Shown here: piece by piece, positions 1 to 32,123 of the stretch | Layout of the letters: each line of letters begins with the position of its first letter | How positions within the stretch are numbered: the first letter of the stretch is position 1 | IMG/VR virus record: IMGVR_UViG_3300045988_082739 | DNA from: a virus | DNA length: 32,123 nucleotides | Strand: one strand, 5' to 3' | Notes under the pieces: model-generated | The model's database searches: none | What the model was told of the DNA's origin: nothing | What the model saw: the letters and a program-made list of their open reading frames with translations, nothing else | Program-made: the position numbers and the translations under genes

Positions 1-242
1 ATAAGGTATCCGGCGCGACCTCCGGCAACTTTGCCGGGCTCGACGGGAACGGCAACCTCACGGACAGCGGAAAGAAAGCGGCGGATTTCGCCGCCGCAAA
101 TCATACCCACGACGGGAAAGCCGATAAGGTATCCGGCGCGACCTCCGGCAACTTTGCCGGGCTCGACGGGAACGGCAACCTCACGGACAGCGGAAAGAAA
201 GCCTCCGACTTTGCCGCCGCGACGCACTCTCACACGGGATAC
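1..242 (+). repeat. In-frame 123-nt (41-aa) tandem repeats inside the tail fibre gene (repeat 2 tail and repeat 3; the array starts at 31929)
   Basis: 1..68 equals 124..191 exactly. 69..123 and 192..246 are related but diverged. Peptide unit: DKVSGATSGNFAGLDGNGNLTDSGKKAADFAAANHTHxGKA. Confidence 0.85.
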
Positions 243-515
243 GCCGAGGTCAAGATTTTTACGGACGTATCCGTACCGGCCTCCGCGTGGGGGAACGACT
301 CCACCTACGGGGCCTATCCATTCGCGGCGACCATCACGGCGGCGGGCGTGACGACGGCGCACGTTCCCGAGGTCAACTACGGCGCGACGGAGGCCGCGAG
401 CGGGGATTTCGCCCCGGTCGCCTCCTCCGGGAGCGGGACGGTGAAAATCTACGCGGCGGTCAAGCCGACGGCGGCTATCACTATCCCCTCTATTATCTGT
501 ATAAAGGCGGTGTAA
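1..515 (+). CDS. Tail fibre protein, 3' portion (continuation of the ORF leaving the window at 32123; frame 3, stop TAA 513-515)
   Basis: 1..68 is identical to 32056..32123 and the reading frame is continuous (..GKADKVSGATSGNFAGLDGNGNLTDS..). Frame 3 is open to 515. The listed ORFs 31..351 and 287..1015 are in other frames. The product contains 41-aa repeats. Confidence 0.8.
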   Translation, partial: KVSGATSGNFAGLDGNGNLTDSGKKAADFAAANHTHDGKADKVSGATSGNFAGLDGNGNLTDSGKKASDFAAATHSHTGYAEVKIFTDVSVPASAWGNDSTYGAYPFAATITAAGVTTAHVPEVNYGATEAASGDFAPVASSGSGTVKIYAAVKPTAAITIPSIICIKAV

Positions 516-518
516 AAA

Positions 519-1769
519 ATGGCAATTGGACGAACGAACGCGGTCGGCAAGGCGGGGACGCAGTTCTCCCTTGTCGTGACCGTAGAGACCGGCTCCCTCG
601 TGACCGCGACAAAGGGCTCGCGGAGCGTGAGCGGGACGGCGGTAAATGGCTCGTGCGTGCTGACGCTCCCGGAGGCCGGGACGTGGACAGTTACCGCGAC
701 CCGGAGCGGGCAGACCTCGGACACAAAGACCGTGAGCGTGGTCGACAGCTACGCGGTAACGCTCACGTTCTTCTCGGCGACGATTACCGTTACCGCGCCC
801 TCCGGCGCTACCGTGACGCTCAAAAAGGGCGGCTCCACGGTGGACAGCAAGACGAGCACCGGCACGGCGGTATTTACCGTCTACGAGACCGGCGAGTACA
901 CCGTCGAGGCCACGCAGGGCGGGCAGAGCACGAGCGGCACGGTAAACGTCGTCTCCTCGACGACCTCCTATGCGATTACCCTCTCTTTCGTGAGCGACAC
1001 GCTCAACGAAAATAGTTGGGACACCATTTCCGAGGTCTCCGACGCGGGAGAGGGCGCGAACTATTGGGCCATCGGCGACCGAAAGCAAGTTACCCTCAAC
1101 GGAACGGTCGGGAGCCTATCCCTCTCGAATTTCTCGACCTACGCTTTTATCATCGGGTTCAATCACAACTCGAGCCGCGAGGGTTCGGGCCGTATCCATT
1201 TCCAGCTTGCAAAGACGGCCCTCTCCGGCGGGAAGGACATTTGCTTTACCGACGGCTCCTATAACTCGTCCGGCTCCTCGGCGGCGTTCCGCATGAACAC
1301 GAGCAACACCAACTCCGGCGGGTGGGAGGACTCGTACATGAGGAATAATATTTGTGGTACGAGCAAGTCGACGACCTCGGGCCGCATTATGGGAGCTATA
1401 CCCGCCGAACTCCGTAACGCGCTCAAGAGCGTTACAAAGTACACGAATAATAACGGGAGTAGCTCAGCCTCGAGCGCCGTCACCGCGACCACAGATTACT
1501 TTTTCCTCCTCTCGGAGTACGAGGTATTCGGGAATATCACATACTCGAACAGCTACGAGGCAAATTATCAACAGCAATACGCCTACTACTCCGCCGGAAA
1601 CAGCAAGGTCAAATACCGGCACAACAGCACAGGGAGCGCCGCTTATTGGTGGCTCCGGTCCCCGCGTGCGGGCAGCTCCGGCACTTTCGTGAGTGTGTAC
1701 ACCGGCGGCACAGTCAGCTACGACAACGCGTACATTTCGCTCGGGTTCGCGCCGGGCTTTTGCGTATAA
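519..1769 (+). CDS. DGR target protein 1 / putative receptor-binding protein: two Ig-like beta-rich repeats plus a C-terminal WWLRSP-type (DUF6273 / C-type-lectin-like) variable domain
   Basis: The ATG lies 4 nt after the fibre stop. Internal repeats are GTWTVTATRSGQTSDTKTVSVV and GEYTVEATQGGQSTSGTVNVV. The C-terminus YWWLRSPRAGSSGTFVSVYTGGTVSYDNAYISLGFAPGF carries VR1. Confidence 0.85.
   Translation: MAIGRTNAVGKAGTQFSLVVTVETGSLVTATKGSRSVSGTAVNGSCVLTLPEAGTWTVTATRSGQTSDTKTVSVVDSYAVTLTFFSATITVTAPSGATVTLKKGGSTVDSKTSTGTAVFTVYETGEYTVEATQGGQSTSGTVNVVSSTTSYAITLSFVSDTLNENSWDTISEVSDAGEGANYWAIGDRKQVTLNGTVGSLSLSNFSTYAFIIGFNHNSSREGSGRIHFQLAKTALSGGKDICFTDGSYNSSGSSAAFRMNTSNTNSGGWEDSYMRNNICGTSKSTTSGRIMGAIPAELRNALKSVTKYTNNNGSSSASSAVTATTDYFFLLSEYEVFGNITYSNSYEANYQQQYAYYSAGNSKVKYRHNSTGSAAYWWLRSPRAGSSGTFVSVYTGGTVSYDNAYISLGFAPGFCV
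1637..1756 (+). repeat. DGR variable repeat VR1
   Basis: Aligns without gaps to TR 2299..2418 (offset 662). There are 15 differences at TR adenines and 1 at a TR thymine (TR 2320 T vs 1658 G). The 3' 21 nt ttcgctcgggttcgcgccggg is invariant. Confidence 0.9.
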
Positions 1770-1781
1770 TTAGGGCTTTCG

Positions 1782-1808
1782 GAATTGCGCCCTCAATGGG
1801 CGCAATTC
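1782..1808 (+). promoter_or_regulatory. Perfect 11-bp hairpin (gaattgcgccc / gggcgcaattc) with a TCAAT loop, 25 nt after VR1; candidate DGR target-recognition hairpin/cruciform
   Basis: The inverted repeat was read directly. No T-tract follows it. It has the same loop and closing C-G pair as the hairpin after VR2. Confidence 0.6.
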
Positions 1809-1838
1809 TCCGGCCAGACACAGGAAAGGGGCGAAAGA

Positions 1839-2258
1839 ATGAGCGTGCCGAAATCACGGCGGGGCGAGAGCCCCGCGCAGTATATCGACCTCGCCCGCGA
1901 GATATATGTCTTTACCTATAACCGCGTGCGGCTTTTGCCGAAAGCCTATACGTTCTATTTCTCCTTGCCGCTATACAACGCGGCGCGGACGGCCTACCGG
2001 CTCGTCAAGACGGCAAACCTCATTTACATAGACCCGAAACAAGAGGGCCCGGTCGTGGAGCGCAATAAACAGCGCCGCCGGGAGCTCTACGAGAACGCGC
2101 AGGGCTATTATAACAATATGCTCGACGTGCTCGACCTCGCGTTTATGACCGTCAATCACGAGAAGATACCGCCGTCCGTTCTGAAACAGTGGGTCGGTAT
2201 GATTACCGACGAAATCTATCAAATTTCCAAAATCAAGCGGAGCGACAAAGGCCGATAG
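1839..2258 (+). CDS. avd: DGR accessory variability determinant (Avd-like basic four-helix-bundle protein), 139 aa
   Basis: It sits between the target gene and the TR, as in the canonical BPP-1 mtd-avd-TR-brt order. The protein is small, basic and predicted helical (AQYIDLAREIYVFTYNRVRLLPKAYTFYFSLPLYNAARTAYRLVKTAN). ATG 1839 has GGAAAGGGG upstream. The listed TTG start at 1785 lies inside the hairpin. Confidence 0.7.
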   Translation: MSVPKSRRGESPAQYIDLAREIYVFTYNRVRLLPKAYTFYFSLPLYNAARTAYRLVKTANLIYIDPKQEGPVVERNKQRRRELYENAQGYYNNMLDVLDLAFMTVNHEKIPPSVLKQWVGMITDEIYQISKIKRSDKGR

Positions 2259-2298
2259 GCCGGAGCCGCCCCGTTTCGATTTAGGCCGTATCCCGCCT

Positions 2299-2418
2299 CG
2301 CCGCTAATTGGTGGCTCCGTTCCCCGAATGCGGGCAACTCCAACAATTTCGTGAATGTGAACACCGACGGCACAGTCAACAACAACAACGCGAACAATTC
2401 GCTCGGGTTCGCGCCGGG
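2299..2418 (+). repeat. DGR template repeat (TR), 120 nt with 30 adenines and 13 in-phase AAY codons
   Basis: It lies in non-coding DNA between avd and the RT and is homologous to VR1 and VR2. When phased on the VR frame it reads ANWWLRSPNAGNSNNFVNVNTDGTVNNNNANNSLGFAPG. The similarity weakens after 2418 (gggAtttcgc in the TR versus gggCtttt / gggCtttg in the VRs). Confidence 0.9.
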
Positions 2419-2658
2419 ATTTCGCATAAGCCAGACCGATTAACTCCTTGAGAGCTAAAGCCGTGCGTATGCAAAAGGGGGATACGACCTCTCCGACCGC
2501 CCGCAAGGGCACGACGACAAACTGATAGCTCGACACGGAGGGCCGGACGCTCCTTGCATGGCGGCGGCGTGCGCGTTTGCCGCCGTTTCATGGCCTCACC
2601 GTTACGCAATTTAGACAACGCGCCGAGAAAGAATTGTGCGAGGTATTTTTATTTTGTT
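2299..2658 (+). ncRNA. Putative DGR RNA (TR plus about 240 nt spacer upstream of the RT)
   Basis: By analogy with the BPP-1 TR-Sp RNA. No credible ORF is present: the - strand ORFs 2219..2536 and 2376..2618 overlap the TR. Local stems are present (ggcggc..gccgcc near 2560-2590). The boundaries are not determined. Confidence 0.45.
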
Positions 2659-3774
2659 ATGAACAGTGCAGAAAGACACGAGGCAAGATACCAACGGCGG
2701 CGGGCCGCGCGGCTCGAGAAAAGGGCGAGGGACACAAAGGAGCTCGGAGATTTCGAGTCGGTTTTTTCGTTCGAGCACCTATACGCGGCCTACCGCGCGT
2801 CGGTAAAGGGTGTCGGGTGGAAAGCGAGCACGCAGAGATACAAGGCGAGCGCCCTCGCGAACATCGACAAGACACACAACGCACTATTGAGCGGGACGTT
2901 CAAGCCGAAAGGCTTTTACGAGTTCGATATTATCGAGCGCGGAAAGCCTCGGCATATTCGGAGCGTCCACATAAGCGAGCGCGTCGTCCAGCGGTGCCTA
3001 TGCGATTACTCCCTTGTCCCTATGCTCTCCCGGTCGTTCATCTACGACAACGGGGCCAGTTTGCAGGGCAAGGGATACGATTTCGCCGTCCGCCGGGTGA
3101 CGCGGTTCCTCGCGAAACACTATCGCCAGCACGGGCGGGAGGGCTACGCGCTGGTATTTGATTTCTCGAAATACTTTGATACCGCGCAACACGCGCCGGT
3201 ATTTAGGGCTATCGAGAAAAGCGGTATCGACGACCGGCTCGTCGCCCTCTCCGAGTATTTTATAAAATGCTTTGGGGACGAGGGGCTCGGGCTCGGGAGC
3301 CAAGTCTCGCAAATTGCCGCTATCGCCCTCCCGAACAAAATCGACCATTATATCAAGGACGTTTTGCGGATGAAGTTCTACGAGCGGTATATGGACGACG
3401 GGCTCATTATCAGCCGGTCGAAAGAAAAGCTCCGGGAGTGCCTCGAGGCTCTCCGGCGGCTTTGTGCCGAACACGGGATAAAGCTCAACGAGAAAAAGAC
3501 GCAGATCATCAAGCTCACGCGGGGCTTTACGTTCCTAAAGGTGCGGTTCCGATACGGAAAGACGGGAGCGGTCGTCCGGCGTGCCAGCTATAAGAGCGTC
3601 CGGCAAATGCGGAAAAAGCTAAAGATTTTCCGGCGGTGGGTGGACTCCGGGCGTATGGAGCCGGAGGACGTTCGCGCGTCGCTCACATCATGGAGCGGGT
3701 ACATGAGGAGATTTCACTCCTATTTCGCCGTTCAATCAGTCATGCAGAAATACCGCGAGCTTTTCGCGGCATAG
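2659..3774 (+). CDS. DGR reverse transcriptase (371 aa from ATG 2659; alternative upstream starts at 2554/2590)
   Basis: RT motifs are LVFDFSKYFDT (A), LGLGSQVSQIAAIAL (the DGR-typical [I/L]GxxxSQ), YERYMDDGLII (YxDD), LNEKKTQII and GFTFLKV. The gene is directly downstream of the TR. Confidence 0.9.
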   Translation: MNSAERHEARYQRRRAARLEKRARDTKELGDFESVFSFEHLYAAYRASVKGVGWKASTQRYKASALANIDKTHNALLSGTFKPKGFYEFDIIERGKPRHIRSVHISERVVQRCLCDYSLVPMLSRSFIYDNGASLQGKGYDFAVRRVTRFLAKHYRQHGREGYALVFDFSKYFDTAQHAPVFRAIEKSGIDDRLVALSEYFIKCFGDEGLGLGSQVSQIAAIALPNKIDHYIKDVLRMKFYERYMDDGLIISRSKEKLRECLEALRRLCAEHGIKLNEKKTQIIKLTRGFTFLKVRFRYGKTGAVVRRASYKSVRQMRKKLKIFRRWVDSGRMEPEDVRASLTSWSGYMRRFHSYFAVQSVMQKYRELFAA

Positions 3775-3786
3775 GAGGGGTCAAGT

Positions 3787-4173
3787 ATGGAATACGTCGT
3801 TTATAAGCGGTTCAAGGAAAAGGGTATCGACGGGCGGTTTAACCTCCCGTTTGGTACGGTATGCGAGGAGCGGGGCGGCTACCTTTTCGCCCAGGACGGT
3901 CGCCGCATTTGCGCCGTGAAATCCGAAAACGGGTGGGGCCATTTCCGACCGAACACGGAGGAGGGCCGGAGGCGGCTCGTCATGCTTGAGCGGCTCTATC
4001 GCTACTATGCGCCCGGCGGGAAGAAAGCGCCGGAGGGCAACGCCGCCGAGGATTTCGACCCGGATAAATGGCAGGGGGCGGAAAATACATACTGGAAAAG
4101 CCTACTCCGCACCATGCCGACGGACAAGCTCGAGGCGTTCTATCGGGCCCGGCTCGGAGAGCCGGAGTATTGA
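3787..4173 (+). CDS. Hypothetical protein (128 aa)
   Basis: Long ORF in the operon orientation with GGAGGGG upstream. No family recognised. Confidence 0.6.
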   Translation: MEYVVYKRFKEKGIDGRFNLPFGTVCEERGGYLFAQDGRRICAVKSENGWGHFRPNTEEGRRRLVMLERLYRYYAPGGKKAPEGNAAEDFDPDKWQGAENTYWKSLLRTMPTDKLEAFYRARLGEPEY

Positions 4174-4185
4174 GGAGGTATCACC

Positions 4186-4500
4186 ATGTATAAAGTCACG
4201 GTCGACGGAGTTTTCGCCGGATACTCCGATACGGCGGTTTTCGTCCGGCTCCACGAGAACGGGTGCTATATCCCTTGTGAGGAGACGGAGGCCGAGGGCG
4301 TATGCGTAAAGCTCCCCTACGAGTTCCAAGACGACGAGGGGAACACGGTACGCACGGTCGAGGATATTGTTTTCTCACTCACGGAGGGCGGCTTATCCGG
4401 CATTGAACAGGTGGCGGAGCTCGAACACGCGAGCGGGCCGCTCATGCTCTCGGAGGCCGAGGCCGTCGTCGATATTCTGTTAGGAGGTAGCGGAGAATGA
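4186..4500 (+). CDS. Hypothetical acidic protein (104 aa)
   Basis: GAGGAGG RBS upstream. The stop overlaps the next start (ATGA). Confidence 0.6.
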   Translation: MYKVTVDGVFAGYSDTAVFVRLHENGCYIPCEETEAEGVCVKLPYEFQDDEGNTVRTVEDIVFSLTEGGLSGIEQVAELEHASGPLMLSEAEAVVDILLGGSGE

Positions 4501-4910
4501 TTACACGGGAAAGAGCGCGGGAACTCCGGGCCGTTATCGAAAGCGCGGTATCCGCATACGGGCTCGACGACGCGGCGGCGGTCGCGGTCGTGGAGCTTTT
4601 CCCTCAATGGGAGGTCGGGAAAACATATGCCATCGGAACAAGGGTACAGCACGACGGAAAGCTCTACGAGTGCGTCAACGCGCACACGGCGGCGGCGGAG
4701 TGGAGCCCGTCGGTCGCCGCCTCCCTTTGGGACGAGGTTAAAGTCGACCCGGAAACGGGATATGACGAGTGGCAACAGCCGTCCGGCGCTCACGACGCAT
4801 ACAACACCGGCGACCGTGTTGTCTATAATGGCTCCGTGTACGAGAGCCTTATCGACGGCAACGTATGGGCCCCGGACGCATACCCGGCAGGGTGGAAAAT
4901 CGTCGAATGA
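4497..4910 (+). CDS. Protein with two CBM5/12-like carbohydrate-binding repeats
   Basis: Two copies of the pattern Y..G..V..(D/N)G.(L/V)YE......W.P....(L/G)W: YAIGTRVQHDGKLYECVNAHTAAAEWSPSVAASLW and YNTGDRVVYNGSVYESLIDGNVWAPDAYPAGW. Confidence 0.5.
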   Translation: MITRERARELRAVIESAVSAYGLDDAAAVAVVELFPQWEVGKTYAIGTRVQHDGKLYECVNAHTAAAEWSPSVAASLWDEVKVDPETGYDEWQQPSGAHDAYNTGDRVVYNGSVYESLIDGNVWAPDAYPAGWKIVE

Positions 4911-5122
4911 GGGCGGCGATATACACGGTCTCAAAGGGCGGGAAAGAAATCGCTCGCCTCCCCGCGCTGATATGGGTACGGCTCGCGGAGCCGGGCCTTT
5001 ATCTCGTATGCGGAGAGGACGATGGCGAGGGCGTGCTCGTGGGCAGGGAGATATACCACGTCCGGGGGTGCCCTATCCTCCACGGAAAAGAGACCGTGAC
5101 GCTCGATTACATCGAAGAATAA
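4907..5122 (+). CDS. Hypothetical protein (71 aa)
   Basis: ATGA start/stop overlap with the preceding gene. Confidence 0.5.
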   Translation: MRAAIYTVSKGGKEIARLPALIWVRLAEPGLYLVCGEDDGEGVLVGREIYHVRGCPILHGKETVTLDYIEE

Positions 5123-5138
5123 CGGGAGGAAAAAGCGT

Positions 5139-5459
5139 ATGCAGTATGCGGAAATCATCATCGGGGCCGTGTGTACTATCGTCGGCGTTCTCTTGAGCTA
5201 TGCCGCCTTTGCCCGGAACTCGAAAAAGGACAGCGAGGCCAGCGGGAAAGAGAGCGGGACGGTGCTCACGGAGATAGGGTACATAAAGGGCGGGGTCGAC
5301 CGTATCGAGCGGAAACAGGACGAGCAGGACGCGAGGTATATCACTATGGCGGAGCGCGTTACCGCCATCGAGAGCTCCGCGAAACAGGCTCACAAGCGTA
5401 TCGACCGGCTCGAGGGGCACGAGAACGACCGTTTTTCGGAGGCGGTTCATAATGAGTAG
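5139..5459 (+). CDS. Lysis-cassette membrane protein: N-terminal TM helix plus coiled coil
   Basis: IIIGAVCTIVGVLLSYAAF hydrophobic helix followed by a charged helical region. Located just upstream of the holin-like genes. Confidence 0.55.
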   Translation: MQYAEIIIGAVCTIVGVLLSYAAFARNSKKDSEASGKESGTVLTEIGYIKGGVDRIERKQDEQDARYITMAERVTAIESSAKQAHKRIDRLEGHENDRFSEAVHNE

Positions 5460-5784
5460 CGGTAAGCGGGTGGCAAAGACCGACGGGAAATTGAAAAAGG
5501 CGGCGGGGGCCGTGTGGAGCTTTGTAAAGGGGTATCTCACCTTTTCAAAGCTCCTCGTTTTCGCCGTGCTTTTTATCGACTACAAGGCGACTATGGTAAC
5601 GCTCGACTTGTGCTATATCGCCGTAGCGAACAATTATACCGGGAGCCTCCCGTACCTGACCGCCCTTATCGCCTTTTTACAGGCCGCGACCGCGACCGTG
5701 CTCTCGTTCTCGCTCAATAAGAGCAAGGCCGAGAACACGACCGGCGGTATCACATACGAGGCAAATATAAAAAGAGATTGTTAG
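5452..5784 (+). CDS. Holin-like membrane protein (2 predicted TM helices)
   Basis: Hydrophobic segments LLVFAVLFIDY..MVTLDLCYIAV and LPYLTALIAFLQAATATVLSF. Located upstream of the endolysin. Confidence 0.5.
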   Translation: MSSGKRVAKTDGKLKKAAGAVWSFVKGYLTFSKLLVFAVLFIDYKATMVTLDLCYIAVANNYTGSLPYLTALIAFLQAATATVLSFSLNKSKAENTTGGITYEANIKRDC

Positions 5785-5795
5785 GAGGTAAAGAC

Positions 5796-6011
5796 GTGAA
5801 CAAGAACATCGTAAAGCGGCTCGCCGCCCTCTTGAGCGTCAAGAGCATTGTAACGCTCTTGCTCTCCGGGGTATTCGCCTACCTCGCAATTACGGGGAAC
5901 ACGAGCCAAGAGTTTATGACCGTCTACACGGTCGTTATCGCGTTCTATTTCGGAACGCAGACGCAGAAAATCAGCGACGCGGTAGCACAGAGCGAGGAGG
6001 GCAAGGAATGA
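5796..6011 (+). CDS. Holin (71 aa, 2 TM helices)
   Basis: GTG 5796 lies 7 nt after AGGAGG (5783-5788). TM segments are IVTLLLSGVFAYLAI and FMTVYTVVIAFYFG. ATGA overlap with the endolysin start. Confidence 0.6.
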   Translation: MNKNIVKRLAALLSVKSIVTLLLSGVFAYLAITGNTSQEFMTVYTVVIAFYFGTQTQKISDAVAQSEEGKE

Positions 6012-6823
6012 ACTTGCACAAGTGCATTTTGACAAGGAACGATTGCTATACCTCCGGGCGGACGATTACGCCGCGCGGCGTTATGGTACATTCGACCGGG
6101 GCGAATAATCCGACCCTCCGCCGGTACGTCCAGCCGGACGACGGACTATTAGGGGACAACAGGTACGACAACGATTGGAACAGGCCGGGAACGGGCGCTT
6201 GTGTTCATGCCTTTATCGGAGAGCTCGCCGACGGCTCCGTCGCGACCTATCAGACCTTGCCGTGGAATTGGCGCGGGTGGCACGCCGCCTCCGGCCCGAA
6301 CGGGAGCGCGAACAACACGCATATTTCTTTCGAGATTTGCGAGGACGGTCTCGACGACCCCGTTTATTTTGCGAAAGTCTATCAAGAGGCCGCGGAGCTG
6401 ACCGCGTACCTTTGCAAGCTGTACGGCCTCGACCCGGAGGCCGACGGGGTAGTTATCTGCCATAGCGAGGGGCACACGCGCGGTATCGCCTCAAATCATG
6501 GGGACGTTATGCACTGGTTCCCCCGGCACGGTAAAAACATGGATGATTTCCGGGCGGAAGTCGCCCGGCTTATCAAAAATCAAAGCGGAAAGGATGAATT
6601 GGACATGACAAAAGAGGAGCTCGTTTCTTGCGCTGGTACAGGCGACAACCCCTCCGGGTGGGCTCGTGAGCACACGGAGTATTGCAAGCAAAAGGGCATT
6701 TTCGCCGGAGACGGAGCGGGTAACTACGGTTGGCAACAGCCGATTACCCGAGAGGCCGTCGCGACCATCGTACACCGCGCTCTTGAGGTCGCGGGACTTG
6801 CCGACAGTATCCCGGACGCATAA
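6008..6823 (+). CDS. Endolysin: N-acetylmuramoyl-L-alanine amidase (Amidase_2/PGRP-like) with a C-terminal SLH-like wall-binding segment
   Basis: Motifs MVHSTGANNP, CVHAFIG, WHAASGPNGSANNTHISFEICED and ICHSEGH. The C-terminal GIFAGDGAGNYGWQQPITREAVATIVHRAL resembles an SLH motif. Confidence 0.8.
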   Translation: MNLHKCILTRNDCYTSGRTITPRGVMVHSTGANNPTLRRYVQPDDGLLGDNRYDNDWNRPGTGACVHAFIGELADGSVATYQTLPWNWRGWHAASGPNGSANNTHISFEICEDGLDDPVYFAKVYQEAAELTAYLCKLYGLDPEADGVVICHSEGHTRGIASNHGDVMHWFPRHGKNMDDFRAEVARLIKNQSGKDELDMTKEELVSCAGTGDNPSGWAREHTEYCKQKGIFAGDGAGNYGWQQPITREAVATIVHRALEVAGLADSIPDA

Positions 6824-6837
6824 GCAGGACACAGAGA

Positions 6838-6872
6838 ACGGGCGGGGGTATAGACCCTCGCCCGTTTTTTCT
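6838..6872 (+). terminator. Rho-independent terminator after the lysis cassette
   Basis: aacgggcggggg..ccctcgcccgtt stem (one mismatch) followed by tttttt. Confidence 0.7.
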
Positions 6873-6894
6873 TTTGCACGCATAACGCAGAAAT

Positions 6895-6932
6895 AACGCA
6901 CGGCGAGCGATAGGTTATCGCGACCGTGCGTT
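6895..6932. terminator. Imperfect hairpin (aacgcacgg .. ccgtgcgtt plus an inner gcgata stem); probable terminator for the - strand gene 6969..7511
   Basis: A 9-bp perfect outer stem was read directly. It lies 37 nt beyond the - strand stop. Confidence 0.4.
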
Positions 6933-6968
6933 AAATGCGTGTTATTGCGACAAAATGCTTTTGAAATG

Positions 6969-7511
6969 CTACTTTTTGAAATAGACCGCAATATCGAGGC
7001 CGTAGTTTGCACGCTCCCCGTCGCTATCCTCGTACACAAAGCCGCCGGTAACGTCGTAGGACTCGACCCTCTCGAAACGGTCTATTTGCGAGAGCGCCCG
7101 CTTGAGGTCGCCGGTCGAGATACTCCCGACTTGCTCCTCGCCGTAGAACACGCCGACGGCGGGCTTGCCCTCGAAATCATACTTTCGGAGGGAAAAAGAG
7201 TACGTCGAGGGCTCCTCCCGTTTGATTTCCCGGAGTATCGTTTGACGGCTCCGGCCTCCGGGGTTCTTGAATGTCACGCCGACGACCCGGAATATCTCCC
7301 GGTTTAGGGTGGCGCGGTATGCCTCCTCCCGCCGCCGGGCCTCCTCCCTCTCGGCCTCTTTCCGGGCTTTCTCCTCGGCCTGGAGCCGTGCGGCCTCCGC
7401 CGCCTCTTTCTTGAGCTCGTTCTTTTTCCATAGCCGGTATATGAGTACGCAGATACCGACCGGGTAGAATATGACGAGTAAGACGATTTGCCACGTTTTG
7501 AGCTTTTTCAT
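6969..7511 (-). CDS. Membrane-anchored protein: N-terminal TM helix, charged coiled coil, HIRAN-like C-terminal domain (paralog of 24795..25346)
   Basis: MKKLKTWQIVLLVIFYPVGICVLIYRLWKK, then an E/K/R-rich helix, then FRVVGVTFKN..RSRQTILREI...GKPAVGVFYGEEQVGSIS. It has its own promoter. The HIRAN call is pattern-based only. Confidence 0.7.
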   Translation of the reverse strand: MKKLKTWQIVLLVIFYPVGICVLIYRLWKKNELKKEAAEAARLQAEEKARKEAEREEARRREEAYRATLNREIFRVVGVTFKNPGGRSRQTILREIKREEPSTYSFSLRKYDFEGKPAVGVFYGEEQVGSISTGDLKRALSQIDRFERVESYDVTGGFVYEDSDGERANYGLDIAVYFKK

Positions 7512-7569
7512 TGAGAGCCCCTCCCGTTAAATTGTGCTTTTATATTCCGGCTTGTAAGCCTTAATTACA

Positions 7570-7598
7570 ATATTAACGAGAAAACATGATACAGTCAA
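7570..7598 (-). promoter_or_regulatory. Sigma-70-type promoter for 6969..7511 (TTGACT - 17 nt - TAATAT on the - strand)
   Basis: The reverse complement of 7593..7598 is TTGACT and of 7570..7575 is TAATAT. Confidence 0.5.
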
Positions 7599-7623
7599 GG
7601 GGCAAACGAGAGGAGGCGGCGAT

Positions 7624-7866
7624 TTGCGGGTATATGAGTACGAGGGAAAGCGGAACATATCGGGAGAGCGTATCCACCAACGCCGGACGACGCTCCGGCT
7701 CTCTCAAGCAGACCTCGCGGCCCGTATGCAAGTTCGCGGCGTGACTATCGAGCGGGAGGCTATCTCAAAAATAGAGACCGGCGACCGTTTCGTTACCGAC
7801 TATGAGTTTATCATATTCGCGGAGGTTTTAGGCGTGTCTATGGAATGGCTCGCCGGAAAAGAATAG
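7624..7866 (+). CDS. XRE-family HTH transcriptional regulator (CI/Cro-like), 80 aa, TTG start
   Basis: LRLSQADLAARMQVRGVTIEREAISKIETGDR is a typical HTH_3 motif. AGGAGG lies 7 nt upstream of TTG 7624. The gene is divergent from 6969..7511. Confidence 0.8.
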   Translation: MRVYEYEGKRNISGERIHQRRTTLRLSQADLAARMQVRGVTIEREAISKIETGDRFVTDYEFIIFAEVLGVSMEWLAGKE

Positions 7867-7877
7867 AGAAACGACAA

Positions 7878-7907
7878 CCCCGGCGGGAACTCCGCCGGGG
7901 ATTTTTT
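7878..7907 (+). terminator. Rho-independent terminator
   Basis: ccccggcgg gaact ccgccgggg followed by attttttc. Confidence 0.8.
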
Positions 7908-7929
7908 CGCATAAATTCAAGAAAAACAC

Positions 7930-7958
7930 TTGACATACTGCAAGCAGTATGATAATAT
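7930..7958 (+). promoter_or_regulatory. Strong promoter TTGACA - 17 nt - TAATAT with an 18-bp perfect palindrome (catactgc aa gcagtatg, 7934..7951) filling the spacer; putative operator
   Basis: Hexamers and palindrome were read directly. It lies immediately downstream of the XRE gene terminator. Confidence 0.6.
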
Positions 7959-7981
7959 AATAGACGAAAGGAGGGTAGACA

Positions 7982-8107
7982 TTGAGAAAGCGCAAAAAGA
8001 AAAGCGGCAATAAGAAAGACGGCACGGCAAGCACACTCAATCTTATTACCGCTCTCGTAAACCTCGTGATAGCTATTCTACTTCTCATTGAAAAGCTAAC
8101 CGAGTAG
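7982..8107 (+). CDS. Small hydrophobic peptide, 41 aa (Lys/Arg-rich N-terminus plus one TM helix); not in the supplied ORF track because it is under 60 aa
   Basis: TTG 7982 lies 7-8 nt after AAAGGAGGG. Translation: (M)RKRKKKSGNKKDGTASTLNLITALVNLVIAILLLIEKLTE. It is followed by a GNRA-loop hairpin at 8107..8138. Confidence 0.45.
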   Translation: MRKRKKKSGNKKDGTASTLNLITALVNLVIAILLLIEKLTE

Positions 8108-8265
8108 AGGCACGGGGAGGGAAACCTCCCCTCGCCTCCTCAACAATACCACGAATTGCGCTCAATGTCAAATCGGCATGGACACGGCTATTTATATCTT
8201 GTGCGGAATAAGTATCACGCTATCGGTAGTCTCTATCGTCATAAGTGTAAGGGGGCGGCGGAAGA

Positions 8266-8457
8266 ATGGCAGAGACAAAAAGAAAGACTAAAACCTCGAC
8301 AGCGGTAAAGCAGAAGTATAACGAGCGGGTTTACGACGTGCTTTCCGTGAGGGTTCCGAAAGAGACGGCGGCGGCGTTCAAGGCGAAGTGTGCCGCCGAG
8401 GGTATCCCGCAAGCGCAGATTATCAAGAGGGCGATAGAGGAGTTTTTGAACGCATAG
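8266..8457 (+). CDS. Ribbon-helix-helix (CopG/Arc-like) DNA-binding protein, 63 aa
   Basis: VLSVRVPKETAAAFKAKCAAEGIPQAQIIKRAIEEFL shows the beta-strand/helix/helix RHH pattern. A hairpin ggggcgg gtat ccgcccc plus tttt follows at 8466-8488. Confidence 0.6.
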   Translation: MAETKRKTKTSTAVKQKYNERVYDVLSVRVPKETAAAFKAKCAAEGIPQAQIIKRAIEEFLNA

Positions 8458-8517
8458 CGCGGCGGGGGCGGGTATCCGCCCCTTTTCCGCACTCATAGGG
8501 AAAACGGAGGGGGAACT

Positions 8518-9564
8518 ATGGCACGGGCGAAATATAAGCAACTCGATAGAGACCGGCGGCTCCAAATGGAGGCGCTCTTTCGGGCCGGTCTAAAGCCTCG
8601 CGCGATTGCGGAGCAAATCGGGTGCCATATCTCGACCGTGTATCGGGAGTTCCGGCGGGGCGAGTATGAGCACCTAAACAGCGATTACACCACGGAGCGC
8701 CGGTACAGCGCAGACAAGGCCGAGGCCCTCCACCAACTCAACGCGACCGCGAAAGGGGCCCCGCTCAAGATAGGGAAAAACTTTGCCGTCGCGGAGTTCA
8801 TCGAGGGGAAGATAAAGGACGACAAATACTCCCCGGCGGCGGTATGCGCCCTCTTGCGGACGGAGGAGTACGCTCATTTCGGTATCACCTTTTGCCGGGC
8901 CACGATTTACAAGTATATCGAGGACGGGAATATCTTTCCGAACATCACGAACAAAGACCTCCCGGAAAAAGGCGAGCGCAAGCGGGAGTATAACAGGGTG
9001 CGGGAAAAGAAAGAGCCTCGGGGCCGGAGTATCGAGGAGCGGGCGGCGGAGGTCGACGAGCGGCAAGAGCCGGGGCATTGGGAAATGGATAGCGTCCTCG
9101 GAAAGAAAGGGACAAAGGCGCGGCTCCTCGTCCTCTCGGAGCGGGTGACGCGGAGCGAGATTATCATAAAGATACAGGACGGGCGGGCGATTACGGTCGT
9201 CCGGGCCCTCGACCGCCTCGAGCGGGAGCTCGGAGACCTTTTCCCCGTGATATTCAAGTCGATAACGTGCGACAACGGCTCCGAGTTCGCGAATTGGGCC
9301 GGTATCGAGCGTAGCGTATGGAAACGAAAGGGACAGCGGACGACGGTTTATTTCTGCCATCCGTACACCGCTTGCGAACGAGGCACGAATGAGAACATAA
9401 ACAGAATGATACGCCGCCACTTCCCGAAAGGTACGGATTTCGGGAAAGTGACGGCGGCGGAGGTAAAGCGAGTCGAGCGGTGGATTAACACCTATCCGCG
9501 CGAGATTTTAGGCTTTTCGTCCTCCGCTGATATGTTCGCGGAGGCGTTTGGGCGGGCCTCTTGA
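8518..9564 (+). CDS. IS30-family DDE transposase / integrase (348 aa)
   Basis: N-terminal HTH (AIAEQIGCHISTVYREFRRGE). Catalytic region HWEMDSV ... ITCDNGSEFANW ... HPYTACERGTNENINRMIRRHFPKGTDF, the typical IS30 DD(33)E signature. No flanking inverted repeats could be found by eye. Confidence 0.85.
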   Translation: MARAKYKQLDRDRRLQMEALFRAGLKPRAIAEQIGCHISTVYREFRRGEYEHLNSDYTTERRYSADKAEALHQLNATAKGAPLKIGKNFAVAEFIEGKIKDDKYSPAAVCALLRTEEYAHFGITFCRATIYKYIEDGNIFPNITNKDLPEKGERKREYNRVREKKEPRGRSIEERAAEVDERQEPGHWEMDSVLGKKGTKARLLVLSERVTRSEIIIKIQDGRAITVVRALDRLERELGDLFPVIFKSITCDNGSEFANWAGIERSVWKRKGQRTTVYFCHPYTACERGTNENINRMIRRHFPKGTDFGKVTAAEVKRVERWINTYPREILGFSSSADMFAEAFGRAS

Positions 9565-9604
9565 CGTGTTTTATATTTTTTTATAGCTTTTTCGCAAAAA
9601 ATAC

Positions 9605-9633
9605 TTGACATTCGGGGTCGCGCCGTTTATCAT
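9605..9633 (+). promoter_or_regulatory. Promoter TTGACA - 17 nt - TATCAT (probable early promoter) with an A/T-rich upstream tract
   Basis: Read directly. It is followed by an imperfect palindrome attgcg...cgcaat (9635-9666). Confidence 0.55.
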
Positions 9634-9704
9634 TTATTGCGTAAGAGCTATACAGCTCGAGCGCAATATTTTTTTACACAAAAACAGATTGGAGGCGTTG
9701 AAAA

Positions 9705-9950
9705 ATGGCTGGAAATTGTCTGACGCTCGCCGACCGCCGGGAAATCGAGCGTCTCTACGCCGCCGACAAAAAGCCGAGTGAAATTGCGGAGGCGGTCGGC
9801 GTGTCGGTCGCCACGATATACCGCGAGCTCAAGCGCGGCGAGACGGGCGGCTTAAACGGTAACTATTGCCCGGCATACAGCGCGGAGAGCGCGGAGAAAG
9901 CCGTCCGCCGGTCTATGAGAAACAGAGGCCGTAGGAAACAGGTGGGATAA
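9705..9950 (+). CDS. Standalone IS30-type HTH protein (81 aa), paralogous to the N-terminus of the 8518 transposase
   Basis: LADRREIERLYAADKKPSEIAEAVGVSVATIYRELKRGE..YSAESAEKA compared with RRLQMEALFRAGLKPRAIAEQIGCHISTVYREFRRGE..YSADKAEAL. Confidence 0.7.
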   Translation: MAGNCLTLADRREIERLYAADKKPSEIAEAVGVSVATIYRELKRGETGGLNGNYCPAYSAESAEKAVRRSMRNRGRRKQVG

Positions 9951-9974
9951 AAAAGAGAGGAGATTACCTATACC

Positions 9975-10274
9975 ATGAAAAAGAAAGAGGAAGTTTATAT
10001 TTCGCACGTCCTTTTCCCGTGGGAGACGTTCGCGGCGCAAGCCGAGCGGGAGCAGAGGGAGCGGGAGAACGGAGGGGCGAGATGGACGGACGAGTTTCGG
10101 AGCGGAGAACACTTCCACCACCTATTTTTAAGCGTTTGCGGCGGAAAGGCGCGGCTCGCGGATAGGTGGAGCACATACGACGAGAACGACGAGAGAACGG
10201 AGCATTGGGAGTGCAGAGCTATCGAGTTAGACGAACTCCGGGAGCTCGGGCTCGTGGAGGAGGTCGCGGTATGA
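9975..10274 (+). CDS. Hypothetical protein (99 aa)
   Basis: GAGAGGAG RBS upstream and ATGA coupling to the next ORF. Confidence 0.55.
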   Translation: MKKKEEVYISHVLFPWETFAAQAEREQRERENGGARWTDEFRSGEHFHHLFLSVCGGKARLADRWSTYDENDERTEHWECRAIELDELRELGLVEEVAV

Positions 10275-10468
10275 GCGGCCCGATTTACGGTCGCACTTGC
10301 GAGGGGTGCGAGCACGTCGTAACGGAGCGTTGGATAAAGGAAAAAACGGCATACAGGTGCAACGCACCGGGCCCGTGCAAGGGCTACATAGTGGGACAAG
10401 AAAGGTTTATCCCGTATATTCCGGCATGGTGTCCGAAATTGATAGAGGGAGGGCGCAACGGTGGATAA
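10271..10468 (+). CDS. Small Cys-rich (zinc-ribbon-like) protein, 65 aa
   Basis: CEGCEH...CNAPGPC...WCP. Start and stop are coupled to the neighbouring ORFs. Confidence 0.5.
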   Translation: MSGPIYGRTCEGCEHVVTERWIKEKTAYRCNAPGPCKGYIVGQERFIPYIPAWCPKLIEGGRNGG

Positions 10469-10979
10469 AGCGGCATTGTTGAAAAAGATACGGGCTCTCG
10501 CAGAGCGAGGAGTCGGAGGAGAGGCGGACAATGCCGAGGAAATACTCCGGCGGCTCATGAAGAAATACGGCGTGTCAGAGGACGAGCTCGACGAGGCGGA
10601 GCGACGGAGACACGACTTTGAGTTTCACGGGAAAGAGCAAGAAAAGCTCTTGAGACAGGTCGTTTACAAGGTAACGGGAGGGTACGCATATAACCTCGTT
10701 TATGGAGCGACCGGGAGGAAAGTAAAAACACAACTCGGAGCGGATTGTACCGCCGCCGAGAAAGTAGAAATCGAGTTCCTTTTTGATTTTTACTCAAGAC
10801 TATGGGAACGGGAGCGAAAAGCATTTCTCGAGGTGTTTATCCAAAAGCACCGGATTTTTGCTATTCGAGACGACATAGAGCCGCGAGAGGTATCAAGAGA
10901 GGAAATATTAAAAATGCAAGCCCTAATGATGGGAATGAGTGACGAGTCACCCGTTCGAGCGATTGAGGCCGGAAAATGA
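10461..10979 (+). CDS. Hypothetical protein with a DUF2786-like N-terminus (172 aa, GTG start)
   Basis: LLKKIRALAERGVGGEADNAEEILRRLMKKYGV resembles the DUF2786 helical motif. Confidence 0.55.
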   Translation: MDKAALLKKIRALAERGVGGEADNAEEILRRLMKKYGVSEDELDEAERRRHDFEFHGKEQEKLLRQVVYKVTGGYAYNLVYGATGRKVKTQLGADCTAAEKVEIEFLFDFYSRLWERERKAFLEVFIQKHRIFAIRDDIEPREVSREEILKMQALMMGMSDESPVRAIEAGK

Positions 10980-11167
10980 CACGTTGCAAATACAGGAGGA
11001 GGGGCTCCGGGAAGTGCCCGAACTACGAGACCATGAAACGGAGATTTCTAAAACATGGAGAATGGCTCGGGTGCGCCGGGTGTTGCCAAATGTGCAAGGA
11101 AAGAAAAACGTGCGAAACAGCTTGCGAGGAGGTCTCGCAAATAACAATAGAGGAGGTAGCGACGTGA
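10976..11167 (+). CDS. Small Cys-rich protein, 63 aa
   Basis: ATGA coupling upstream and GTGA coupling downstream. Eight cysteines. Confidence 0.45.
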   Translation: MTRCKYRRRGSGKCPNYETMKRRFLKHGEWLGCAGCCQMCKERKTCETACEEVSQITIEEVAT

Positions 11168-11724
11168 AAAAGGTCTATTCAAAGAAAGTCGGCGGAGAGG
11201 TATTCGCCCTCGCGCCGGAGCAACTCGAGGTTTTCCGAAACGCGGGTTATCAGACCACGGCCCCGGAGGAGGTTATCGCGGACGCGGGAGCGGCTATGCT
11301 CACTCCGCCGGAGGATAAGCGGGCGTATGTGGTGCTCAACCTCAAGTCGGGCGAGTTCGCCGTCCGGGTGCGCTCGTGTACCCTCAAGGGGAGCGAATAT
11401 AGCGCCATCGTCGGGGAAATCGTGCAAGCGGGACTTTTGAAACGCCTCGCGGAACAGGCCGACCCGGACAGGCCGAAACCGGCGGCTCCGGCGGCGGGCA
11501 CGGCCTCCCCGTTCGTTACCCTCTTTGCCGAGGCCATCAAAAAGGCGTTCGTCGGCGGGACAGAGGCCACGGGACAGACAGCACCGGCGGATAACGCCGT
11601 CTCTCCTATCGGAGCTATTATCTCCGAGGCTATCAAGAAATCCCTCGGCGGCGCGGCGGCTACATCCGCCCCGACCTCCACTCCGGCGGGAGCGGTCAAT
11701 ACGGAGGAGGTCGTCGACAAATGA
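11164..11724 (+). CDS. Hypothetical protein (186 aa) with an Ala/Pro-rich C-terminal half
   Basis: GTG 11164 follows AGGAGG. The 5' part of the listed ORF 10939..11724 overlaps better-supported genes. Confidence 0.55.
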   Translation: MKKVYSKKVGGEVFALAPEQLEVFRNAGYQTTAPEEVIADAGAAMLTPPEDKRAYVVLNLKSGEFAVRVRSCTLKGSEYSAIVGEIVQAGLLKRLAEQADPDRPKPAAPAAGTASPFVTLFAEAIKKAFVGGTEATGQTAPADNAVSPIGAIISEAIKKSLGGAAATSAPTSTPAGAVNTEEVVDK

Positions 11725-12125
11725 GCGGAGAGCGGTACAGCCTCGGGACGTGCCGGTATTGCGGACAGGTCGTAAACCTCGAGCGGGAGCGGGACTCGCA
11801 AGAGGCGGCGGATATTGCCGCCTCGGAGGAGTGCTCTTGCTATGACGCTCGGGAGGAGCGGGCCATACAACGGAAAATCGAGAACGCGCAGGACAGGATA
11901 CAAAAGGTTTTCGGGAGTGAGGCCGAGGAGCTCGGCTTTCGGCCTATCAACGCGCCGGAGCCTATCCAGCTAATGAACGATATAGCCGTCCTTATCGCTC
12001 GGGGATACATAACCTCCGCCGTCGTGAACGTCCGGGGCCAGTGTAGAGCGAAAATCTCGCTCACCAGTAAAGAGAAAATCAAGGTAGAGCGGAGCGAGAC
12101 GCGCTCCTATCAGCTTGAGGAATAG
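11721..12125 (+). CDS. Hypothetical protein (134 aa)
   Basis: ATGA overlap with the upstream gene. Confidence 0.55.
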   Translation: MSGERYSLGTCRYCGQVVNLERERDSQEAADIAASEECSCYDAREERAIQRKIENAQDRIQKVFGSEAEELGFRPINAPEPIQLMNDIAVLIARGYITSAVVNVRGQCRAKISLTSKEKIKVERSETRSYQLEE

Positions 12126-12138
12126 GAGGCGGCGGGAA

Positions 12139-12339
12139 ATGGTAAAGCTCGGAGACCGCCGTACCGTCCACCCGGTAACGCTGGACGAGCACGAAAAGGG
12201 CAAGCCCCGCCCGCTCACGGGCACGGTGGTATATATCCACCCGGAGGGCCGGTATTGTGTCCTCGAGTTCGAGGTCGGCACACGCGGCGAGCGGATACGG
12301 GAGAGTTTTCAACTTATCGAGGGGGAAATCGCGGAATGA
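12139..12339 (+). CDS. Hypothetical protein (66 aa)
   Basis: AGGAGG 12124-12129 lies 9 nt upstream of ATG 12139. Confidence 0.5.
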   Translation: MVKLGDRRTVHPVTLDEHEKGKPRPLTGTVVYIHPEGRYCVLEFEVGTRGERIRESFQLIEGEIAE

Positions 12340-12566
12340 AGAACGAGAAAAGCCGCCCGGCGGAGTACCGGCCTACCGCGAGCGGGCCCATGAAATTATA
12401 CCTCGTCCGGCATAAGGACGGGCAGGAAATCACGGTAAACGGTCGGAACAGGTACGAGGCCGTTACCGCCGCCGCCAGAAAATGGGGCGTGCGGTGGACA
12501 AGCATAGCTCGGGCGTGCGAGTTTATCGAGCTCGCCTCCGAGGACGAGGAGGAAACAGCACCATGA
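12336..12566 (+). CDS. Hypothetical protein (76 aa)
   Basis: ATGA coupling at both ends. Confidence 0.5.
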   Translation: MKNEKSRPAEYRPTASGPMKLYLVRHKDGQEITVNGRNRYEAVTAAARKWGVRWTSIARACEFIELASEDEEETAP

Positions 12567-13186
12567 CAGCAAGAGAACAGCGCCAGCAGAGGCGCAGAGT
12601 CCGCGCTATCCGGCGGCGGGTCGCCGGTATGCTCGCTTTGTTGACCGTCCTCGCCGCCCTTGTGCTCTATGCGGCCTCCTATACATGGACGGAGCCGGAG
12701 GACAAGCTCGACCCGCCGGAGATAGACCCGCTCCCGACCACTACGGTAACGACCGTCGAGGCCGCGCCGCCGGTAACACTGGCTCCCGTGGCGGAGTCGG
12801 AGGCCGTCTCCCGGTACGCCGGTATCGAAATAAGCGACGAGGACGTTTATACCCTCGCTTGCCTCGCCTATCACGAGGCACGGGGCGAGCCGTTCGAGGG
12901 GCAGGTCGCCGTTATCGAGGTCGTGCTCAATCGGTGCTTGTCCGACTACTTCCCGGATACGGTCGAGGAGGTCGTATTTCAGAAGTACGGCGACGTATGG
13001 CAGTTCTCCCCCGCTCCATATCTCTACACAGCGGAGCCGACGGAAACGCAGTACGAGGCCGTCTATGCCGCACTCGCGGCGGAGGAGCCTATCCTCCCTC
13101 TCGATACGGTGTACTTTTCCACGGGGCCCTATAACGACAGCATTGTCGCGGTTATAGGAAATCATTACTTTTGCTCAATTTTTTAA
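12563..13186 (+). CDS. Membrane-anchored SleB-like cell-wall hydrolase (Hydrolase_2 family), 207 aa
   Basis: N-terminal Arg-rich segment plus TM helix (MLALLTVLAALVLYAA). Catalytic-domain pattern LACLAYHEARGEPFEGQVAVIEVVLNR...VEEVVFQKYGDVWQFS. Confidence 0.7.
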   Translation: MTAREQRQQRRRVRAIRRRVAGMLALLTVLAALVLYAASYTWTEPEDKLDPPEIDPLPTTTVTTVEAAPPVTLAPVAESEAVSRYAGIEISDEDVYTLACLAYHEARGEPFEGQVAVIEVVLNRCLSDYFPDTVEEVVFQKYGDVWQFSPAPYLYTAEPTETQYEAVYAALAAEEPILPLDTVYFSTGPYNDSIVAVIGNHYFCSIF

Positions 13187-13199
13187 GGAGGGTGCAGTT

Positions 13200-13835
13200 A
13201 TGAACATCACGCGCAGAGTTACGGAGGCCGTCGATTTCGAGTACATGAAAGCGGCTATCGACGCAGGAAACGGCCCGGAGTTCGTGAGACCGTTCGACGA
13301 GCTCGTTATCCCGCTCGAGAACGGAAAAGTCGTTACCGCTGTATGCGGCGGATATGCGGGAGACCGACGGGCCCGGTTCGTGCTCAAGGATTGCTTACCG
13401 GAGCTCCACGTCATGAACAAGAGCACGACCAACGCGGGCGGCTATTTCAAGAGCGAGGGGAGGCGGCACGTCCTCGAGGACATTCTCCCGCTCTTTCCGG
13501 CATGGATCCGGGACGCTATGAAACCCCGTAGCATGGTCGAGGTTATAGACGGAGAGGAAATCGTCTACTCTGACGCGCTTTGGGTGCCGTCGGCGACCGA
13601 CGTATTCGGGCCCGGCGATTATTGGGCCGAGGAGCGAGACAGTGAGCAACTCGAGATTTTCAAGACGGAGCGGGGCCGCGTAAAAGAGGTCGAGGGACGG
13701 GGGACGTATTATTGGTGGCTCCGTTCCCCGCGTGCGGGCAACTCCTACCGTTTCGTGAGTGTGGTCACCGGCGGCACAGTCTACTACAGCGGCGCGTACG
13801 ATTCGCTCGGGTTCGCGCCGGGCTTTGACCTGTAA
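13200..13835 (+). CDS. DGR target protein 2 (211 aa, DUF6273 / C-type-lectin-like domain only, no signal peptide seen)
   Basis: The C-terminus YYWWLRSPRAGNSYRFVSVVTGGTVYYSGAYDSLGFAPGF carries VR2. AGGAGGG RBS upstream. Confidence 0.85.
   Translation: MNITRRVTEAVDFEYMKAAIDAGNGPEFVRPFDELVIPLENGKVVTAVCGGYAGDRRARFVLKDCLPELHVMNKSTTNAGGYFKSEGRRHVLEDILPLFPAWIRDAMKPRSMVEVIDGEEIVYSDALWVPSATDVFGPGDYWAEERDSEQLEIFKTERGRVKEVEGRGTYYWWLRSPRAGNSYRFVSVVTGGTVYYSGAYDSLGFAPGFDL
13709..13822 (+). repeat. DGR variable repeat VR2
   Basis: Aligns without gaps to TR 2305..2418 (offset 11404). All 17 differences are at TR adenines, with no other mismatch. Confidence 0.9.
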
Positions 13836-13851
13836 AATTCGGAATTAAAAG

Positions 13852-13878
13852 CCCTCCCCGGCTCAATGCTGGGGAGGG
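13852..13878 (+). promoter_or_regulatory. 11-bp hairpin (ccctccccggc / gctggggaggg, one G-T pair) with a TCAAT loop, 29 nt after VR2
   Basis: Read directly. It has the same loop and closing C-G pair as 1782..1808 but an unrelated stem sequence. No T-tract follows. Confidence 0.6.
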
Positions 13879-13899
13879 ACAAGAATAGGAGGGGATAAT

Positions 13900-14082
13900 A
13901 TGACACTCGGAGATTTCAGAAGAATAACCGAACAATACTCGGACGAGTGCCCGCTACAAATACGGGTAGAGAACTACAACGGAGTAACGAGCGAAGTTGT
14001 TACCCGCGTGATTATTACAACAGTAGACAGAGTGGAGGGGGACGAGTCGAGCTATTTACCGTGGATAGAGGTACAAGCATGA
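13900..14082 (+). CDS. Hypothetical protein (60 aa)
   Basis: AGGAGGGG RBS upstream and ATGA coupling downstream. Confidence 0.5.
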   Translation: MTLGDFRRITEQYSDECPLQIRVENYNGVTSEVVTRVIITTVDRVEGDESSYLPWIEVQA

Positions 14083-14327
14083 TACGCCGCAAAAAAACAA
14101 AGCTCCCGAAATGGAGGTACGAGTTCGATTGCCGGAAGTGCGACAACATTCGGGAGATACACGACCCGCGCAAGCGCAGAGACGGCGATTATTGCGTCCC
14201 GTGCATAGAACGGTACGACGCAGGACTCCCGAGCCCCATACGGGCATACGAAAAAGAGCGCGTCCTCCGTTGCGAGTGCTTTACTGCCATTCAAAAGGAG
14301 GAGGAACAAGAAAATGCAAAAGTGTAA
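14079..14327 (+). CDS. Small Cys-rich protein (82 aa)
   Basis: CRKC...CVPC...CEC pattern. Coupled start. Confidence 0.5.
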   Translation: MIRRKKTKLPKWRYEFDCRKCDNIREIHDPRKRRDGDYCVPCIERYDAGLPSPIRAYEKERVLRCECFTAIQKEEEQENAKV

Positions 14328-14547
14328 AGAGTGCATATATGGAAAGACGTACAACGTGCCGAGAAACGGAAACGGAGGGAGTTGGCGCTCCGGGCATTTC
14401 TCGCAAAAAGGATATGTATGTAGCCACAAAGACGGGGAAAACAAACTCCCGATTATTTTCTACGGAGAAACAGCTCCGCGAAAATGCCCGCTCCGAAATG
14501 CGGGAAAGAAAAAACCTCCGACGCTCGCTCAAGCGCCGGAGGCGTAA
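14314..14547 (+). CDS. Small Cys-rich protein (77 aa)
   Basis: CKEC...C...C pattern. GGAGGAGGA upstream. Confidence 0.45.
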   Translation: MQKCKECIYGKTYNVPRNGNGGSWRSGHFSQKGYVCSHKDGENKLPIIFYGETAPRKCPLRNAGKKKPPTLAQAPEA

Positions 14548-14732
14548 CCGCCCCGAAAGGTGATTACCTATACCTATATTATATTACCACACTCCGGGGA
14601 CGGTGACAAGGGAAAAAGAGAAAAAGCGCGAGGCGCTTATTCGGGCTTGTATGGAATATTATCTAACCGACCAAGAGAGGGAGCCTCCGCTCTCCCGCTC
14701 TTTGCTCCAAAAAGCGAGCGAACACACGCCGC

Positions 14733-14793
14733 CGAGGGAGGAGGGAGCGCGAGGGAGGAGGGAGGGGGCGGTCTATGAGCCCTCCTCCCTCGC
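14733..14793 (+). repeat. Iteron-like element upstream of rep: two direct 15-nt copies cgagggaggagggag (14733-14747, 14750-14764) and an inverted copy (14780-14793) forming a 14-bp perfect stem
   Basis: Read directly. The region lies in a 270-bp stretch with no convincing ORF, next to an AT-rich patch at 14561-14590. Confidence 0.6.
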
Positions 14794-14819
14794 AACGGGT
14801 AACACTCGGAGGGTGCAGA

Positions 14820-15596
14820 ATGAGGACAGTCTATCGTGAAAAGCGGTATTATTGCGGGGAGTACCTCGACGTATTTATTTTCCCGGTTTATAGCTCGGGA
14901 AAGAAAGGGTCGAGAGGAAAACGGGGAAAGCCAACCTCCGCCGCACAAAAGAAACTCAATCAGCGGCACAGGGAGGAAAAGCTCGTTCGGCTCCTCCATG
15001 CCAACTTTACGCCGGAGGATTTAGAATTGCACTTGACGTATGCGGAACAGCCGGAGGACGACGAGGCCGCGAAACGGGAGCTCGCGAATTTCCTCCGCCG
15101 GGTGCGCCGGTATCGGAAAAAGAACGGCCTCCCGCCGCTGAAATATATCGCTGTGACGGAGCGCGGGAAACGGGGCGGTCGCTATCACCACCACGTCACG
15201 ATAAACGGGGGTATCGACCGGGATGTTTTAGAAAGCCTTTGGGGGCTCGGCTATGCCAACTCCCGCCGCTTGCAGTTCACGGAGAACGGCCTCGCCGGTC
15301 TCGGAAATTACATCGTGAAAAGCCCGGTCGGGGGCAAGGCGTGGAACGCCTCGAAAAACCTCGTCGACCCGGAGCCGAGGACGCGGGACGGGCATATCTC
15401 CGCCCGCCGTGCTCGGGAGCTTTCGCAGGACACGACGGACAACACGGAGTTTGAAAAGCTCTATCCGGGGTATTTTCTCTCGGAGGCCGGGGCTTTCCAC
15501 AACGACGTGAACGGCGGATATTACATAATCGCGAGATATTACCGCAAAGACGGGGTATTTATCAAACCGAAACGGAAACGGAGGGCTCGAAAATGA
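14820..15596 (+). CDS. rep: Rolling-circle-type replication initiator (HUH endonuclease superfamily), 258 aa
   Basis: Motif 1-like LELHLTYA, HUH motif RYHHHVTING and Tyr motif GLGNYIVKSP. GGAGGG RBS 5-6 nt upstream of ATG 14820. Confidence 0.55.
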   Translation: MRTVYREKRYYCGEYLDVFIFPVYSSGKKGSRGKRGKPTSAAQKKLNQRHREEKLVRLLHANFTPEDLELHLTYAEQPEDDEAAKRELANFLRRVRRYRKKNGLPPLKYIAVTERGKRGGRYHHHVTINGGIDRDVLESLWGLGYANSRRLQFTENGLAGLGNYIVKSPVGGKAWNASKNLVDPEPRTRDGHISARRARELSQDTTDNTEFEKLYPGYFLSEAGAFHNDVNGGYYIIARYYRKDGVFIKPKRKRRARK

Positions 15597-15976
15597 AACT
15601 CAACGAATACGCGCGGGCGGTGCATGAGAACGCGGTCGCGCACGGCTGGTACGACAACGGTATCGAGTTCCCGGAGGTCGCCGCGCTCATTCACTCGGAG
15701 ATTTCCGAGGCGCTCGCGGAGTACCGGGAGGGAAATCCGCTCATTTACGGGTGTTGCGGGATACCGGGCGCGGTATGCGAGTTCGAGGGGGCGTGCGACA
15801 AGCCGGAAAACGAGCGCACTTGCAAGCCGGAGGGCCTCGCCGTGGAGCTTTGCGACGCTATCATGAGGATTTTAGACTATCTCGCGTATATGCACGTCGA
15901 CGTGGAGGCGGTGCTCGAGGCAAAGCACGCCTACAACCTCGGGAGACCGTACCGGCATGGAGGGAAAAAGGCATGA
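15593..15976 (+). CDS. MazG-like nucleotide pyrophosphohydrolase with a Cys-rich insert
   Basis: IHSEISEALAEY ... ELCDAIMRILDYLAYMHVDVEAVLEAKHAYNLGRPYRHGGKK, an all-alpha NTP-PPase pattern. Confidence 0.55.
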   Translation: MKLNEYARAVHENAVAHGWYDNGIEFPEVAALIHSEISEALAEYREGNPLIYGCCGIPGAVCEFEGACDKPENERTCKPEGLAVELCDAIMRILDYLAYMHVDVEAVLEAKHAYNLGRPYRHGGKKA

Positions 15977-16416
15977 TAAATTATTTCGACGCGGCGGAGA
16001 AAACGCTCCGCTCGCGAGGCGTGCTCGAAACGGCCCTCGAAAACCTCGAGCGGCGGCGGGAGCGGATTATCGCACAAAGCGGCCCGGCGGGGTATCCGTC
16101 GCCGGACTTCTCAAAGCCCTATGCAAGCGTCGGCGCGGTGAACGACGCTCTTTCGGCGTGCCTTGAGCTCGCGGAGGTTACGCGGGAGATAGAGCGCACG
16201 GAGGAGGCTATCGGGGAGATAGACCGAGTTATCGGACAGCTCGAGCCGGAGGAGCGGGAGATTATCCGCCTTTGGTACATCGAGCGCAAGAGCAAAGAGG
16301 AGATAGCCGGGGCCGTGAGTTATGCCTCAATGACAAGCGTGTATGACGTGCGTAACCGCGCCGTCGCCCGCTTTGCCTTGCTCTATTTCGGGGCGGGAGC
16401 TATTTCCTCCGTGTAG
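15973..16416 (+). CDS. Sigma-70 region-4-like / RinA-ArpU-type late transcription regulator (147 aa)
   Basis: LEPEEREIIRLWYIERKSKEEIAGAVSYASMTSVYDVRNRAV is an HTH motif. This is the last gene before the packaging/late operon. Confidence 0.55.
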   Translation: MINYFDAAEKTLRSRGVLETALENLERRRERIIAQSGPAGYPSPDFSKPYASVGAVNDALSACLELAEVTREIERTEEAIGEIDRVIGQLEPEEREIIRLWYIERKSKEEIAGAVSYASMTSVYDVRNRAVARFALLYFGAGAISSV

Positions 16417-16456
16417 GATATTCTCACGTTTTATAGCGTTTTGAAAAAAGAGTGTA

Positions 16457-16486
16457 TAGAAACTTGTATTTTGCCCGTGGTATCAT
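16457..16486 (+). promoter_or_regulatory. Candidate late promoter TAGAAA - 18 nt - TGgTATCAT (extended -10)
   Basis: Read directly. It lies in the 195-bp gap that precedes the HNH/terminase operon. Confidence 0.3.
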
Positions 16487-16611
16487 GTACCCGTAAAGAG
16501 AGGCGGAACACAACCCTCGCCGCCGTGCGCCCTACATGGAGAGAGCTCGTAGTACACGAGTGAGTTCAATCCGTGCGGGGCGTTCTCTTTGCACATATGG
16601 AGGGACAGAGT

Positions 16612-16941
16612 ATGCGGGCATTTGCAAAGGCTTTCTACGAGTCTCCGGCATGGCGCAGGACGCGGGCCTATATCCTCAAGCGGGACGCGGGACTATGCGT
16701 GCGGTGCGGTGCGCCGGGGGTTATCGTACACCATAAGCGGGAGCTCACGCCGCAGAACATAGACGACCCTATGATTTCTCTCGACGCGGACAACCTCGAG
16801 ACGCTTTGCCGCGCGTGTCACGCGATAGCGCACGGAGCAAAGCCGCCGCTCGCGGAGGGGCTCGCGTTCGATGAATACGGGAACGTCGTCGAGGCGGGAC
16901 TCATGCCGAAACCGGCAGGCGACGACGACGAATTTTATTAG
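16612..16941 (+). CDS. HNH endonuclease (terminase-associated)
   Basis: CVRCG...VHHK...N...LCRACHAIAH. GGAGGG lies 6 nt before ATG 16612. Located upstream of terS/terL as in HK97-like cos phages. Confidence 0.8.
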   Translation: MRAFAKAFYESPAWRRTRAYILKRDAGLCVRCGAPGVIVHHKRELTPQNIDDPMISLDADNLETLCRACHAIAHGAKPPLAEGLAFDEYGNVVEAGLMPKPAGDDDEFY

Positions 16942-17070
16942 ACCTCCCCCCGGTATCCCCGAAATAAACCCGCCGCTCGTAACCGCGCCTCAACCCTGTT
17001 TAGAACCGCCCCGGTCGCGCACATAAGGGGGGGTCAAGCCGGGAGGGGCGGCAGAAAAGGAGGCTCCGAA

Positions 17071-17460
17071 ATGGCAAAAGTTAGCAAGAAATACGAGGAC
17101 ATGACGGTCGAAGAAAAGACAAAAAAAGTCGAGCGCCGTATAAAGGTATTATTCCGGGAAATCCCGAAAGAAAAACGGCAGTTCGTCGACGCGCTGATTT
17201 ACCAGTTTTCCGTGACGACCGTAACGCTCGAGCGGCTCGTCGAGGAGCTCAATAACGGGGCCATTTTGGAGGATTTCACACAAGGAAAACAGCAGTTCCG
17301 CCGCGAAAATCCCGCCTTGAAGTCGTATAACACGACGATAAAATCCTTTACCGCGCTCACAAATCAGCTTATCGGACTCCTCCCGGAGCCGGAGAAAAAG
17401 AGCGCCGGAGACGAGCTCATGAGCTTTATCACAAAGCCGAAAGGGACGGGTAAGCCGTGA
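17071..17460 (+). CDS. terS: Terminase small subunit (P27 family-like)
   Basis: Size, position and the pattern ..RRENPALKSYNTTIKSFTALTNQL. GTGA coupling to terL. Confidence 0.7.
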   Translation: MAKVSKKYEDMTVEEKTKKVERRIKVLFREIPKEKRQFVDALIYQFSVTTVTLERLVEELNNGAILEDFTQGKQQFRRENPALKSYNTTIKSFTALTNQLIGLLPEPEKKSAGDELMSFITKPKGTGKP

Positions 17461-19112
17461 ACTACGTCCGCGAGTATTGGCGGAAAATCGAGAGCGGCGA
17501 AATCGTCACGAGCCGCCGGGTAAAGGCGGTTTACGGGCGGCTCATGGAGGAAATGGACTCCCCCGCCGCCGACTCCCCGTATTATTTCGACGAGGAGACC
17601 GGCGAGCGCCCGATTATCTTCATCGAGCGGTTTTGCAAACAGTCACAAGGCACGCTCGGGGCCCCTCTACGCCTCGAGCTTTTCCAAAAGGCATTTATAC
17701 AAACTCTTTTCGGGTGGCTCTTGAAAGAGACCGGGTATCGGCGCTTTCGAGAGACGCTCTTTTTGGTGGGCCGGAAAAACGGCAAGTCGACCCTCCTCGC
17801 GGCGCTCGCGCTCTATATGCTCGTCGCCGACTACGAGGGCGCGGCGGAGATATACTCCGTCGCCACGAAGAAAGACCAAGCCCGGAAAACGCTCACCGAG
17901 GCCGTGAACATGGTCAAGCAGAGCCCGGAGCTCCGGGCCATCATCAAGAAACGCCGGAACGATATTTACTTTCCGGCGACGGCCTCCACATTCGAGGCGC
18001 TCGCCTCAGACTCGAATACCCTCGACGGCCTCAACTCGCACGCCGTCATTATCGACGAGCTCCACGCGATACGAGACCGCAACCTCTACGAAGTCATGAA
18101 ACAGTCGACGAGCTCTCGGCGGCAACCCCTCGTTATCATGATTACCACGAGCGGGACGGTGCGCGAGTCCGTTTTCGACAACCTGTACGGCCTCGCGTGC
18201 GACATAGCCGACGGCAAGGTAACGGAGGACACTTTCCTACCCGTGCTCTACGAGCTGGACGCGCGGGCCGAGTGGACAGACCCGCAGGCGTGGATAAAGG
18301 CAAACCCCGGCCTCGGGACGATTAAGCAGTACGCGACCCTCGCGGCCTTTGTGGAGCGGGCGAAGAAAAACCCGGAGGACTTGCCGGGCGTGCTTTGCAA
18401 GGATTTCAACGTCCCGGAGACCTCCGCGTCGGTATGGCTCTCGTTCGAGGACATAAAGAACGACGCGACTTTTACCATGCAGGACGTATATAACACCTAC
18501 GCTATCGGCGGGTGCGACCTCTCCGCGACGACCGACCTAACGTGCGCGACGCTCCTCATTCGCCGGAGCCGAGAGGACGAGACCGTCTACGTTTTACAGC
18601 ACTATTTCATACCGCAAAAGCGGATAGACCAACTCGACGAGCACAACTCGCAAGAGGCCCCGTACAAGATATGGGCGGAGCGGGAACTCCTCACGATATG
18701 CGACGGGGCCCGCGTCGACTATTCGGCGGTGACGGCGTGGTTTTGCAAAATGCGGGACGAGTTCAAGATAGACGCTTTCGCGGTGGGATACGACCGCGCC
18801 CTCGCCGGGTATTGGGTCGACGAAATGAAAGCAAACGGCTTTGATATGCGGGCAGTCGCGCAGGGGCCTTTTACATGGTCTCAACCTATGCGAGAAATGG
18901 GCGCGGCCTTTGCCGACAAAAAGGTCAACTACAACCGAAATCCCGTGCTCGTGTGGTGCCTCTCAAATACAGCGGTCAAAAAGAGCGGGGTAAACAACAT
19001 ACAGCCGGTCAAGGTCTCGGACAGGCGCAGGATTGACGGCGCGGTATCTCTCCTCAATGCGTGGGTTATCTACGTCCGGGATAACGAGGACTATATGTAT
19101 CTTGTGGGGTGA
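17457..19112 (+). CDS. terL: Terminase large subunit
   Basis: Walker A GRKNGKSTLLAALALY, Walker B-like HAVIIDELH and a C-terminal nuclease region. 551 aa. Confidence 0.9.
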   Translation: MNYVREYWRKIESGEIVTSRRVKAVYGRLMEEMDSPAADSPYYFDEETGERPIIFIERFCKQSQGTLGAPLRLELFQKAFIQTLFGWLLKETGYRRFRETLFLVGRKNGKSTLLAALALYMLVADYEGAAEIYSVATKKDQARKTLTEAVNMVKQSPELRAIIKKRRNDIYFPATASTFEALASDSNTLDGLNSHAVIIDELHAIRDRNLYEVMKQSTSSRRQPLVIMITTSGTVRESVFDNLYGLACDIADGKVTEDTFLPVLYELDARAEWTDPQAWIKANPGLGTIKQYATLAAFVERAKKNPEDLPGVLCKDFNVPETSASVWLSFEDIKNDATFTMQDVYNTYAIGGCDLSATTDLTCATLLIRRSREDETVYVLQHYFIPQKRIDQLDEHNSQEAPYKIWAERELLTICDGARVDYSAVTAWFCKMRDEFKIDAFAVGYDRALAGYWVDEMKANGFDMRAVAQGPFTWSQPMREMGAAFADKKVNYNRNPVLVWCLSNTAVKKSGVNNIQPVKVSDRRRIDGAVSLLNAWVIYVRDNEDYMYLVG

Positions 19113-19116
19113 CAGC

Positions 19117-20409
19117 ATGAGAGAAAAACGAAGTCTTTTCGAGACGATTTTCGGGAAGAAACGGGACGACAACAAGAATTACTCGGCCTATAAGCTCTTG
19201 AGCTCGTGGGAGTCGACCTTTATCCCATACTCGGGCAACGCATGGGACATAAATACCGTGCGCTCGGCGGTGGACGCTTTCGCCCGCCGGGTATCCACGG
19301 CACAGCCCCGGCACGTCCGGCAGACGGAGGAGACAACGACGGCGGTACACGACTATTTAGACCGGGTATTGCAATTCCGGCCTAACAGGTATATGACCGC
19401 CTCCGAGTTTTACTACAAGCTCGCGGCTCAATACAAGGTCTATAACAACGCGATAGCGTACCCGATTTTCGACTCGGCAAACCGGCTCGTCGAGATTTAC
19501 CCTATCAACGCGCAGTATTTCGAGCTCCTCGAGTACATGGGCGTTATGTATTGCCGGTTCCGTTTCGCGACCGGATCCTCGTACATCTGCGAGTATTCCC
19601 GGCTTATCCATATCCGGCGGCATTTCCTCGAAAACGATATTTTCGGGGACAATAACAAGCCCCTCGAGACCGTGCTCAAGACGGCGAACACGTTCAATCA
19701 GTCTATGAGCAAATTCGCGGAGCTCGTCGCTATCATCCGGGGCGTGCTCAAGGTCTCGAACGCAGTCAAAACGGAGGACTTGAACAAGCGCCGAGACGAC
19801 TTTATTCGGGACAACCTCCGCATGGAGAACAACGGAGCGGGCGTTATCGTGACCGACGCAAAGTACGACTACACGCCGATACAGGACAAAACGACCCCTA
19901 TCCCCTCGACGCAGTTAAATTACATCAAAGAGGAGATTTACGACTATTTCGGCGTGTCGAAACCTATCGTCGAGAACACCGCGACGGCGGCGGAGGAGTC
20001 GGCATTTTATAACGGCGAGATAGCTCCGTTTTTCCGCAAGCTGACGCAAGCGTTCTCGAATTGTATCTTTTCAGAACGGGAGTTCGGGCACGGAAACCGA
20101 GTCGTGTTCTCTACCAACTCGATACAGTTCGCGACGCTCTCGGACAAGGTGAGCGCGGCGAAGTTCTTGACGGAAATCGGCGCGGCGACGCTCGACCAAA
20201 TCCTCACTATGTTTGATATGCCGACCATCGGCGGCGAGGAGGGGGCCCGGCGGGTTCAGACCTTGAACATGGTAAACGCCGAGCTCGCGGACAAGTACCA
20301 AACCGGCGCGGAGACCGACCCGCCGCCGGAGAAAGACCCGGAGCCGCCGGAGGGCGACCCGGAGGGAAACGAGCCGCCGGAGGGCGGCGGAGAGGAGGGC
20401 CAGAAATGA
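19117..20409 (+). CDS. Portal protein (HK97 family-like), 430 aa
   Basis: Position after terL, size, and an acidic Pro/Glu-rich C-terminus. The ATG at 19117 is preferred over the listed upstream start, which overlaps terL. Confidence 0.8.
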   Translation: MREKRSLFETIFGKKRDDNKNYSAYKLLSSWESTFIPYSGNAWDINTVRSAVDAFARRVSTAQPRHVRQTEETTTAVHDYLDRVLQFRPNRYMTASEFYYKLAAQYKVYNNAIAYPIFDSANRLVEIYPINAQYFELLEYMGVMYCRFRFATGSSYICEYSRLIHIRRHFLENDIFGDNNKPLETVLKTANTFNQSMSKFAELVAIIRGVLKVSNAVKTEDLNKRRDDFIRDNLRMENNGAGVIVTDAKYDYTPIQDKTTPIPSTQLNYIKEEIYDYFGVSKPIVENTATAAEESAFYNGEIAPFFRKLTQAFSNCIFSEREFGHGNRVVFSTNSIQFATLSDKVSAAKFLTEIGAATLDQILTMFDMPTIGGEEGARRVQTLNMVNAELADKYQTGAETDPPPEKDPEPPEGDPEGNEPPEGGGEEGQK

Positions 20410-20993
20410 ACATCAAAGAGGGGCGCGAATACCGCGCCTTGCAGGACTTCTCCCTCGTCCCCCGCGAGGAGGGCTCCGAGGAGTACCGCGTAAAGGGTAC
20501 GGCGGTCGTGTTCGACACGCCGACCGTTATCGCGGAGTATGACGGTATCAAGTATTGCGAGGTTATCGACCGGCACGCTTTCGACGAGTGCGACCTCTCC
20601 GACGTGATTATGAACTATAACCACGCCGGGAAAGTGGTCGCCCGGCTCCGAAACAAGACGCTCGCCCTCGACATTAACGAGCGCGGGGTCGATATTGAGG
20701 CAAATCTCGGCGGCACGACCGCCGGGCGGGAGCTGTACGAGGAAATCGACGGCGGCTATGTGGATAAAATGTCCTTTTCGTTCACCGTGCGGGAGTCGAA
20801 GTACGACAGCACCACGCACACGCGGACGATTACAAAGGTCAAGAAACTGTACGACGTTTCGGCGGTGGATATTCCCGCCTATAACGAGACCTCGATTGCG
20901 GCGCGGAGCTTTTTCGCGGTGGAGCACGAGAAAGAGCTTGCGGCTTTGGAGCAAGCCCGGCGGCGTAAGAGGCTGATAGCACTCACCTATTGA
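20406..20993 (+). CDS. Prohead maturation protease (HK97 / S78 family-like)
   Basis: Position between the portal and capsid genes, 195 aa, ATGA coupling. Confidence 0.75.
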   Translation: MNIKEGREYRALQDFSLVPREEGSEEYRVKGTAVVFDTPTVIAEYDGIKYCEVIDRHAFDECDLSDVIMNYNHAGKVVARLRNKTLALDINERGVDIEANLGGTTAGRELYEEIDGGYVDKMSFSFTVRESKYDSTTHTRTITKVKKLYDVSAVDIPAYNETSIAARSFFAVEHEKELAALEQARRRKRLIALTY

Positions 20994-21015
20994 CAAAAAT
21001 TATGGAGGTAACGAA

Positions 21016-22179
21016 ATGAACATCGAGAAAAGACTCGCAGAAATCCGCGCTCGCAAGGCCGAAATCCGCTCCATCATCGAGAAAGACGACAAGGCGGATA
21101 TGGACGCTCTCGAGAAAGAGCTCCGCGAGCTGAACGAGGAGGCCGAGGGCCTCGAGCGTCGGCAGAACATCGAGCGTATGCTCAACAGCGGCGCGGCGGT
21201 CGCTAATCCCGTGAGCGTGAACACTCCCGAGAGCCGCTCCGAGGAGGTAGACGAAAAGCTCTACCGTTCCGCATGGCTGAAAACCTTGCAGGGTAAGCCC
21301 CTCACTGACGCGGAGCAGAGGGCTTATAGCACCGCCGCGAACTCCGGCCTCCCCATTATCCCGGAGACGACCGCAAATCAGATCATCAAGAAAATGTACG
21401 AGGTCGCGCCCATCCTCGAGCGGTGCCGTATCTTCCACGTTCCCGGCAATATGAAATTTGCCGTTGAGGGGACGAACGACGACGCGGCTCTCCACACCGA
21501 GAACGCGGCTATCACCCCGGCGGGCGACTCCCTCACGTCCGTAAACCTCACCGGCTACGAAATCGTAAAGCTGGTGAAAGCCTCCCGCGCGTGCTCCGAA
21601 ATGGCGCTTTCCGCCTTTGAGAGCTACGTCGTCGAGATTATCGCGGAGTCTATCGCCCGGAAGATTGAAAACTACATCTTCACCGGCACGGGCTCCAACC
21701 AGCCGGGCGGCGTGAAAACCGCCGGTAAGGGCGCGAGCGGCGCGTATACCGACAACACCGACCAGATTACCGTTGCCGCCGCCGGTTCTCTCTCCGAGGC
21801 GAACGTCGTCGCCCTGTATGGTATGCTCGGGGACGGCTACGAGAGAAACGCCGTGTGGTGCATGAGAAAGGCGACGTTCTTCTCCGACTTCTTCCCGCTG
21901 ATGAACAAGAGCAAGAACAACCTTATCGAGTTCGCGAACGGTCGTTACTACATCATGGGTAACGAGGTCTATTTCACCGGCTCCGTGCCCGCAGACGAGG
22001 CGTATCTCGGCGACTTCTCCTATATCATCGGCAACTACTCGCAGGATATTACCGTCGTCAAGAGCGAGCACTCCGGCCTCGCGACGAACTCTATCGACTT
22101 CCTCGGCTCTTGCGTGTTCGACAGCAAGCCCGCCGCCGGTCTCGGCGCGTTCGTCCATCTGGCAAAGGCCAGCGCGTAA
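21016..22179 (+). CDS. Major capsid protein (HK97 fold) with an N-terminal coiled-coil delta/scaffold domain
   Basis: N-terminus MNIEKRLAEIRARKAEIRSIIEKDDKADMDALEKELRELNEEAEGLERRQN followed by a capsid-like body. 387 aa. Confidence 0.85.
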   Translation: MNIEKRLAEIRARKAEIRSIIEKDDKADMDALEKELRELNEEAEGLERRQNIERMLNSGAAVANPVSVNTPESRSEEVDEKLYRSAWLKTLQGKPLTDAEQRAYSTAANSGLPIIPETTANQIIKKMYEVAPILERCRIFHVPGNMKFAVEGTNDDAALHTENAAITPAGDSLTSVNLTGYEIVKLVKASRACSEMALSAFESYVVEIIAESIARKIENYIFTGTGSNQPGGVKTAGKGASGAYTDNTDQITVAAAGSLSEANVVALYGMLGDGYERNAVWCMRKATFFSDFFPLMNKSKNNLIEFANGRYYIMGNEVYFTGSVPADEAYLGDFSYIIGNYSQDITVVKSEHSGLATNSIDFLGSCVFDSKPAAGLGAFVHLAKASA

Positions 22180-22192
22180 GGGAGGGCTCTAA

Positions 22193-22510
22193 ATGGCTAT
22201 CGGAGACTCGTATTTGACGAGTATCCGGCAGTACATGAGAATTACCTCGACCGCGTTCGACCCCGAATTGAAAGACCTCATTAACGCCGCCCGAGCCGAC
22301 CTTGTGCTCGGCGGCGTTCTTGAGGTCAAGGCGCAGGACGAGACCGACCCGCTTATCTTGCGGGCGGTCGCGACCTATGTAAAGGCCGAGTTCGGGCTCG
22401 ATAACGAGGACTCGGAGAAATACCGGGCCTCGTACAAGGAACAGCGGAACGGGCTCACCCTATCGGACGCATATATCGCGGCGGAGGAGCCAGAGCCGGA
22501 GGAGGGATAG
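22193..22510 (+). CDS. Head-tail connector protein (gp6-like)
   Basis: YLTSIRQYMRITSTAFDPELKDLINAARADL pattern and position. Confidence 0.7.
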   Translation: MAIGDSYLTSIRQYMRITSTAFDPELKDLINAARADLVLGGVLEVKAQDETDPLILRAVATYVKAEFGLDNEDSEKYRASYKEQRNGLTLSDAYIAAEEPEPEEG

Positions 22511-22513
22511 CTC

Positions 22514-22822
22514 ATGTATTGGCGGGATACGGTGACGCTTGAGGCCGTCACCCACGGCGCAGACGAGGAGGGATACCCGAAAGAGGCCGTCGAGGAGACG
22601 GAGGTTTTCGCCGACGTTCAATCGGTGCGGCGCTCCGAGTTCTACGCCGCAAAGCAAATCGGAGTTACCCTCGCTATCGCGGTCAAGCTCCGCGCCGCCG
22701 ACTATGCCGGGCAAGAGCGCCTTGTCTGGAATGGCACGCGGTACAAGGTCGAGCGGGCCTATACGGAGGCGCGGGAAATGTACGAGCTCGAGTGCTCGGA
22801 GTTCAAGGAGGCGGAGAAATGA
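22514..22822 (+). CDS. Head closure / head-tail adaptor protein
   Basis: Position and size. ..VFADVQSVRRSEFYAAKQIG...RLVWNGTRYKV is a typical head-closure pattern. Confidence 0.65.
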   Translation: MYWRDTVTLEAVTHGADEEGYPKEAVEETEVFADVQSVRRSEFYAAKQIGVTLAIAVKLRAADYAGQERLVWNGTRYKVERAYTEAREMYELECSEFKEAEK

Positions 22823-23148
22823 GTATCGAGGCGCGGCTCGTCGAGGCTTTCGACGGGCTCGTGAACTCCCCCGCCGCCGCGAACACCTACAAGGGCGACG
22901 ACGCGGAGTATATCACGTTCAACTATACGGAGATACCCGACGATTTCGGGGACGACGACGCGGGCCATTACCGGGCCCTCGTGCAAGTGCATTATTTCGC
23001 CCCGCACGAGAAGAACACACGGGCGACACGGCGGGAAATCACCCGCCGTATCGTCGCCGCCGGGTTCACGAGGCCGTCTATCACTCCGGCCTCGGACGCG
23101 AACGGGCAACACTACGTTTTCGAGTGTGAGGACGCGGAGGCGGTGTAG
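22819..23148 (+). CDS. Neck / tail-completion protein (hypothetical structural), 109 aa
   Basis: ATGA coupling and position in the connector gene series. Confidence 0.5.
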   Translation: MSIEARLVEAFDGLVNSPAAANTYKGDDAEYITFNYTEIPDDFGDDDAGHYRALVQVHYFAPHEKNTRATRREITRRIVAAGFTRPSITPASDANGQHYVFECEDAEAV

Positions 23149-23150
23149 CT

Positions 23151-23576
23151 ATGGCGGAAATCAACACGAGCGGGCTCGACGAGCTCCTCTCGGACATGGG
23201 CGCTATCGCGGAGATACCCGACGCGGTGCTCCTCGAAATGCTCGTAGCCGAGGCCGAGGTTATCGCCCCGGCACAGGCGCAAGAGGCGCGGGCTATGGGC
23301 GTTTACGACACCGGCACGACGGCGCAGAGCATCACGTACGACAAAAAGCTCCGCCAGACTAAAGACGGGGAGCCAGCTATCTATGTATATCCAAGAGGCA
23401 CGCGGCGGGACGGAAACCCCCGGCGCGTGGCAGAGGTCGCCTTTGTGAATGAGTTCGGGAAAGCGGGCCAGCCGGGGCGACCGTTCATCAACACGGCAAA
23501 CGAGAAAAAGGCCGACTCCGCCGTCGAAGCGGCGGCGGGCGTGTACGACCGATTTCTCAAGAGTAAAAACCTATGA
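23151..23576 (+). CDS. HK97 gp10-family tail-completion protein
   Basis: ..VNEFGKAGQPGRPFINTANEKK.. pattern and position before the major tail gene. Confidence 0.65.
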   Translation: MAEINTSGLDELLSDMGAIAEIPDAVLLEMLVAEAEVIAPAQAQEARAMGVYDTGTTAQSITYDKKLRQTKDGEPAIYVYPRGTRRDGNPRRVAEVAFVNEFGKAGQPGRPFINTANEKKADSAVEAAAGVYDRFLKSKNL

Positions 23577-23590
23577 GGAGGTAAATCTAT

Positions 23591-24172
23591 ATGGCACAGT
23601 TTGGAGCAAAGAGGCCGAGGTTCGCGCCCGTGGCTACCACGCCGGACAACGCGCTCCCGACCTACAATTTCGAGAGCGTCGTAACGATTGGTAAGCTCGT
23701 GGCGGCTAACCTCACCGTTACCAACGCCTCCGGCGAGCTCTACGGCGACGACGCGCTCGCGGAGAAAATTGATATGTTCGCGTCCGGCTCGCTGGAATTG
23801 CAGACGGACGACAAGACGGCGGAGGTTCACGCGGCCTTGCATGGGGCCACGCTGGACGAGCTCGAGGAGGAGCTCACGGACTCCGACAGCGACGTAGCGC
23901 CGCGCGGCGGTCTTGCCTATTACAAGGTGCTTATCCGAAACGGCGTGCGCGTCTATCAGGGCGTTTTCCATCCCCTTGTGAACGCTATTCTCGGCAACGA
24001 CAGCGCGGCGACAAAGGGGAGCTCTATCACGTTCGGTACGTCCACGACCACCTTTACCGTGTTCCGTTGCAATTCCGGCGCATGGCGTATCCGTAAGGAG
24101 TTCGACAGTGAGGCGGACGTTATCGCGTGGTGCGACGAAAAACTCGGATATACCGCCCCCGGCGGCGGCTGA
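23591..24172 (+). CDS. Major tail protein
   Basis: Position upstream of the G/GT chaperones, 193 aa, followed by a hairpin. Confidence 0.7.
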   Translation: MAQFGAKRPRFAPVATTPDNALPTYNFESVVTIGKLVAANLTVTNASGELYGDDALAEKIDMFASGSLELQTDDKTAEVHAALHGATLDELEEELTDSDSDVAPRGGLAYYKVLIRNGVRVYQGVFHPLVNAILGNDSAATKGSSITFGTSTTTFTVFRCNSGAWRIRKEFDSEADVIAWCDEKLGYTAPGGG

Positions 24173-24180
24173 TAACAAAA

Positions 24181-24213
24181 CGGGAGGCGGCGTAAGAAAC
24201 CGCCTCCCGCTTT
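24181..24213 (+). terminator. Hairpin cgggaggcgg / ccgcctcccg after the major tail gene (probable partial terminator)
   Basis: A 10-bp perfect stem was read directly. The T-tract is weak (ctttgcc). Confidence 0.45.
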
Positions 24214-24234
24214 GCCGATTGGAGGCTTTGACAC

Positions 24235-24651
24235 ATGAAAGCGGCAAAATTCACCGTCGAGGGGACGGCCTATTACCTCGTCCTCGACGGAGAGGCTATG
24301 TTTCAGATACGGGACACGTTCGGCGGTACAAAGCTCCTCCTCGAGCAACTCGAGCAGGACACCCGCGAGGGGTTCGACGCGGCTTGCACCGCCGCCGCGT
24401 TCATGGCGGAGCGGGGCGAGCTCATTCGCCGCCGGTTAGGATACGCGCCGGGAGAGATACCGGACGCGGATACGTTCCGGCTCCTCGTGCCGACCTATGA
24501 AATCGTCGACCTCAAGAACGCGGTTATCAAGGCCGTAACGCTCGGGTACGGGCGGGAGGTCAAGAGCGCCGAGGACGACGAATACGACGAGGGCCTCGAG
24601 GAACTCCGTCAAAAAAAAACACCATCAAGCGGGCGGAATACTACCGCATAG
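24235..24651 (+). CDS. Tail assembly chaperone (gpG analogue)
   Basis: Acidic 138-aa protein immediately upstream of the tape measure region. It contains the slippery A9 run. Confidence 0.75.
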   Translation: MKAAKFTVEGTAYYLVLDGEAMFQIRDTFGGTKLLLEQLEQDTREGFDAACTAAAFMAERGELIRRRLGYAPGEIPDADTFRLLVPTYEIVDLKNAVIKAVTLGYGREVKSAEDDEYDEGLEELRQKKTPSSGRNTTA

Positions 24652-24761
24652 CCGCACGGTGCGGAATATCGGTAACGGAGGCGCTCTTTATGCCTCCCGG
24701 CGAGCTTTTCGACCTTTGGGAGCTGTACCTCCGCGACCACGGTAAACGGGAAACGGAATAA
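24611..24761 (+). other. Programmed -1 frameshift site (A9, 24611..24619) and -1 frame extension giving the GT-type chaperone (fusion of about 175 aa, stop 24759-24761)
   Basis: The 0 frame reads caa aaa aaa aca. After a -1 slip the frame reads aac acc atc .. = NTIKRAEYYRIAARCGISVTEALFMPPGELFDLWELYLRDHGKRETE, which stays open to 24761. Confidence 0.7.
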
Positions 24762-24765
24762 AGAA

Positions 24766-24787
24766 AGAGCCGGGGTCTCCCGGCTCT
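24766..24787 (-). terminator. Terminator for the - strand gene 24795..25346 (agagccggg gtct cccggctct; T-rich tail on the - strand)
   Basis: A 9-bp perfect stem. The - strand continues tttcttt. Confidence 0.65.
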
Positions 24788-24794
24788 TATCGGA

Positions 24795-25346
24795 TTACGC
24801 TTGTTCAGCCTTGCGGAAAAGGCATTTCACGATTGCTCCGTACTTCATGGAGCGGCCCTCGGAGTCTGTACCGCCCCCGGAAACGTCGGCGGAAATCACG
24901 CCGATATAGTCGCGCCAGCGGTCAAGGAAAAACGGTATGTCGTCTTTACCGATATTCCCGATTTGCTGACCATTTACGAAAATCGGGAAAGCGGGACTAC
25001 CCTCGAACTCACCGCGTTCTATCGTTATCTCTATGTCGTCCCCATCAAATGGAGGGTCTCCCCATTTCAGCTTTCGCAAAATGGATTGCCGGGAGTGACC
25101 GTCCTCGTTTTTGAAGGTAACGCCGACGACCTTAAAGGGGATTTCCTCGCGGGAGGAGAGCTTGGCTTTTATACGGGCCCGTCTTTCGTTCTCCTCGCGC
25201 TCTTTTGCCTCCCGGCGGACGCGGATAGCCTCCTCCATTTCCGACTTGATTTTCTTCTTTTTCCATAGCCGGTAAATGAGGACGCAGATACCGACCGGGT
25301 AAAAAATCACGAGCAAGACGATTTGCCAGACCTTTAATTTTTTCAT
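24795..25346 (-). CDS. Membrane-anchored protein: TM helix, charged coiled coil, HIRAN-like domain (paralog of 6969..7511)
   Basis: MKKLKVWQIVLLVIFYPVGICVLIYRLWKK (28 of 30 residues identical to the other copy), then FKVVGVTFKNEDGHSRQSILRKL...GSPAFPIFVNGQQIGNIG. It has its own promoter and terminator. Confidence 0.75.
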   Translation of the reverse strand: MKKLKVWQIVLLVIFYPVGICVLIYRLWKKKKIKSEMEEAIRVRREAKEREENERRARIKAKLSSREEIPFKVVGVTFKNEDGHSRQSILRKLKWGDPPFDGDDIEITIERGEFEGSPAFPIFVNGQQIGNIGKDDIPFFLDRWRDYIGVISADVSGGGTDSEGRSMKYGAIVKCLFRKAEQA

Positions 25347-25385
25347 AGAGAGACCCCCTACTCCGTTTTTCGTTGGCTATTTCTC

Positions 25386-25413
25386 ATTATACGCGAAAAT
25401 GTGCGAAAGACAA
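25386..25413 (-). promoter_or_regulatory. Promoter for 24795..25346: TTGTCT - 16 nt - TATAAT on the - strand
   Basis: The reverse complement of 25408..25413 is TTGTCT and of 25386..25391 is TATAAT. Confidence 0.55.
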
Positions 25414-25452
25414 GTATTTTGTAAATTTTAATTACAGGACGGAGGGCGAGTA

Positions 25453-28212
25453 ATGGCAACACGCACCGTATCAACGAAACTCGCTATCCAAGGCGAGGAG
25501 CAGTATAAAAGCTCCATAAAGACGATTAACTCGACCCTCGCAACGCTGAAATCGGAGCTAAAGCTAACAGAGTCGCAGTTTGCAGGACAGGCAAACAGCC
25601 TCGAGGCATTAGAGGCCAAAGGCGAGACCCTCTCCAAAATGTACGAGGAGCAGGAAAAAAAGCTCAAGACCCTAAACGAAGTCGTATCAAAGGCCCGCGA
25701 CATTCAACAGGCATACGCCGATAGAGTCGAGCGGGCACAGGAAAACGTAAGTAAGTGTAAAGAGGCCCTCGACTCGCTTGCAAACGAGACAGGGGATACG
25801 AGCGCCGAGCAGGAAAAACTTGAGGCGGCGCTTAAGGCCGCGAACGACGAACTCGCAGAGGCTCAAAAGCACTATGACGAGGCTACGAGGAAAACAAACT
25901 CCTATCAGTCGCAACTAAACAGCACGGAGACCGCACTAAATGCGTTGGGGCGGGAAATCGACGACAATAACCGCTATCTCGACGAGGCCCGGAGTTCTAC
26001 GGACAAGTGCGCGAGCTCTATCGACGAGTACGGGAAAGAGGTCAAGGACGCGAGTAAAGAGACCGACTCTTTCGGCGAAAAGCTCAAGGGCGGACTCGTG
26101 ACCGGGGCAAAAGCCGCCACGACCGCGCTTGCGGCGGTCGGCGCGGCGGCGGTCGCCGGGGTGGGCGTGCTCCTCAGCCTCGCGGAGTCTACGGAGGAAT
26201 ACCGGGCCGCACAGGGGCGGTTAAATACCGCGTTCACGGCGGCGGGATACTCCACGGACACGGCGACGGAGGCGTATCGTTCCCTTTATGCCGTGCTCGG
26301 GGACACCGACACGGCGACGGAGGCGGCACAACTCCTCGCACAGCTCGCGACCTCCGAAAAGGACGTTGCAACGTGGGGCGATATTGCCGCCGGAGTATCC
26401 GGCACGTTTGGCGACGCGCTCCCGATAAACTCGCTCATTGAGGCGGCGAACGAGACGGCAAAGGTCGGCACAGTGACCGGGGCCCTCGCCGACGCTTTGA
26501 ATTGGGTCGGTATCAGCGAGGACGAGTTTAACGAAAAGCTCGCCGCGTGTGCCGACGAGACAGAGCGAGCAAACCTTATCACGGAGACCCTCTCCTCCAC
26601 CTACAAGGACGCGGGCGAGATTTTCAAGGAAAATAACGCCACGATTATGGAGGCGCGGGAGGCTCAAGCAGAACTCGACGACACGCTCGCCCGGCTCGGC
26701 GGGACGGTCGCCGACGTGAAAAACGAGCTCGTAGCGGAGTTCGCCCCGGCCCTCGCCGACGTGGTAGACGCTTTCGTCGACGTGATAAACGGGGTAGACG
26801 GCGCGGAGGAGGCGCTCGGAGAGGCTATCGACGGCATGATAGGGCAAGCCGCCGACAAGCTCCCGGAGCTCCTCGAGTTCGGTACGACTATCGTACTCAA
26901 CATTTTAGAGGGCATTGTGAACGCGGCTCCGCAACTTGCGGAGGCCGCGATTTCTGTACTCACCACACTAACGGAGGGGCTCGTATCAGCCCTCCCCCAG
27001 CTCGCCGAGGCCGCTATTCAAATCGTGAACGGGCTCGCAACGGGTATCGCCGAGGCGCTCCCGTCCCTCATTCCGGCGGCGGTGGCGGCTATCACGCAGT
27101 TAGTACAAACGCTGATAGAGAATATCCCCCTACTCGTCGACGCGGCGTTACAGCTCGTGACAGGGCTCGCGACGGGCATTATCGAGGCTATCCCGGTATT
27201 GCTCGAGGCGCTCCCAACGCTGATAGAGAGCCTCGTTACGGCGCTCCTCGAGGCCGTGCCGCAAATCATCGAGACGGGCGTTACCCTCTTGACGGCCCTC
27301 GTAACAAACCTCCCGGACATTATCGCGACGATATGCGAGGTATTGCCGCAAATCATCCAGTCGACCATAGATACCTTGCTCTCGCACTTGCCGGAAATCG
27401 TAGAGGCAGGGGTCGAGCTCTTAACGGCGCTCATTACCAACCTACCGCAAATTATCTCGACCATCGTACAGGCGCTCCCGCAAATCATTACCTCTATCGT
27501 CTCGACACTGGTAAACAATATCCCGAAAATAGTCGAGACCGGCGTAAAGCTCTTGACCTCCCTTATCACCAACCTACCGCAGATTATCTCCTCGCTTGTG
27601 GCGGCTATGCCGCAAATCATTTCGAGCATGGTATCGGCACTCGGGCAGGGCGTGAGCGCCTTTGCACAGGTGGGCGCAAACCTTGTCCAAGGGCTTTGGA
27701 GCGGTATTCAATCCCTCGCCGGGTGGCTATGGGATAAGGTCTCCGGGTGGATTTCCTCCATTTGGGACGGTATCACGGGCTTTTTCGGTATCTCCTCGCC
27801 GTCTAAAAAAATGGCGTGGGTCTCCGAAATGAATATCGAGGGCGCGGCTCGCGGTATCGAGCAGAACAAGGGCCGGGCGGTAAAAGCCTACGGAGATATG
27901 ACCGCCGAAATGCTCGACGAGGTAGAGTCGGGCATGAGGAAAGTGAATACCGCCCTCGCCGACGGTATCGGGGAAATGGAGACGGGCTTTTCCGCCCGCG
28001 CCACGATTGAACAGGTCTCCGCCGCCGTGCCGAGCATGGCAGACCGCCGCAGAGGGTCGGAGACGGCCTCCGGCGGGACGACGACGGTAACGAACACGTT
28101 CCATATCGGCGAGCTCGTCGTCCGCGAGGAGGCGGACGTAAAGCGCGTCGCAAAGGAGCTCTACAATATGCAACGCGCGAAATCTCGCGGAAAGGGGGTC
28201 GTTACCTCGTGA
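25453..28212 (+). CDS. Tape measure protein (919 aa)
   Basis: Length, position, an N-terminal coiled coil, and a central helical array with recurring LP(Q/E)II / TNLPQII motifs roughly every 20 residues (about 26950-27650). Confidence 0.9.
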   Translation: MATRTVSTKLAIQGEEQYKSSIKTINSTLATLKSELKLTESQFAGQANSLEALEAKGETLSKMYEEQEKKLKTLNEVVSKARDIQQAYADRVERAQENVSKCKEALDSLANETGDTSAEQEKLEAALKAANDELAEAQKHYDEATRKTNSYQSQLNSTETALNALGREIDDNNRYLDEARSSTDKCASSIDEYGKEVKDASKETDSFGEKLKGGLVTGAKAATTALAAVGAAAVAGVGVLLSLAESTEEYRAAQGRLNTAFTAAGYSTDTATEAYRSLYAVLGDTDTATEAAQLLAQLATSEKDVATWGDIAAGVSGTFGDALPINSLIEAANETAKVGTVTGALADALNWVGISEDEFNEKLAACADETERANLITETLSSTYKDAGEIFKENNATIMEAREAQAELDDTLARLGGTVADVKNELVAEFAPALADVVDAFVDVINGVDGAEEALGEAIDGMIGQAADKLPELLEFGTTIVLNILEGIVNAAPQLAEAAISVLTTLTEGLVSALPQLAEAAIQIVNGLATGIAEALPSLIPAAVAAITQLVQTLIENIPLLVDAALQLVTGLATGIIEAIPVLLEALPTLIESLVTALLEAVPQIIETGVTLLTALVTNLPDIIATICEVLPQIIQSTIDTLLSHLPEIVEAGVELLTALITNLPQIISTIVQALPQIITSIVSTLVNNIPKIVETGVKLLTSLITNLPQIISSLVAAMPQIISSMVSALGQGVSAFAQVGANLVQGLWSGIQSLAGWLWDKVSGWISSIWDGITGFFGISSPSKKMAWVSEMNIEGAARGIEQNKGRAVKAYGDMTAEMLDEVESGMRKVNTALADGIGEMETGFSARATIEQVSAAVPSMADRRRGSETASGGTTTVTNTFHIGELVVREEADVKRVAKELYNMQRAKSRGKGVVTS

Positions 28213-28748
28213 AATTGGGCTTTACATTCAACAACGTACACAGTGACGACATGGGGGTCGTGTTCCGCTCTACCGACCGAACGCTCCTCCCGCCGAAACG
28301 AGTCACGCAGTACACCATACCCGGCAAAAGCGGCACATACGACATAGAGGACGGATACGAAAACCGGGAAATCTCGTGCGAGGTATCCTTTGTCGGAGAG
28401 GATTATCAATATCCCGGCGTGCGGACGCGGGCCCGCGCCGTCGCCGGGTGGCTCTCCGGCGAGGGCTTGCTCATTTTCGACGACGAGCCGGAAAAGGCAT
28501 ACAGCGCAAAGGTTATCAGCGGTATAAGCATTGAGCAAATCGCGATTACGGGCCGTTGCGAGGTCGTCTTTCTTTGCGGGCCGTTCGCGGAGTCCATCCA
28601 GTATAATCAGCAGATTGTAAACTCCGTCTCCCTCCCACATTCGGAGCCGGTCAACGTGAACGGCACACAGGAGACGGATTGCCTTATCTACATCACGGCC
28701 CGAGGCAACATTACGAACTTGACCGTTACCCGTGTCAAGGTGAACTAA
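28209..28748 (+). CDS. Distal tail protein (Dit / Sipho_tail family), N-terminal-type portion, GTG start
   Basis: MKLGFTFNNVHSDDMGVVF..R.LLPP...YTIPGKSGTYD is a typical Sipho_tail N-terminus. GTGA coupling to the tape measure gene. Confidence 0.7.
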   Translation: MKLGFTFNNVHSDDMGVVFRSTDRTLLPPKRVTQYTIPGKSGTYDIEDGYENREISCEVSFVGEDYQYPGVRTRARAVAGWLSGEGLLIFDDEPEKAYSAKVISGISIEQIAITGRCEVVFLCGPFAESIQYNQQIVNSVSLPHSEPVNVNGTQETDCLIYITARGNITNLTVTRVKVN

Positions 28749-28766
28749 AAACGGAGGTATGTAAAA

Positions 28767-29147
28767 ATGGCAGCTCTTTCTAACGTACACGCCGCGTCGC
28801 TCCTCAATACATCGTTGCGGAGCGGGACGTATTACCTCGCCTTGTTTCTGACCGACCCGACCGCCGCCGCCACGGGCACGGAGGCAAGCGGCGGCGGATA
28901 TGCCCGGAAGATTATCACGTTCGGGGCCCCGTCGCTGGTATCCGGGCGGCAACAGGTGACGAACACGGCGGCGGTGGACTACGGCGTTATCACGGCGGAC
29001 ATTGGAACGGTCTCCTATTGGGGTGTCTTTGACTCGCAGAGCGGCGGAAACCTCTTGTGGTTCGGCTCGTTCGCACGGGGAAAGAACGTGCTCAACGGGG
29101 ACGCTATCACCGTAGAGGCGGGCGCTATCACCTGTAACCTCTCGTAA
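28767..29147 (+). CDS. Hypothetical tail-module protein (126 aa)
   Basis: GGAGGT RBS upstream. Lies within the tail-tip genes. No family recognised. Confidence 0.55.
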   Translation: MAALSNVHAASLLNTSLRSGTYYLALFLTDPTAAATGTEASGGGYARKIITFGAPSLVSGRQQVTNTAAVDYGVITADIGTVSYWGVFDSQSGGNLLWFGSFARGKNVLNGDAITVEAGAITCNLS

Positions 29148-29159
29148 GGAGGCGAGGAA

Positions 29160-29681
29160 ATGTATAACCGCACTCCATACAACCGAACGCAGTACAACCG
29201 AAAAGCCCGCTTTGTGTTCGAGTGGACGGCGACAGCCAACGCGGAGAGCGGTAGCGGCGGCGCTTTGCTCGTTATCCGATACCTCGCGGGCACGGCGGAG
29301 GCCGAGACCTCCGCCTCCGGCGAGGTCGTCCGTATTCTGCTATTCACGTCGGCGGCGGAGGCCGTCGCCGAGGCCATCGGCGACTATATCCGTACCCTTT
29401 TCTTTGAGGGCGACGCGATAGCGGAGGCGAACGCCAGCGGTACAGGCGTATCGACATACGGGCAAGAGGTTATGGTCGTCGAGGGCGTGAACATGGTCGC
29501 CGGAGACGAGCTCATAATCGACACGGAGCACATGACCGTAACGCTCAACGGGGTAAACATCGTCGACCGGGTAAGCGACTCGAGCGTCTTTTTCAAGCTC
29601 ATGTCCGGGGTGAACGACATTATCGTCGAGGGCGGCACAACGGCGGATATTCGTATCTTGTGGAAAGACAGGTGGTTATAA
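29160..29681 (+). CDS. Tail protein with three AEA-rich repeats of about 20 aa and a Sipho_tail C-terminal-type segment
   Basis: GDELIIDTEHMTVTLNGVNIVDRVSDSSVFFKLMSGVNDIIVEGGTTADIRILWKDRWL matches the usual C-terminal pattern of Dit-family proteins. Confidence 0.6.
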   Translation: MYNRTPYNRTQYNRKARFVFEWTATANAESGSGGALLVIRYLAGTAEAETSASGEVVRILLFTSAAEAVAEAIGDYIRTLFFEGDAIAEANASGTGVSTYGQEVMVVEGVNMVAGDELIIDTEHMTVTLNGVNIVDRVSDSSVFFKLMSGVNDIIVEGGTTADIRILWKDRWL

Positions 29682-31580
29682 ATGGCGGTGCCGCAGGTAT
29701 TCGACCGCAACATGAAACGGCTTGCCTATCTCGACAACGCTATGAGCGTCGGGTACACCCTCGAGACAAACTCCCTATGGACGGCGACGTTTACTATGCC
29801 AGCGGACGACCCGAAAACGGAGTATTGCACGCCGCTGAACTACGTCGAGATTTTCGACGGGGACGAACGTATCGACCTTTTCCGTATCATTGGGGAGGAT
29901 TTGGAGCGGAGCGACGGGGCGACCCGGTTTTATAACTGCGAGCACGTCCTCGCGACTCTCCTCAATGACGTACTATTTCAGTACCATCAATGCGGCGGGA
30001 CGGGGGTACGGACGGCGGAGGTATTGAACTATATCCTCAACCGGCAGACAACGCGAAATTGGGTGCTCGGCTCGTGCGATTTCGAGCGGTTCTTTGAGTA
30101 CAACTGGGAAAACTCGACCCTCCTCGCGGCCCTCTTTGCCGTCCCGGAGTGTTTCGACAGTGATTACCTTTGGACGTGGGACACGACCGGGTATCCGTGG
30201 TCGCTCTCCCTCGTCGCGCCGTCGGACAGGCTCAAAAGCGAGATACGGTATGCAAAAAACATGACGGAGATACGGAAGTCGCGGGACGATACCGGCCTCG
30301 CAAATCGTATCTACGCGCTCGGCTACGGCGAGGGGGTAAATCAGCTCACTATCTCGTCGGTAAACAACGGCCTCCCGTATGTGGAGGACGCTTTGAGTAT
30401 CGAGAAATACGGGCTTTGCTCGAGTATCCTCGTCGACACGCGGTACGAGGTAGAGGAAAATCTCAAGGCATACGCCGAGCAGATTTTACGGGAGAGCGCG
30501 GAGCCCTATTACTCCTATGAGATAGGGGCTATCGACCTCCACCGGCTCACGGGAGACGCTTTCTCCCGTTTCTGGCCGGGTGAAATCGTCCGTATCGTGG
30601 ACGACGAGGACGGGGTAAACCTCCGCGCCCGCATTGTGAGCGTGACAAAGGACGACGCGCAGGGCGACCCCGGAGCCGTGAGCGTGACGATAGCGAACAA
30701 GTCGAAAGACATAGCCGGGAGCATTTCGGACTTGCAGAGCCGCGCCCTCATTGGGGAGACCTACGCGCAGGGGGCCACAAATCAACAGGTCTATAACTTC
30801 TCGGACAATGCGGACGCAGACCACCCGGCGACCATGAAAATCTATATCGACGAGTCGGTCGTCCGCATAAACAAAATGCTCCTCAATATCCAGTTTGAGC
30901 CGTTCCGGGCCTTTGAGCAGGCTATCGGCGGCGGAGGCGGGCAAACGACCTCCTCCGGCGGCGGTACGACTACCTCCTCCGGCGGAGGCTCGACGACTTC
31001 CTCCGGCGGCGGGTCTACAACGTCCAGCGGCGGCGGGCAGACCTCGAGCGGAACGGCCCTCGAGAGCTCGAATATCCTCCCGAACGAGACGAACGGACAG
31101 GCGGTACATAATCACGGCCTATCAAGCGGAGCGAAACTCGCTATCGTGGACTCGTCGCTGAAAATCGTAGGATACGAGAGCTTTGTGTGGTCGGGGGCGC
31201 ACGTCCACCCGGCCCATACGCACAGGATTTCCGATCACACGCACCGGGTGGACTCGCACACGCACCGCGTGAGCGCCCACACCCACACCGTACCGGCCCA
31301 CACGCACACGGTACAAAATCACACCCACGCGATACAGTTCGGCATATACGAGGGGCAACGGGCCTCCCGTGCGACTATCCGGGTCGACGGGAACGTCCTC
31401 CCGGCTCAAAGCGGTTATGACAATATCGACATTGTAGCGTATCTCTCCAAGGACGACAGCGGGAAGATACAGCGCGGGACGTGGCATACCGTCGAAGTGC
31501 TCCCGGATACTATGAGCCGTATCGTCGGGGCCGTGTTCTCGCAGACGTTTTGTAATTCTCGCGGCGGCGGGGACTATTAA
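29682..31580 (+). CDS. Tail-associated protein (Tal / phage minor structural protein, prophage-tail N-terminal domain) with Gly/Ser/Thr and His-rich C-terminal repeats
   Basis: N-terminus VFDRNMKRLAYLDNAMSVGYTLETNSLWTATFTMP...YVEIFDG is typical of siphovirus Tal. Size and position agree. Confidence 0.8.
   Translation: MAVPQVFDRNMKRLAYLDNAMSVGYTLETNSLWTATFTMPADDPKTEYCTPLNYVEIFDGDERIDLFRIIGEDLERSDGATRFYNCEHVLATLLNDVLFQYHQCGGTGVRTAEVLNYILNRQTTRNWVLGSCDFERFFEYNWENSTLLAALFAVPECFDSDYLWTWDTTGYPWSLSLVAPSDRLKSEIRYAKNMTEIRKSRDDTGLANRIYALGYGEGVNQLTISSVNNGLPYVEDALSIEKYGLCSSILVDTRYEVEENLKAYAEQILRESAEPYYSYEIGAIDLHRLTGDAFSRFWPGEIVRIVDDEDGVNLRARIVSVTKDDAQGDPGAVSVTIANKSKDIAGSISDLQSRALIGETYAQGATNQQVYNFSDNADADHPATMKIYIDESVVRINKMLLNIQFEPFRAFEQAIGGGGGQTTSSGGGTTTSSGGGSTTSSGGGSTTSSGGGQTSSGTALESSNILPNETNGQAVHNHGLSSGAKLAIVDSSLKIVGYESFVWSGAHVHPAHTHRISDHTHRVDSHTHRVSAHTHTVPAHTHTVQNHTHAIQFGIYEGQRASRATIRVDGNVLPAQSGYDNIDIVAYLSKDDSGKIQRGTWHTVEVLPDTMSRIVGAVFSQTFCNSRGGGDY
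30927..31047 (+). repeat. Coding 24-nt tandem repeats (GGG[QTS]TTSS, about 5 copies)
   Basis: GGGGQTTSSGGGTTTSSGGGSTTSSGGGSTTSSGGGQTSSG read from the ORF. Confidence 0.85.
31198..31333 (+). repeat. Coding 21-nt tandem repeats: six HTH triplets at exact 7-residue spacing, preceded by HVH
   Basis: AHVHPAHTHRISDHTHRVDSHTHRVSAHTHTVPAHTHTVQNHTHAI. Confidence 0.85.
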
Positions 31581-31595
31581 CAGGGAGGTTAGAGA

Positions 31596-32123
31596 ATGGC
31601 AGAACTCGTAACAATGTACCCGGCGCAGGCAAACACGCCGGAGACCACGCTCGCCGGGTCACTGACGACCACGGGGACGAGCGTTACCGTCCTCGACGGC
31701 TCCGTATTGCCGGAGGCCCCGAACTATCTCACCATCGGGGCAGACTCCGCAACGGCGGAAACGGTGCTCATGACGGCAAAGAACGGGAACGACCTCACTA
31801 TCACGCGGGGCCAAAACGGGACAGCGGCCCGCGCGTGGGGCAAGGGCGATATTATCGGTCGATACTTCACGGCGGCAGACCATGACGCGCTACGGGAAAA
31901 TATCGAGACCCTCAACACGGAAAAGCCGGATAGGGTCGCGAGCCCCGTCGACGGGAACTTTGTCGCATTCGACGGCACGACCGGCGCGCAGAAAGACAGC
32001 GGCAAGAAAGCGGCGGATTTCGCCGCCGCAAATCATACCCACACCGGGAAAGCCGATAAGGTATCCGGCGCGACCTCCGGCAACTTTGCCGGGCTCGACG
32101 GGAACGGCAACCTCACGGACAGC
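31596..32123 (+). CDS. Tail fibre protein, 5' portion (open to the window end; continues at base 3)
   Basis: ATG 31596 follows GGGAGG. There are 176 codons without a stop. The ORF is absent from the track because it has no stop inside the window. Confidence 0.8.
   Translation, partial: MAELVTMYPAQANTPETTLAGSLTTTGTSVTVLDGSVLPEAPNYLTIGADSATAETVLMTAKNGNDLTITRGQNGTAARAWGKGDIIGRYFTAADHDALRENIETLNTEKPDRVASPVDGNFVAFDGTTGAQKDSGKKAADFAAANHTHTGKADKVSGATSGNFAGLDGNGNLTDS
32056..32123. repeat. Terminal overlap identical to 1..68 (circular closure of the assembly; genome unit 32,055 bp)
   Basis: Exact 68-nt identity read directly. The same 68-mer also occurs at 124..191 because it lies inside the 123-nt tandem repeat. 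Confidence 0.8.

Follow-up and report, generated by a model that had tools for sequence, protein, structure and literature searches.

Sequence evidence for a complete two-target diversity-generating retroelement with an RT-2 RNA in a gut phage of Oscillospiraceae

The phage DNA analysed here (IMG/VR virus record IMGVR_UViG_3300045988_082739; 32,123 nucleotides, hereafter the window) almost certainly carries a complete diversity-generating retroelement (DGR), composed of target gene 1 with its variable repeat (VR1), an Avd-like accessory gene, a template repeat (TR), an RT-2 RNA and a reverse transcriptase (RT), together with a remote target gene 2 bearing VR2. The parts of the element, its hairpins and the tail-fibre-like ORF upstream of it lie on the + strand. 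Every defining DGR element named in the initial annotation was borne out, including the ORFs at 519..1769, 1839..2258 and 2659..3774. The element resides in a temperate-type, siphovirus-like gut phage of Oscillospiraceae whose genome measures ~31.9 kb. The contig shows circular permutation, with 98% identity between positions 31995-32123 and 63-191 and with a tail-fibre-like ORF that runs off the window end and resumes at position 1.

The TR (2299-2418) contains 30 adenines in 120 nt and aligns without gaps to VR1 (1637-1756). The alignment has 16 mismatches, and 15 of them fall at TR adenines, exactly the positions listed previously. Per-base mismatch classification confirmed that every C and G of the TR is retained in VR1, and the sole non-adenine mismatch (T2320 to G) is a synonymous Arg change. 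Given 30 adenines per 120 nt, the probability of at least 15 of 16 mismatches falling at adenines is 1.1e-8. The second VR, implied by the earlier mention of "both VRs", was found at 13709-13822. It matches TR 2305-2418 and all 17 mismatches are at TR adenines (P = 1.4e-10). A search for a third VR on both strands of the window found none. Read in the frame of the VR, the TR carries the 13 AAY codons reported before, as well as ACC, GAC and ACA codons. The last 21 nt of the TR are adenine-free, GC-rich and the same in TR, VR1 and VR2. Weaker homology to the TR extends beyond VR1 to 1766, and imperfect homology to the VRs extends beyond the TR to 2428, including a fixed A at 2419.

This A lies just past the adenine-free block, where both VRs have C. 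The TR-A/VR-C difference falls at the synonymous site of a Gly codon (GGN) and is fixed in nearly all relatives, which strengthens the suggestion of an IMH versus IMH* distinction; the fixed difference marks the boundary of transfer. Downstream of VR1, a candidate target-recognition hairpin or cruciform is located at 1781..1809 (GGAATTGCGCCC-TCAAT-GGGCGCAATTCT). Its DNA fold has a z-score of -3.5 (0 of 200 shuffles fold as well), its core GCGCCC-TCAAT-GGGCGC is kept in relatives, and there is no T-run on its 3' side. The hairpin after VR2 (13852..13878; CCCTCCCCGGC-TCAAT-GCTGGGGAGGG; z = -2.7) is also GC-rich and has a different stem with the same TCAAT loop. In relatives the VR2 hairpin has a perfect stem and a TCAAT loop, while the copy in the window has a G-T mismatch. 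No such hairpin follows the TR. These structures match the hairpin required downstream of the VR in BPP-1 (PMC3240598), and their 5-nt TCAAT loop does not fit the 4-nt GRNA loop consensus reported for phage DGRs.

Target gene 1 (519..1769) encodes a protein of 416 aa with two ~73-aa beta-sandwich-type repeats (internal repeat with 43% identity, E = 1e-11) followed by a DUF6273 domain (Pfam E = 4.4e-13, residues 260-416) that holds VR1 at its C-terminus. The protein also matches PHROG 37900 (E = 9e-95) and, weakly, MG2 and Filamin. Target gene 2 (13200..13835; 211 aa, pI 5.0) encodes a single DUF6273 domain (Pfam E = 6.1e-11) with VR2 at its end; it shares the strand of the TR at a distance of 11.4 kb, and its start is 14 nt downstream of a Hydrolase_2 gene. 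The DUF6273 domain of DGR targets has been reported as C-type-lectin-like (PMC10743442, PMC11792537). The AF2 model for the putative lectin fold had a pLDDT of 39, and profile searches with the targets gave no match to Mtd or in the PDB.

The ORF upstream of target gene 1 is split by the window ends, with its 5' part at 31596..32123 (ATG 31596, no stop codon before the window end) and its 3' part at 1..515. Its position after the tape-measure, Dit and tail-protein genes and its 123-nt tandem repeats fit the tail-fibre assignment of the initial annotation; a Pfam search gave no match, and no tail-fibre family match supports the name. Target gene 1 starts 3 nt after this ORF (stop codon 513-515, ATG 519), not 4 nt as first described. 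Judging from this position directly after the tail genes, the target 1 protein is most likely a tail component that serves in receptor binding or adhesion. It may form the receptor-binding tip, and tropism switching may be the purpose of the element, as had been proposed. The DGR could instead work on a Hoc- or tentaclin-like adhesin of the capsid or virion surface, with mucus or other non-host ligands as its binding partners, a placement we regard as possible but clearly less probable. Residues 250-413 of target 1 match PHROG 10993 ("Hoc-like head decoration", E = 9e-9), the combination of Ig-like repeats with a lectin-like domain resembles adhesins (discussed in PMC10743442), and the lack of a family match for the upstream ORF adds to this possibility. 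However, the PHROG 10993 match is limited to the DUF6273 part, target gene 1 starts immediately past the tail module, and the VR-bearing gene of Dulem virus 34 itself comes after baseplate and tail genes.

The DGR appears to have been recently active, as judged from genome comparison. In 8 near-identical genomes the TR is 100% identical, and VR1 shows 124 adenine-site changes versus 3 others, with each of the 30 TR adenines changed at least once. The VR1 copies are pairwise distinct and each pair differs at no fewer than 14 adenine sites, while the adjacent DNA is only ~0.2% different in some of the genomes. Compared with the window, two relatives (L005 and L089) have 1 mismatch over the 542 nt that separate VR1 from the TR, and 16-17 over the 120-nt VR. 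The identical TR, divergent VR1 and ~0.2% neighbouring difference together indicate very recent homing in the lineage. The population comparison supports the expectation that VR polymorphism is confined to adenine-templated positions. In relatives L083-L085, VR2 changes occur only at adenine sites downstream of the VR2 5' boundary. The layout recurs in about 65 of 80 relatives from IMG/VR and in Dulem virus 34; in these genomes most or all mismatches fall at adenines. A relic, whose VRs were diversified formerly and which is now inactive in this genome, is unlikely. In its favour, the T2320-to-G change in VR1 points to ordinary mutation after the most recent homing event, the G-T mismatch in the VR2 hairpin is absent from relatives, and no activity was seen at read level in the published relatives Lelie, Lagaffe_CP and CP11 (PMC11792537). 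Against this, all ORFs are intact, the RT has YMDD, and the lineage combines an invariant TR with the VR1 divergence described above.

The RT gene (2659..3774) encodes 371 aa with a Pfam RVT_1 match (E = 6e-20). The motifs described from the translation were located: YMDD at residue 244 and LGSQVSQ, of the LGxxxSQ type, at residue 212. This (I/L)GxxxSQ motif is accompanied by a KPR arginine that aligns with R74 of Brt. The best PDB matches belong to the 8ub7-8ube series (E = 5.6e-22), labelled DGR ribonucleoprotein by Foldseek, whereas a group II intron RT reached only 4.5e-8. In direct comparison the RT is 27% identical to BPP-1 Brt (E = 1e-25). The assignment to the DGR type holds, with the BPP-1 DGR RT as nearest relative ahead of the group II intron RT. 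In NCBIfam the best match was a group II intron RT model with 81.7 bits, far below the 300-bit cutoff, and other generic RT models (Drt3a, retron St85 and PADLOC RT models) matched weakly.

The spacer between TR and RT is filled by an RT-2 RNA (Rfam RF03077; 2426..2666), which matches the family over its full length (1-222) with 130.1 bits versus a gathering score of 40. The RNA was found in the equivalent place in all 12 relatives tested. RNAalifold analysis of 17 spacers gave 39 pairs, 28 of them with compensatory changes. Rfam describes the family only as "RT-2 RNA". As a control, RF03022 was found at the equivalent spacer place of BPP-1 (for this parallel see PMC5737381). By analogy, the RT-2 RNA would correspond to the spacer RNA of BPP-1. 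The Rfam search gave no group II intron or retron RNA, and no promoter was identified. That the element is no DGR at all, and that the three repeats are paralogous lectin-domain segments shaped by ordinary mutation or gene conversion beside a retron, group II intron or defence RT, has virtually no probability left and is effectively refuted already: the generic RT matches that favour it are far below curated cutoffs, mismatches are confined to TR adenines (P ~1e-8 and 1e-10), both VRs vary beside a non-coding TR that stays constant, the best structural relative of the RT is a DGR RT, and Rfam returned RT-2 instead.

The accessory gene (1839..2258) encodes a protein of 139 aa. The pI, 9.75, agrees with the mean of 9.5 +/- 0.7 published for Avd proteins (PMC5758913), and the AF2 model has four helices (pLDDT 70). 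Foldseek searches of the PDB gave 2gsc and 2rld as top matches, with 8ube_D also in the list, and ranks 2-4 in BFVD were "Avd-like protein"; all E-values were above 0.001. Among 73 remote relatives of the protein, 6 match Pfam bAvd or 23S_rRNA_IVP, and the gene keeps its cassette position in all relatives. The protein had no direct match to Avd models, and hhalign against BPP-1 Avd was negative. The earlier reading as a small basic helical Avd-like protein is upheld by its place in the cassette, its length and charge, the predicted fold and transitive Pfam matches, but not by a direct match to an Avd model.

The element resembles the BPP-1 DGR (mtd-avd-TR-brt) in the order of target/VR, small basic accessory gene, TR, structured spacer RNA and RT, in adenine-specific mutagenesis, in the GC-rich, adenine-free 3' end of TR and VR with a TR/VR difference just beyond, in the GC-rich hairpin downstream of the VR, and in its RT, related to Brt at the identity given above. 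It differs in having two targets instead of one, DUF6273 targets without detectable similarity to Mtd, an accessory protein without detectable sequence similarity to BPP-1 Avd, RT-2 (RF03077) instead of Phage_DGR (RF03022) as spacer RNA, and a hairpin whose stem of 11-12 bp and 5-nt TCAAT loop stand in place of the 8 bp and GAAA of BPP-1.

Further parallels are found in gut phages. At the nucleotide level, the window resembles GenBank phage records over short pieces only. The DGRs of the Faecalibacterium phages and prophages Lelie and CP11 (PMC11792537) are likewise of the gut Oscillospiraceae type, with one TR for two variable regions, a large and a small DUF6273 target with the VR at the DUF6273 C-terminus, and adenine-specific variation across cognate genomes; this likeness is drawn from the published description. 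Avd does not occur in the main text of that paper. The gut phage DGRs nd4 and nd12 (PMC10743442) also have two targets, and their second target (DUF6273 only, 234-294 aa, C-terminal VR), modelled as C-type-lectin-like by the authors, resembles target 2. In tentaclins (PMC10743442) the lectin domain is N-terminal, its VR lies close to the 5' end of the gene, and Ig domains follow. Target 1, by contrast, has N-terminal Ig-like repeats and a C-terminal VR-bearing domain, and is not a tentaclin. The cassette, Avd-like family and RT-2 RNA are shared with Dulem virus 34 (PP511788.1), ~80 IMG/VR contigs and prophages of Oscillospiraceae/Christensenellaceae MAGs. Dulem virus 34 has a canonical GAAA hairpin loop, in contrast to TCAAT in the window clade; its VR-bearing gene is annotated as "Ig-like domain protein" and the remaining cassette as "hypothetical protein", with no DGR annotated. 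Two-target DUF6273 DGRs are already published for Faecalibacterium and related gut phages (PMC11792537, PMC10743442). What is new here, the RT-2 RNA link and the unusual TCAAT loop, is a modest addition.

By analogy with BPP-1, the RT and the basic four-helix Avd-like protein would bind a transcript of the TR and the adjoining RT-2 RNA, the structured part of which would position the TR 3' end for self-primed cDNA synthesis. The RT would copy C, G and U faithfully and misincorporate opposite adenines, and the cDNA would replace VR1 or VR2, guided by the GC-rich 3' block that lacks adenine, together with the GC-rich TCAAT-loop hairpin that follows the VR. In this way 17 codons (13 AAY plus ACC, GAC and ACA) would be randomised, none of them able to become a stop codon. 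Arithmetically, such randomisation would correspond to ~1e17 protein variants per target, on the putative ligand-binding face of the DUF6273 domain.

The template repeat (TR, 2299–2418) and the variable repeat of target 1 (VR1, 1637–1756) aligned without gaps and with 16 mismatches. Fifteen of these fell on exactly the TR adenines named in the initial annotation, and no C or G of the TR was altered in VR1, as had also been claimed. Given 30 adenines in the 120-nt TR, the probability that at least 15 of 16 mismatches fall on adenine is 1.1e-8. The sole non-adenine mismatch is at T2320, where the change from T to G is synonymous (CGT to CGG). When phased to the VR frame, the TR contains the 13 AAY codons reported earlier and, in addition, ACC, GAC, and ACA. 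Stop codons cannot be reached through adenine changes in any of these codons, and the number of peptide variants permitted is, by our own arithmetic, ~15^13 x 4^3, or roughly 1e17.

A second variable repeat was found by scanning the window with tolerance for adenine mismatches, which returned a single extra copy. This repeat, VR2 (13709–13822), is the counterpart of TR 2305–2418 and forms the C-terminus of target 2 (ORF 13200..13835, 211 aa), and its mismatches to the TR were all at adenines (17 of 17, P = 1.4e-10). A search of both strands of the window for a third VR found none. The end of the VR is located 13 nt before the stop codon both in target 1 (ORF 519..1769, 416 aa) and in target 2. 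The start of the reverse transcriptase (RT) gene is separated by 241 nt from the TR, a non-coding repeat upstream of it. The VRs are thus at the 3′ ends of coding targets and a non-coding TR is near the RT, in agreement with the criteria for a diversity-generating retroelement (DGR).

Related genomes were used in place of reads as an equivalent test of element function. The TR was base-for-base identical in seven public contigs, namely five from IMG/VR (L003–L007) and two metagenome-assembled genomes (L089, Oscillospiraceae; L090, Candidatus Gallimonas), and the comparison with the window therefore covered eight genomes. Relative to the TR, the eight VR1 copies carry 124 changes at adenine positions and 3 elsewhere. 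All 30 TR adenines are altered in at least one copy, and any two copies differ at 14 or more positions; the first six identical-TR genomes alone gave the same adenine-restricted pattern. In particular, L005 and L089 each have 1 mismatch to the window in the 542 nt that separate VR1 from the TR and 16–17 mismatches within the 120-nt VR1. Variation of VR2 in three relatives (L083–L085) was likewise restricted to adenine sites; there, the 5′ end of the repeat is shifted inward by a few bases. The cassette layout and the adenine bias were observed in roughly 65 of 80 viral contigs related to the window, with RT identities from 56% to 99%, for which the scoring favours adenine mismatches, so that the counts at individual loci serve as description rather than as a test. 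Dulem virus 34 (PP511788.1) also shows the layout and the bias. The unbiased evidence for adenine specificity consists of the TR/VR1 and TR/VR2 alignments of the window and the comparisons of the identical-TR genomes. Judged from these sequences, the element appears to have diversified its VRs in the population.

Non-adenine changes in VR1 were rare, amounting to 3 of the 127 differences in the eight genomes. They are located at window position 1658 (TR 2320), in L006 at TR 2330, and in L089 at TR 2359, and the synonymous T-to-G change of the window at TR 2320 is absent from all seven relatives. Such changes either arose by ordinary mutation after the most recent homing or reflect sporadic RT errors at non-adenine bases.

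The RT gene (2659..3774) encodes a protein matching Pfam RVT_1, in which the YMDD motif and the LGxxxSQ-type motif (LGSQVSQ) recognized in the initial annotation were both found. The best PDB match was the 328-aa RT of 8ub7–8ube (E = 5.6e-22), entries labelled as a DGR ribonucleoprotein by Foldseek, whereas the value for the match to a group II intron RT was 4.5e-8. Direct comparison with Brt, the RT of the reference DGR of Bordetella phage BPP-1 (mtd-avd-TR-brt), gave 27% identity over 320 residues (E = 1e-25); the alignment pairs the arginine of the KPR motif with Brt R74 and also aligns the L/IGxxxSQ motif. The motifs, the PDB match, and the Brt comparison consistently indicate that the protein belongs to the DGR RT group. 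Other identities were proposed by family models. The group II intron RT model of NCBIfam scored 81.7 bits against a cutoff of 300 and this identity was dropped. The Drt and retron identities suggested by NCBIfam and PADLOC were based on generic or far sub-cutoff matches and were also dropped.

Between target 1 and the TR, an accessory ORF (1839..2258) encodes a protein of 139 aa. The initial annotation described it as a small, basic, helical Avd-like protein. The description agrees with its pI of 9.75 and with an AF2 model consisting of four helices (pLDDT 70), but a direct match to an Avd model was not obtained. Specifically, direct searches of Pfam, NCBIfam, PADLOC, and PDB sequences returned nothing, the profile of its close family matched no Pfam, NCBIfam, or PDB sequence entry, and hhalign comparison of the family profiles with BPP-1 Avd gave a probability of <1%. 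The top Foldseek matches of the model in the PDB were 2gsc and 2rld (TM 0.60–0.66), of which 2rld bears the title ‘S23 ribosomal protein family’, and the BPP-1 Avd chain 8ube_D appeared lower in the list (TM 0.51), all with E-values >0.03. We take 2gsc and 2rld to be bundles of the PF05635/Avd-type family. In BFVD, the matches at ranks 2–4 were named ‘Avd-like protein’ (TM 0.62–0.66). Taken singly, the structural E-values all fall short of significance. An exhaustive HMM search gathered 73 remote relatives, 6 of which match Pfam bAvd PF22296 (5e-6) or 23S_rRNA_IVP PF05635 (2e-4). A homologue search with the Avd-like alignment gave mostly close relatives that were already known, and 1,953 clusters carried no Pfam label. 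All relatives carry the gene at this position, and the proteins have diverged to 25–35% identity. Avd proteins have a mean pI of 9.5 ± 0.7 and are ‘very poorly conserved’ (PMC5758913). With all lines combined, the accessory protein is probably Avd-like, and it is the least certain part of the element. The Avd-like family of this clade thus escapes current Avd models, and DGR finders could score such cassettes as lacking Avd.

[quoted passage not shown] The RNA was present in all 12 relatives tested (5483–5698 in Dulem virus 34, 4131–4346 in L002, and 5780–6003 in L074, among others). In the relatives it starts 0–9 nt past the TR–VR homology, where full-length TR calls were available, and runs up to the start codon of the RT gene. 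RNAalifold analysis of 17 spacers of the clade predicted 39 base pairs, 28 of which have compensatory changes. As a control, BPP-1 was found to carry RF03022 (Phage_DGR) at the equivalent place. The discoverers of the RT-associated motifs tied RT-10 alone to a DGR, located it in the TR-to-RT interval of BPP-1, and offered speculation on the other motifs (PMC5737381). RF03022 and RT-10 are taken here as the same family because both lie in that interval. The Rfam entry for RF03077 reads just ‘RT-2 RNA’ with no stated role, and our literature search found no paper that links RT-2 to DGRs. From its position and by analogy with BPP-1, we infer that RT-2 would be the spacer RNA of this DGR clade.

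The TR, VR1, and VR2 share an identical 21-nt block that is adenine-free and GC-rich. Directly after the block, an A of the TR is replaced by C in both VRs, a difference that nearly all relatives have fixed. It lies at the third position of a glycine codon (GGN) and is synonymous. If this adenine were copied, it should vary freely, and it is therefore placed outside the transferred segment. The fixed difference past the adenine-free block lends support to the earlier suggestion of a distinction between IMH and IMH*.

GC-rich hairpins follow both VRs. The hairpin of VR1 (GGAATTGCGCCC-TCAAT-GGGCGCAATTCT) is located 24 nt after the repeat and that of VR2 (CCCTCCCCGGC-TCAAT-GCTGGGGAGGG) 29 nt after it, and both lie in the interval typical of DGRs, in which a GC-rich hairpin or cruciform is located 4–34 bp downstream of the VR. 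Their stems of 11–12 bp differ in sequence and the 5-nt loop TCAAT is common to both. No comparable hairpin was found after the TR. Both stem structure and loop sequence are important for the BPP-1 hairpin, and hairpin loops of phage DGRs have 4 nt with a GRNA consensus (PMC3240598). The TCAAT loop departs from this consensus, which is a trait of known examples and does not define a DGR. The loop and the core of the stem are kept among close relatives, in agreement with the importance of both in BPP-1. In relatives at a greater distance the loop reads CTTGT, TTGTAT, or GAAA, and the canonical GAAA is that of Dulem virus 34. A non-GRNA loop common to two targets with unlike stems is a natural experiment that supports sequence-specific recognition of the loop. 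Intrinsic terminators were considered as another identity for the hairpins and were dropped, since neither is followed by a T-run and both are absent from the terminator scan. A sigma-70 scan of 1–4300 found no promoters.

Two further observations concern the regions flanking the VRs. The stem of the VR2 hairpin in the window (GCTGGGGAGGG, 13868–13878) contains a G-T mismatch and the corresponding stem in L083–L085 is perfect (GCCGGGGAGGG); the mismatch might lower the efficiency of VR2 homing in this genome. Exactly two copies of the 9-mer TTCGGAATT are present in the window (1778–1786 and 13838–13846). Both copies sit between the VR stop codon and the hairpin, 22 and 16 nt past the VR ends, and related VR1 flanks have ATTCGGAA at this position. 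TTCGGAATT may be an additional target-recognition motif.

In DGRs, a C-type lectin or Ig fold displays the variable residues. Both targets match Pfam DUF6273, for which a lectin fold is reported in the literature (PMC10743442). An AF2 model of the target 1 domain, built from a shallow alignment (81–91% identity), had a pLDDT of 38.7. PDB sequence and profile searches with the targets gave no match, and hhalign comparison of the target profile with Mtd, the BPP-1 target, gave a probability of 0.2%; the targets differ from Mtd in having no detectable sequence or profile similarity to it. In tentaclins, an N-terminal VR-bearing lectin domain is followed by Ig-like domains (PMC10743442). The order in target 1 is the opposite, with N-terminal repeats and a C-terminal DUF6273/VR domain, and target 2, unlike tentaclins, has no Ig-like part. 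Target 1 starts 3 nt past the fibre-like ORF. Its homologues (P0128–P0247) cluster at lengths of about 272, 302, 342, and 416 aa, which suggests that relatives vary in the number of ~73-aa beta-sandwich repeats (window 519–998) before the common DUF6273/VR domain. Target 1 is likely to serve in switching of host receptors or adhesion. A different possibility is that target 1 may be a Hoc-like adhesin.

Target 2 is an acidic single DUF6273 domain encoded outside the structural module. A Hydrolase_2 gene (12482–13186) encoding a SleB-type cell-wall hydrolase (Pfam, E = 1.3e-15) ends 14 nt before it, and the N-terminal region of the hydrolase resembles, by eye, a hydrophobic membrane segment. The adjacency is maintained in three relatives (L083, L085, and L086), and a functional pairing of the hydrolase with target 2 is possible from this gene order.

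The window represents a genome of about 31.9 kb that closes into a circle and has a GC content of 58%. Its ends overlap, with 63–191 98% identical to 31995–32123 inside the 123-nt tandem repeats of the fibre-like ORF, which wraps around the window ends (repeat region 1–246 and 31933–32123). The first 62 nt look like an assembly join caused by these tandem repeats, and the repeat copy number of the fibre-like ORF may therefore be unreliable. Genes for the large terminase, tape measure, Dit, a tail protein, and endolysin were identified. Also present are genes for an rve-type (DDE) transposase/integrase carrying HTH domains (8518–9564; PHROG 4646, E = 2e-123) and for a Rep protein of the rolling-circle type (14775–15596; PHROG 3584, E = 8e-77); for a siphovirus-like phage of 32 kb, this combination of an integration and a replication gene is unusual.

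The hosts belong to Clostridia of the Oscillospiraceae type. One of them, Acutalibacter caecimuris M00118, is cultured and carries a related prophage with an RT of 81% identity. A search of GenBank phages with the first 8 kb gave short, distant matches only. The same DGR cassette is present in Dulem virus 34 (2041–6824), where the DGR is unannotated: the VR-bearing gene is named ‘Ig-like domain protein’, the other cassette genes ‘hypothetical protein’, and the TR region is called as a small CDS (5361–5549). In a distant relative of 82.5 kb (L082, IMGVR_UViG_3300045988_098747), two tRNA genes (7125–7197 and 7282–7362) lie directly 3′ of the DGR RT.

We are thus nearly certain that the element, placed by the initial annotation at 519–3774, is a DGR. 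Its parts and their order, the TR-directed adenine variation of two targets, the transfer boundary, the conserved RNA, and the hairpins are read from the sequence and the comparisons. By reference to BPP-1 biology, the TR–RT-2 transcript would be bound by the RT and the Avd-like protein, and the spacer would self-prime cDNA synthesis. The RT would misincorporate opposite adenines, and the cDNA would then home into the VRs with the GC-rich block and the hairpin as guides. A broader proposal is that the cis elements of the clade differ from those of BPP-1, with RT-2 as a priming and scaffolding spacer RNA and a target hairpin whose 5-nt loop, TCAAT, is sequence-specific, and that target 2, as an acidic single domain encoded outside the structural module and directly after the hydrolase gene, may diversify a function other than tail adsorption, such as cell-wall recognition with the hydrolase; we regard this combination as rather unlikely.

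DGRs with large and small DUF6273 targets in Faecalibacterium and gut phages were already published in 2023–2024, and adenine-specific variation at the population level was also reported there (PMC10743442, PMC11792537). The assignment of RT-2, the common non-canonical loop, and the Avd-like family missed by current models are small additions to this work. The practical gains from this DGR are modest. The cultured A. caecimuris prophage makes the RT-2, Avd-like, and loop points testable. The RT-2 family, until now just ‘found near RT genes’, gains a likely function as a DGR spacer RNA. As a DGR, the element is clean and can be annotated in full. It comes from gut phages of Oscillospiraceae that form an abundant group, and its activity is supported by natural population data beyond the TR/VR comparison alone.

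Follow-up and report, generated by a model that had tools for sequence, protein, structure and literature searches.

DGRs of phages are usually read as devices that switch tail-fibre tropism. In Bordetella phage BPP-1 (Mtd, TR, Avd, Brt), transfer from TR to VR is adenine-specific, and a lectin-like binding domain has VR at its C-terminal end. Downstream of the GC-rich, IMH-like 3' end of VR stands a hairpin (Guo et al. 2011, PMC3240598) in which stem structure rather than stem sequence matters and the loop is sequence-specific. The single BPP-1 target adjoins the cassette and is a virion tail-fibre protein. A different arrangement, in which a large tail target is accompanied by a small, remote DUF6273 target, is already published for the phages Shimadzu (bioRxiv 10.1101/575076), Lelie and CP11 (PMC11792537) and for Toutatisvirus (bioRxiv 10.1101/2024.10.15.618418). 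In Roseburia phage Shimadzu (Cornuault et al.; LR596903), orf43 is a DUF6273-only protein with a C-terminal VR, encoded in the early/replication region far from the TR/RT cassette, and a larger tail-side target adjoins that cassette; mutation of both VRs was demonstrated experimentally, in virion reads as well as in mice (bioRxiv 10.1101/575076). The Faecalibacterium phages Lelie (Toutatisvirus) and CP11 have one TR and two VRs, both in DUF6273 targets with a C-terminal VR. The small target of Toutatisvirus is remote (17.5 kb) and belongs to the core genome (bioRxiv 10.1101/2024.10.15.618418), and both VRs of CP11 vary across 37 cognate genomes, while cultures of Lelie and CP11 showed no read-level VR variation (Gulyaeva et al. 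2024, PMC11792537). In the gut-phage DGRs nd4/nd12 (Baykov et al. 2023, PMC10743442), one TR also serves two targets, of which tgt2 consists of one globular DUF6273 domain whose VR is C-terminal, and both VRs vary at adenines across related genomes; both targets lie inside the DGR cassette, and target 1, a tentaclin, has its VR at the N-terminus and also contains Ig domains. Wu et al. 2018 (PMC5758913; Treponema denticola) catalogued non-adjacent DGR targets of prophages, in a survey that did not analyse the phage module of such targets or the nature of the small ones.

The window analysed here, the whole 32,123-nt stretch of IMG/VR record IMGVR_UViG_3300045988_082739, is a ~32-kb siphovirus-type gut phage that infects Oscillospiraceae and has a Rep of the rolling-circle type. 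When 25 kb of the window were compared by megablast with GenBank phages, one 5-kb, 77%-identical capsid-tail fragment was returned and no named close relative. The DGR cassette lies at the end of the tail module, in the order VR1 target, Avd-like ORF, TR, RT:

519 to 1769, plus strand: large DGR target at the end of the tail module, 416 aa, DUF6273 domain at its C-terminus, VR1 spanning 1643-1760
1839 to 2258, plus strand: Avd-like accessory ORF between the VR1 target and TR, 139 aa, pI 9.8
2299 to 2422, plus strand: TR, the template repeat, with 31 adenines between 2305 and 2422 (29 in the first or second position of a codon) and 13 Asn codons
2426 to 2666, plus strand: structured RNA between TR and RT, a full-length match to Rfam RT-2 RNA RF03077 (130 bits, gathering score 40)
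2554 to 3774 (longest ORF), plus strand: DGR reverse transcriptase (RVT_1 6.6e-20; phrog_1423 1.5e-82)

The structured RNA is taken to be the DGR spacer RNA, and the likely start of RT is the ATG at 2659. The RT translation contains YMDD and LGSQVSQ, the latter an instance of the LGxxxSQ motif that marks DGR-type RTs. Since the 139-aa ORF has no match in Pfam, NCBIfam or PDB, it is called Avd-like on account of where it lies, its size and its basic pI. The window has one RT and one TR, hence a single donor, and a scan of both strands located the repeat at VR1 (1643), TR (2305) and VR2 (13709), with no further copies. VR1 differs from TR by 16 mismatches at A and one at non-A. The third copy lies 11.4 kb from the cassette, inside a gene of its own:

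13200 to 13835, plus strand: small stand-alone DUF6273 target gene, 211 aa, acidic (pI 5.0)
13709 to 13826, plus strand: VR2, variable repeat of this second target, covering codons 171-209 of the ORF, with mismatches to TR at A only

VR2 aligns without gaps to TR 2305-2422, and all 18 of its mismatches fall at TR adenines, which by the hypergeometric distribution has a chance of 2.6e-13 given 31 A in 118 nt. The original prediction of a second, remote target that differs from TR solely at adenines was made on a shorter tract (TR 2305-2418, VR2 13709-13822; no gaps, 17 mismatches, all at its 30 TR adenines, hypergeometric chance 1.6e-12), and it holds for both lengths. The homology continues four bases beyond that tract, to 2422/13826, and these bases bring in an additional A-to-C difference at TR 2419 that is common to VR1 and VR2. 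Both VRs end in ...GGGTTCGCGCCGGGCTTT and TR in ...GCCGGGATTT, the GC-rich 3' homology thus closing with GGGCTTT in VR1 and VR2 versus GGGATTT in TR. This contrast appears IMH-like, of the IMH versus IMH* type, and the same A/C difference is found at the 3' end in phage Fontainebleau. The A-to-N-only differences from a distant TR, at a phage DGR target within 50 kb and in the same prophage, agree with how Wu et al. recognised their targets. The window differs from nd4/nd12 in that the VR of its large target is C-terminal and its small target lies far from the cassette in an early operon.

Each VR is followed by its own target-site element:

1778 to 1809, plus strand: VR1 target-site element, TTCGGAATT and an overlapping hairpin GGAATTGCGCCC-TCAAT-GGGCGCAATTCT
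13838 to 13878, plus strand: VR2 target-site element, TTCGGAATT at 13838-13846, then hairpin CCCTCCCCGGC-TCAAT-GCTGGGGAGGG at 13852-13878

In the window, TTCGGAATT occurs twice, once after each VR, and is absent from TR. The DNA fold z is -3.6 after VR2 and -4.5 after VR1, versus +0.8 after TR, where there is no hairpin. The stems, of 11-12 bp, are unrelated between VR1 and VR2, and the loop TCAAT is common to both; among relatives at 53-84% protein identity the outer stem covaries and the loop is invariant. A free stem with a fixed loop agrees with the BPP-1 rule, although the BPP-1 loop itself is GAAA and not TCAAT. The hairpins were also considered as plain terminators, a reading that was rejected because neither is followed by a T-run. 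One pair in the VR2 hairpin of the window is G-T (GCTGGGG), whereas the stem is perfect in relatives, and this pair might lower homing efficiency. A target-site hairpin signature is not described in the papers on Lelie, CP11 and Toutatisvirus (PMC11792537; bioRxiv 10.1101/2024.10.15.618418). Metagenome surveys limited to RT-adjacent VRs miss remote targets, as Roux et al. acknowledge (PMC8144416), and the combination of TTCGGAATT with a TCAAT loop offers a simple way to find them.

The repeats diversify in nature. Six related IMG/VR loci (on five contigs) have a TR of 100% identity, alongside which there are eight distinct VR2 and six distinct VR1 copies, with every VR2 different; all three repeat copies stand in the same layout on two related contigs. 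Changes among the related VR2 copies affect 28 of the 31 A sites versus three of the 87 non-A sites, and these three sit at the extreme 5' edge. At the protein level, ten database pairs have identical 179-aa scaffolds and differ at 10-16 of 32 VR residues, the VR columns with at least five residue types coincide exactly with the TR Asn codons, and some 90%-identity clusters of the family hold thousands of distinct members. The pattern that would have pointed to a dead copy, an invariant VR2 beside a varying VR1, is not what these genomes contain: VR2 varies as much as VR1, and almost exclusively at A sites. Judged from these comparisons, VR2 is a working target and not a decayed copy.

The 211-aa protein is preceded by a strong RBS (AAGGAGG, 6 nt 5' of ORF 13200-13835). 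DUF6273 (PF19789; aa 72-204, 42.9 bits against a cut-off of 23.5) is its only Pfam domain. In line with the earlier description of a single-domain protein, no TM segment or signal anchor appears in 19-residue windows (maximum Kyte-Doolittle 1.02), and Pfam and PHROG profile searches detected no N-terminal or virion-attachment domain. The features of a tentaclin, a VR at the N-terminus or Ig-like domains, are absent as well, as the VR is C-terminal and Pfam finds no Ig domain. Homologues fall into 671 clusters, and among the 120 homologues listed all except one (P0038) carry PF19789; the family alignment combines a conserved scaffold with 12 hypervariable columns. Family variants of 285 aa also exist, whose ~75 extra residues, read from the sequences by eye, hold no hydrophobic stretch and nothing recognisable; an informative N-terminal fusion was considered for them, and the same reading gave no sign of one. 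The AF2 model, whose pLDDT is 67 overall and falls under 50 in the VR, finds matches in BFVD among small DUF6273 proteins. Foldseek of this mediocre model against PDB yielded no meaningful match (best E = 0.33, Rad50), an HMM profile of the small-target family had no match among PDB sequences, and PDB searches showed no sequence similarity to Mtd or Avd. [quoted passage not shown] PADLOC, whose library covers defence proteins and not counter-defence, gave no match for the small target, the hydrolase or their neighbours.

The surroundings of the gene were mapped across the window. After the cassette come small ORFs and an amidase endolysin (6008-6823), then minus-strand genes and an IS30-type integrase (8518-9564). 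A rightward early operon follows and stops short of TerS/TerL; it comprises an HTH gene, Hydrolase_2, the VR2 target, Rep, a MazG-like gene and an HNH gene. The features that bear on the small target are:

9605 to 9633, plus strand: promoter-like site before the rightward early operon, TTGACA-17-TATCAT, identified by an 11/12 consensus match only
12482 to 13186, plus strand: membrane-anchored Hydrolase_2 (SleB-like) cell-wall hydrolase (PF07486 1.3e-15, TIGR02869), TM at aa 47-65
14775 to 15596, plus strand: rolling-circle-type replication initiator rep (PF23343; phrog_3584 7.6e-77)

The hydrolase gene ends 13 nt before the VR2 target starts, and the two are probably co-transcribed. The original prediction placed the target among early genes, directly after a SleB-like hydrolase and outside the tail module, and the map agrees; rep, which had been put several kb away, begins 0.9 kb downstream and marks the module as early/replication. 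Early expression of the VR2 target is suggested by the gene order together with the one consensus promoter match. Given the single RT and TR, the three repeat copies and the gene map, the proposal that one TR feeds two targets in different modules stands.

Related loci and named phages show how far this setting is conserved. In 12 of 14 related loci (tblastn) and, by gene calls, in L030, the small target has Hydrolase_2 upstream of it; in two of the 12 loci (L025 and L026) a gap of ~220 nt separates the two genes, and small targets without an adjacent hydrolase occur in L015, L027 and phage Fontainebleau. In the window's group, the small target sits three to five genes upstream of Rep. Shimadzu orf43 is a homologue (209 versus 211 aa; tblastn 2e-9, 32% identity), and a weak Hydrolase_2 protein is encoded two genes upstream of it. 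The 211-aa protein has the traits of the orf43 type: homology, a length of ~190-220 aa, no other domain, a C-terminal VR, and a place in an early module away from the cassette. However, Shimadzu is a 45-kb Roseburia myovirus with a replication module of Erf, SSB and DnaC, and methyltransferases lie between its hydrolase and its target, which itself sits between the methyltransferases and Erf/SSB. No similarity to Toutatis/Lelie was found at E < 1e-3 (tblastn, two different queries). The search among related phages for a remote target, suggested with the original prediction, also turned up the arrangement in Acutalibacter phage Fontainebleau, where the small target, a 189-aa ORF at 9330-9899, lies between DNA polymerase I and helicase, and in Dulem virus 34, where it lies upstream of rep with an SLT transglycosylase five genes further upstream.

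What the small protein does is a separate question from whether its gene is a target. It may be a normal virion component, for example a receptor-binding head docking on the tail fibre or Tal, whose gene merely lies outside the tail module. Mtd in BPP-1 and gp38 in T-even phages are precedents, and long tail or fibre-like proteins carry DUF6273 domains as their C-terminal heads. The model of the 211-aa protein can be superposed over its full length on the C-terminal part of one such protein, a 730-aa 'tail-collar fiber protein' (TMq 0.70). VR1 and VR2 also have the same binding-surface design, because one TR serves both, and published opinion favours a receptor-binding role (bioRxiv 10.1101/2024.10.15.618418; PMC10743442). 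A protein that docks on the virion is, however, hard to square with the missing N-terminal attachment domain and with an early/replication location in at least four unrelated lineages (the window's group, Shimadzu, Fontainebleau and Dulem virus 34). Shared substitutions between VR1 and VR2 of the same genome gave no signal either, with A-site identities of 16, 15 and 9 within genomes versus 11-15 between them (n=3); VR1 and VR2 of one genome being no more alike than those of different genomes, there is no sign of a shared ligand or a common cDNA. On balance, we regard a virion role as possible but doubtful.

The neighbouring hydrolase raises another option, in which the small protein would act in trans as a variable cell-wall-binding subunit of the SleB-like enzyme, giving a two-part, DGR-tunable lysin. 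The recurrence of Hydrolase_2 upstream of the small target and the short spacing in the window are consistent with it, as are the cell-wall enzymes upstream in Shimadzu and Dulem virus 34, but L015, L027 and Fontainebleau keep the target without an adjacent hydrolase. The N-terminal anchor of the hydrolase would moreover put the catalytic domain outside the cell, while the small protein has no TM segment or signal anchor, and the lysis cassette already encodes a canonical amidase endolysin. We consider such a lysin subunit improbable.

That VR2 is a decayed, disused remnant, left by an old homing event or by duplication of the VR1 domain, is effectively refuted because related VR2 copies vary at A sites beside an identical TR and identical scaffolds differ in the VR: a single genome cannot separate old from ongoing mutagenesis, the VR2 hairpin of the window has its wobble pair, and the Lelie and CP11 cultures lacked read-level variation (Gulyaeva et al., PMC11792537), but the IMH-like 3' end and the hairpin are kept at 53-84% protein identity with compensatory stem changes, and VR2 is no recent duplicate, since its protein and the C-terminal domain of the VR1 target (37% overall) are similar mostly within the VR and only weakly outside it.

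The gene at 13200-13835 is thus, as far as sequence can tell, very probably an active second target of the phage's single DGR, placed in the early module. TR (2299-2422) and the adjoining RT-2 RNA would be transcribed, and RT (2659-3774), probably with the Avd-like protein, would make adenine-mutagenised cDNA that could replace either recipient site, VR1 or VR2, by a retrohoming chemistry presumed from the analogy with BPP-1. The elements of a recipient site would be the GC-rich 3' homology (GGGCTTT), TTCGGAATT, and a downstream TCAAT-loop hairpin or cruciform with a free stem. Homing into VR2 would recode 12-13 Asn codons at the C-terminal face of the DUF6273 protein, and 15 residues per AAY codon would allow for more than 10^14 possible VR2 variants. 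VR1 and VR2 would diversify independently.

Much less certain than this second target is the view of the 211-aa protein as a soluble binder of some ligand and not as a piece of the tail. We put forward only tentatively that small stand-alone DUF6273 targets form a distinct, widespread class of early-expressed, cytoplasmic or soluble, DGR-hypervariable non-virion binders, which could, for example, be adaptive against variable host defence or surface-synthesis proteins or act as a factor released at lysis. If true, this reading would explain why the gene is retained in replication/anti-restriction neighbourhoods of at least four unrelated Clostridia phage lineages, and why it has a full target-site signal of its own far from the cassette.

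The window is a well-documented case of one cassette rewriting a tail-side protein plus an early-gene protein that looks non-structural. The small-target class is common in gut Clostridia phages, with its 671 clusters, some of them with thousands of natural variants. If the small target is indeed not a virion part, phages would use programmed hypermutation beyond adsorption.

[quoted passage not shown] The homology extends to 2422/13826, with an extra A-to-C difference at 2419 that is common to VR1, and over the full tract 18 of 18 mismatches lie on the 31 A sites in 118 nt (hypergeometric P = 2.6e-13). A both-strand scan that tolerated A mismatches found exactly three repeat copies in the window: VR1 at 1643, TR at 2305, and VR2 at 13709. 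The TR translates as NWWLRSPNAGNSNNFVNVNTDGTVNNNNANNSLGFAPGF, and its adenines are at codon positions 1 or 2 in 29 of 31 cases. The gene map is as follows:

519-1769: VR1 target ORF, 416 aa, VR1 at its 3' end; the C-terminal 160 aa are DUF6273
Between VR1 target and TR: basic 139-aa ORF, assigned by position as a putative accessory variability determinant (Avd)
2426-2666 (+): RT-2 RNA (Rfam RF03077), 3' of the TR; full-length match, 130 bits, gathering score 40
3' of the RT-2 RNA: reverse transcriptase (RT) with RVT_1, phrog_1423, and motifs LGSQVSQ and YMDD
After the RT: small ORFs, one of which (4497-4910, +), just 3' of the RT and ahead of the lysis genes, encodes a 137-aa protein with two CBM_5_12 carbohydrate-binding modules
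6008-6823: amidase endolysin, after the small ORFs and followed by two minus-strand genes
8518-9564 (+): IS30-family DDE transposase in the integrase position (NCBIfam NF033563, 231 bits versus a cut-off of 80)
9605: promoter-like site ahead of the rightward operon
Rightward operon: HTH, several unknowns, Hydrolase_2, VR2 target, three small ORFs, Rep (14775), MazG-like gene, HNH, TerS
12482-13186 (+): Hydrolase_2/SleB-like cell-wall hydrolase with an N-terminal membrane anchor, a second wall hydrolase beside the amidase endolysin
17457: TerL, then portal, protease, capsid, tail, tape measure, Dit, and a Tal-like gene ending at 31580, followed by VR1 target, Avd, TR, and RT

The RT-2 RNA match, which fills the space from the TR end to the start codon of the RT, probably represents the structured spacer RNA of the DGR, from which cDNA synthesis is primed. 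Its extent implies that the RT begins with the ATG at 2659 instead of the TTG further upstream. The Avd-position ORF had no sequence match in Pfam, NCBIfam, or the PDB.

VR2 had been described as lying among early genes, outside the tail module and after a SleB-like hydrolase, and this holds; rep, however, is only 0.9 kb downstream rather than several kb. That position within the rightward operon assigns the VR2 target, on gene order, to the early/replication module. At the operon's left, the NF033563 match identifies 8518-9564 as an IS30-family transposase, not a tyrosine or serine recombinase; the corresponding gene of one relative (L030) has rve and HTH domains. In two integrated relatives (L015, L021), host genes directly abut the early operon, consistent with an attachment site beside the IS30-type gene. 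The window ends overlap (63-191 matches 31995-32123 at 98%), which indicates a circular or terminally redundant genome of ~31.9 kb; 123-nt tandem units occupy 1-246 (end regions 1-246 and 31933-32123), and the contig is broken within a gene that contains repeats and lies between the Tal-like gene and the VR1 target. Other repeats include three of 132 nt within the tape-measure gene and four of 24 nt in the 3' part of the Tal-like gene (27259-27641 and 30932-31051, respectively), the latter encoding a Gly/Ser/Thr-rich segment. Two paralogous minus-strand ORFs (6969-7511 and 24795-25346; 180 and 183 aa, 45% identical) share an almost identical first 30 residues, a predicted TM helix. One is in the lysogeny region, and the other lies antisense between the tail chaperone and tape-measure genes of the tail module; they could be prophage-expressed membrane morons.

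VR2 appears to have a complete recipient site of its own. Both VRs end in ...GGGTTCGCGCCGGGCTTT and the TR in ...GGGATTT, and the nonamer TTCGGAATT has only two copies in the 32 kb (1778 and 13838), both of them just 3' of a VR. Each copy is followed by a hairpin with the common 5-nt loop TCAAT and unrelated stems, GGAATTGCGCCC/GGGCGCAATTCT after VR1 and CCCTCCCCGGC/GCTGGGGAGGG after VR2. DNA folding gave z = -4.5 and -3.6 for these hairpins, respectively, and no fold 3' of the TR (z = +0.8). In relatives with 53-84% protein identity, neither the loop nor the inner stem varies, and the outer stem carries compensatory changes (CCCT/AGGG, GCT/AGC, CTT/AAG, ATT/AAT). This resembles the Bordetella phage BPP-1 target site, in which the stem acts through its structure rather than its sequence and the loop must have a specific sequence (PMC3240598). 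Ordinary terminators were rejected because a T-run is absent 3' of both hairpins. In the most distant relative (L027 10634-10700, Clostridiaceae MAG S33_Bin4, 53% identity), the post-VR hairpin is CCCCGGAGC-GAAA-GCTCCGGGG, with the GAAA loop of BPP-1 in place of TCAAT; neither the TTCGGAATT motif nor the gene neighbourhood of the window's group is present at this locus.

Relatives were found by scanning IMG/VR for the 3' end common to the repeats, with the TR and 70 nt of flank 100% identical to the window; two of these contigs contain all three repeat copies arranged as in the window. Invariance of VR2 among relatives, named beforehand as grounds against a real target, was not seen: despite the identical TR, there were 8 distinct VR2 copies, with changes in at least one copy at 28 of 31 A sites and at 3 of 87 non-A sites, all three at the extreme 5' edge (mean pairwise differences 18.8). 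VR1 was similar (6 distinct copies, 30/31 A sites, 2/87 non-A sites, mean 18.7). In the protein's own 90% cluster and a neighbouring 1,496-member cluster, scaffolds are near-identical and each VR is different; ten pairs with an identical 179-aa scaffold differ at 10-16 of 32 VR residues. Columns with at least five residue types (178, 181, 183, 184, 187, 189, 195-198, 200, 201) coincide exactly with the TR Asn codons; they are also the hypervariable ones among 33 homologues of as little as 59% identity, in which the scaffold is strongly conserved. Such variation, almost confined to A sites beside a conserved scaffold, argues strongly that VR2 is actively diversified in nature and its scaffold under purifying selection.

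The 211-aa product has DUF6273 (aa 72-204) as its sole domain, a pI of 5.0, and no hydrophobic segment by hydropathy. Its AF2 model is moderate (pLDDT 67, pTM 0.73, VR region below 50) and had no PDB match; against BFVD, the whole chain superposes on further small DUF6273 proteins, and also on the C-terminal portion of long proteins that resemble fibres. The protein and the C-terminal domain of the VR1 target are 37% similar, mostly inside the VR, which rules out a recent duplicate and points to the scaffolds being old paralogues.

Large-plus-small-remote-target arrangements are already known, and the novelty of the window's case is low to moderate. Many phage-associated DGRs have non-adjacent targets, within 50 kb (Wu et al. 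2018, PMC5758913). Roseburia phage Shimadzu has two VRs, one in orf43 (Cornuault et al., bioRxiv 10.1101/575076); ~2% of virion reads carry 10-15 A-type mismatches at both, and both were mutated in 5/5 ultravirulent isolates from mice (bioRxiv 10.1101/575076). "Large" and "small" DUF6273 targets occur in Lelie and CP11, where both VRs vary across 37 cognate genomes and function is termed "not entirely clear" (Gulyaeva et al. 2024, PMC11792537). In Toutatisvirus the second VR gene, 17,480 nt from the TR, is a core gene kept even after DGR loss (bioRxiv 10.1101/2024.10.15.618418), and gut-phage DGRs with two targets, one a small DUF6273-only tgt2, are also described (Baykov et al. 2023, PMC10743442).

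The VR2-target family comprises 671 clusters at E < 1e-3, ~210 or ~285 aa long, with PF19789 annotated in all but one of 120 listed homologues; the hosts belong to the Oscillospiraceae and other Clostridia, and integrated prophages carry some of the copies. In related loci the small target is always a few small genes upstream of Rep, and a Hydrolase_2 gene lies upstream of it in 12 of 14 (tblastn) and in L030 (gene calls), directly adjacent in most. Beyond this group, three other phages show a matching layout. Shimadzu orf43 sits between methyltransferases and Erf/SSB, with a weak Hydrolase_2 gene two genes upstream. In Acutalibacter phage Fontainebleau (ON453893), VR2 (9801-9917) is in a 189-aa ORF between DNA polymerase I and helicase, 25 kb from the TR (35106-35222; VR1 34391-34507), with A-specific mismatches and the GGC/GGA contrast seen in the window; in GenBank the ORF is labelled hypothetical, and DGR repeats are absent from the annotation. 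The two-target DGR of Dulem virus 34 (PP511788) is likewise unannotated: a 221-aa small-target ORF lies upstream of rep, ~14.8 kb from the TR, and VR1 is in a 900-aa Ig-domain tail protein. An SLT transglycosylase is near this small target. One related prophage (L026 14716-20488, Oscillospiraceae bacterium B35_35_AM_H, 162-kb contig) seems to have lost mid-capsid through tail: its TerL, portal, and protease genes and an ORF of capsid size (320 aa) run straight into a 410-aa VR1-target homologue (71% identity), and the small VR2-type gene is retained upstream.

What the small protein does can be weighed against these data. That it is a virion receptor-binding accessory encoded off-module is favoured by its domain family and by published opinion, yet we consider it rather unlikely: four lineages consistently place the gene in the early module, no attachment domain was detected, and VR1 and VR2 of one genome are no more alike than those of different genomes (n = 3). 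From synteny, the protein could be a wall-binding subunit that serves the adjacent hydrolase in trans, but topology argues against this and some lineages are without the hydrolase, making it improbable. A decayed relic is scarcely credible, being refuted by VR2 A-site variation under an identical TR and by identical-scaffold pairs that differ in the VR. The remaining probability falls to a non-virion binder, intracellular or released at lysis.

The A-site variation, the recipient site, and the early-operon location together support the original interpretation of VR2 as a second target of the same TR outside the tail module. In the best-supported reading, a single TR RNA and RT would serve two independent recipients, VR1 and VR2, both of which have an IMH-like end plus a hairpin with a specific loop; the second encodes a putative soluble, early-encoded lectin-like binder. 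Two additions may be useful: the target-site signature common to VR1 and VR2, and the occurrence of small remote DUF6273 targets in early/replication modules across unrelated Clostridia phages, a recurrence that sharpens the experimentally tractable question of the small target's role.

Follow-up and report, generated by a model that had tools for sequence, protein, structure and literature searches.

The genome analyzed here is a viral record of 32,123 nt (IMGVR_UViG_3300045988_082739), referred to below at its full length as the window. The phage is a temperate siphophage of gut Oscillospiraceae with a diversity-generating retroelement (DGR) and an rve-type integrase, and a single minus-strand gene lies in its tail operon between the gene of the tail assembly chaperone G and that of the tape measure protein (TMP). 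This arrangement raises a key question: does the gene belong to the tail operon, or is it a self-contained cargo brought in from elsewhere, and what could its product, for which a membrane helix and a HIRAN domain had been proposed, do for the phage?

An antisense cassette inserted at the G/TMP junction

The features of the locus are presented in Table 1. The major tail protein gene (23591..24172, PHROG 88) is located directly 5' of the gene of G. Frame analysis showed that the -1 frame is open as far as a TAA at 24759..24761, which gives a GT product of ~ 175 aa. The TMP gene starts at 25453, which leaves 691 bp after the GT stop, and this space is filled by the minus-strand cassette. The minus-strand ORF was found exactly where the original prediction had placed it, and the promoter and terminator ascribed to it were both recovered as predicted elements by a consensus scan, in which the promoter was the sole promoter-like site within 24000..26000 (0.6 expected). 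Because its T-run is confined to the minus strand, the terminator probably lets late transcription of the plus strand pass. The cassette has a single ORF and no partner gene. In the relatives that carry a copy at the same site, homologous hairpins were present 3' of the gene (L026 and L027), as was a homologous promoter upstream of it (L026).

Table 1 Positions of the features of the cassette and of the paralogous locus in the window
Feature	Position	Strand	Basis or remark
Holin-like genes	5452..6011		
Amidase gene	6008..6823		
Copy A, 180-aa paralogue	6969..7511	-	between the amidase gene and the cro-like HTH gene
Copy A promoter, TTGACT-17-TAATAT	7598..7570	-	consensus match
cro-like HTH gene	7624..7866		
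Tail assembly chaperone G, 138 aa	24235..24651	+	PHROG 2115 'tail protein', E 7e-6
A9 slippery run, predicted -1 frameshift giving GT	24612..24620	+	codon walk and frame analysis
Inserted cassette, 683 bp	24758..25440		defined against the empty-site relative L016
Cassette intrinsic terminator, predicted, 10-bp stem (7 G-C pairs), T-run tail TCTTTATT	24765..24788	-	sequence scan
Cassette gene (copy B), 183 aa, ATG start; TM anchor, charged helix and HIRAN-like domain	24795..25346	-	
Divergent HIRAN-like domain, residues 66-180 of copy B	24807..25151	-	hhalign profile-profile comparison
K/R/E-rich helical stalk, residues 27-65, 15 K/R and 8 D/E	25152..25268	-	
Transmembrane segment, residues 6-25 of copy B	25272..25331	-	mean Kyte-Doolittle 2.5
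Cassette ribosome-binding site GGAGTAGGGGG, 7 nt 5' of the ATG	25354..25364	-	read from the sequence
Cassette promoter, sigma-70-like, predicted, TTGTCT-16-TATAAT	25386..25413	-	consensus match, 10/12
18-bp element TGTAATTAA-N3-TTACAA	25419..25436	-	common to the upstream regions of copies A and B only
Foreign TMP 5' patch, Shine-Dalgarno and ~ first 196 codons	25441..26040	+	identity drop against relatives
Tape measure protein (TMP), 919 aa	25453..28212	+	PHROG 58, E 7.5e-75

Comparison with close relatives revealed that the junction is empty in nine of the eleven, and there the GT stop overlaps the TMP start codon (TAATG). L015 is a phage in which the site is filled. In blastn, positions 21232..24757 of the window matched positions 1..3523 of the empty-site relative L016 at 98.3% identity, and positions 25441..28334 matched L016 positions 3521..6414. 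The GC content of the cassette is 49.9%, compared with 57.9% for the window and 60.9% for gene G. The 5' patch of the TMP gene shows 59-73% nucleotide identity to L016, L017 and L023, whereas downstream of the patch the identity is 99-100%. Judging from these alignments, the cassette is an acquisition by recombination that brought along ~ 600 nt of a foreign TMP 5' end. As for flanking direct repeats or transposon ends, inspection by eye showed only microhomology of the ACGGA type at the insertion.

A moron as defined by Hendrix and Juhala is extra DNA between otherwise adjacent genes, has a promoter and terminator of its own, deviates in base composition and is expressed from the repressed prophage; the first three of these hallmarks, with promoter and terminator as predicted elements, were found in this segment. 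As read from its letters, the segment is a moron, that is, an autonomous antisense unit with a predicted promoter, a ribosome-binding site, an ORF and a one-way terminator. The self-contained, inserted cassette of the original prediction is supported, as a horizontally acquired one, by the empty site and the low GC content, and the synteny comparison that it had suggested disclosed a presence/absence polymorphism at exactly the G/TMP junction. The placement, which had been described as unusual, turned out to be that of the HK97 gp15 moron, and the gene family has used this site in at least five diverged lineages. Because the cassette is missing in most of the relatives, it is not needed for tail assembly; a structural or tail-assembly role was rejected on the same grounds.

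A paralogous copy at the canonical site of the family

The second copy in the window, copy A, shares 45% identity with the cassette protein (E 3e-42). It occupies the usual site of the family, between the lysis genes and the module of cro-like HTH, RHH and rve-integrase genes, and in nearly all relatives the family gene at this canonical site is the sole antisense gene. Judging by its position and its homology to copy A, copy B is an additional, diverged allele of the gene normally located beside the lysogeny switch. The 18-bp element matches exactly at two places in the window and, with up to two mismatches allowed, nowhere else in it (0.04 expected); the match at 7569..7552 abuts the promoter of copy A. 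It is a possible candidate site for a regulator common to both copies. The family gene of relatives has an inverted repeat (TTTAACAC..GTGTTAAA) that overlaps its promoter, and the prophage remnant L029 retains only the rve-RHH-HTH-X block. The second copy (6969..7511) and the rank of the TM helix as the most conserved part of the protein, presented below, are two points that were absent from the original prediction.

A census of full-length loci in IMG/VR placed 43 of 50 at the canonical site and six at G/TMP; the closest homologues of copy B (P0004 and P0005) are likewise located at G/TMP. A neighbor-joining tree of the site types, which carries no support values, serves as a hint only. In total, 202 homologues were found, which together with the polymorphism at the junction speaks against a chance insertion, and the family comprises 1,466 clusters at 50% identity, mostly membrane-tethered. 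Homologues are also carried by Acutalibacter or Ruminococcus relatives. Of 135 family representatives, 94 have TM segments; among them are tail-anchored forms and two-TM hairpins, which are predicted to put the HIRAN-like domain in the cytoplasm. In other proteins, the partners fused to the domain are an RNase_T 3'-5' exonuclease, a NUMOD-like HTH and zinc ribbons. Copy B itself matches PHROG 37629, a group of unassigned function.

Transmembrane helix and stalk

The N-terminal TM segment followed by a charged helix, as originally described, was confirmed. The copy B protein has a single hydrophobic segment (residues 6-24, mean Kyte-Doolittle 2.5), and the AlphaFold2 model (mean pLDDT 87.9) consists of one long helix (residues 6-64), which takes in most of the stalk with its excess of K/R over D/E (Table 1), and an alpha/beta domain (residues 66-178). 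The stalk differs in length among homologues, with indels in this part of the family alignment (A1). No other part of the protein is as conserved as the TM helix, which has a mean column conservation of 0.92 vs 0.57 for the C-terminal domain; within the helix, an FYPxG kink and a Cys are conserved. Of the initial 29 codons, ten differ between copies A and B, nine of them synonymously. At the codon level, the helix is under strong purifying selection. Recent gene conversion as the source of the identical TM segments was ruled out by the 85% nucleotide identity and the synonymous differences. The invariant Cys21 after a signal-like N-terminus had also made a lipoprotein conceivable; this was rejected, as the I/F/L that precedes the Cys makes no lipobox. 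The charge count is ambiguous for topology (three K in the N-terminal tail; six K/R and three D/E in the C-terminal flank). The cassette protein is predicted to be a small protein inserted in the cytoplasmic membrane, in a prophage-type context.

A divergent HIRAN-like domain

Another important question is whether the C-terminal domain is indeed related to HIRAN, as the original prediction had suggested from its motifs. At the profile level the resemblance held. The alignment of the C-terminal domain family (A4) matched a HIRAN alignment (A5, PF08797) in hhalign with a probability of 98.6% (E 9.8e-16, 101 columns), and the comparison of A3 with A5 gave the same probability, whereas reversed and shuffled decoys reached at most 0.4%. 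A5 was composed of 71 genuine PF08797 proteins, retrieved with a hand-written consensus and each with a precomputed PF08797 hit.

The resemblance failed in the Pfam and structure searches. The Pfam HIRAN model did not match copy B or any of 98 homologues at E ≤ 1, and searches of PDB sequences with the single sequence and two profiles gave no match. The structure search, named beforehand as a test able to refute the HIRAN fold, returned no HIRAN match: Foldseek against PDB with the full-length and domain-only models yielded nothing at E ≤ 0.001 and no match to the HIRAN structures 4S0N, 5BNH and 3K2Y, and with the domain-only model the HIRAN-containing Rad5 (6l8n) appeared only at rank 17 (E 0.92). 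In the domain-only AlphaFold2 model (pLDDT 96.2), the HIRAN order of elements is present together with one extra helix; the HIRAN fold is a six-stranded beta-barrel with a two-helix cap (PMC4666394). The BFVD matches in Foldseek were uncharacterized viral proteins only, one of them labeled DUF4236; the match labeled 'DNA polymerase III alpha' is in fact an RNase_T fusion. Pfam, NCBIfam and PADLOC scans of the cassette protein produced only TM and low-complexity noise.

PF08797 includes the 3'-end-binding module of HLTF and Rad5, whose ligand is a free 3'-OH end of ssDNA, as well as bacterial stand-alone proteins. The family has in common with it the motifs VVGV, RQ, A-I/V-x-V, Q-I/V-G and GG as well as the succession of strands and helices; there is an aromatic residue where HLTF has Y72, and relatives show nuclease fusions. 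In contrast to PF08797, the family has [YF]-E-G-x-P-A in place of NPxDxNA and an extra helix (N-x-D-G-x-S-R-Q-x-I-L-R) between strands 1 and 2, is mostly membrane-tethered and falls below detection by the Pfam HMM in 98 of 98 members. The pocket motif NPxDxNA aligned with E-F-E-G-S-P-A, placing HLTF D94 opposite an invariant G, and the HLTF pocket residues N90, N91 and D94 are not conserved in the family. Only the Ala and the aromatic F78, at the position equivalent to HLTF Y72, are kept from the pocket (HLTF residues according to PMC4666394). A loop shift of one residue would set F114 and E115 on Y93 and D94. In a comparison with the single HLTF HIRAN sequence, VNGQQIGNI aligned to VNGNQVGHL, the register expected, with a non-significant probability of 1-7%; significance was reached only with the PF08797 alignment. 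With the pocket residues altered, DNA 3'-end binding may consequently be altered or lost in this domain.

Proposed function and its alternatives

These data make it possible to suggest, with a probability that we put at roughly 0.45, that the cassette is a moron whose membrane-anchored HIRAN-like product would be expressed in the lysogen and act in superinfection exclusion or defense. In the lysogen, the promoter of the cassette would drive the gene, and the protein would span the cytoplasmic membrane so that its HIRAN-like domain faces the cytoplasm. There the domain could engage the free end of incoming linear DNA, which would be the genome of a superinfecting phage or possibly ssDNA taken up by transformation. 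Productive entry would then be blocked, or a membrane-level response would be triggered via the conserved TM helix. Such a role in exclusion or defense would be analogous in position and logic to that of HK97 gp15, and two stacked, diverged alleles would widen or reinforce the protection. We infer lysogen expression, topology, DNA-end binding and the exclusion phenotype from the features described above. In support we count the anatomy of the cassette, the empty site, the recombinant patch, the low GC content, the canonical paralogue, the site census and the G/TMP position of P0004 and P0005, the HIRAN homology with the aromatic F78, the nuclease fusions, the frequency of TM segments in the family and the TM conservation, with HK97 gp15 and thaL as precedents. 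The family gene could also be an early lytic rather than a lysogenic gene, because the canonical copy diverges from a small HTH gene that is cro-like or cI-like, and a DNA-end ligand that is independent of sequence does not go well with two C-terminal domains that have diverged. The cassette protein had no match among the PADLOC defense models, and the ambiguous charge count, the altered HIRAN pocket, the absence of a HIRAN structure among the Foldseek matches and a promoter known as a consensus match also weigh against the proposal.

The first moron to be named, gp15 of HK97, is located at the junction of the chaperone and tape measure genes, and its product is an exclusion protein of the inner membrane (PMC3594210; Juhala et al. 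2000; Cumby et al. 2012). The cassette shares with it the slot, the presence or absence between related phages and the deviant base composition, as well as, by prediction, an own promoter and terminator and a small membrane-inserted product. The two proteins are unrelated in sequence: gp15 is YebO-like, and the cassette protein has no YebO match in Pfam. In addition, gp15 is small and has no HIRAN-like domain. HK97 is a phage of E. coli, whereas the host of the cassette is Gram-positive; the cassette runs opposite to the tail operon and adds another allele of a resident gene; and the exclusion phenotype known for gp15 is, for the cassette, a proposed one.

Superinfection exclusion (Sie) proteins such as Sie2009 of Lactococcus and Ltp of S. 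thermophilus, and SieA of P22, are small membrane-associated prophage proteins that block DNA entry. Ltp, which acts via the tape measure or tail, is a lipoprotein located outside the membrane. In contrast to these proteins, the cassette protein has no lipobox at Cys21, its domain is probably cytoplasmic, and it shows no detectable homology to them: no characterized Sie protein was matched in Pfam, NCBIfam, the annotated PHROGs or PADLOC. A tblastn search of the cassette protein against 50,697 phage records gave no match, and megablast against the GenBank phage collection was uninformative. An action via the tape measure or tail is also described for gp15, and SieA is likewise covered as an exclusion protein (PMC3594210).

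Is the protein instead a lysogeny-associated sensor or modulator, whose membrane HIRAN-like domain would respond to ssDNA or to 3' ends arising, for example, from competence import or DNA damage and would tune induction or block prophage-curing transformation? The canonical position inside the regulatory and integration module, divergent from the HTH gene, is consistent with this, as is remnant L029, and the inverted repeat over the promoter in relatives suggests control by a phage regulator. There is also a likeness to accessory membrane proteins of the pneumococcal lysogeny module: thaL is the named transmembrane HIRAN protein of that module, a gene name only, and szaL and spaL, neighboring-type genes, modulate prophage activation in response to competence (PMC12637031). 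Compared by description only, thaL and both copies have the same architecture of TM and HIRAN, and copy A and 43 of 50 relatives share its location in the lysogeny module, whereas copy B lies outside the module. However, thaL appears in PMC12637031 without a functional test, competence in Oscillospiraceae is not established, and a second copy that lies among the tail genes, apart from the switch, is more readily explained as cargo than as a core regulator. We regard such a sensor as unlikely.

An arrangement of sensor, stalk and TM helix is typical of membrane-disrupting defense effectors. In an abortive-infection system of this type, the domain would sense phage DNA ends or replication intermediates, the stalk would oligomerize, and a TM pore would depolarize or kill the cell. 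The strong conservation of the TM helix, its FYPxG kink and Cys, the purifying selection on it and the mostly TM-linked domain family all point in this direction. Nevertheless, one TM helix with a five-residue N-terminal tail would make a minimal pore former, a constitutive toxin would need tight control although the cassette has no partner gene, and a PADLOC match is absent, which leaves an effector of this kind rather improbable.

The phi29 protein p16.7 is an integral membrane protein that binds ssDNA and organizes phi29 replication at the membrane (PMC4974454). Its N-terminal TM helix, coiled coil and C-terminal domain, which in p16.7 binds DNA, parallel the architecture found here, and the gene is nearly universal in the phage group, as would be expected of a core function such as anchoring phage DNA or replication intermediates to the membrane in the lytic cycle. 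In contrast to the cassette gene, p16.7 is an early lytic gene with another DNA-binding fold; there is no homology between the two proteins, and Pfam scans show no relationship. The family gene is moreover the sole antisense gene, with its own predicted promoter and terminator, unlike a replication gene of an early operon, and its second copy is dispensable, being present or absent among near-identical phages. A lytic helper is very unlikely on these grounds. A holin- or antiholin-like lysis regulator or a structural tail component, brought to mind by the canonical copy abutting the lysis cassette, copy B in the tail operon and the holin-like succession of an N-terminal TM segment and a highly charged region, can practically be dismissed, given the orientation against the late operon, the independent predicted promoter and terminator, a length of 180 aa with a folded HIRAN-like domain unlike that of holins, the holin-like genes already present in the window and the empty junction of the relatives.

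Returning to exclusion or defense by a lysogen-expressed moron, a broader formulation is a new principle by which gut bacteria of the Gram-positive type would be defended: the highly conserved TM helix would keep a divergent HIRAN domain at the cytoplasmic face of the membrane, where the domain would catch any linear DNA by its leading 3' end as it crosses, be it a phage genome or transforming ssDNA, and either stall its entry or signal via the TM helix. Temperate phages would stack diverged alleles, one at the lysogeny module and one at G/TMP, for wider protection, and the TMP 5' allele transferred with the cassette would be co-adapted with the exclusion protein. In this extended form we consider the proposal doubtful.

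Significance for the phage group

The placement of a moron at G/TMP is ordinary textbook matter, and the interest of the locus lies in its cargo, a widespread, Pfam-invisible and membrane-tethered branch of the HIRAN superfamily, whose gene is the sole antisense gene in a large group of temperate Oscillospiraceae phages that carry DGRs. To our knowledge, no membrane-anchored HIRAN protein has a demonstrated function, and the literature precedent consists of the gene name thaL only. Should the protein indeed intercept the ends of incoming DNA, it would offer a mechanistic handle on superinfection exclusion in gut Firmicutes that are hard to culture. It would also, if true, give a role to bacterial and phage HIRAN domains, a module so far known mainly from eukaryotic fork remodeling. 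The phages that naturally carry two alleles and those with an empty site provide ready-made isogenic comparisons.

Insertion of the cassette at the chaperone-tape measure junction

The window is an essentially complete, circularly permuted temperate siphophage genome. A self-contained minus-strand cassette had been predicted between the genes for the tail assembly chaperone (G, with its -1 frameshift product GT) and the tape measure protein (TMP), and each of its parts was recovered: the gene, a predicted promoter (TTGTCT-16-TATAAT, 10/12 consensus matches), a predicted terminator (a hairpin of 10 pairs, 7 of them G-C, followed by a T-run, detected by scanning) and a gap of 691 bp, against the ~690 bp claimed, between the GT end and the TMP start. 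This promoter was the only promoter-like site found by the consensus scan in 24000..26000, where 0.6 sites were expected, and the GC content of the cassette is 49.9% vs 57.9% for the window. Because the T-run lies on the minus strand only, the predicted hairpin should stop the cassette transcript and let late plus-strand transcription read through to TMP. The features are collected in the table.

Features of the window, in order of position
Feature	Position	Strand	Description
DGR target protein, DUF6273	519..1769	+	downstream of tail genes
Reverse transcriptase, RVT_1	2554..3774	+	diversity-generating retroelement (DGR)
Amidase	6008..6823		after holin-like genes
Copy A, 180 aa	6969..7511	-	between amidase and HTH gene
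18-bp element	7552..7569	-	upstream of copy A
HTH gene	7624..7866		next in order after amidase and copy A
RHH gene	8266..8457	+	precedes integrase
rve/HTH_38 integrase	8518..9564	+	IS30-like DDE enzyme; not tyrosine or serine recombinase
Promoter-like site	9605..9633		TTGACA-17-TATCAT, strong
Tail chaperone G	24235..24651	+	PHROG 2115; after major tail protein (PHROG 88), before TMP
A9 run	24612..24620	+	gives -1 frame open to TAA 24759..24761 (GT product)
Insert	24758..25440		683 bp relative to L016
Predicted terminator	24788..24765	-	hairpin and T-run
Cassette gene (copy B), 183 aa	24795..25346	-	ATG start
Ribosome-binding site of copy B		-	GGAGTAGGGGG, 7 nt 5' of ATG
Predicted promoter	25413..25386	-	TTGTCT-16-TATAAT
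18-bp element	25419..25436	-	upstream of copy B
TMP, 919 aa	start 25453	+	PHROG 58, E 7.5e-75
Divergent TMP 5' region	25441..26040	+	~600 nt
Direct repeats in TMP gene	27257..27621	+	~130 nt

The cassette is a true insertion, or moron, present or absent at exactly this junction. Among 11 IMG/VR loci whose G protein is 66-100% identical to that of the window, nine have no cassette gene, with TMP starting 116-122 nt beyond the point where the G match stops; two (L015 and L019) carry it. At the empty sites (L016-L018 and L020-L025, around 3520..3535), the stop codon of GT and the start codon of TMP overlap as TAATG (GTATAATGG), which implies translational coupling in the phages without the cassette. 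The left flank of the cassette, the same as that of the empty sites (…GGTAAACGGGA) and 98.3% identical to the empty-site relative L016, runs into the cassette terminator; on the right, flank sequence is regained at GGAGGGCG, 12 nt 5' of the TMP ATG. The insertion disrupts the coupling and leaves GT with a shorter, altered C terminus (…KRETE* vs …KRDKEGV*). Identity to relatives is 59-73% in the divergent start of TMP and 99-100% everywhere beyond it, which indicates that the cassette was acquired with the 5' end of a foreign TMP gene as one recombinant patch of ~1.3 kb. The TMP N-terminal allele that travels with the cassette may be a hitch-hiker, or TMP and the cassette protein may be functionally linked. 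The direct repeats inside the TMP gene (secondary blastn matches, 66-71% identity) are ordinary for TMPs.

Distribution and canonical site of the family

The original prediction regarded this placement as unusual, a view that we do not share. The junction is the slot of HK97 gene 15, for which the term 'moron' was first used and which has its own promoter and terminator; its product is an inner-membrane superinfection-exclusion protein, the effect of which depends on the tail region of the incoming phage (PMC3594210). The window cassette occupies the same slot but, unlike gene 15, is Gram-positive, antisense and non-homologous. Of the homologues that are not identical, the closest, P0004 (64%) and P0005 (63%), are likewise found at the G/GT-TMP junction of other phages in antisense orientation and, together with the loci L063/L065 and L066/L068, bring the diverged lineages using this junction to at least five. 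The window, L026 and L027 have TMP-site cassettes with recognisably homologous promoters and terminators, which suggests common descent, and the TMP-site copies group with one canonical subclade in a rough NJ tree without support values.

The normal home of the family is the interval between the amidase and HTH genes, where the window carries the paralogous copy A. This protein is 45% identical to that of the cassette (E 3e-42), with 25 of the first 26 residues identical, and the two copies are apparently the sole genuine minus-strand genes in the window. For the homologues P0006, P0041, P0091, P0101 and P0131, every context retrieved showed the gene flanked by the lysis cassette on one side and an 80-aa HTH_31 gene on the other, and opposite in orientation to essentially all remaining genes of the phage; an RHH gene and then an rve integrase adjoining host DNA follow. 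In the window, the integrase is followed by early genes, TerL, capsid genes and tail genes. An IMG/VR census of 80 loci yielded full-length homologues in 50 (43 at the canonical site, six at the G-TMP junction and one unclear). Most of the more distant homologues are found just upstream of an rve integrase on the same strand. Every TMP-site phage with a long enough contig also holds a canonical copy (the window, UViG_3300029947_000022 and UViG_3300045988_032179), and one Oscillospiraceae MAG contig contains both copies at 99%. Homologues in MAGs and isolates come from Oscillospiraceae and other Clostridia, including Acutalibacter caecimuris and Ruminococcus intestinalis.

In integrated copies (L029 and L030), the rve integrase directly abuts host genes. 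With the strong promoter-like site located after the integrase, integration would leave the early genes cut off from the regulatory operon. L029 (GCA_965347795.1 contig, 3803..8074) is an apparent prophage remnant flanked by host metabolic genes and reduced to a few small ORFs plus the rve-RHH-HTH-homologue block; it may represent retention or domestication of this module. The DGR is also kept in relatives (RVT_1 plus DUF6273 in L001-L014).

A divergent HIRAN-superfamily domain

The proposed resemblance of the C-terminal domain to HIRAN (PF08797, the 3'-end-binding module of HLTF and Rad5) was borne out by profile-profile comparison but not by direct searches. PF08797 was absent from the Pfam matches of the query and 98 homologues, and PDB yielded no match to the cassette protein by sequence or by profile. 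Foldseek found no significant PDB match for either the full-length or the domain-only model (pLDDT 96.2); the top HIRAN-containing entry, Rad5 6l8n, ranked 17 (E 0.92). In contrast, when 66 aligned sequences of the domain family were compared by hhalign with 71 aligned proteins, from 72 real ones with a precomputed PF08797 domain, the result was Prob 98.6% and E 9.8e-16 over 101 columns. A narrow alignment including the window protein gave the same result, and reversed or column-shuffled decoys reached Prob <=0.4%.

Both families have in common VVGV (strand 1), RQ, A-I/V-x-V, Q-I/V-G-N/Y, the following helix and GG. In the alignment, F78 is an aromatic residue at the position of HLTF Y72, which forms one wall of the dinucleotide cavity (PMC4666394). 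The hallmark NPxDxNA aligns with E-F-E-G-S-P-A, its Asp standing opposite an invariant Gly, and the domain family has an extra helix after strand 1 compared with HIRAN. Judged by these profiles, the domain is a divergent member of the HIRAN superfamily with a remodelled pocket. It occurs alone, in tandem or in fusions with an RNase_T 3'-5' exonuclease (P0239), a NUMOD-like HTH (P0186), DUF4236, bPH plus SHOCT, or zinc ribbons; binding of nucleic acid ends is plausible and is supported by the exonuclease fusions. Fusions, tail anchors or tandem repeats are displayed by these two proteins and by P0169, P0189, P0194 and P0277.

Membrane segment, regulation and possible role

The AlphaFold2 model of the cassette protein (98 homologues, pLDDT 87.9) consists of a single helix (6-64) and an alpha/beta domain (66-178). 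As anticipated, the protein has a predicted N-terminal TM segment (residues 6-24, strongly hydrophobic) and an E/K/R-rich stretch (residues 27-65, 15 K/R and 8 D/E), the length of which differs among homologues. The conservation pattern is the reverse of expectation: mean column conservation is 0.94 in the N tail and 0.92 in the TM segment, vs 0.53 in the stalk and 0.57 in the C-terminal domain. Within the first 29 codons of copies A and B, 9 of the 10 differing codons are synonymous. Such conservation, together with the synonymous differences, indicates strong selection on the TM helix (…LLVIFYPVGICVLIYR) in its own right, and this helix probably does more than anchor the protein passively. 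A rival reading, which we consider rather unlikely, is a pore former of the Abi type that uses the conserved TM helix.

Topology by charge is ambiguous, with 3 K before the segment and 6 K/R plus 3 D/E after it. TM segments are present in 94 of 135 family representatives, some of them arranged as two-TM hairpins or as tail anchors at the C terminus (e.g., P0277), which place the domain in the cytoplasm in those members; in soluble relatives, it is fused to cytoplasmic modules.

The 18-bp element TGTAATTAA-N3-TTACAA has exactly two matches in the window, each just upstream of one paralogue, and no other even with 2 mismatches (0.04 expected). In copy A the element directly adjoins the -10 box, in copy B it is located 5' of the -35 box, and it may be a site of a shared regulator or a relic of the donor locus. 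In L001, L007, L029, L030 and L027, the TTGACT promoter of the homologue has its -10 box and spacer enclosed by an inverted repeat (TTTAACAC…GTGTTAAA), about 60-100 nt 5' of the gene. Since the repeat occurs at canonical sites and also at one TMP-site copy (L027), the cassette seems to travel with an operator, which is the likely identity of this repeat. The gene may be expressed in lysogeny or early infection, and the neighbouring HTH protein may be cro-like or cI-like.

The reading that we favour, at slightly below even odds (about 0.45), is that the protein would be expressed from the prophage, tethered at the cytoplasmic face of the membrane, and would bind DNA ends, so that superinfecting DNA would be excluded or aborted, a second allele being carried as a moron. 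No known defence model matches the cassette protein. A membrane anchor for replication resembling p16.7 appears distinctly improbable, and a lysis or structural role is very unlikely. The element belongs to a familiar class, that of morons at the classic slot; what it carries, in an architecture that has barely been noted, is an uncharacterised variant of a known domain. When the domain profile was searched exhaustively with HMMER, 1,466 clusters (50% identity) were returned at E<=0.001, and this unannotated domain family would deserve its own Pfam entry within the HIRAN clan.
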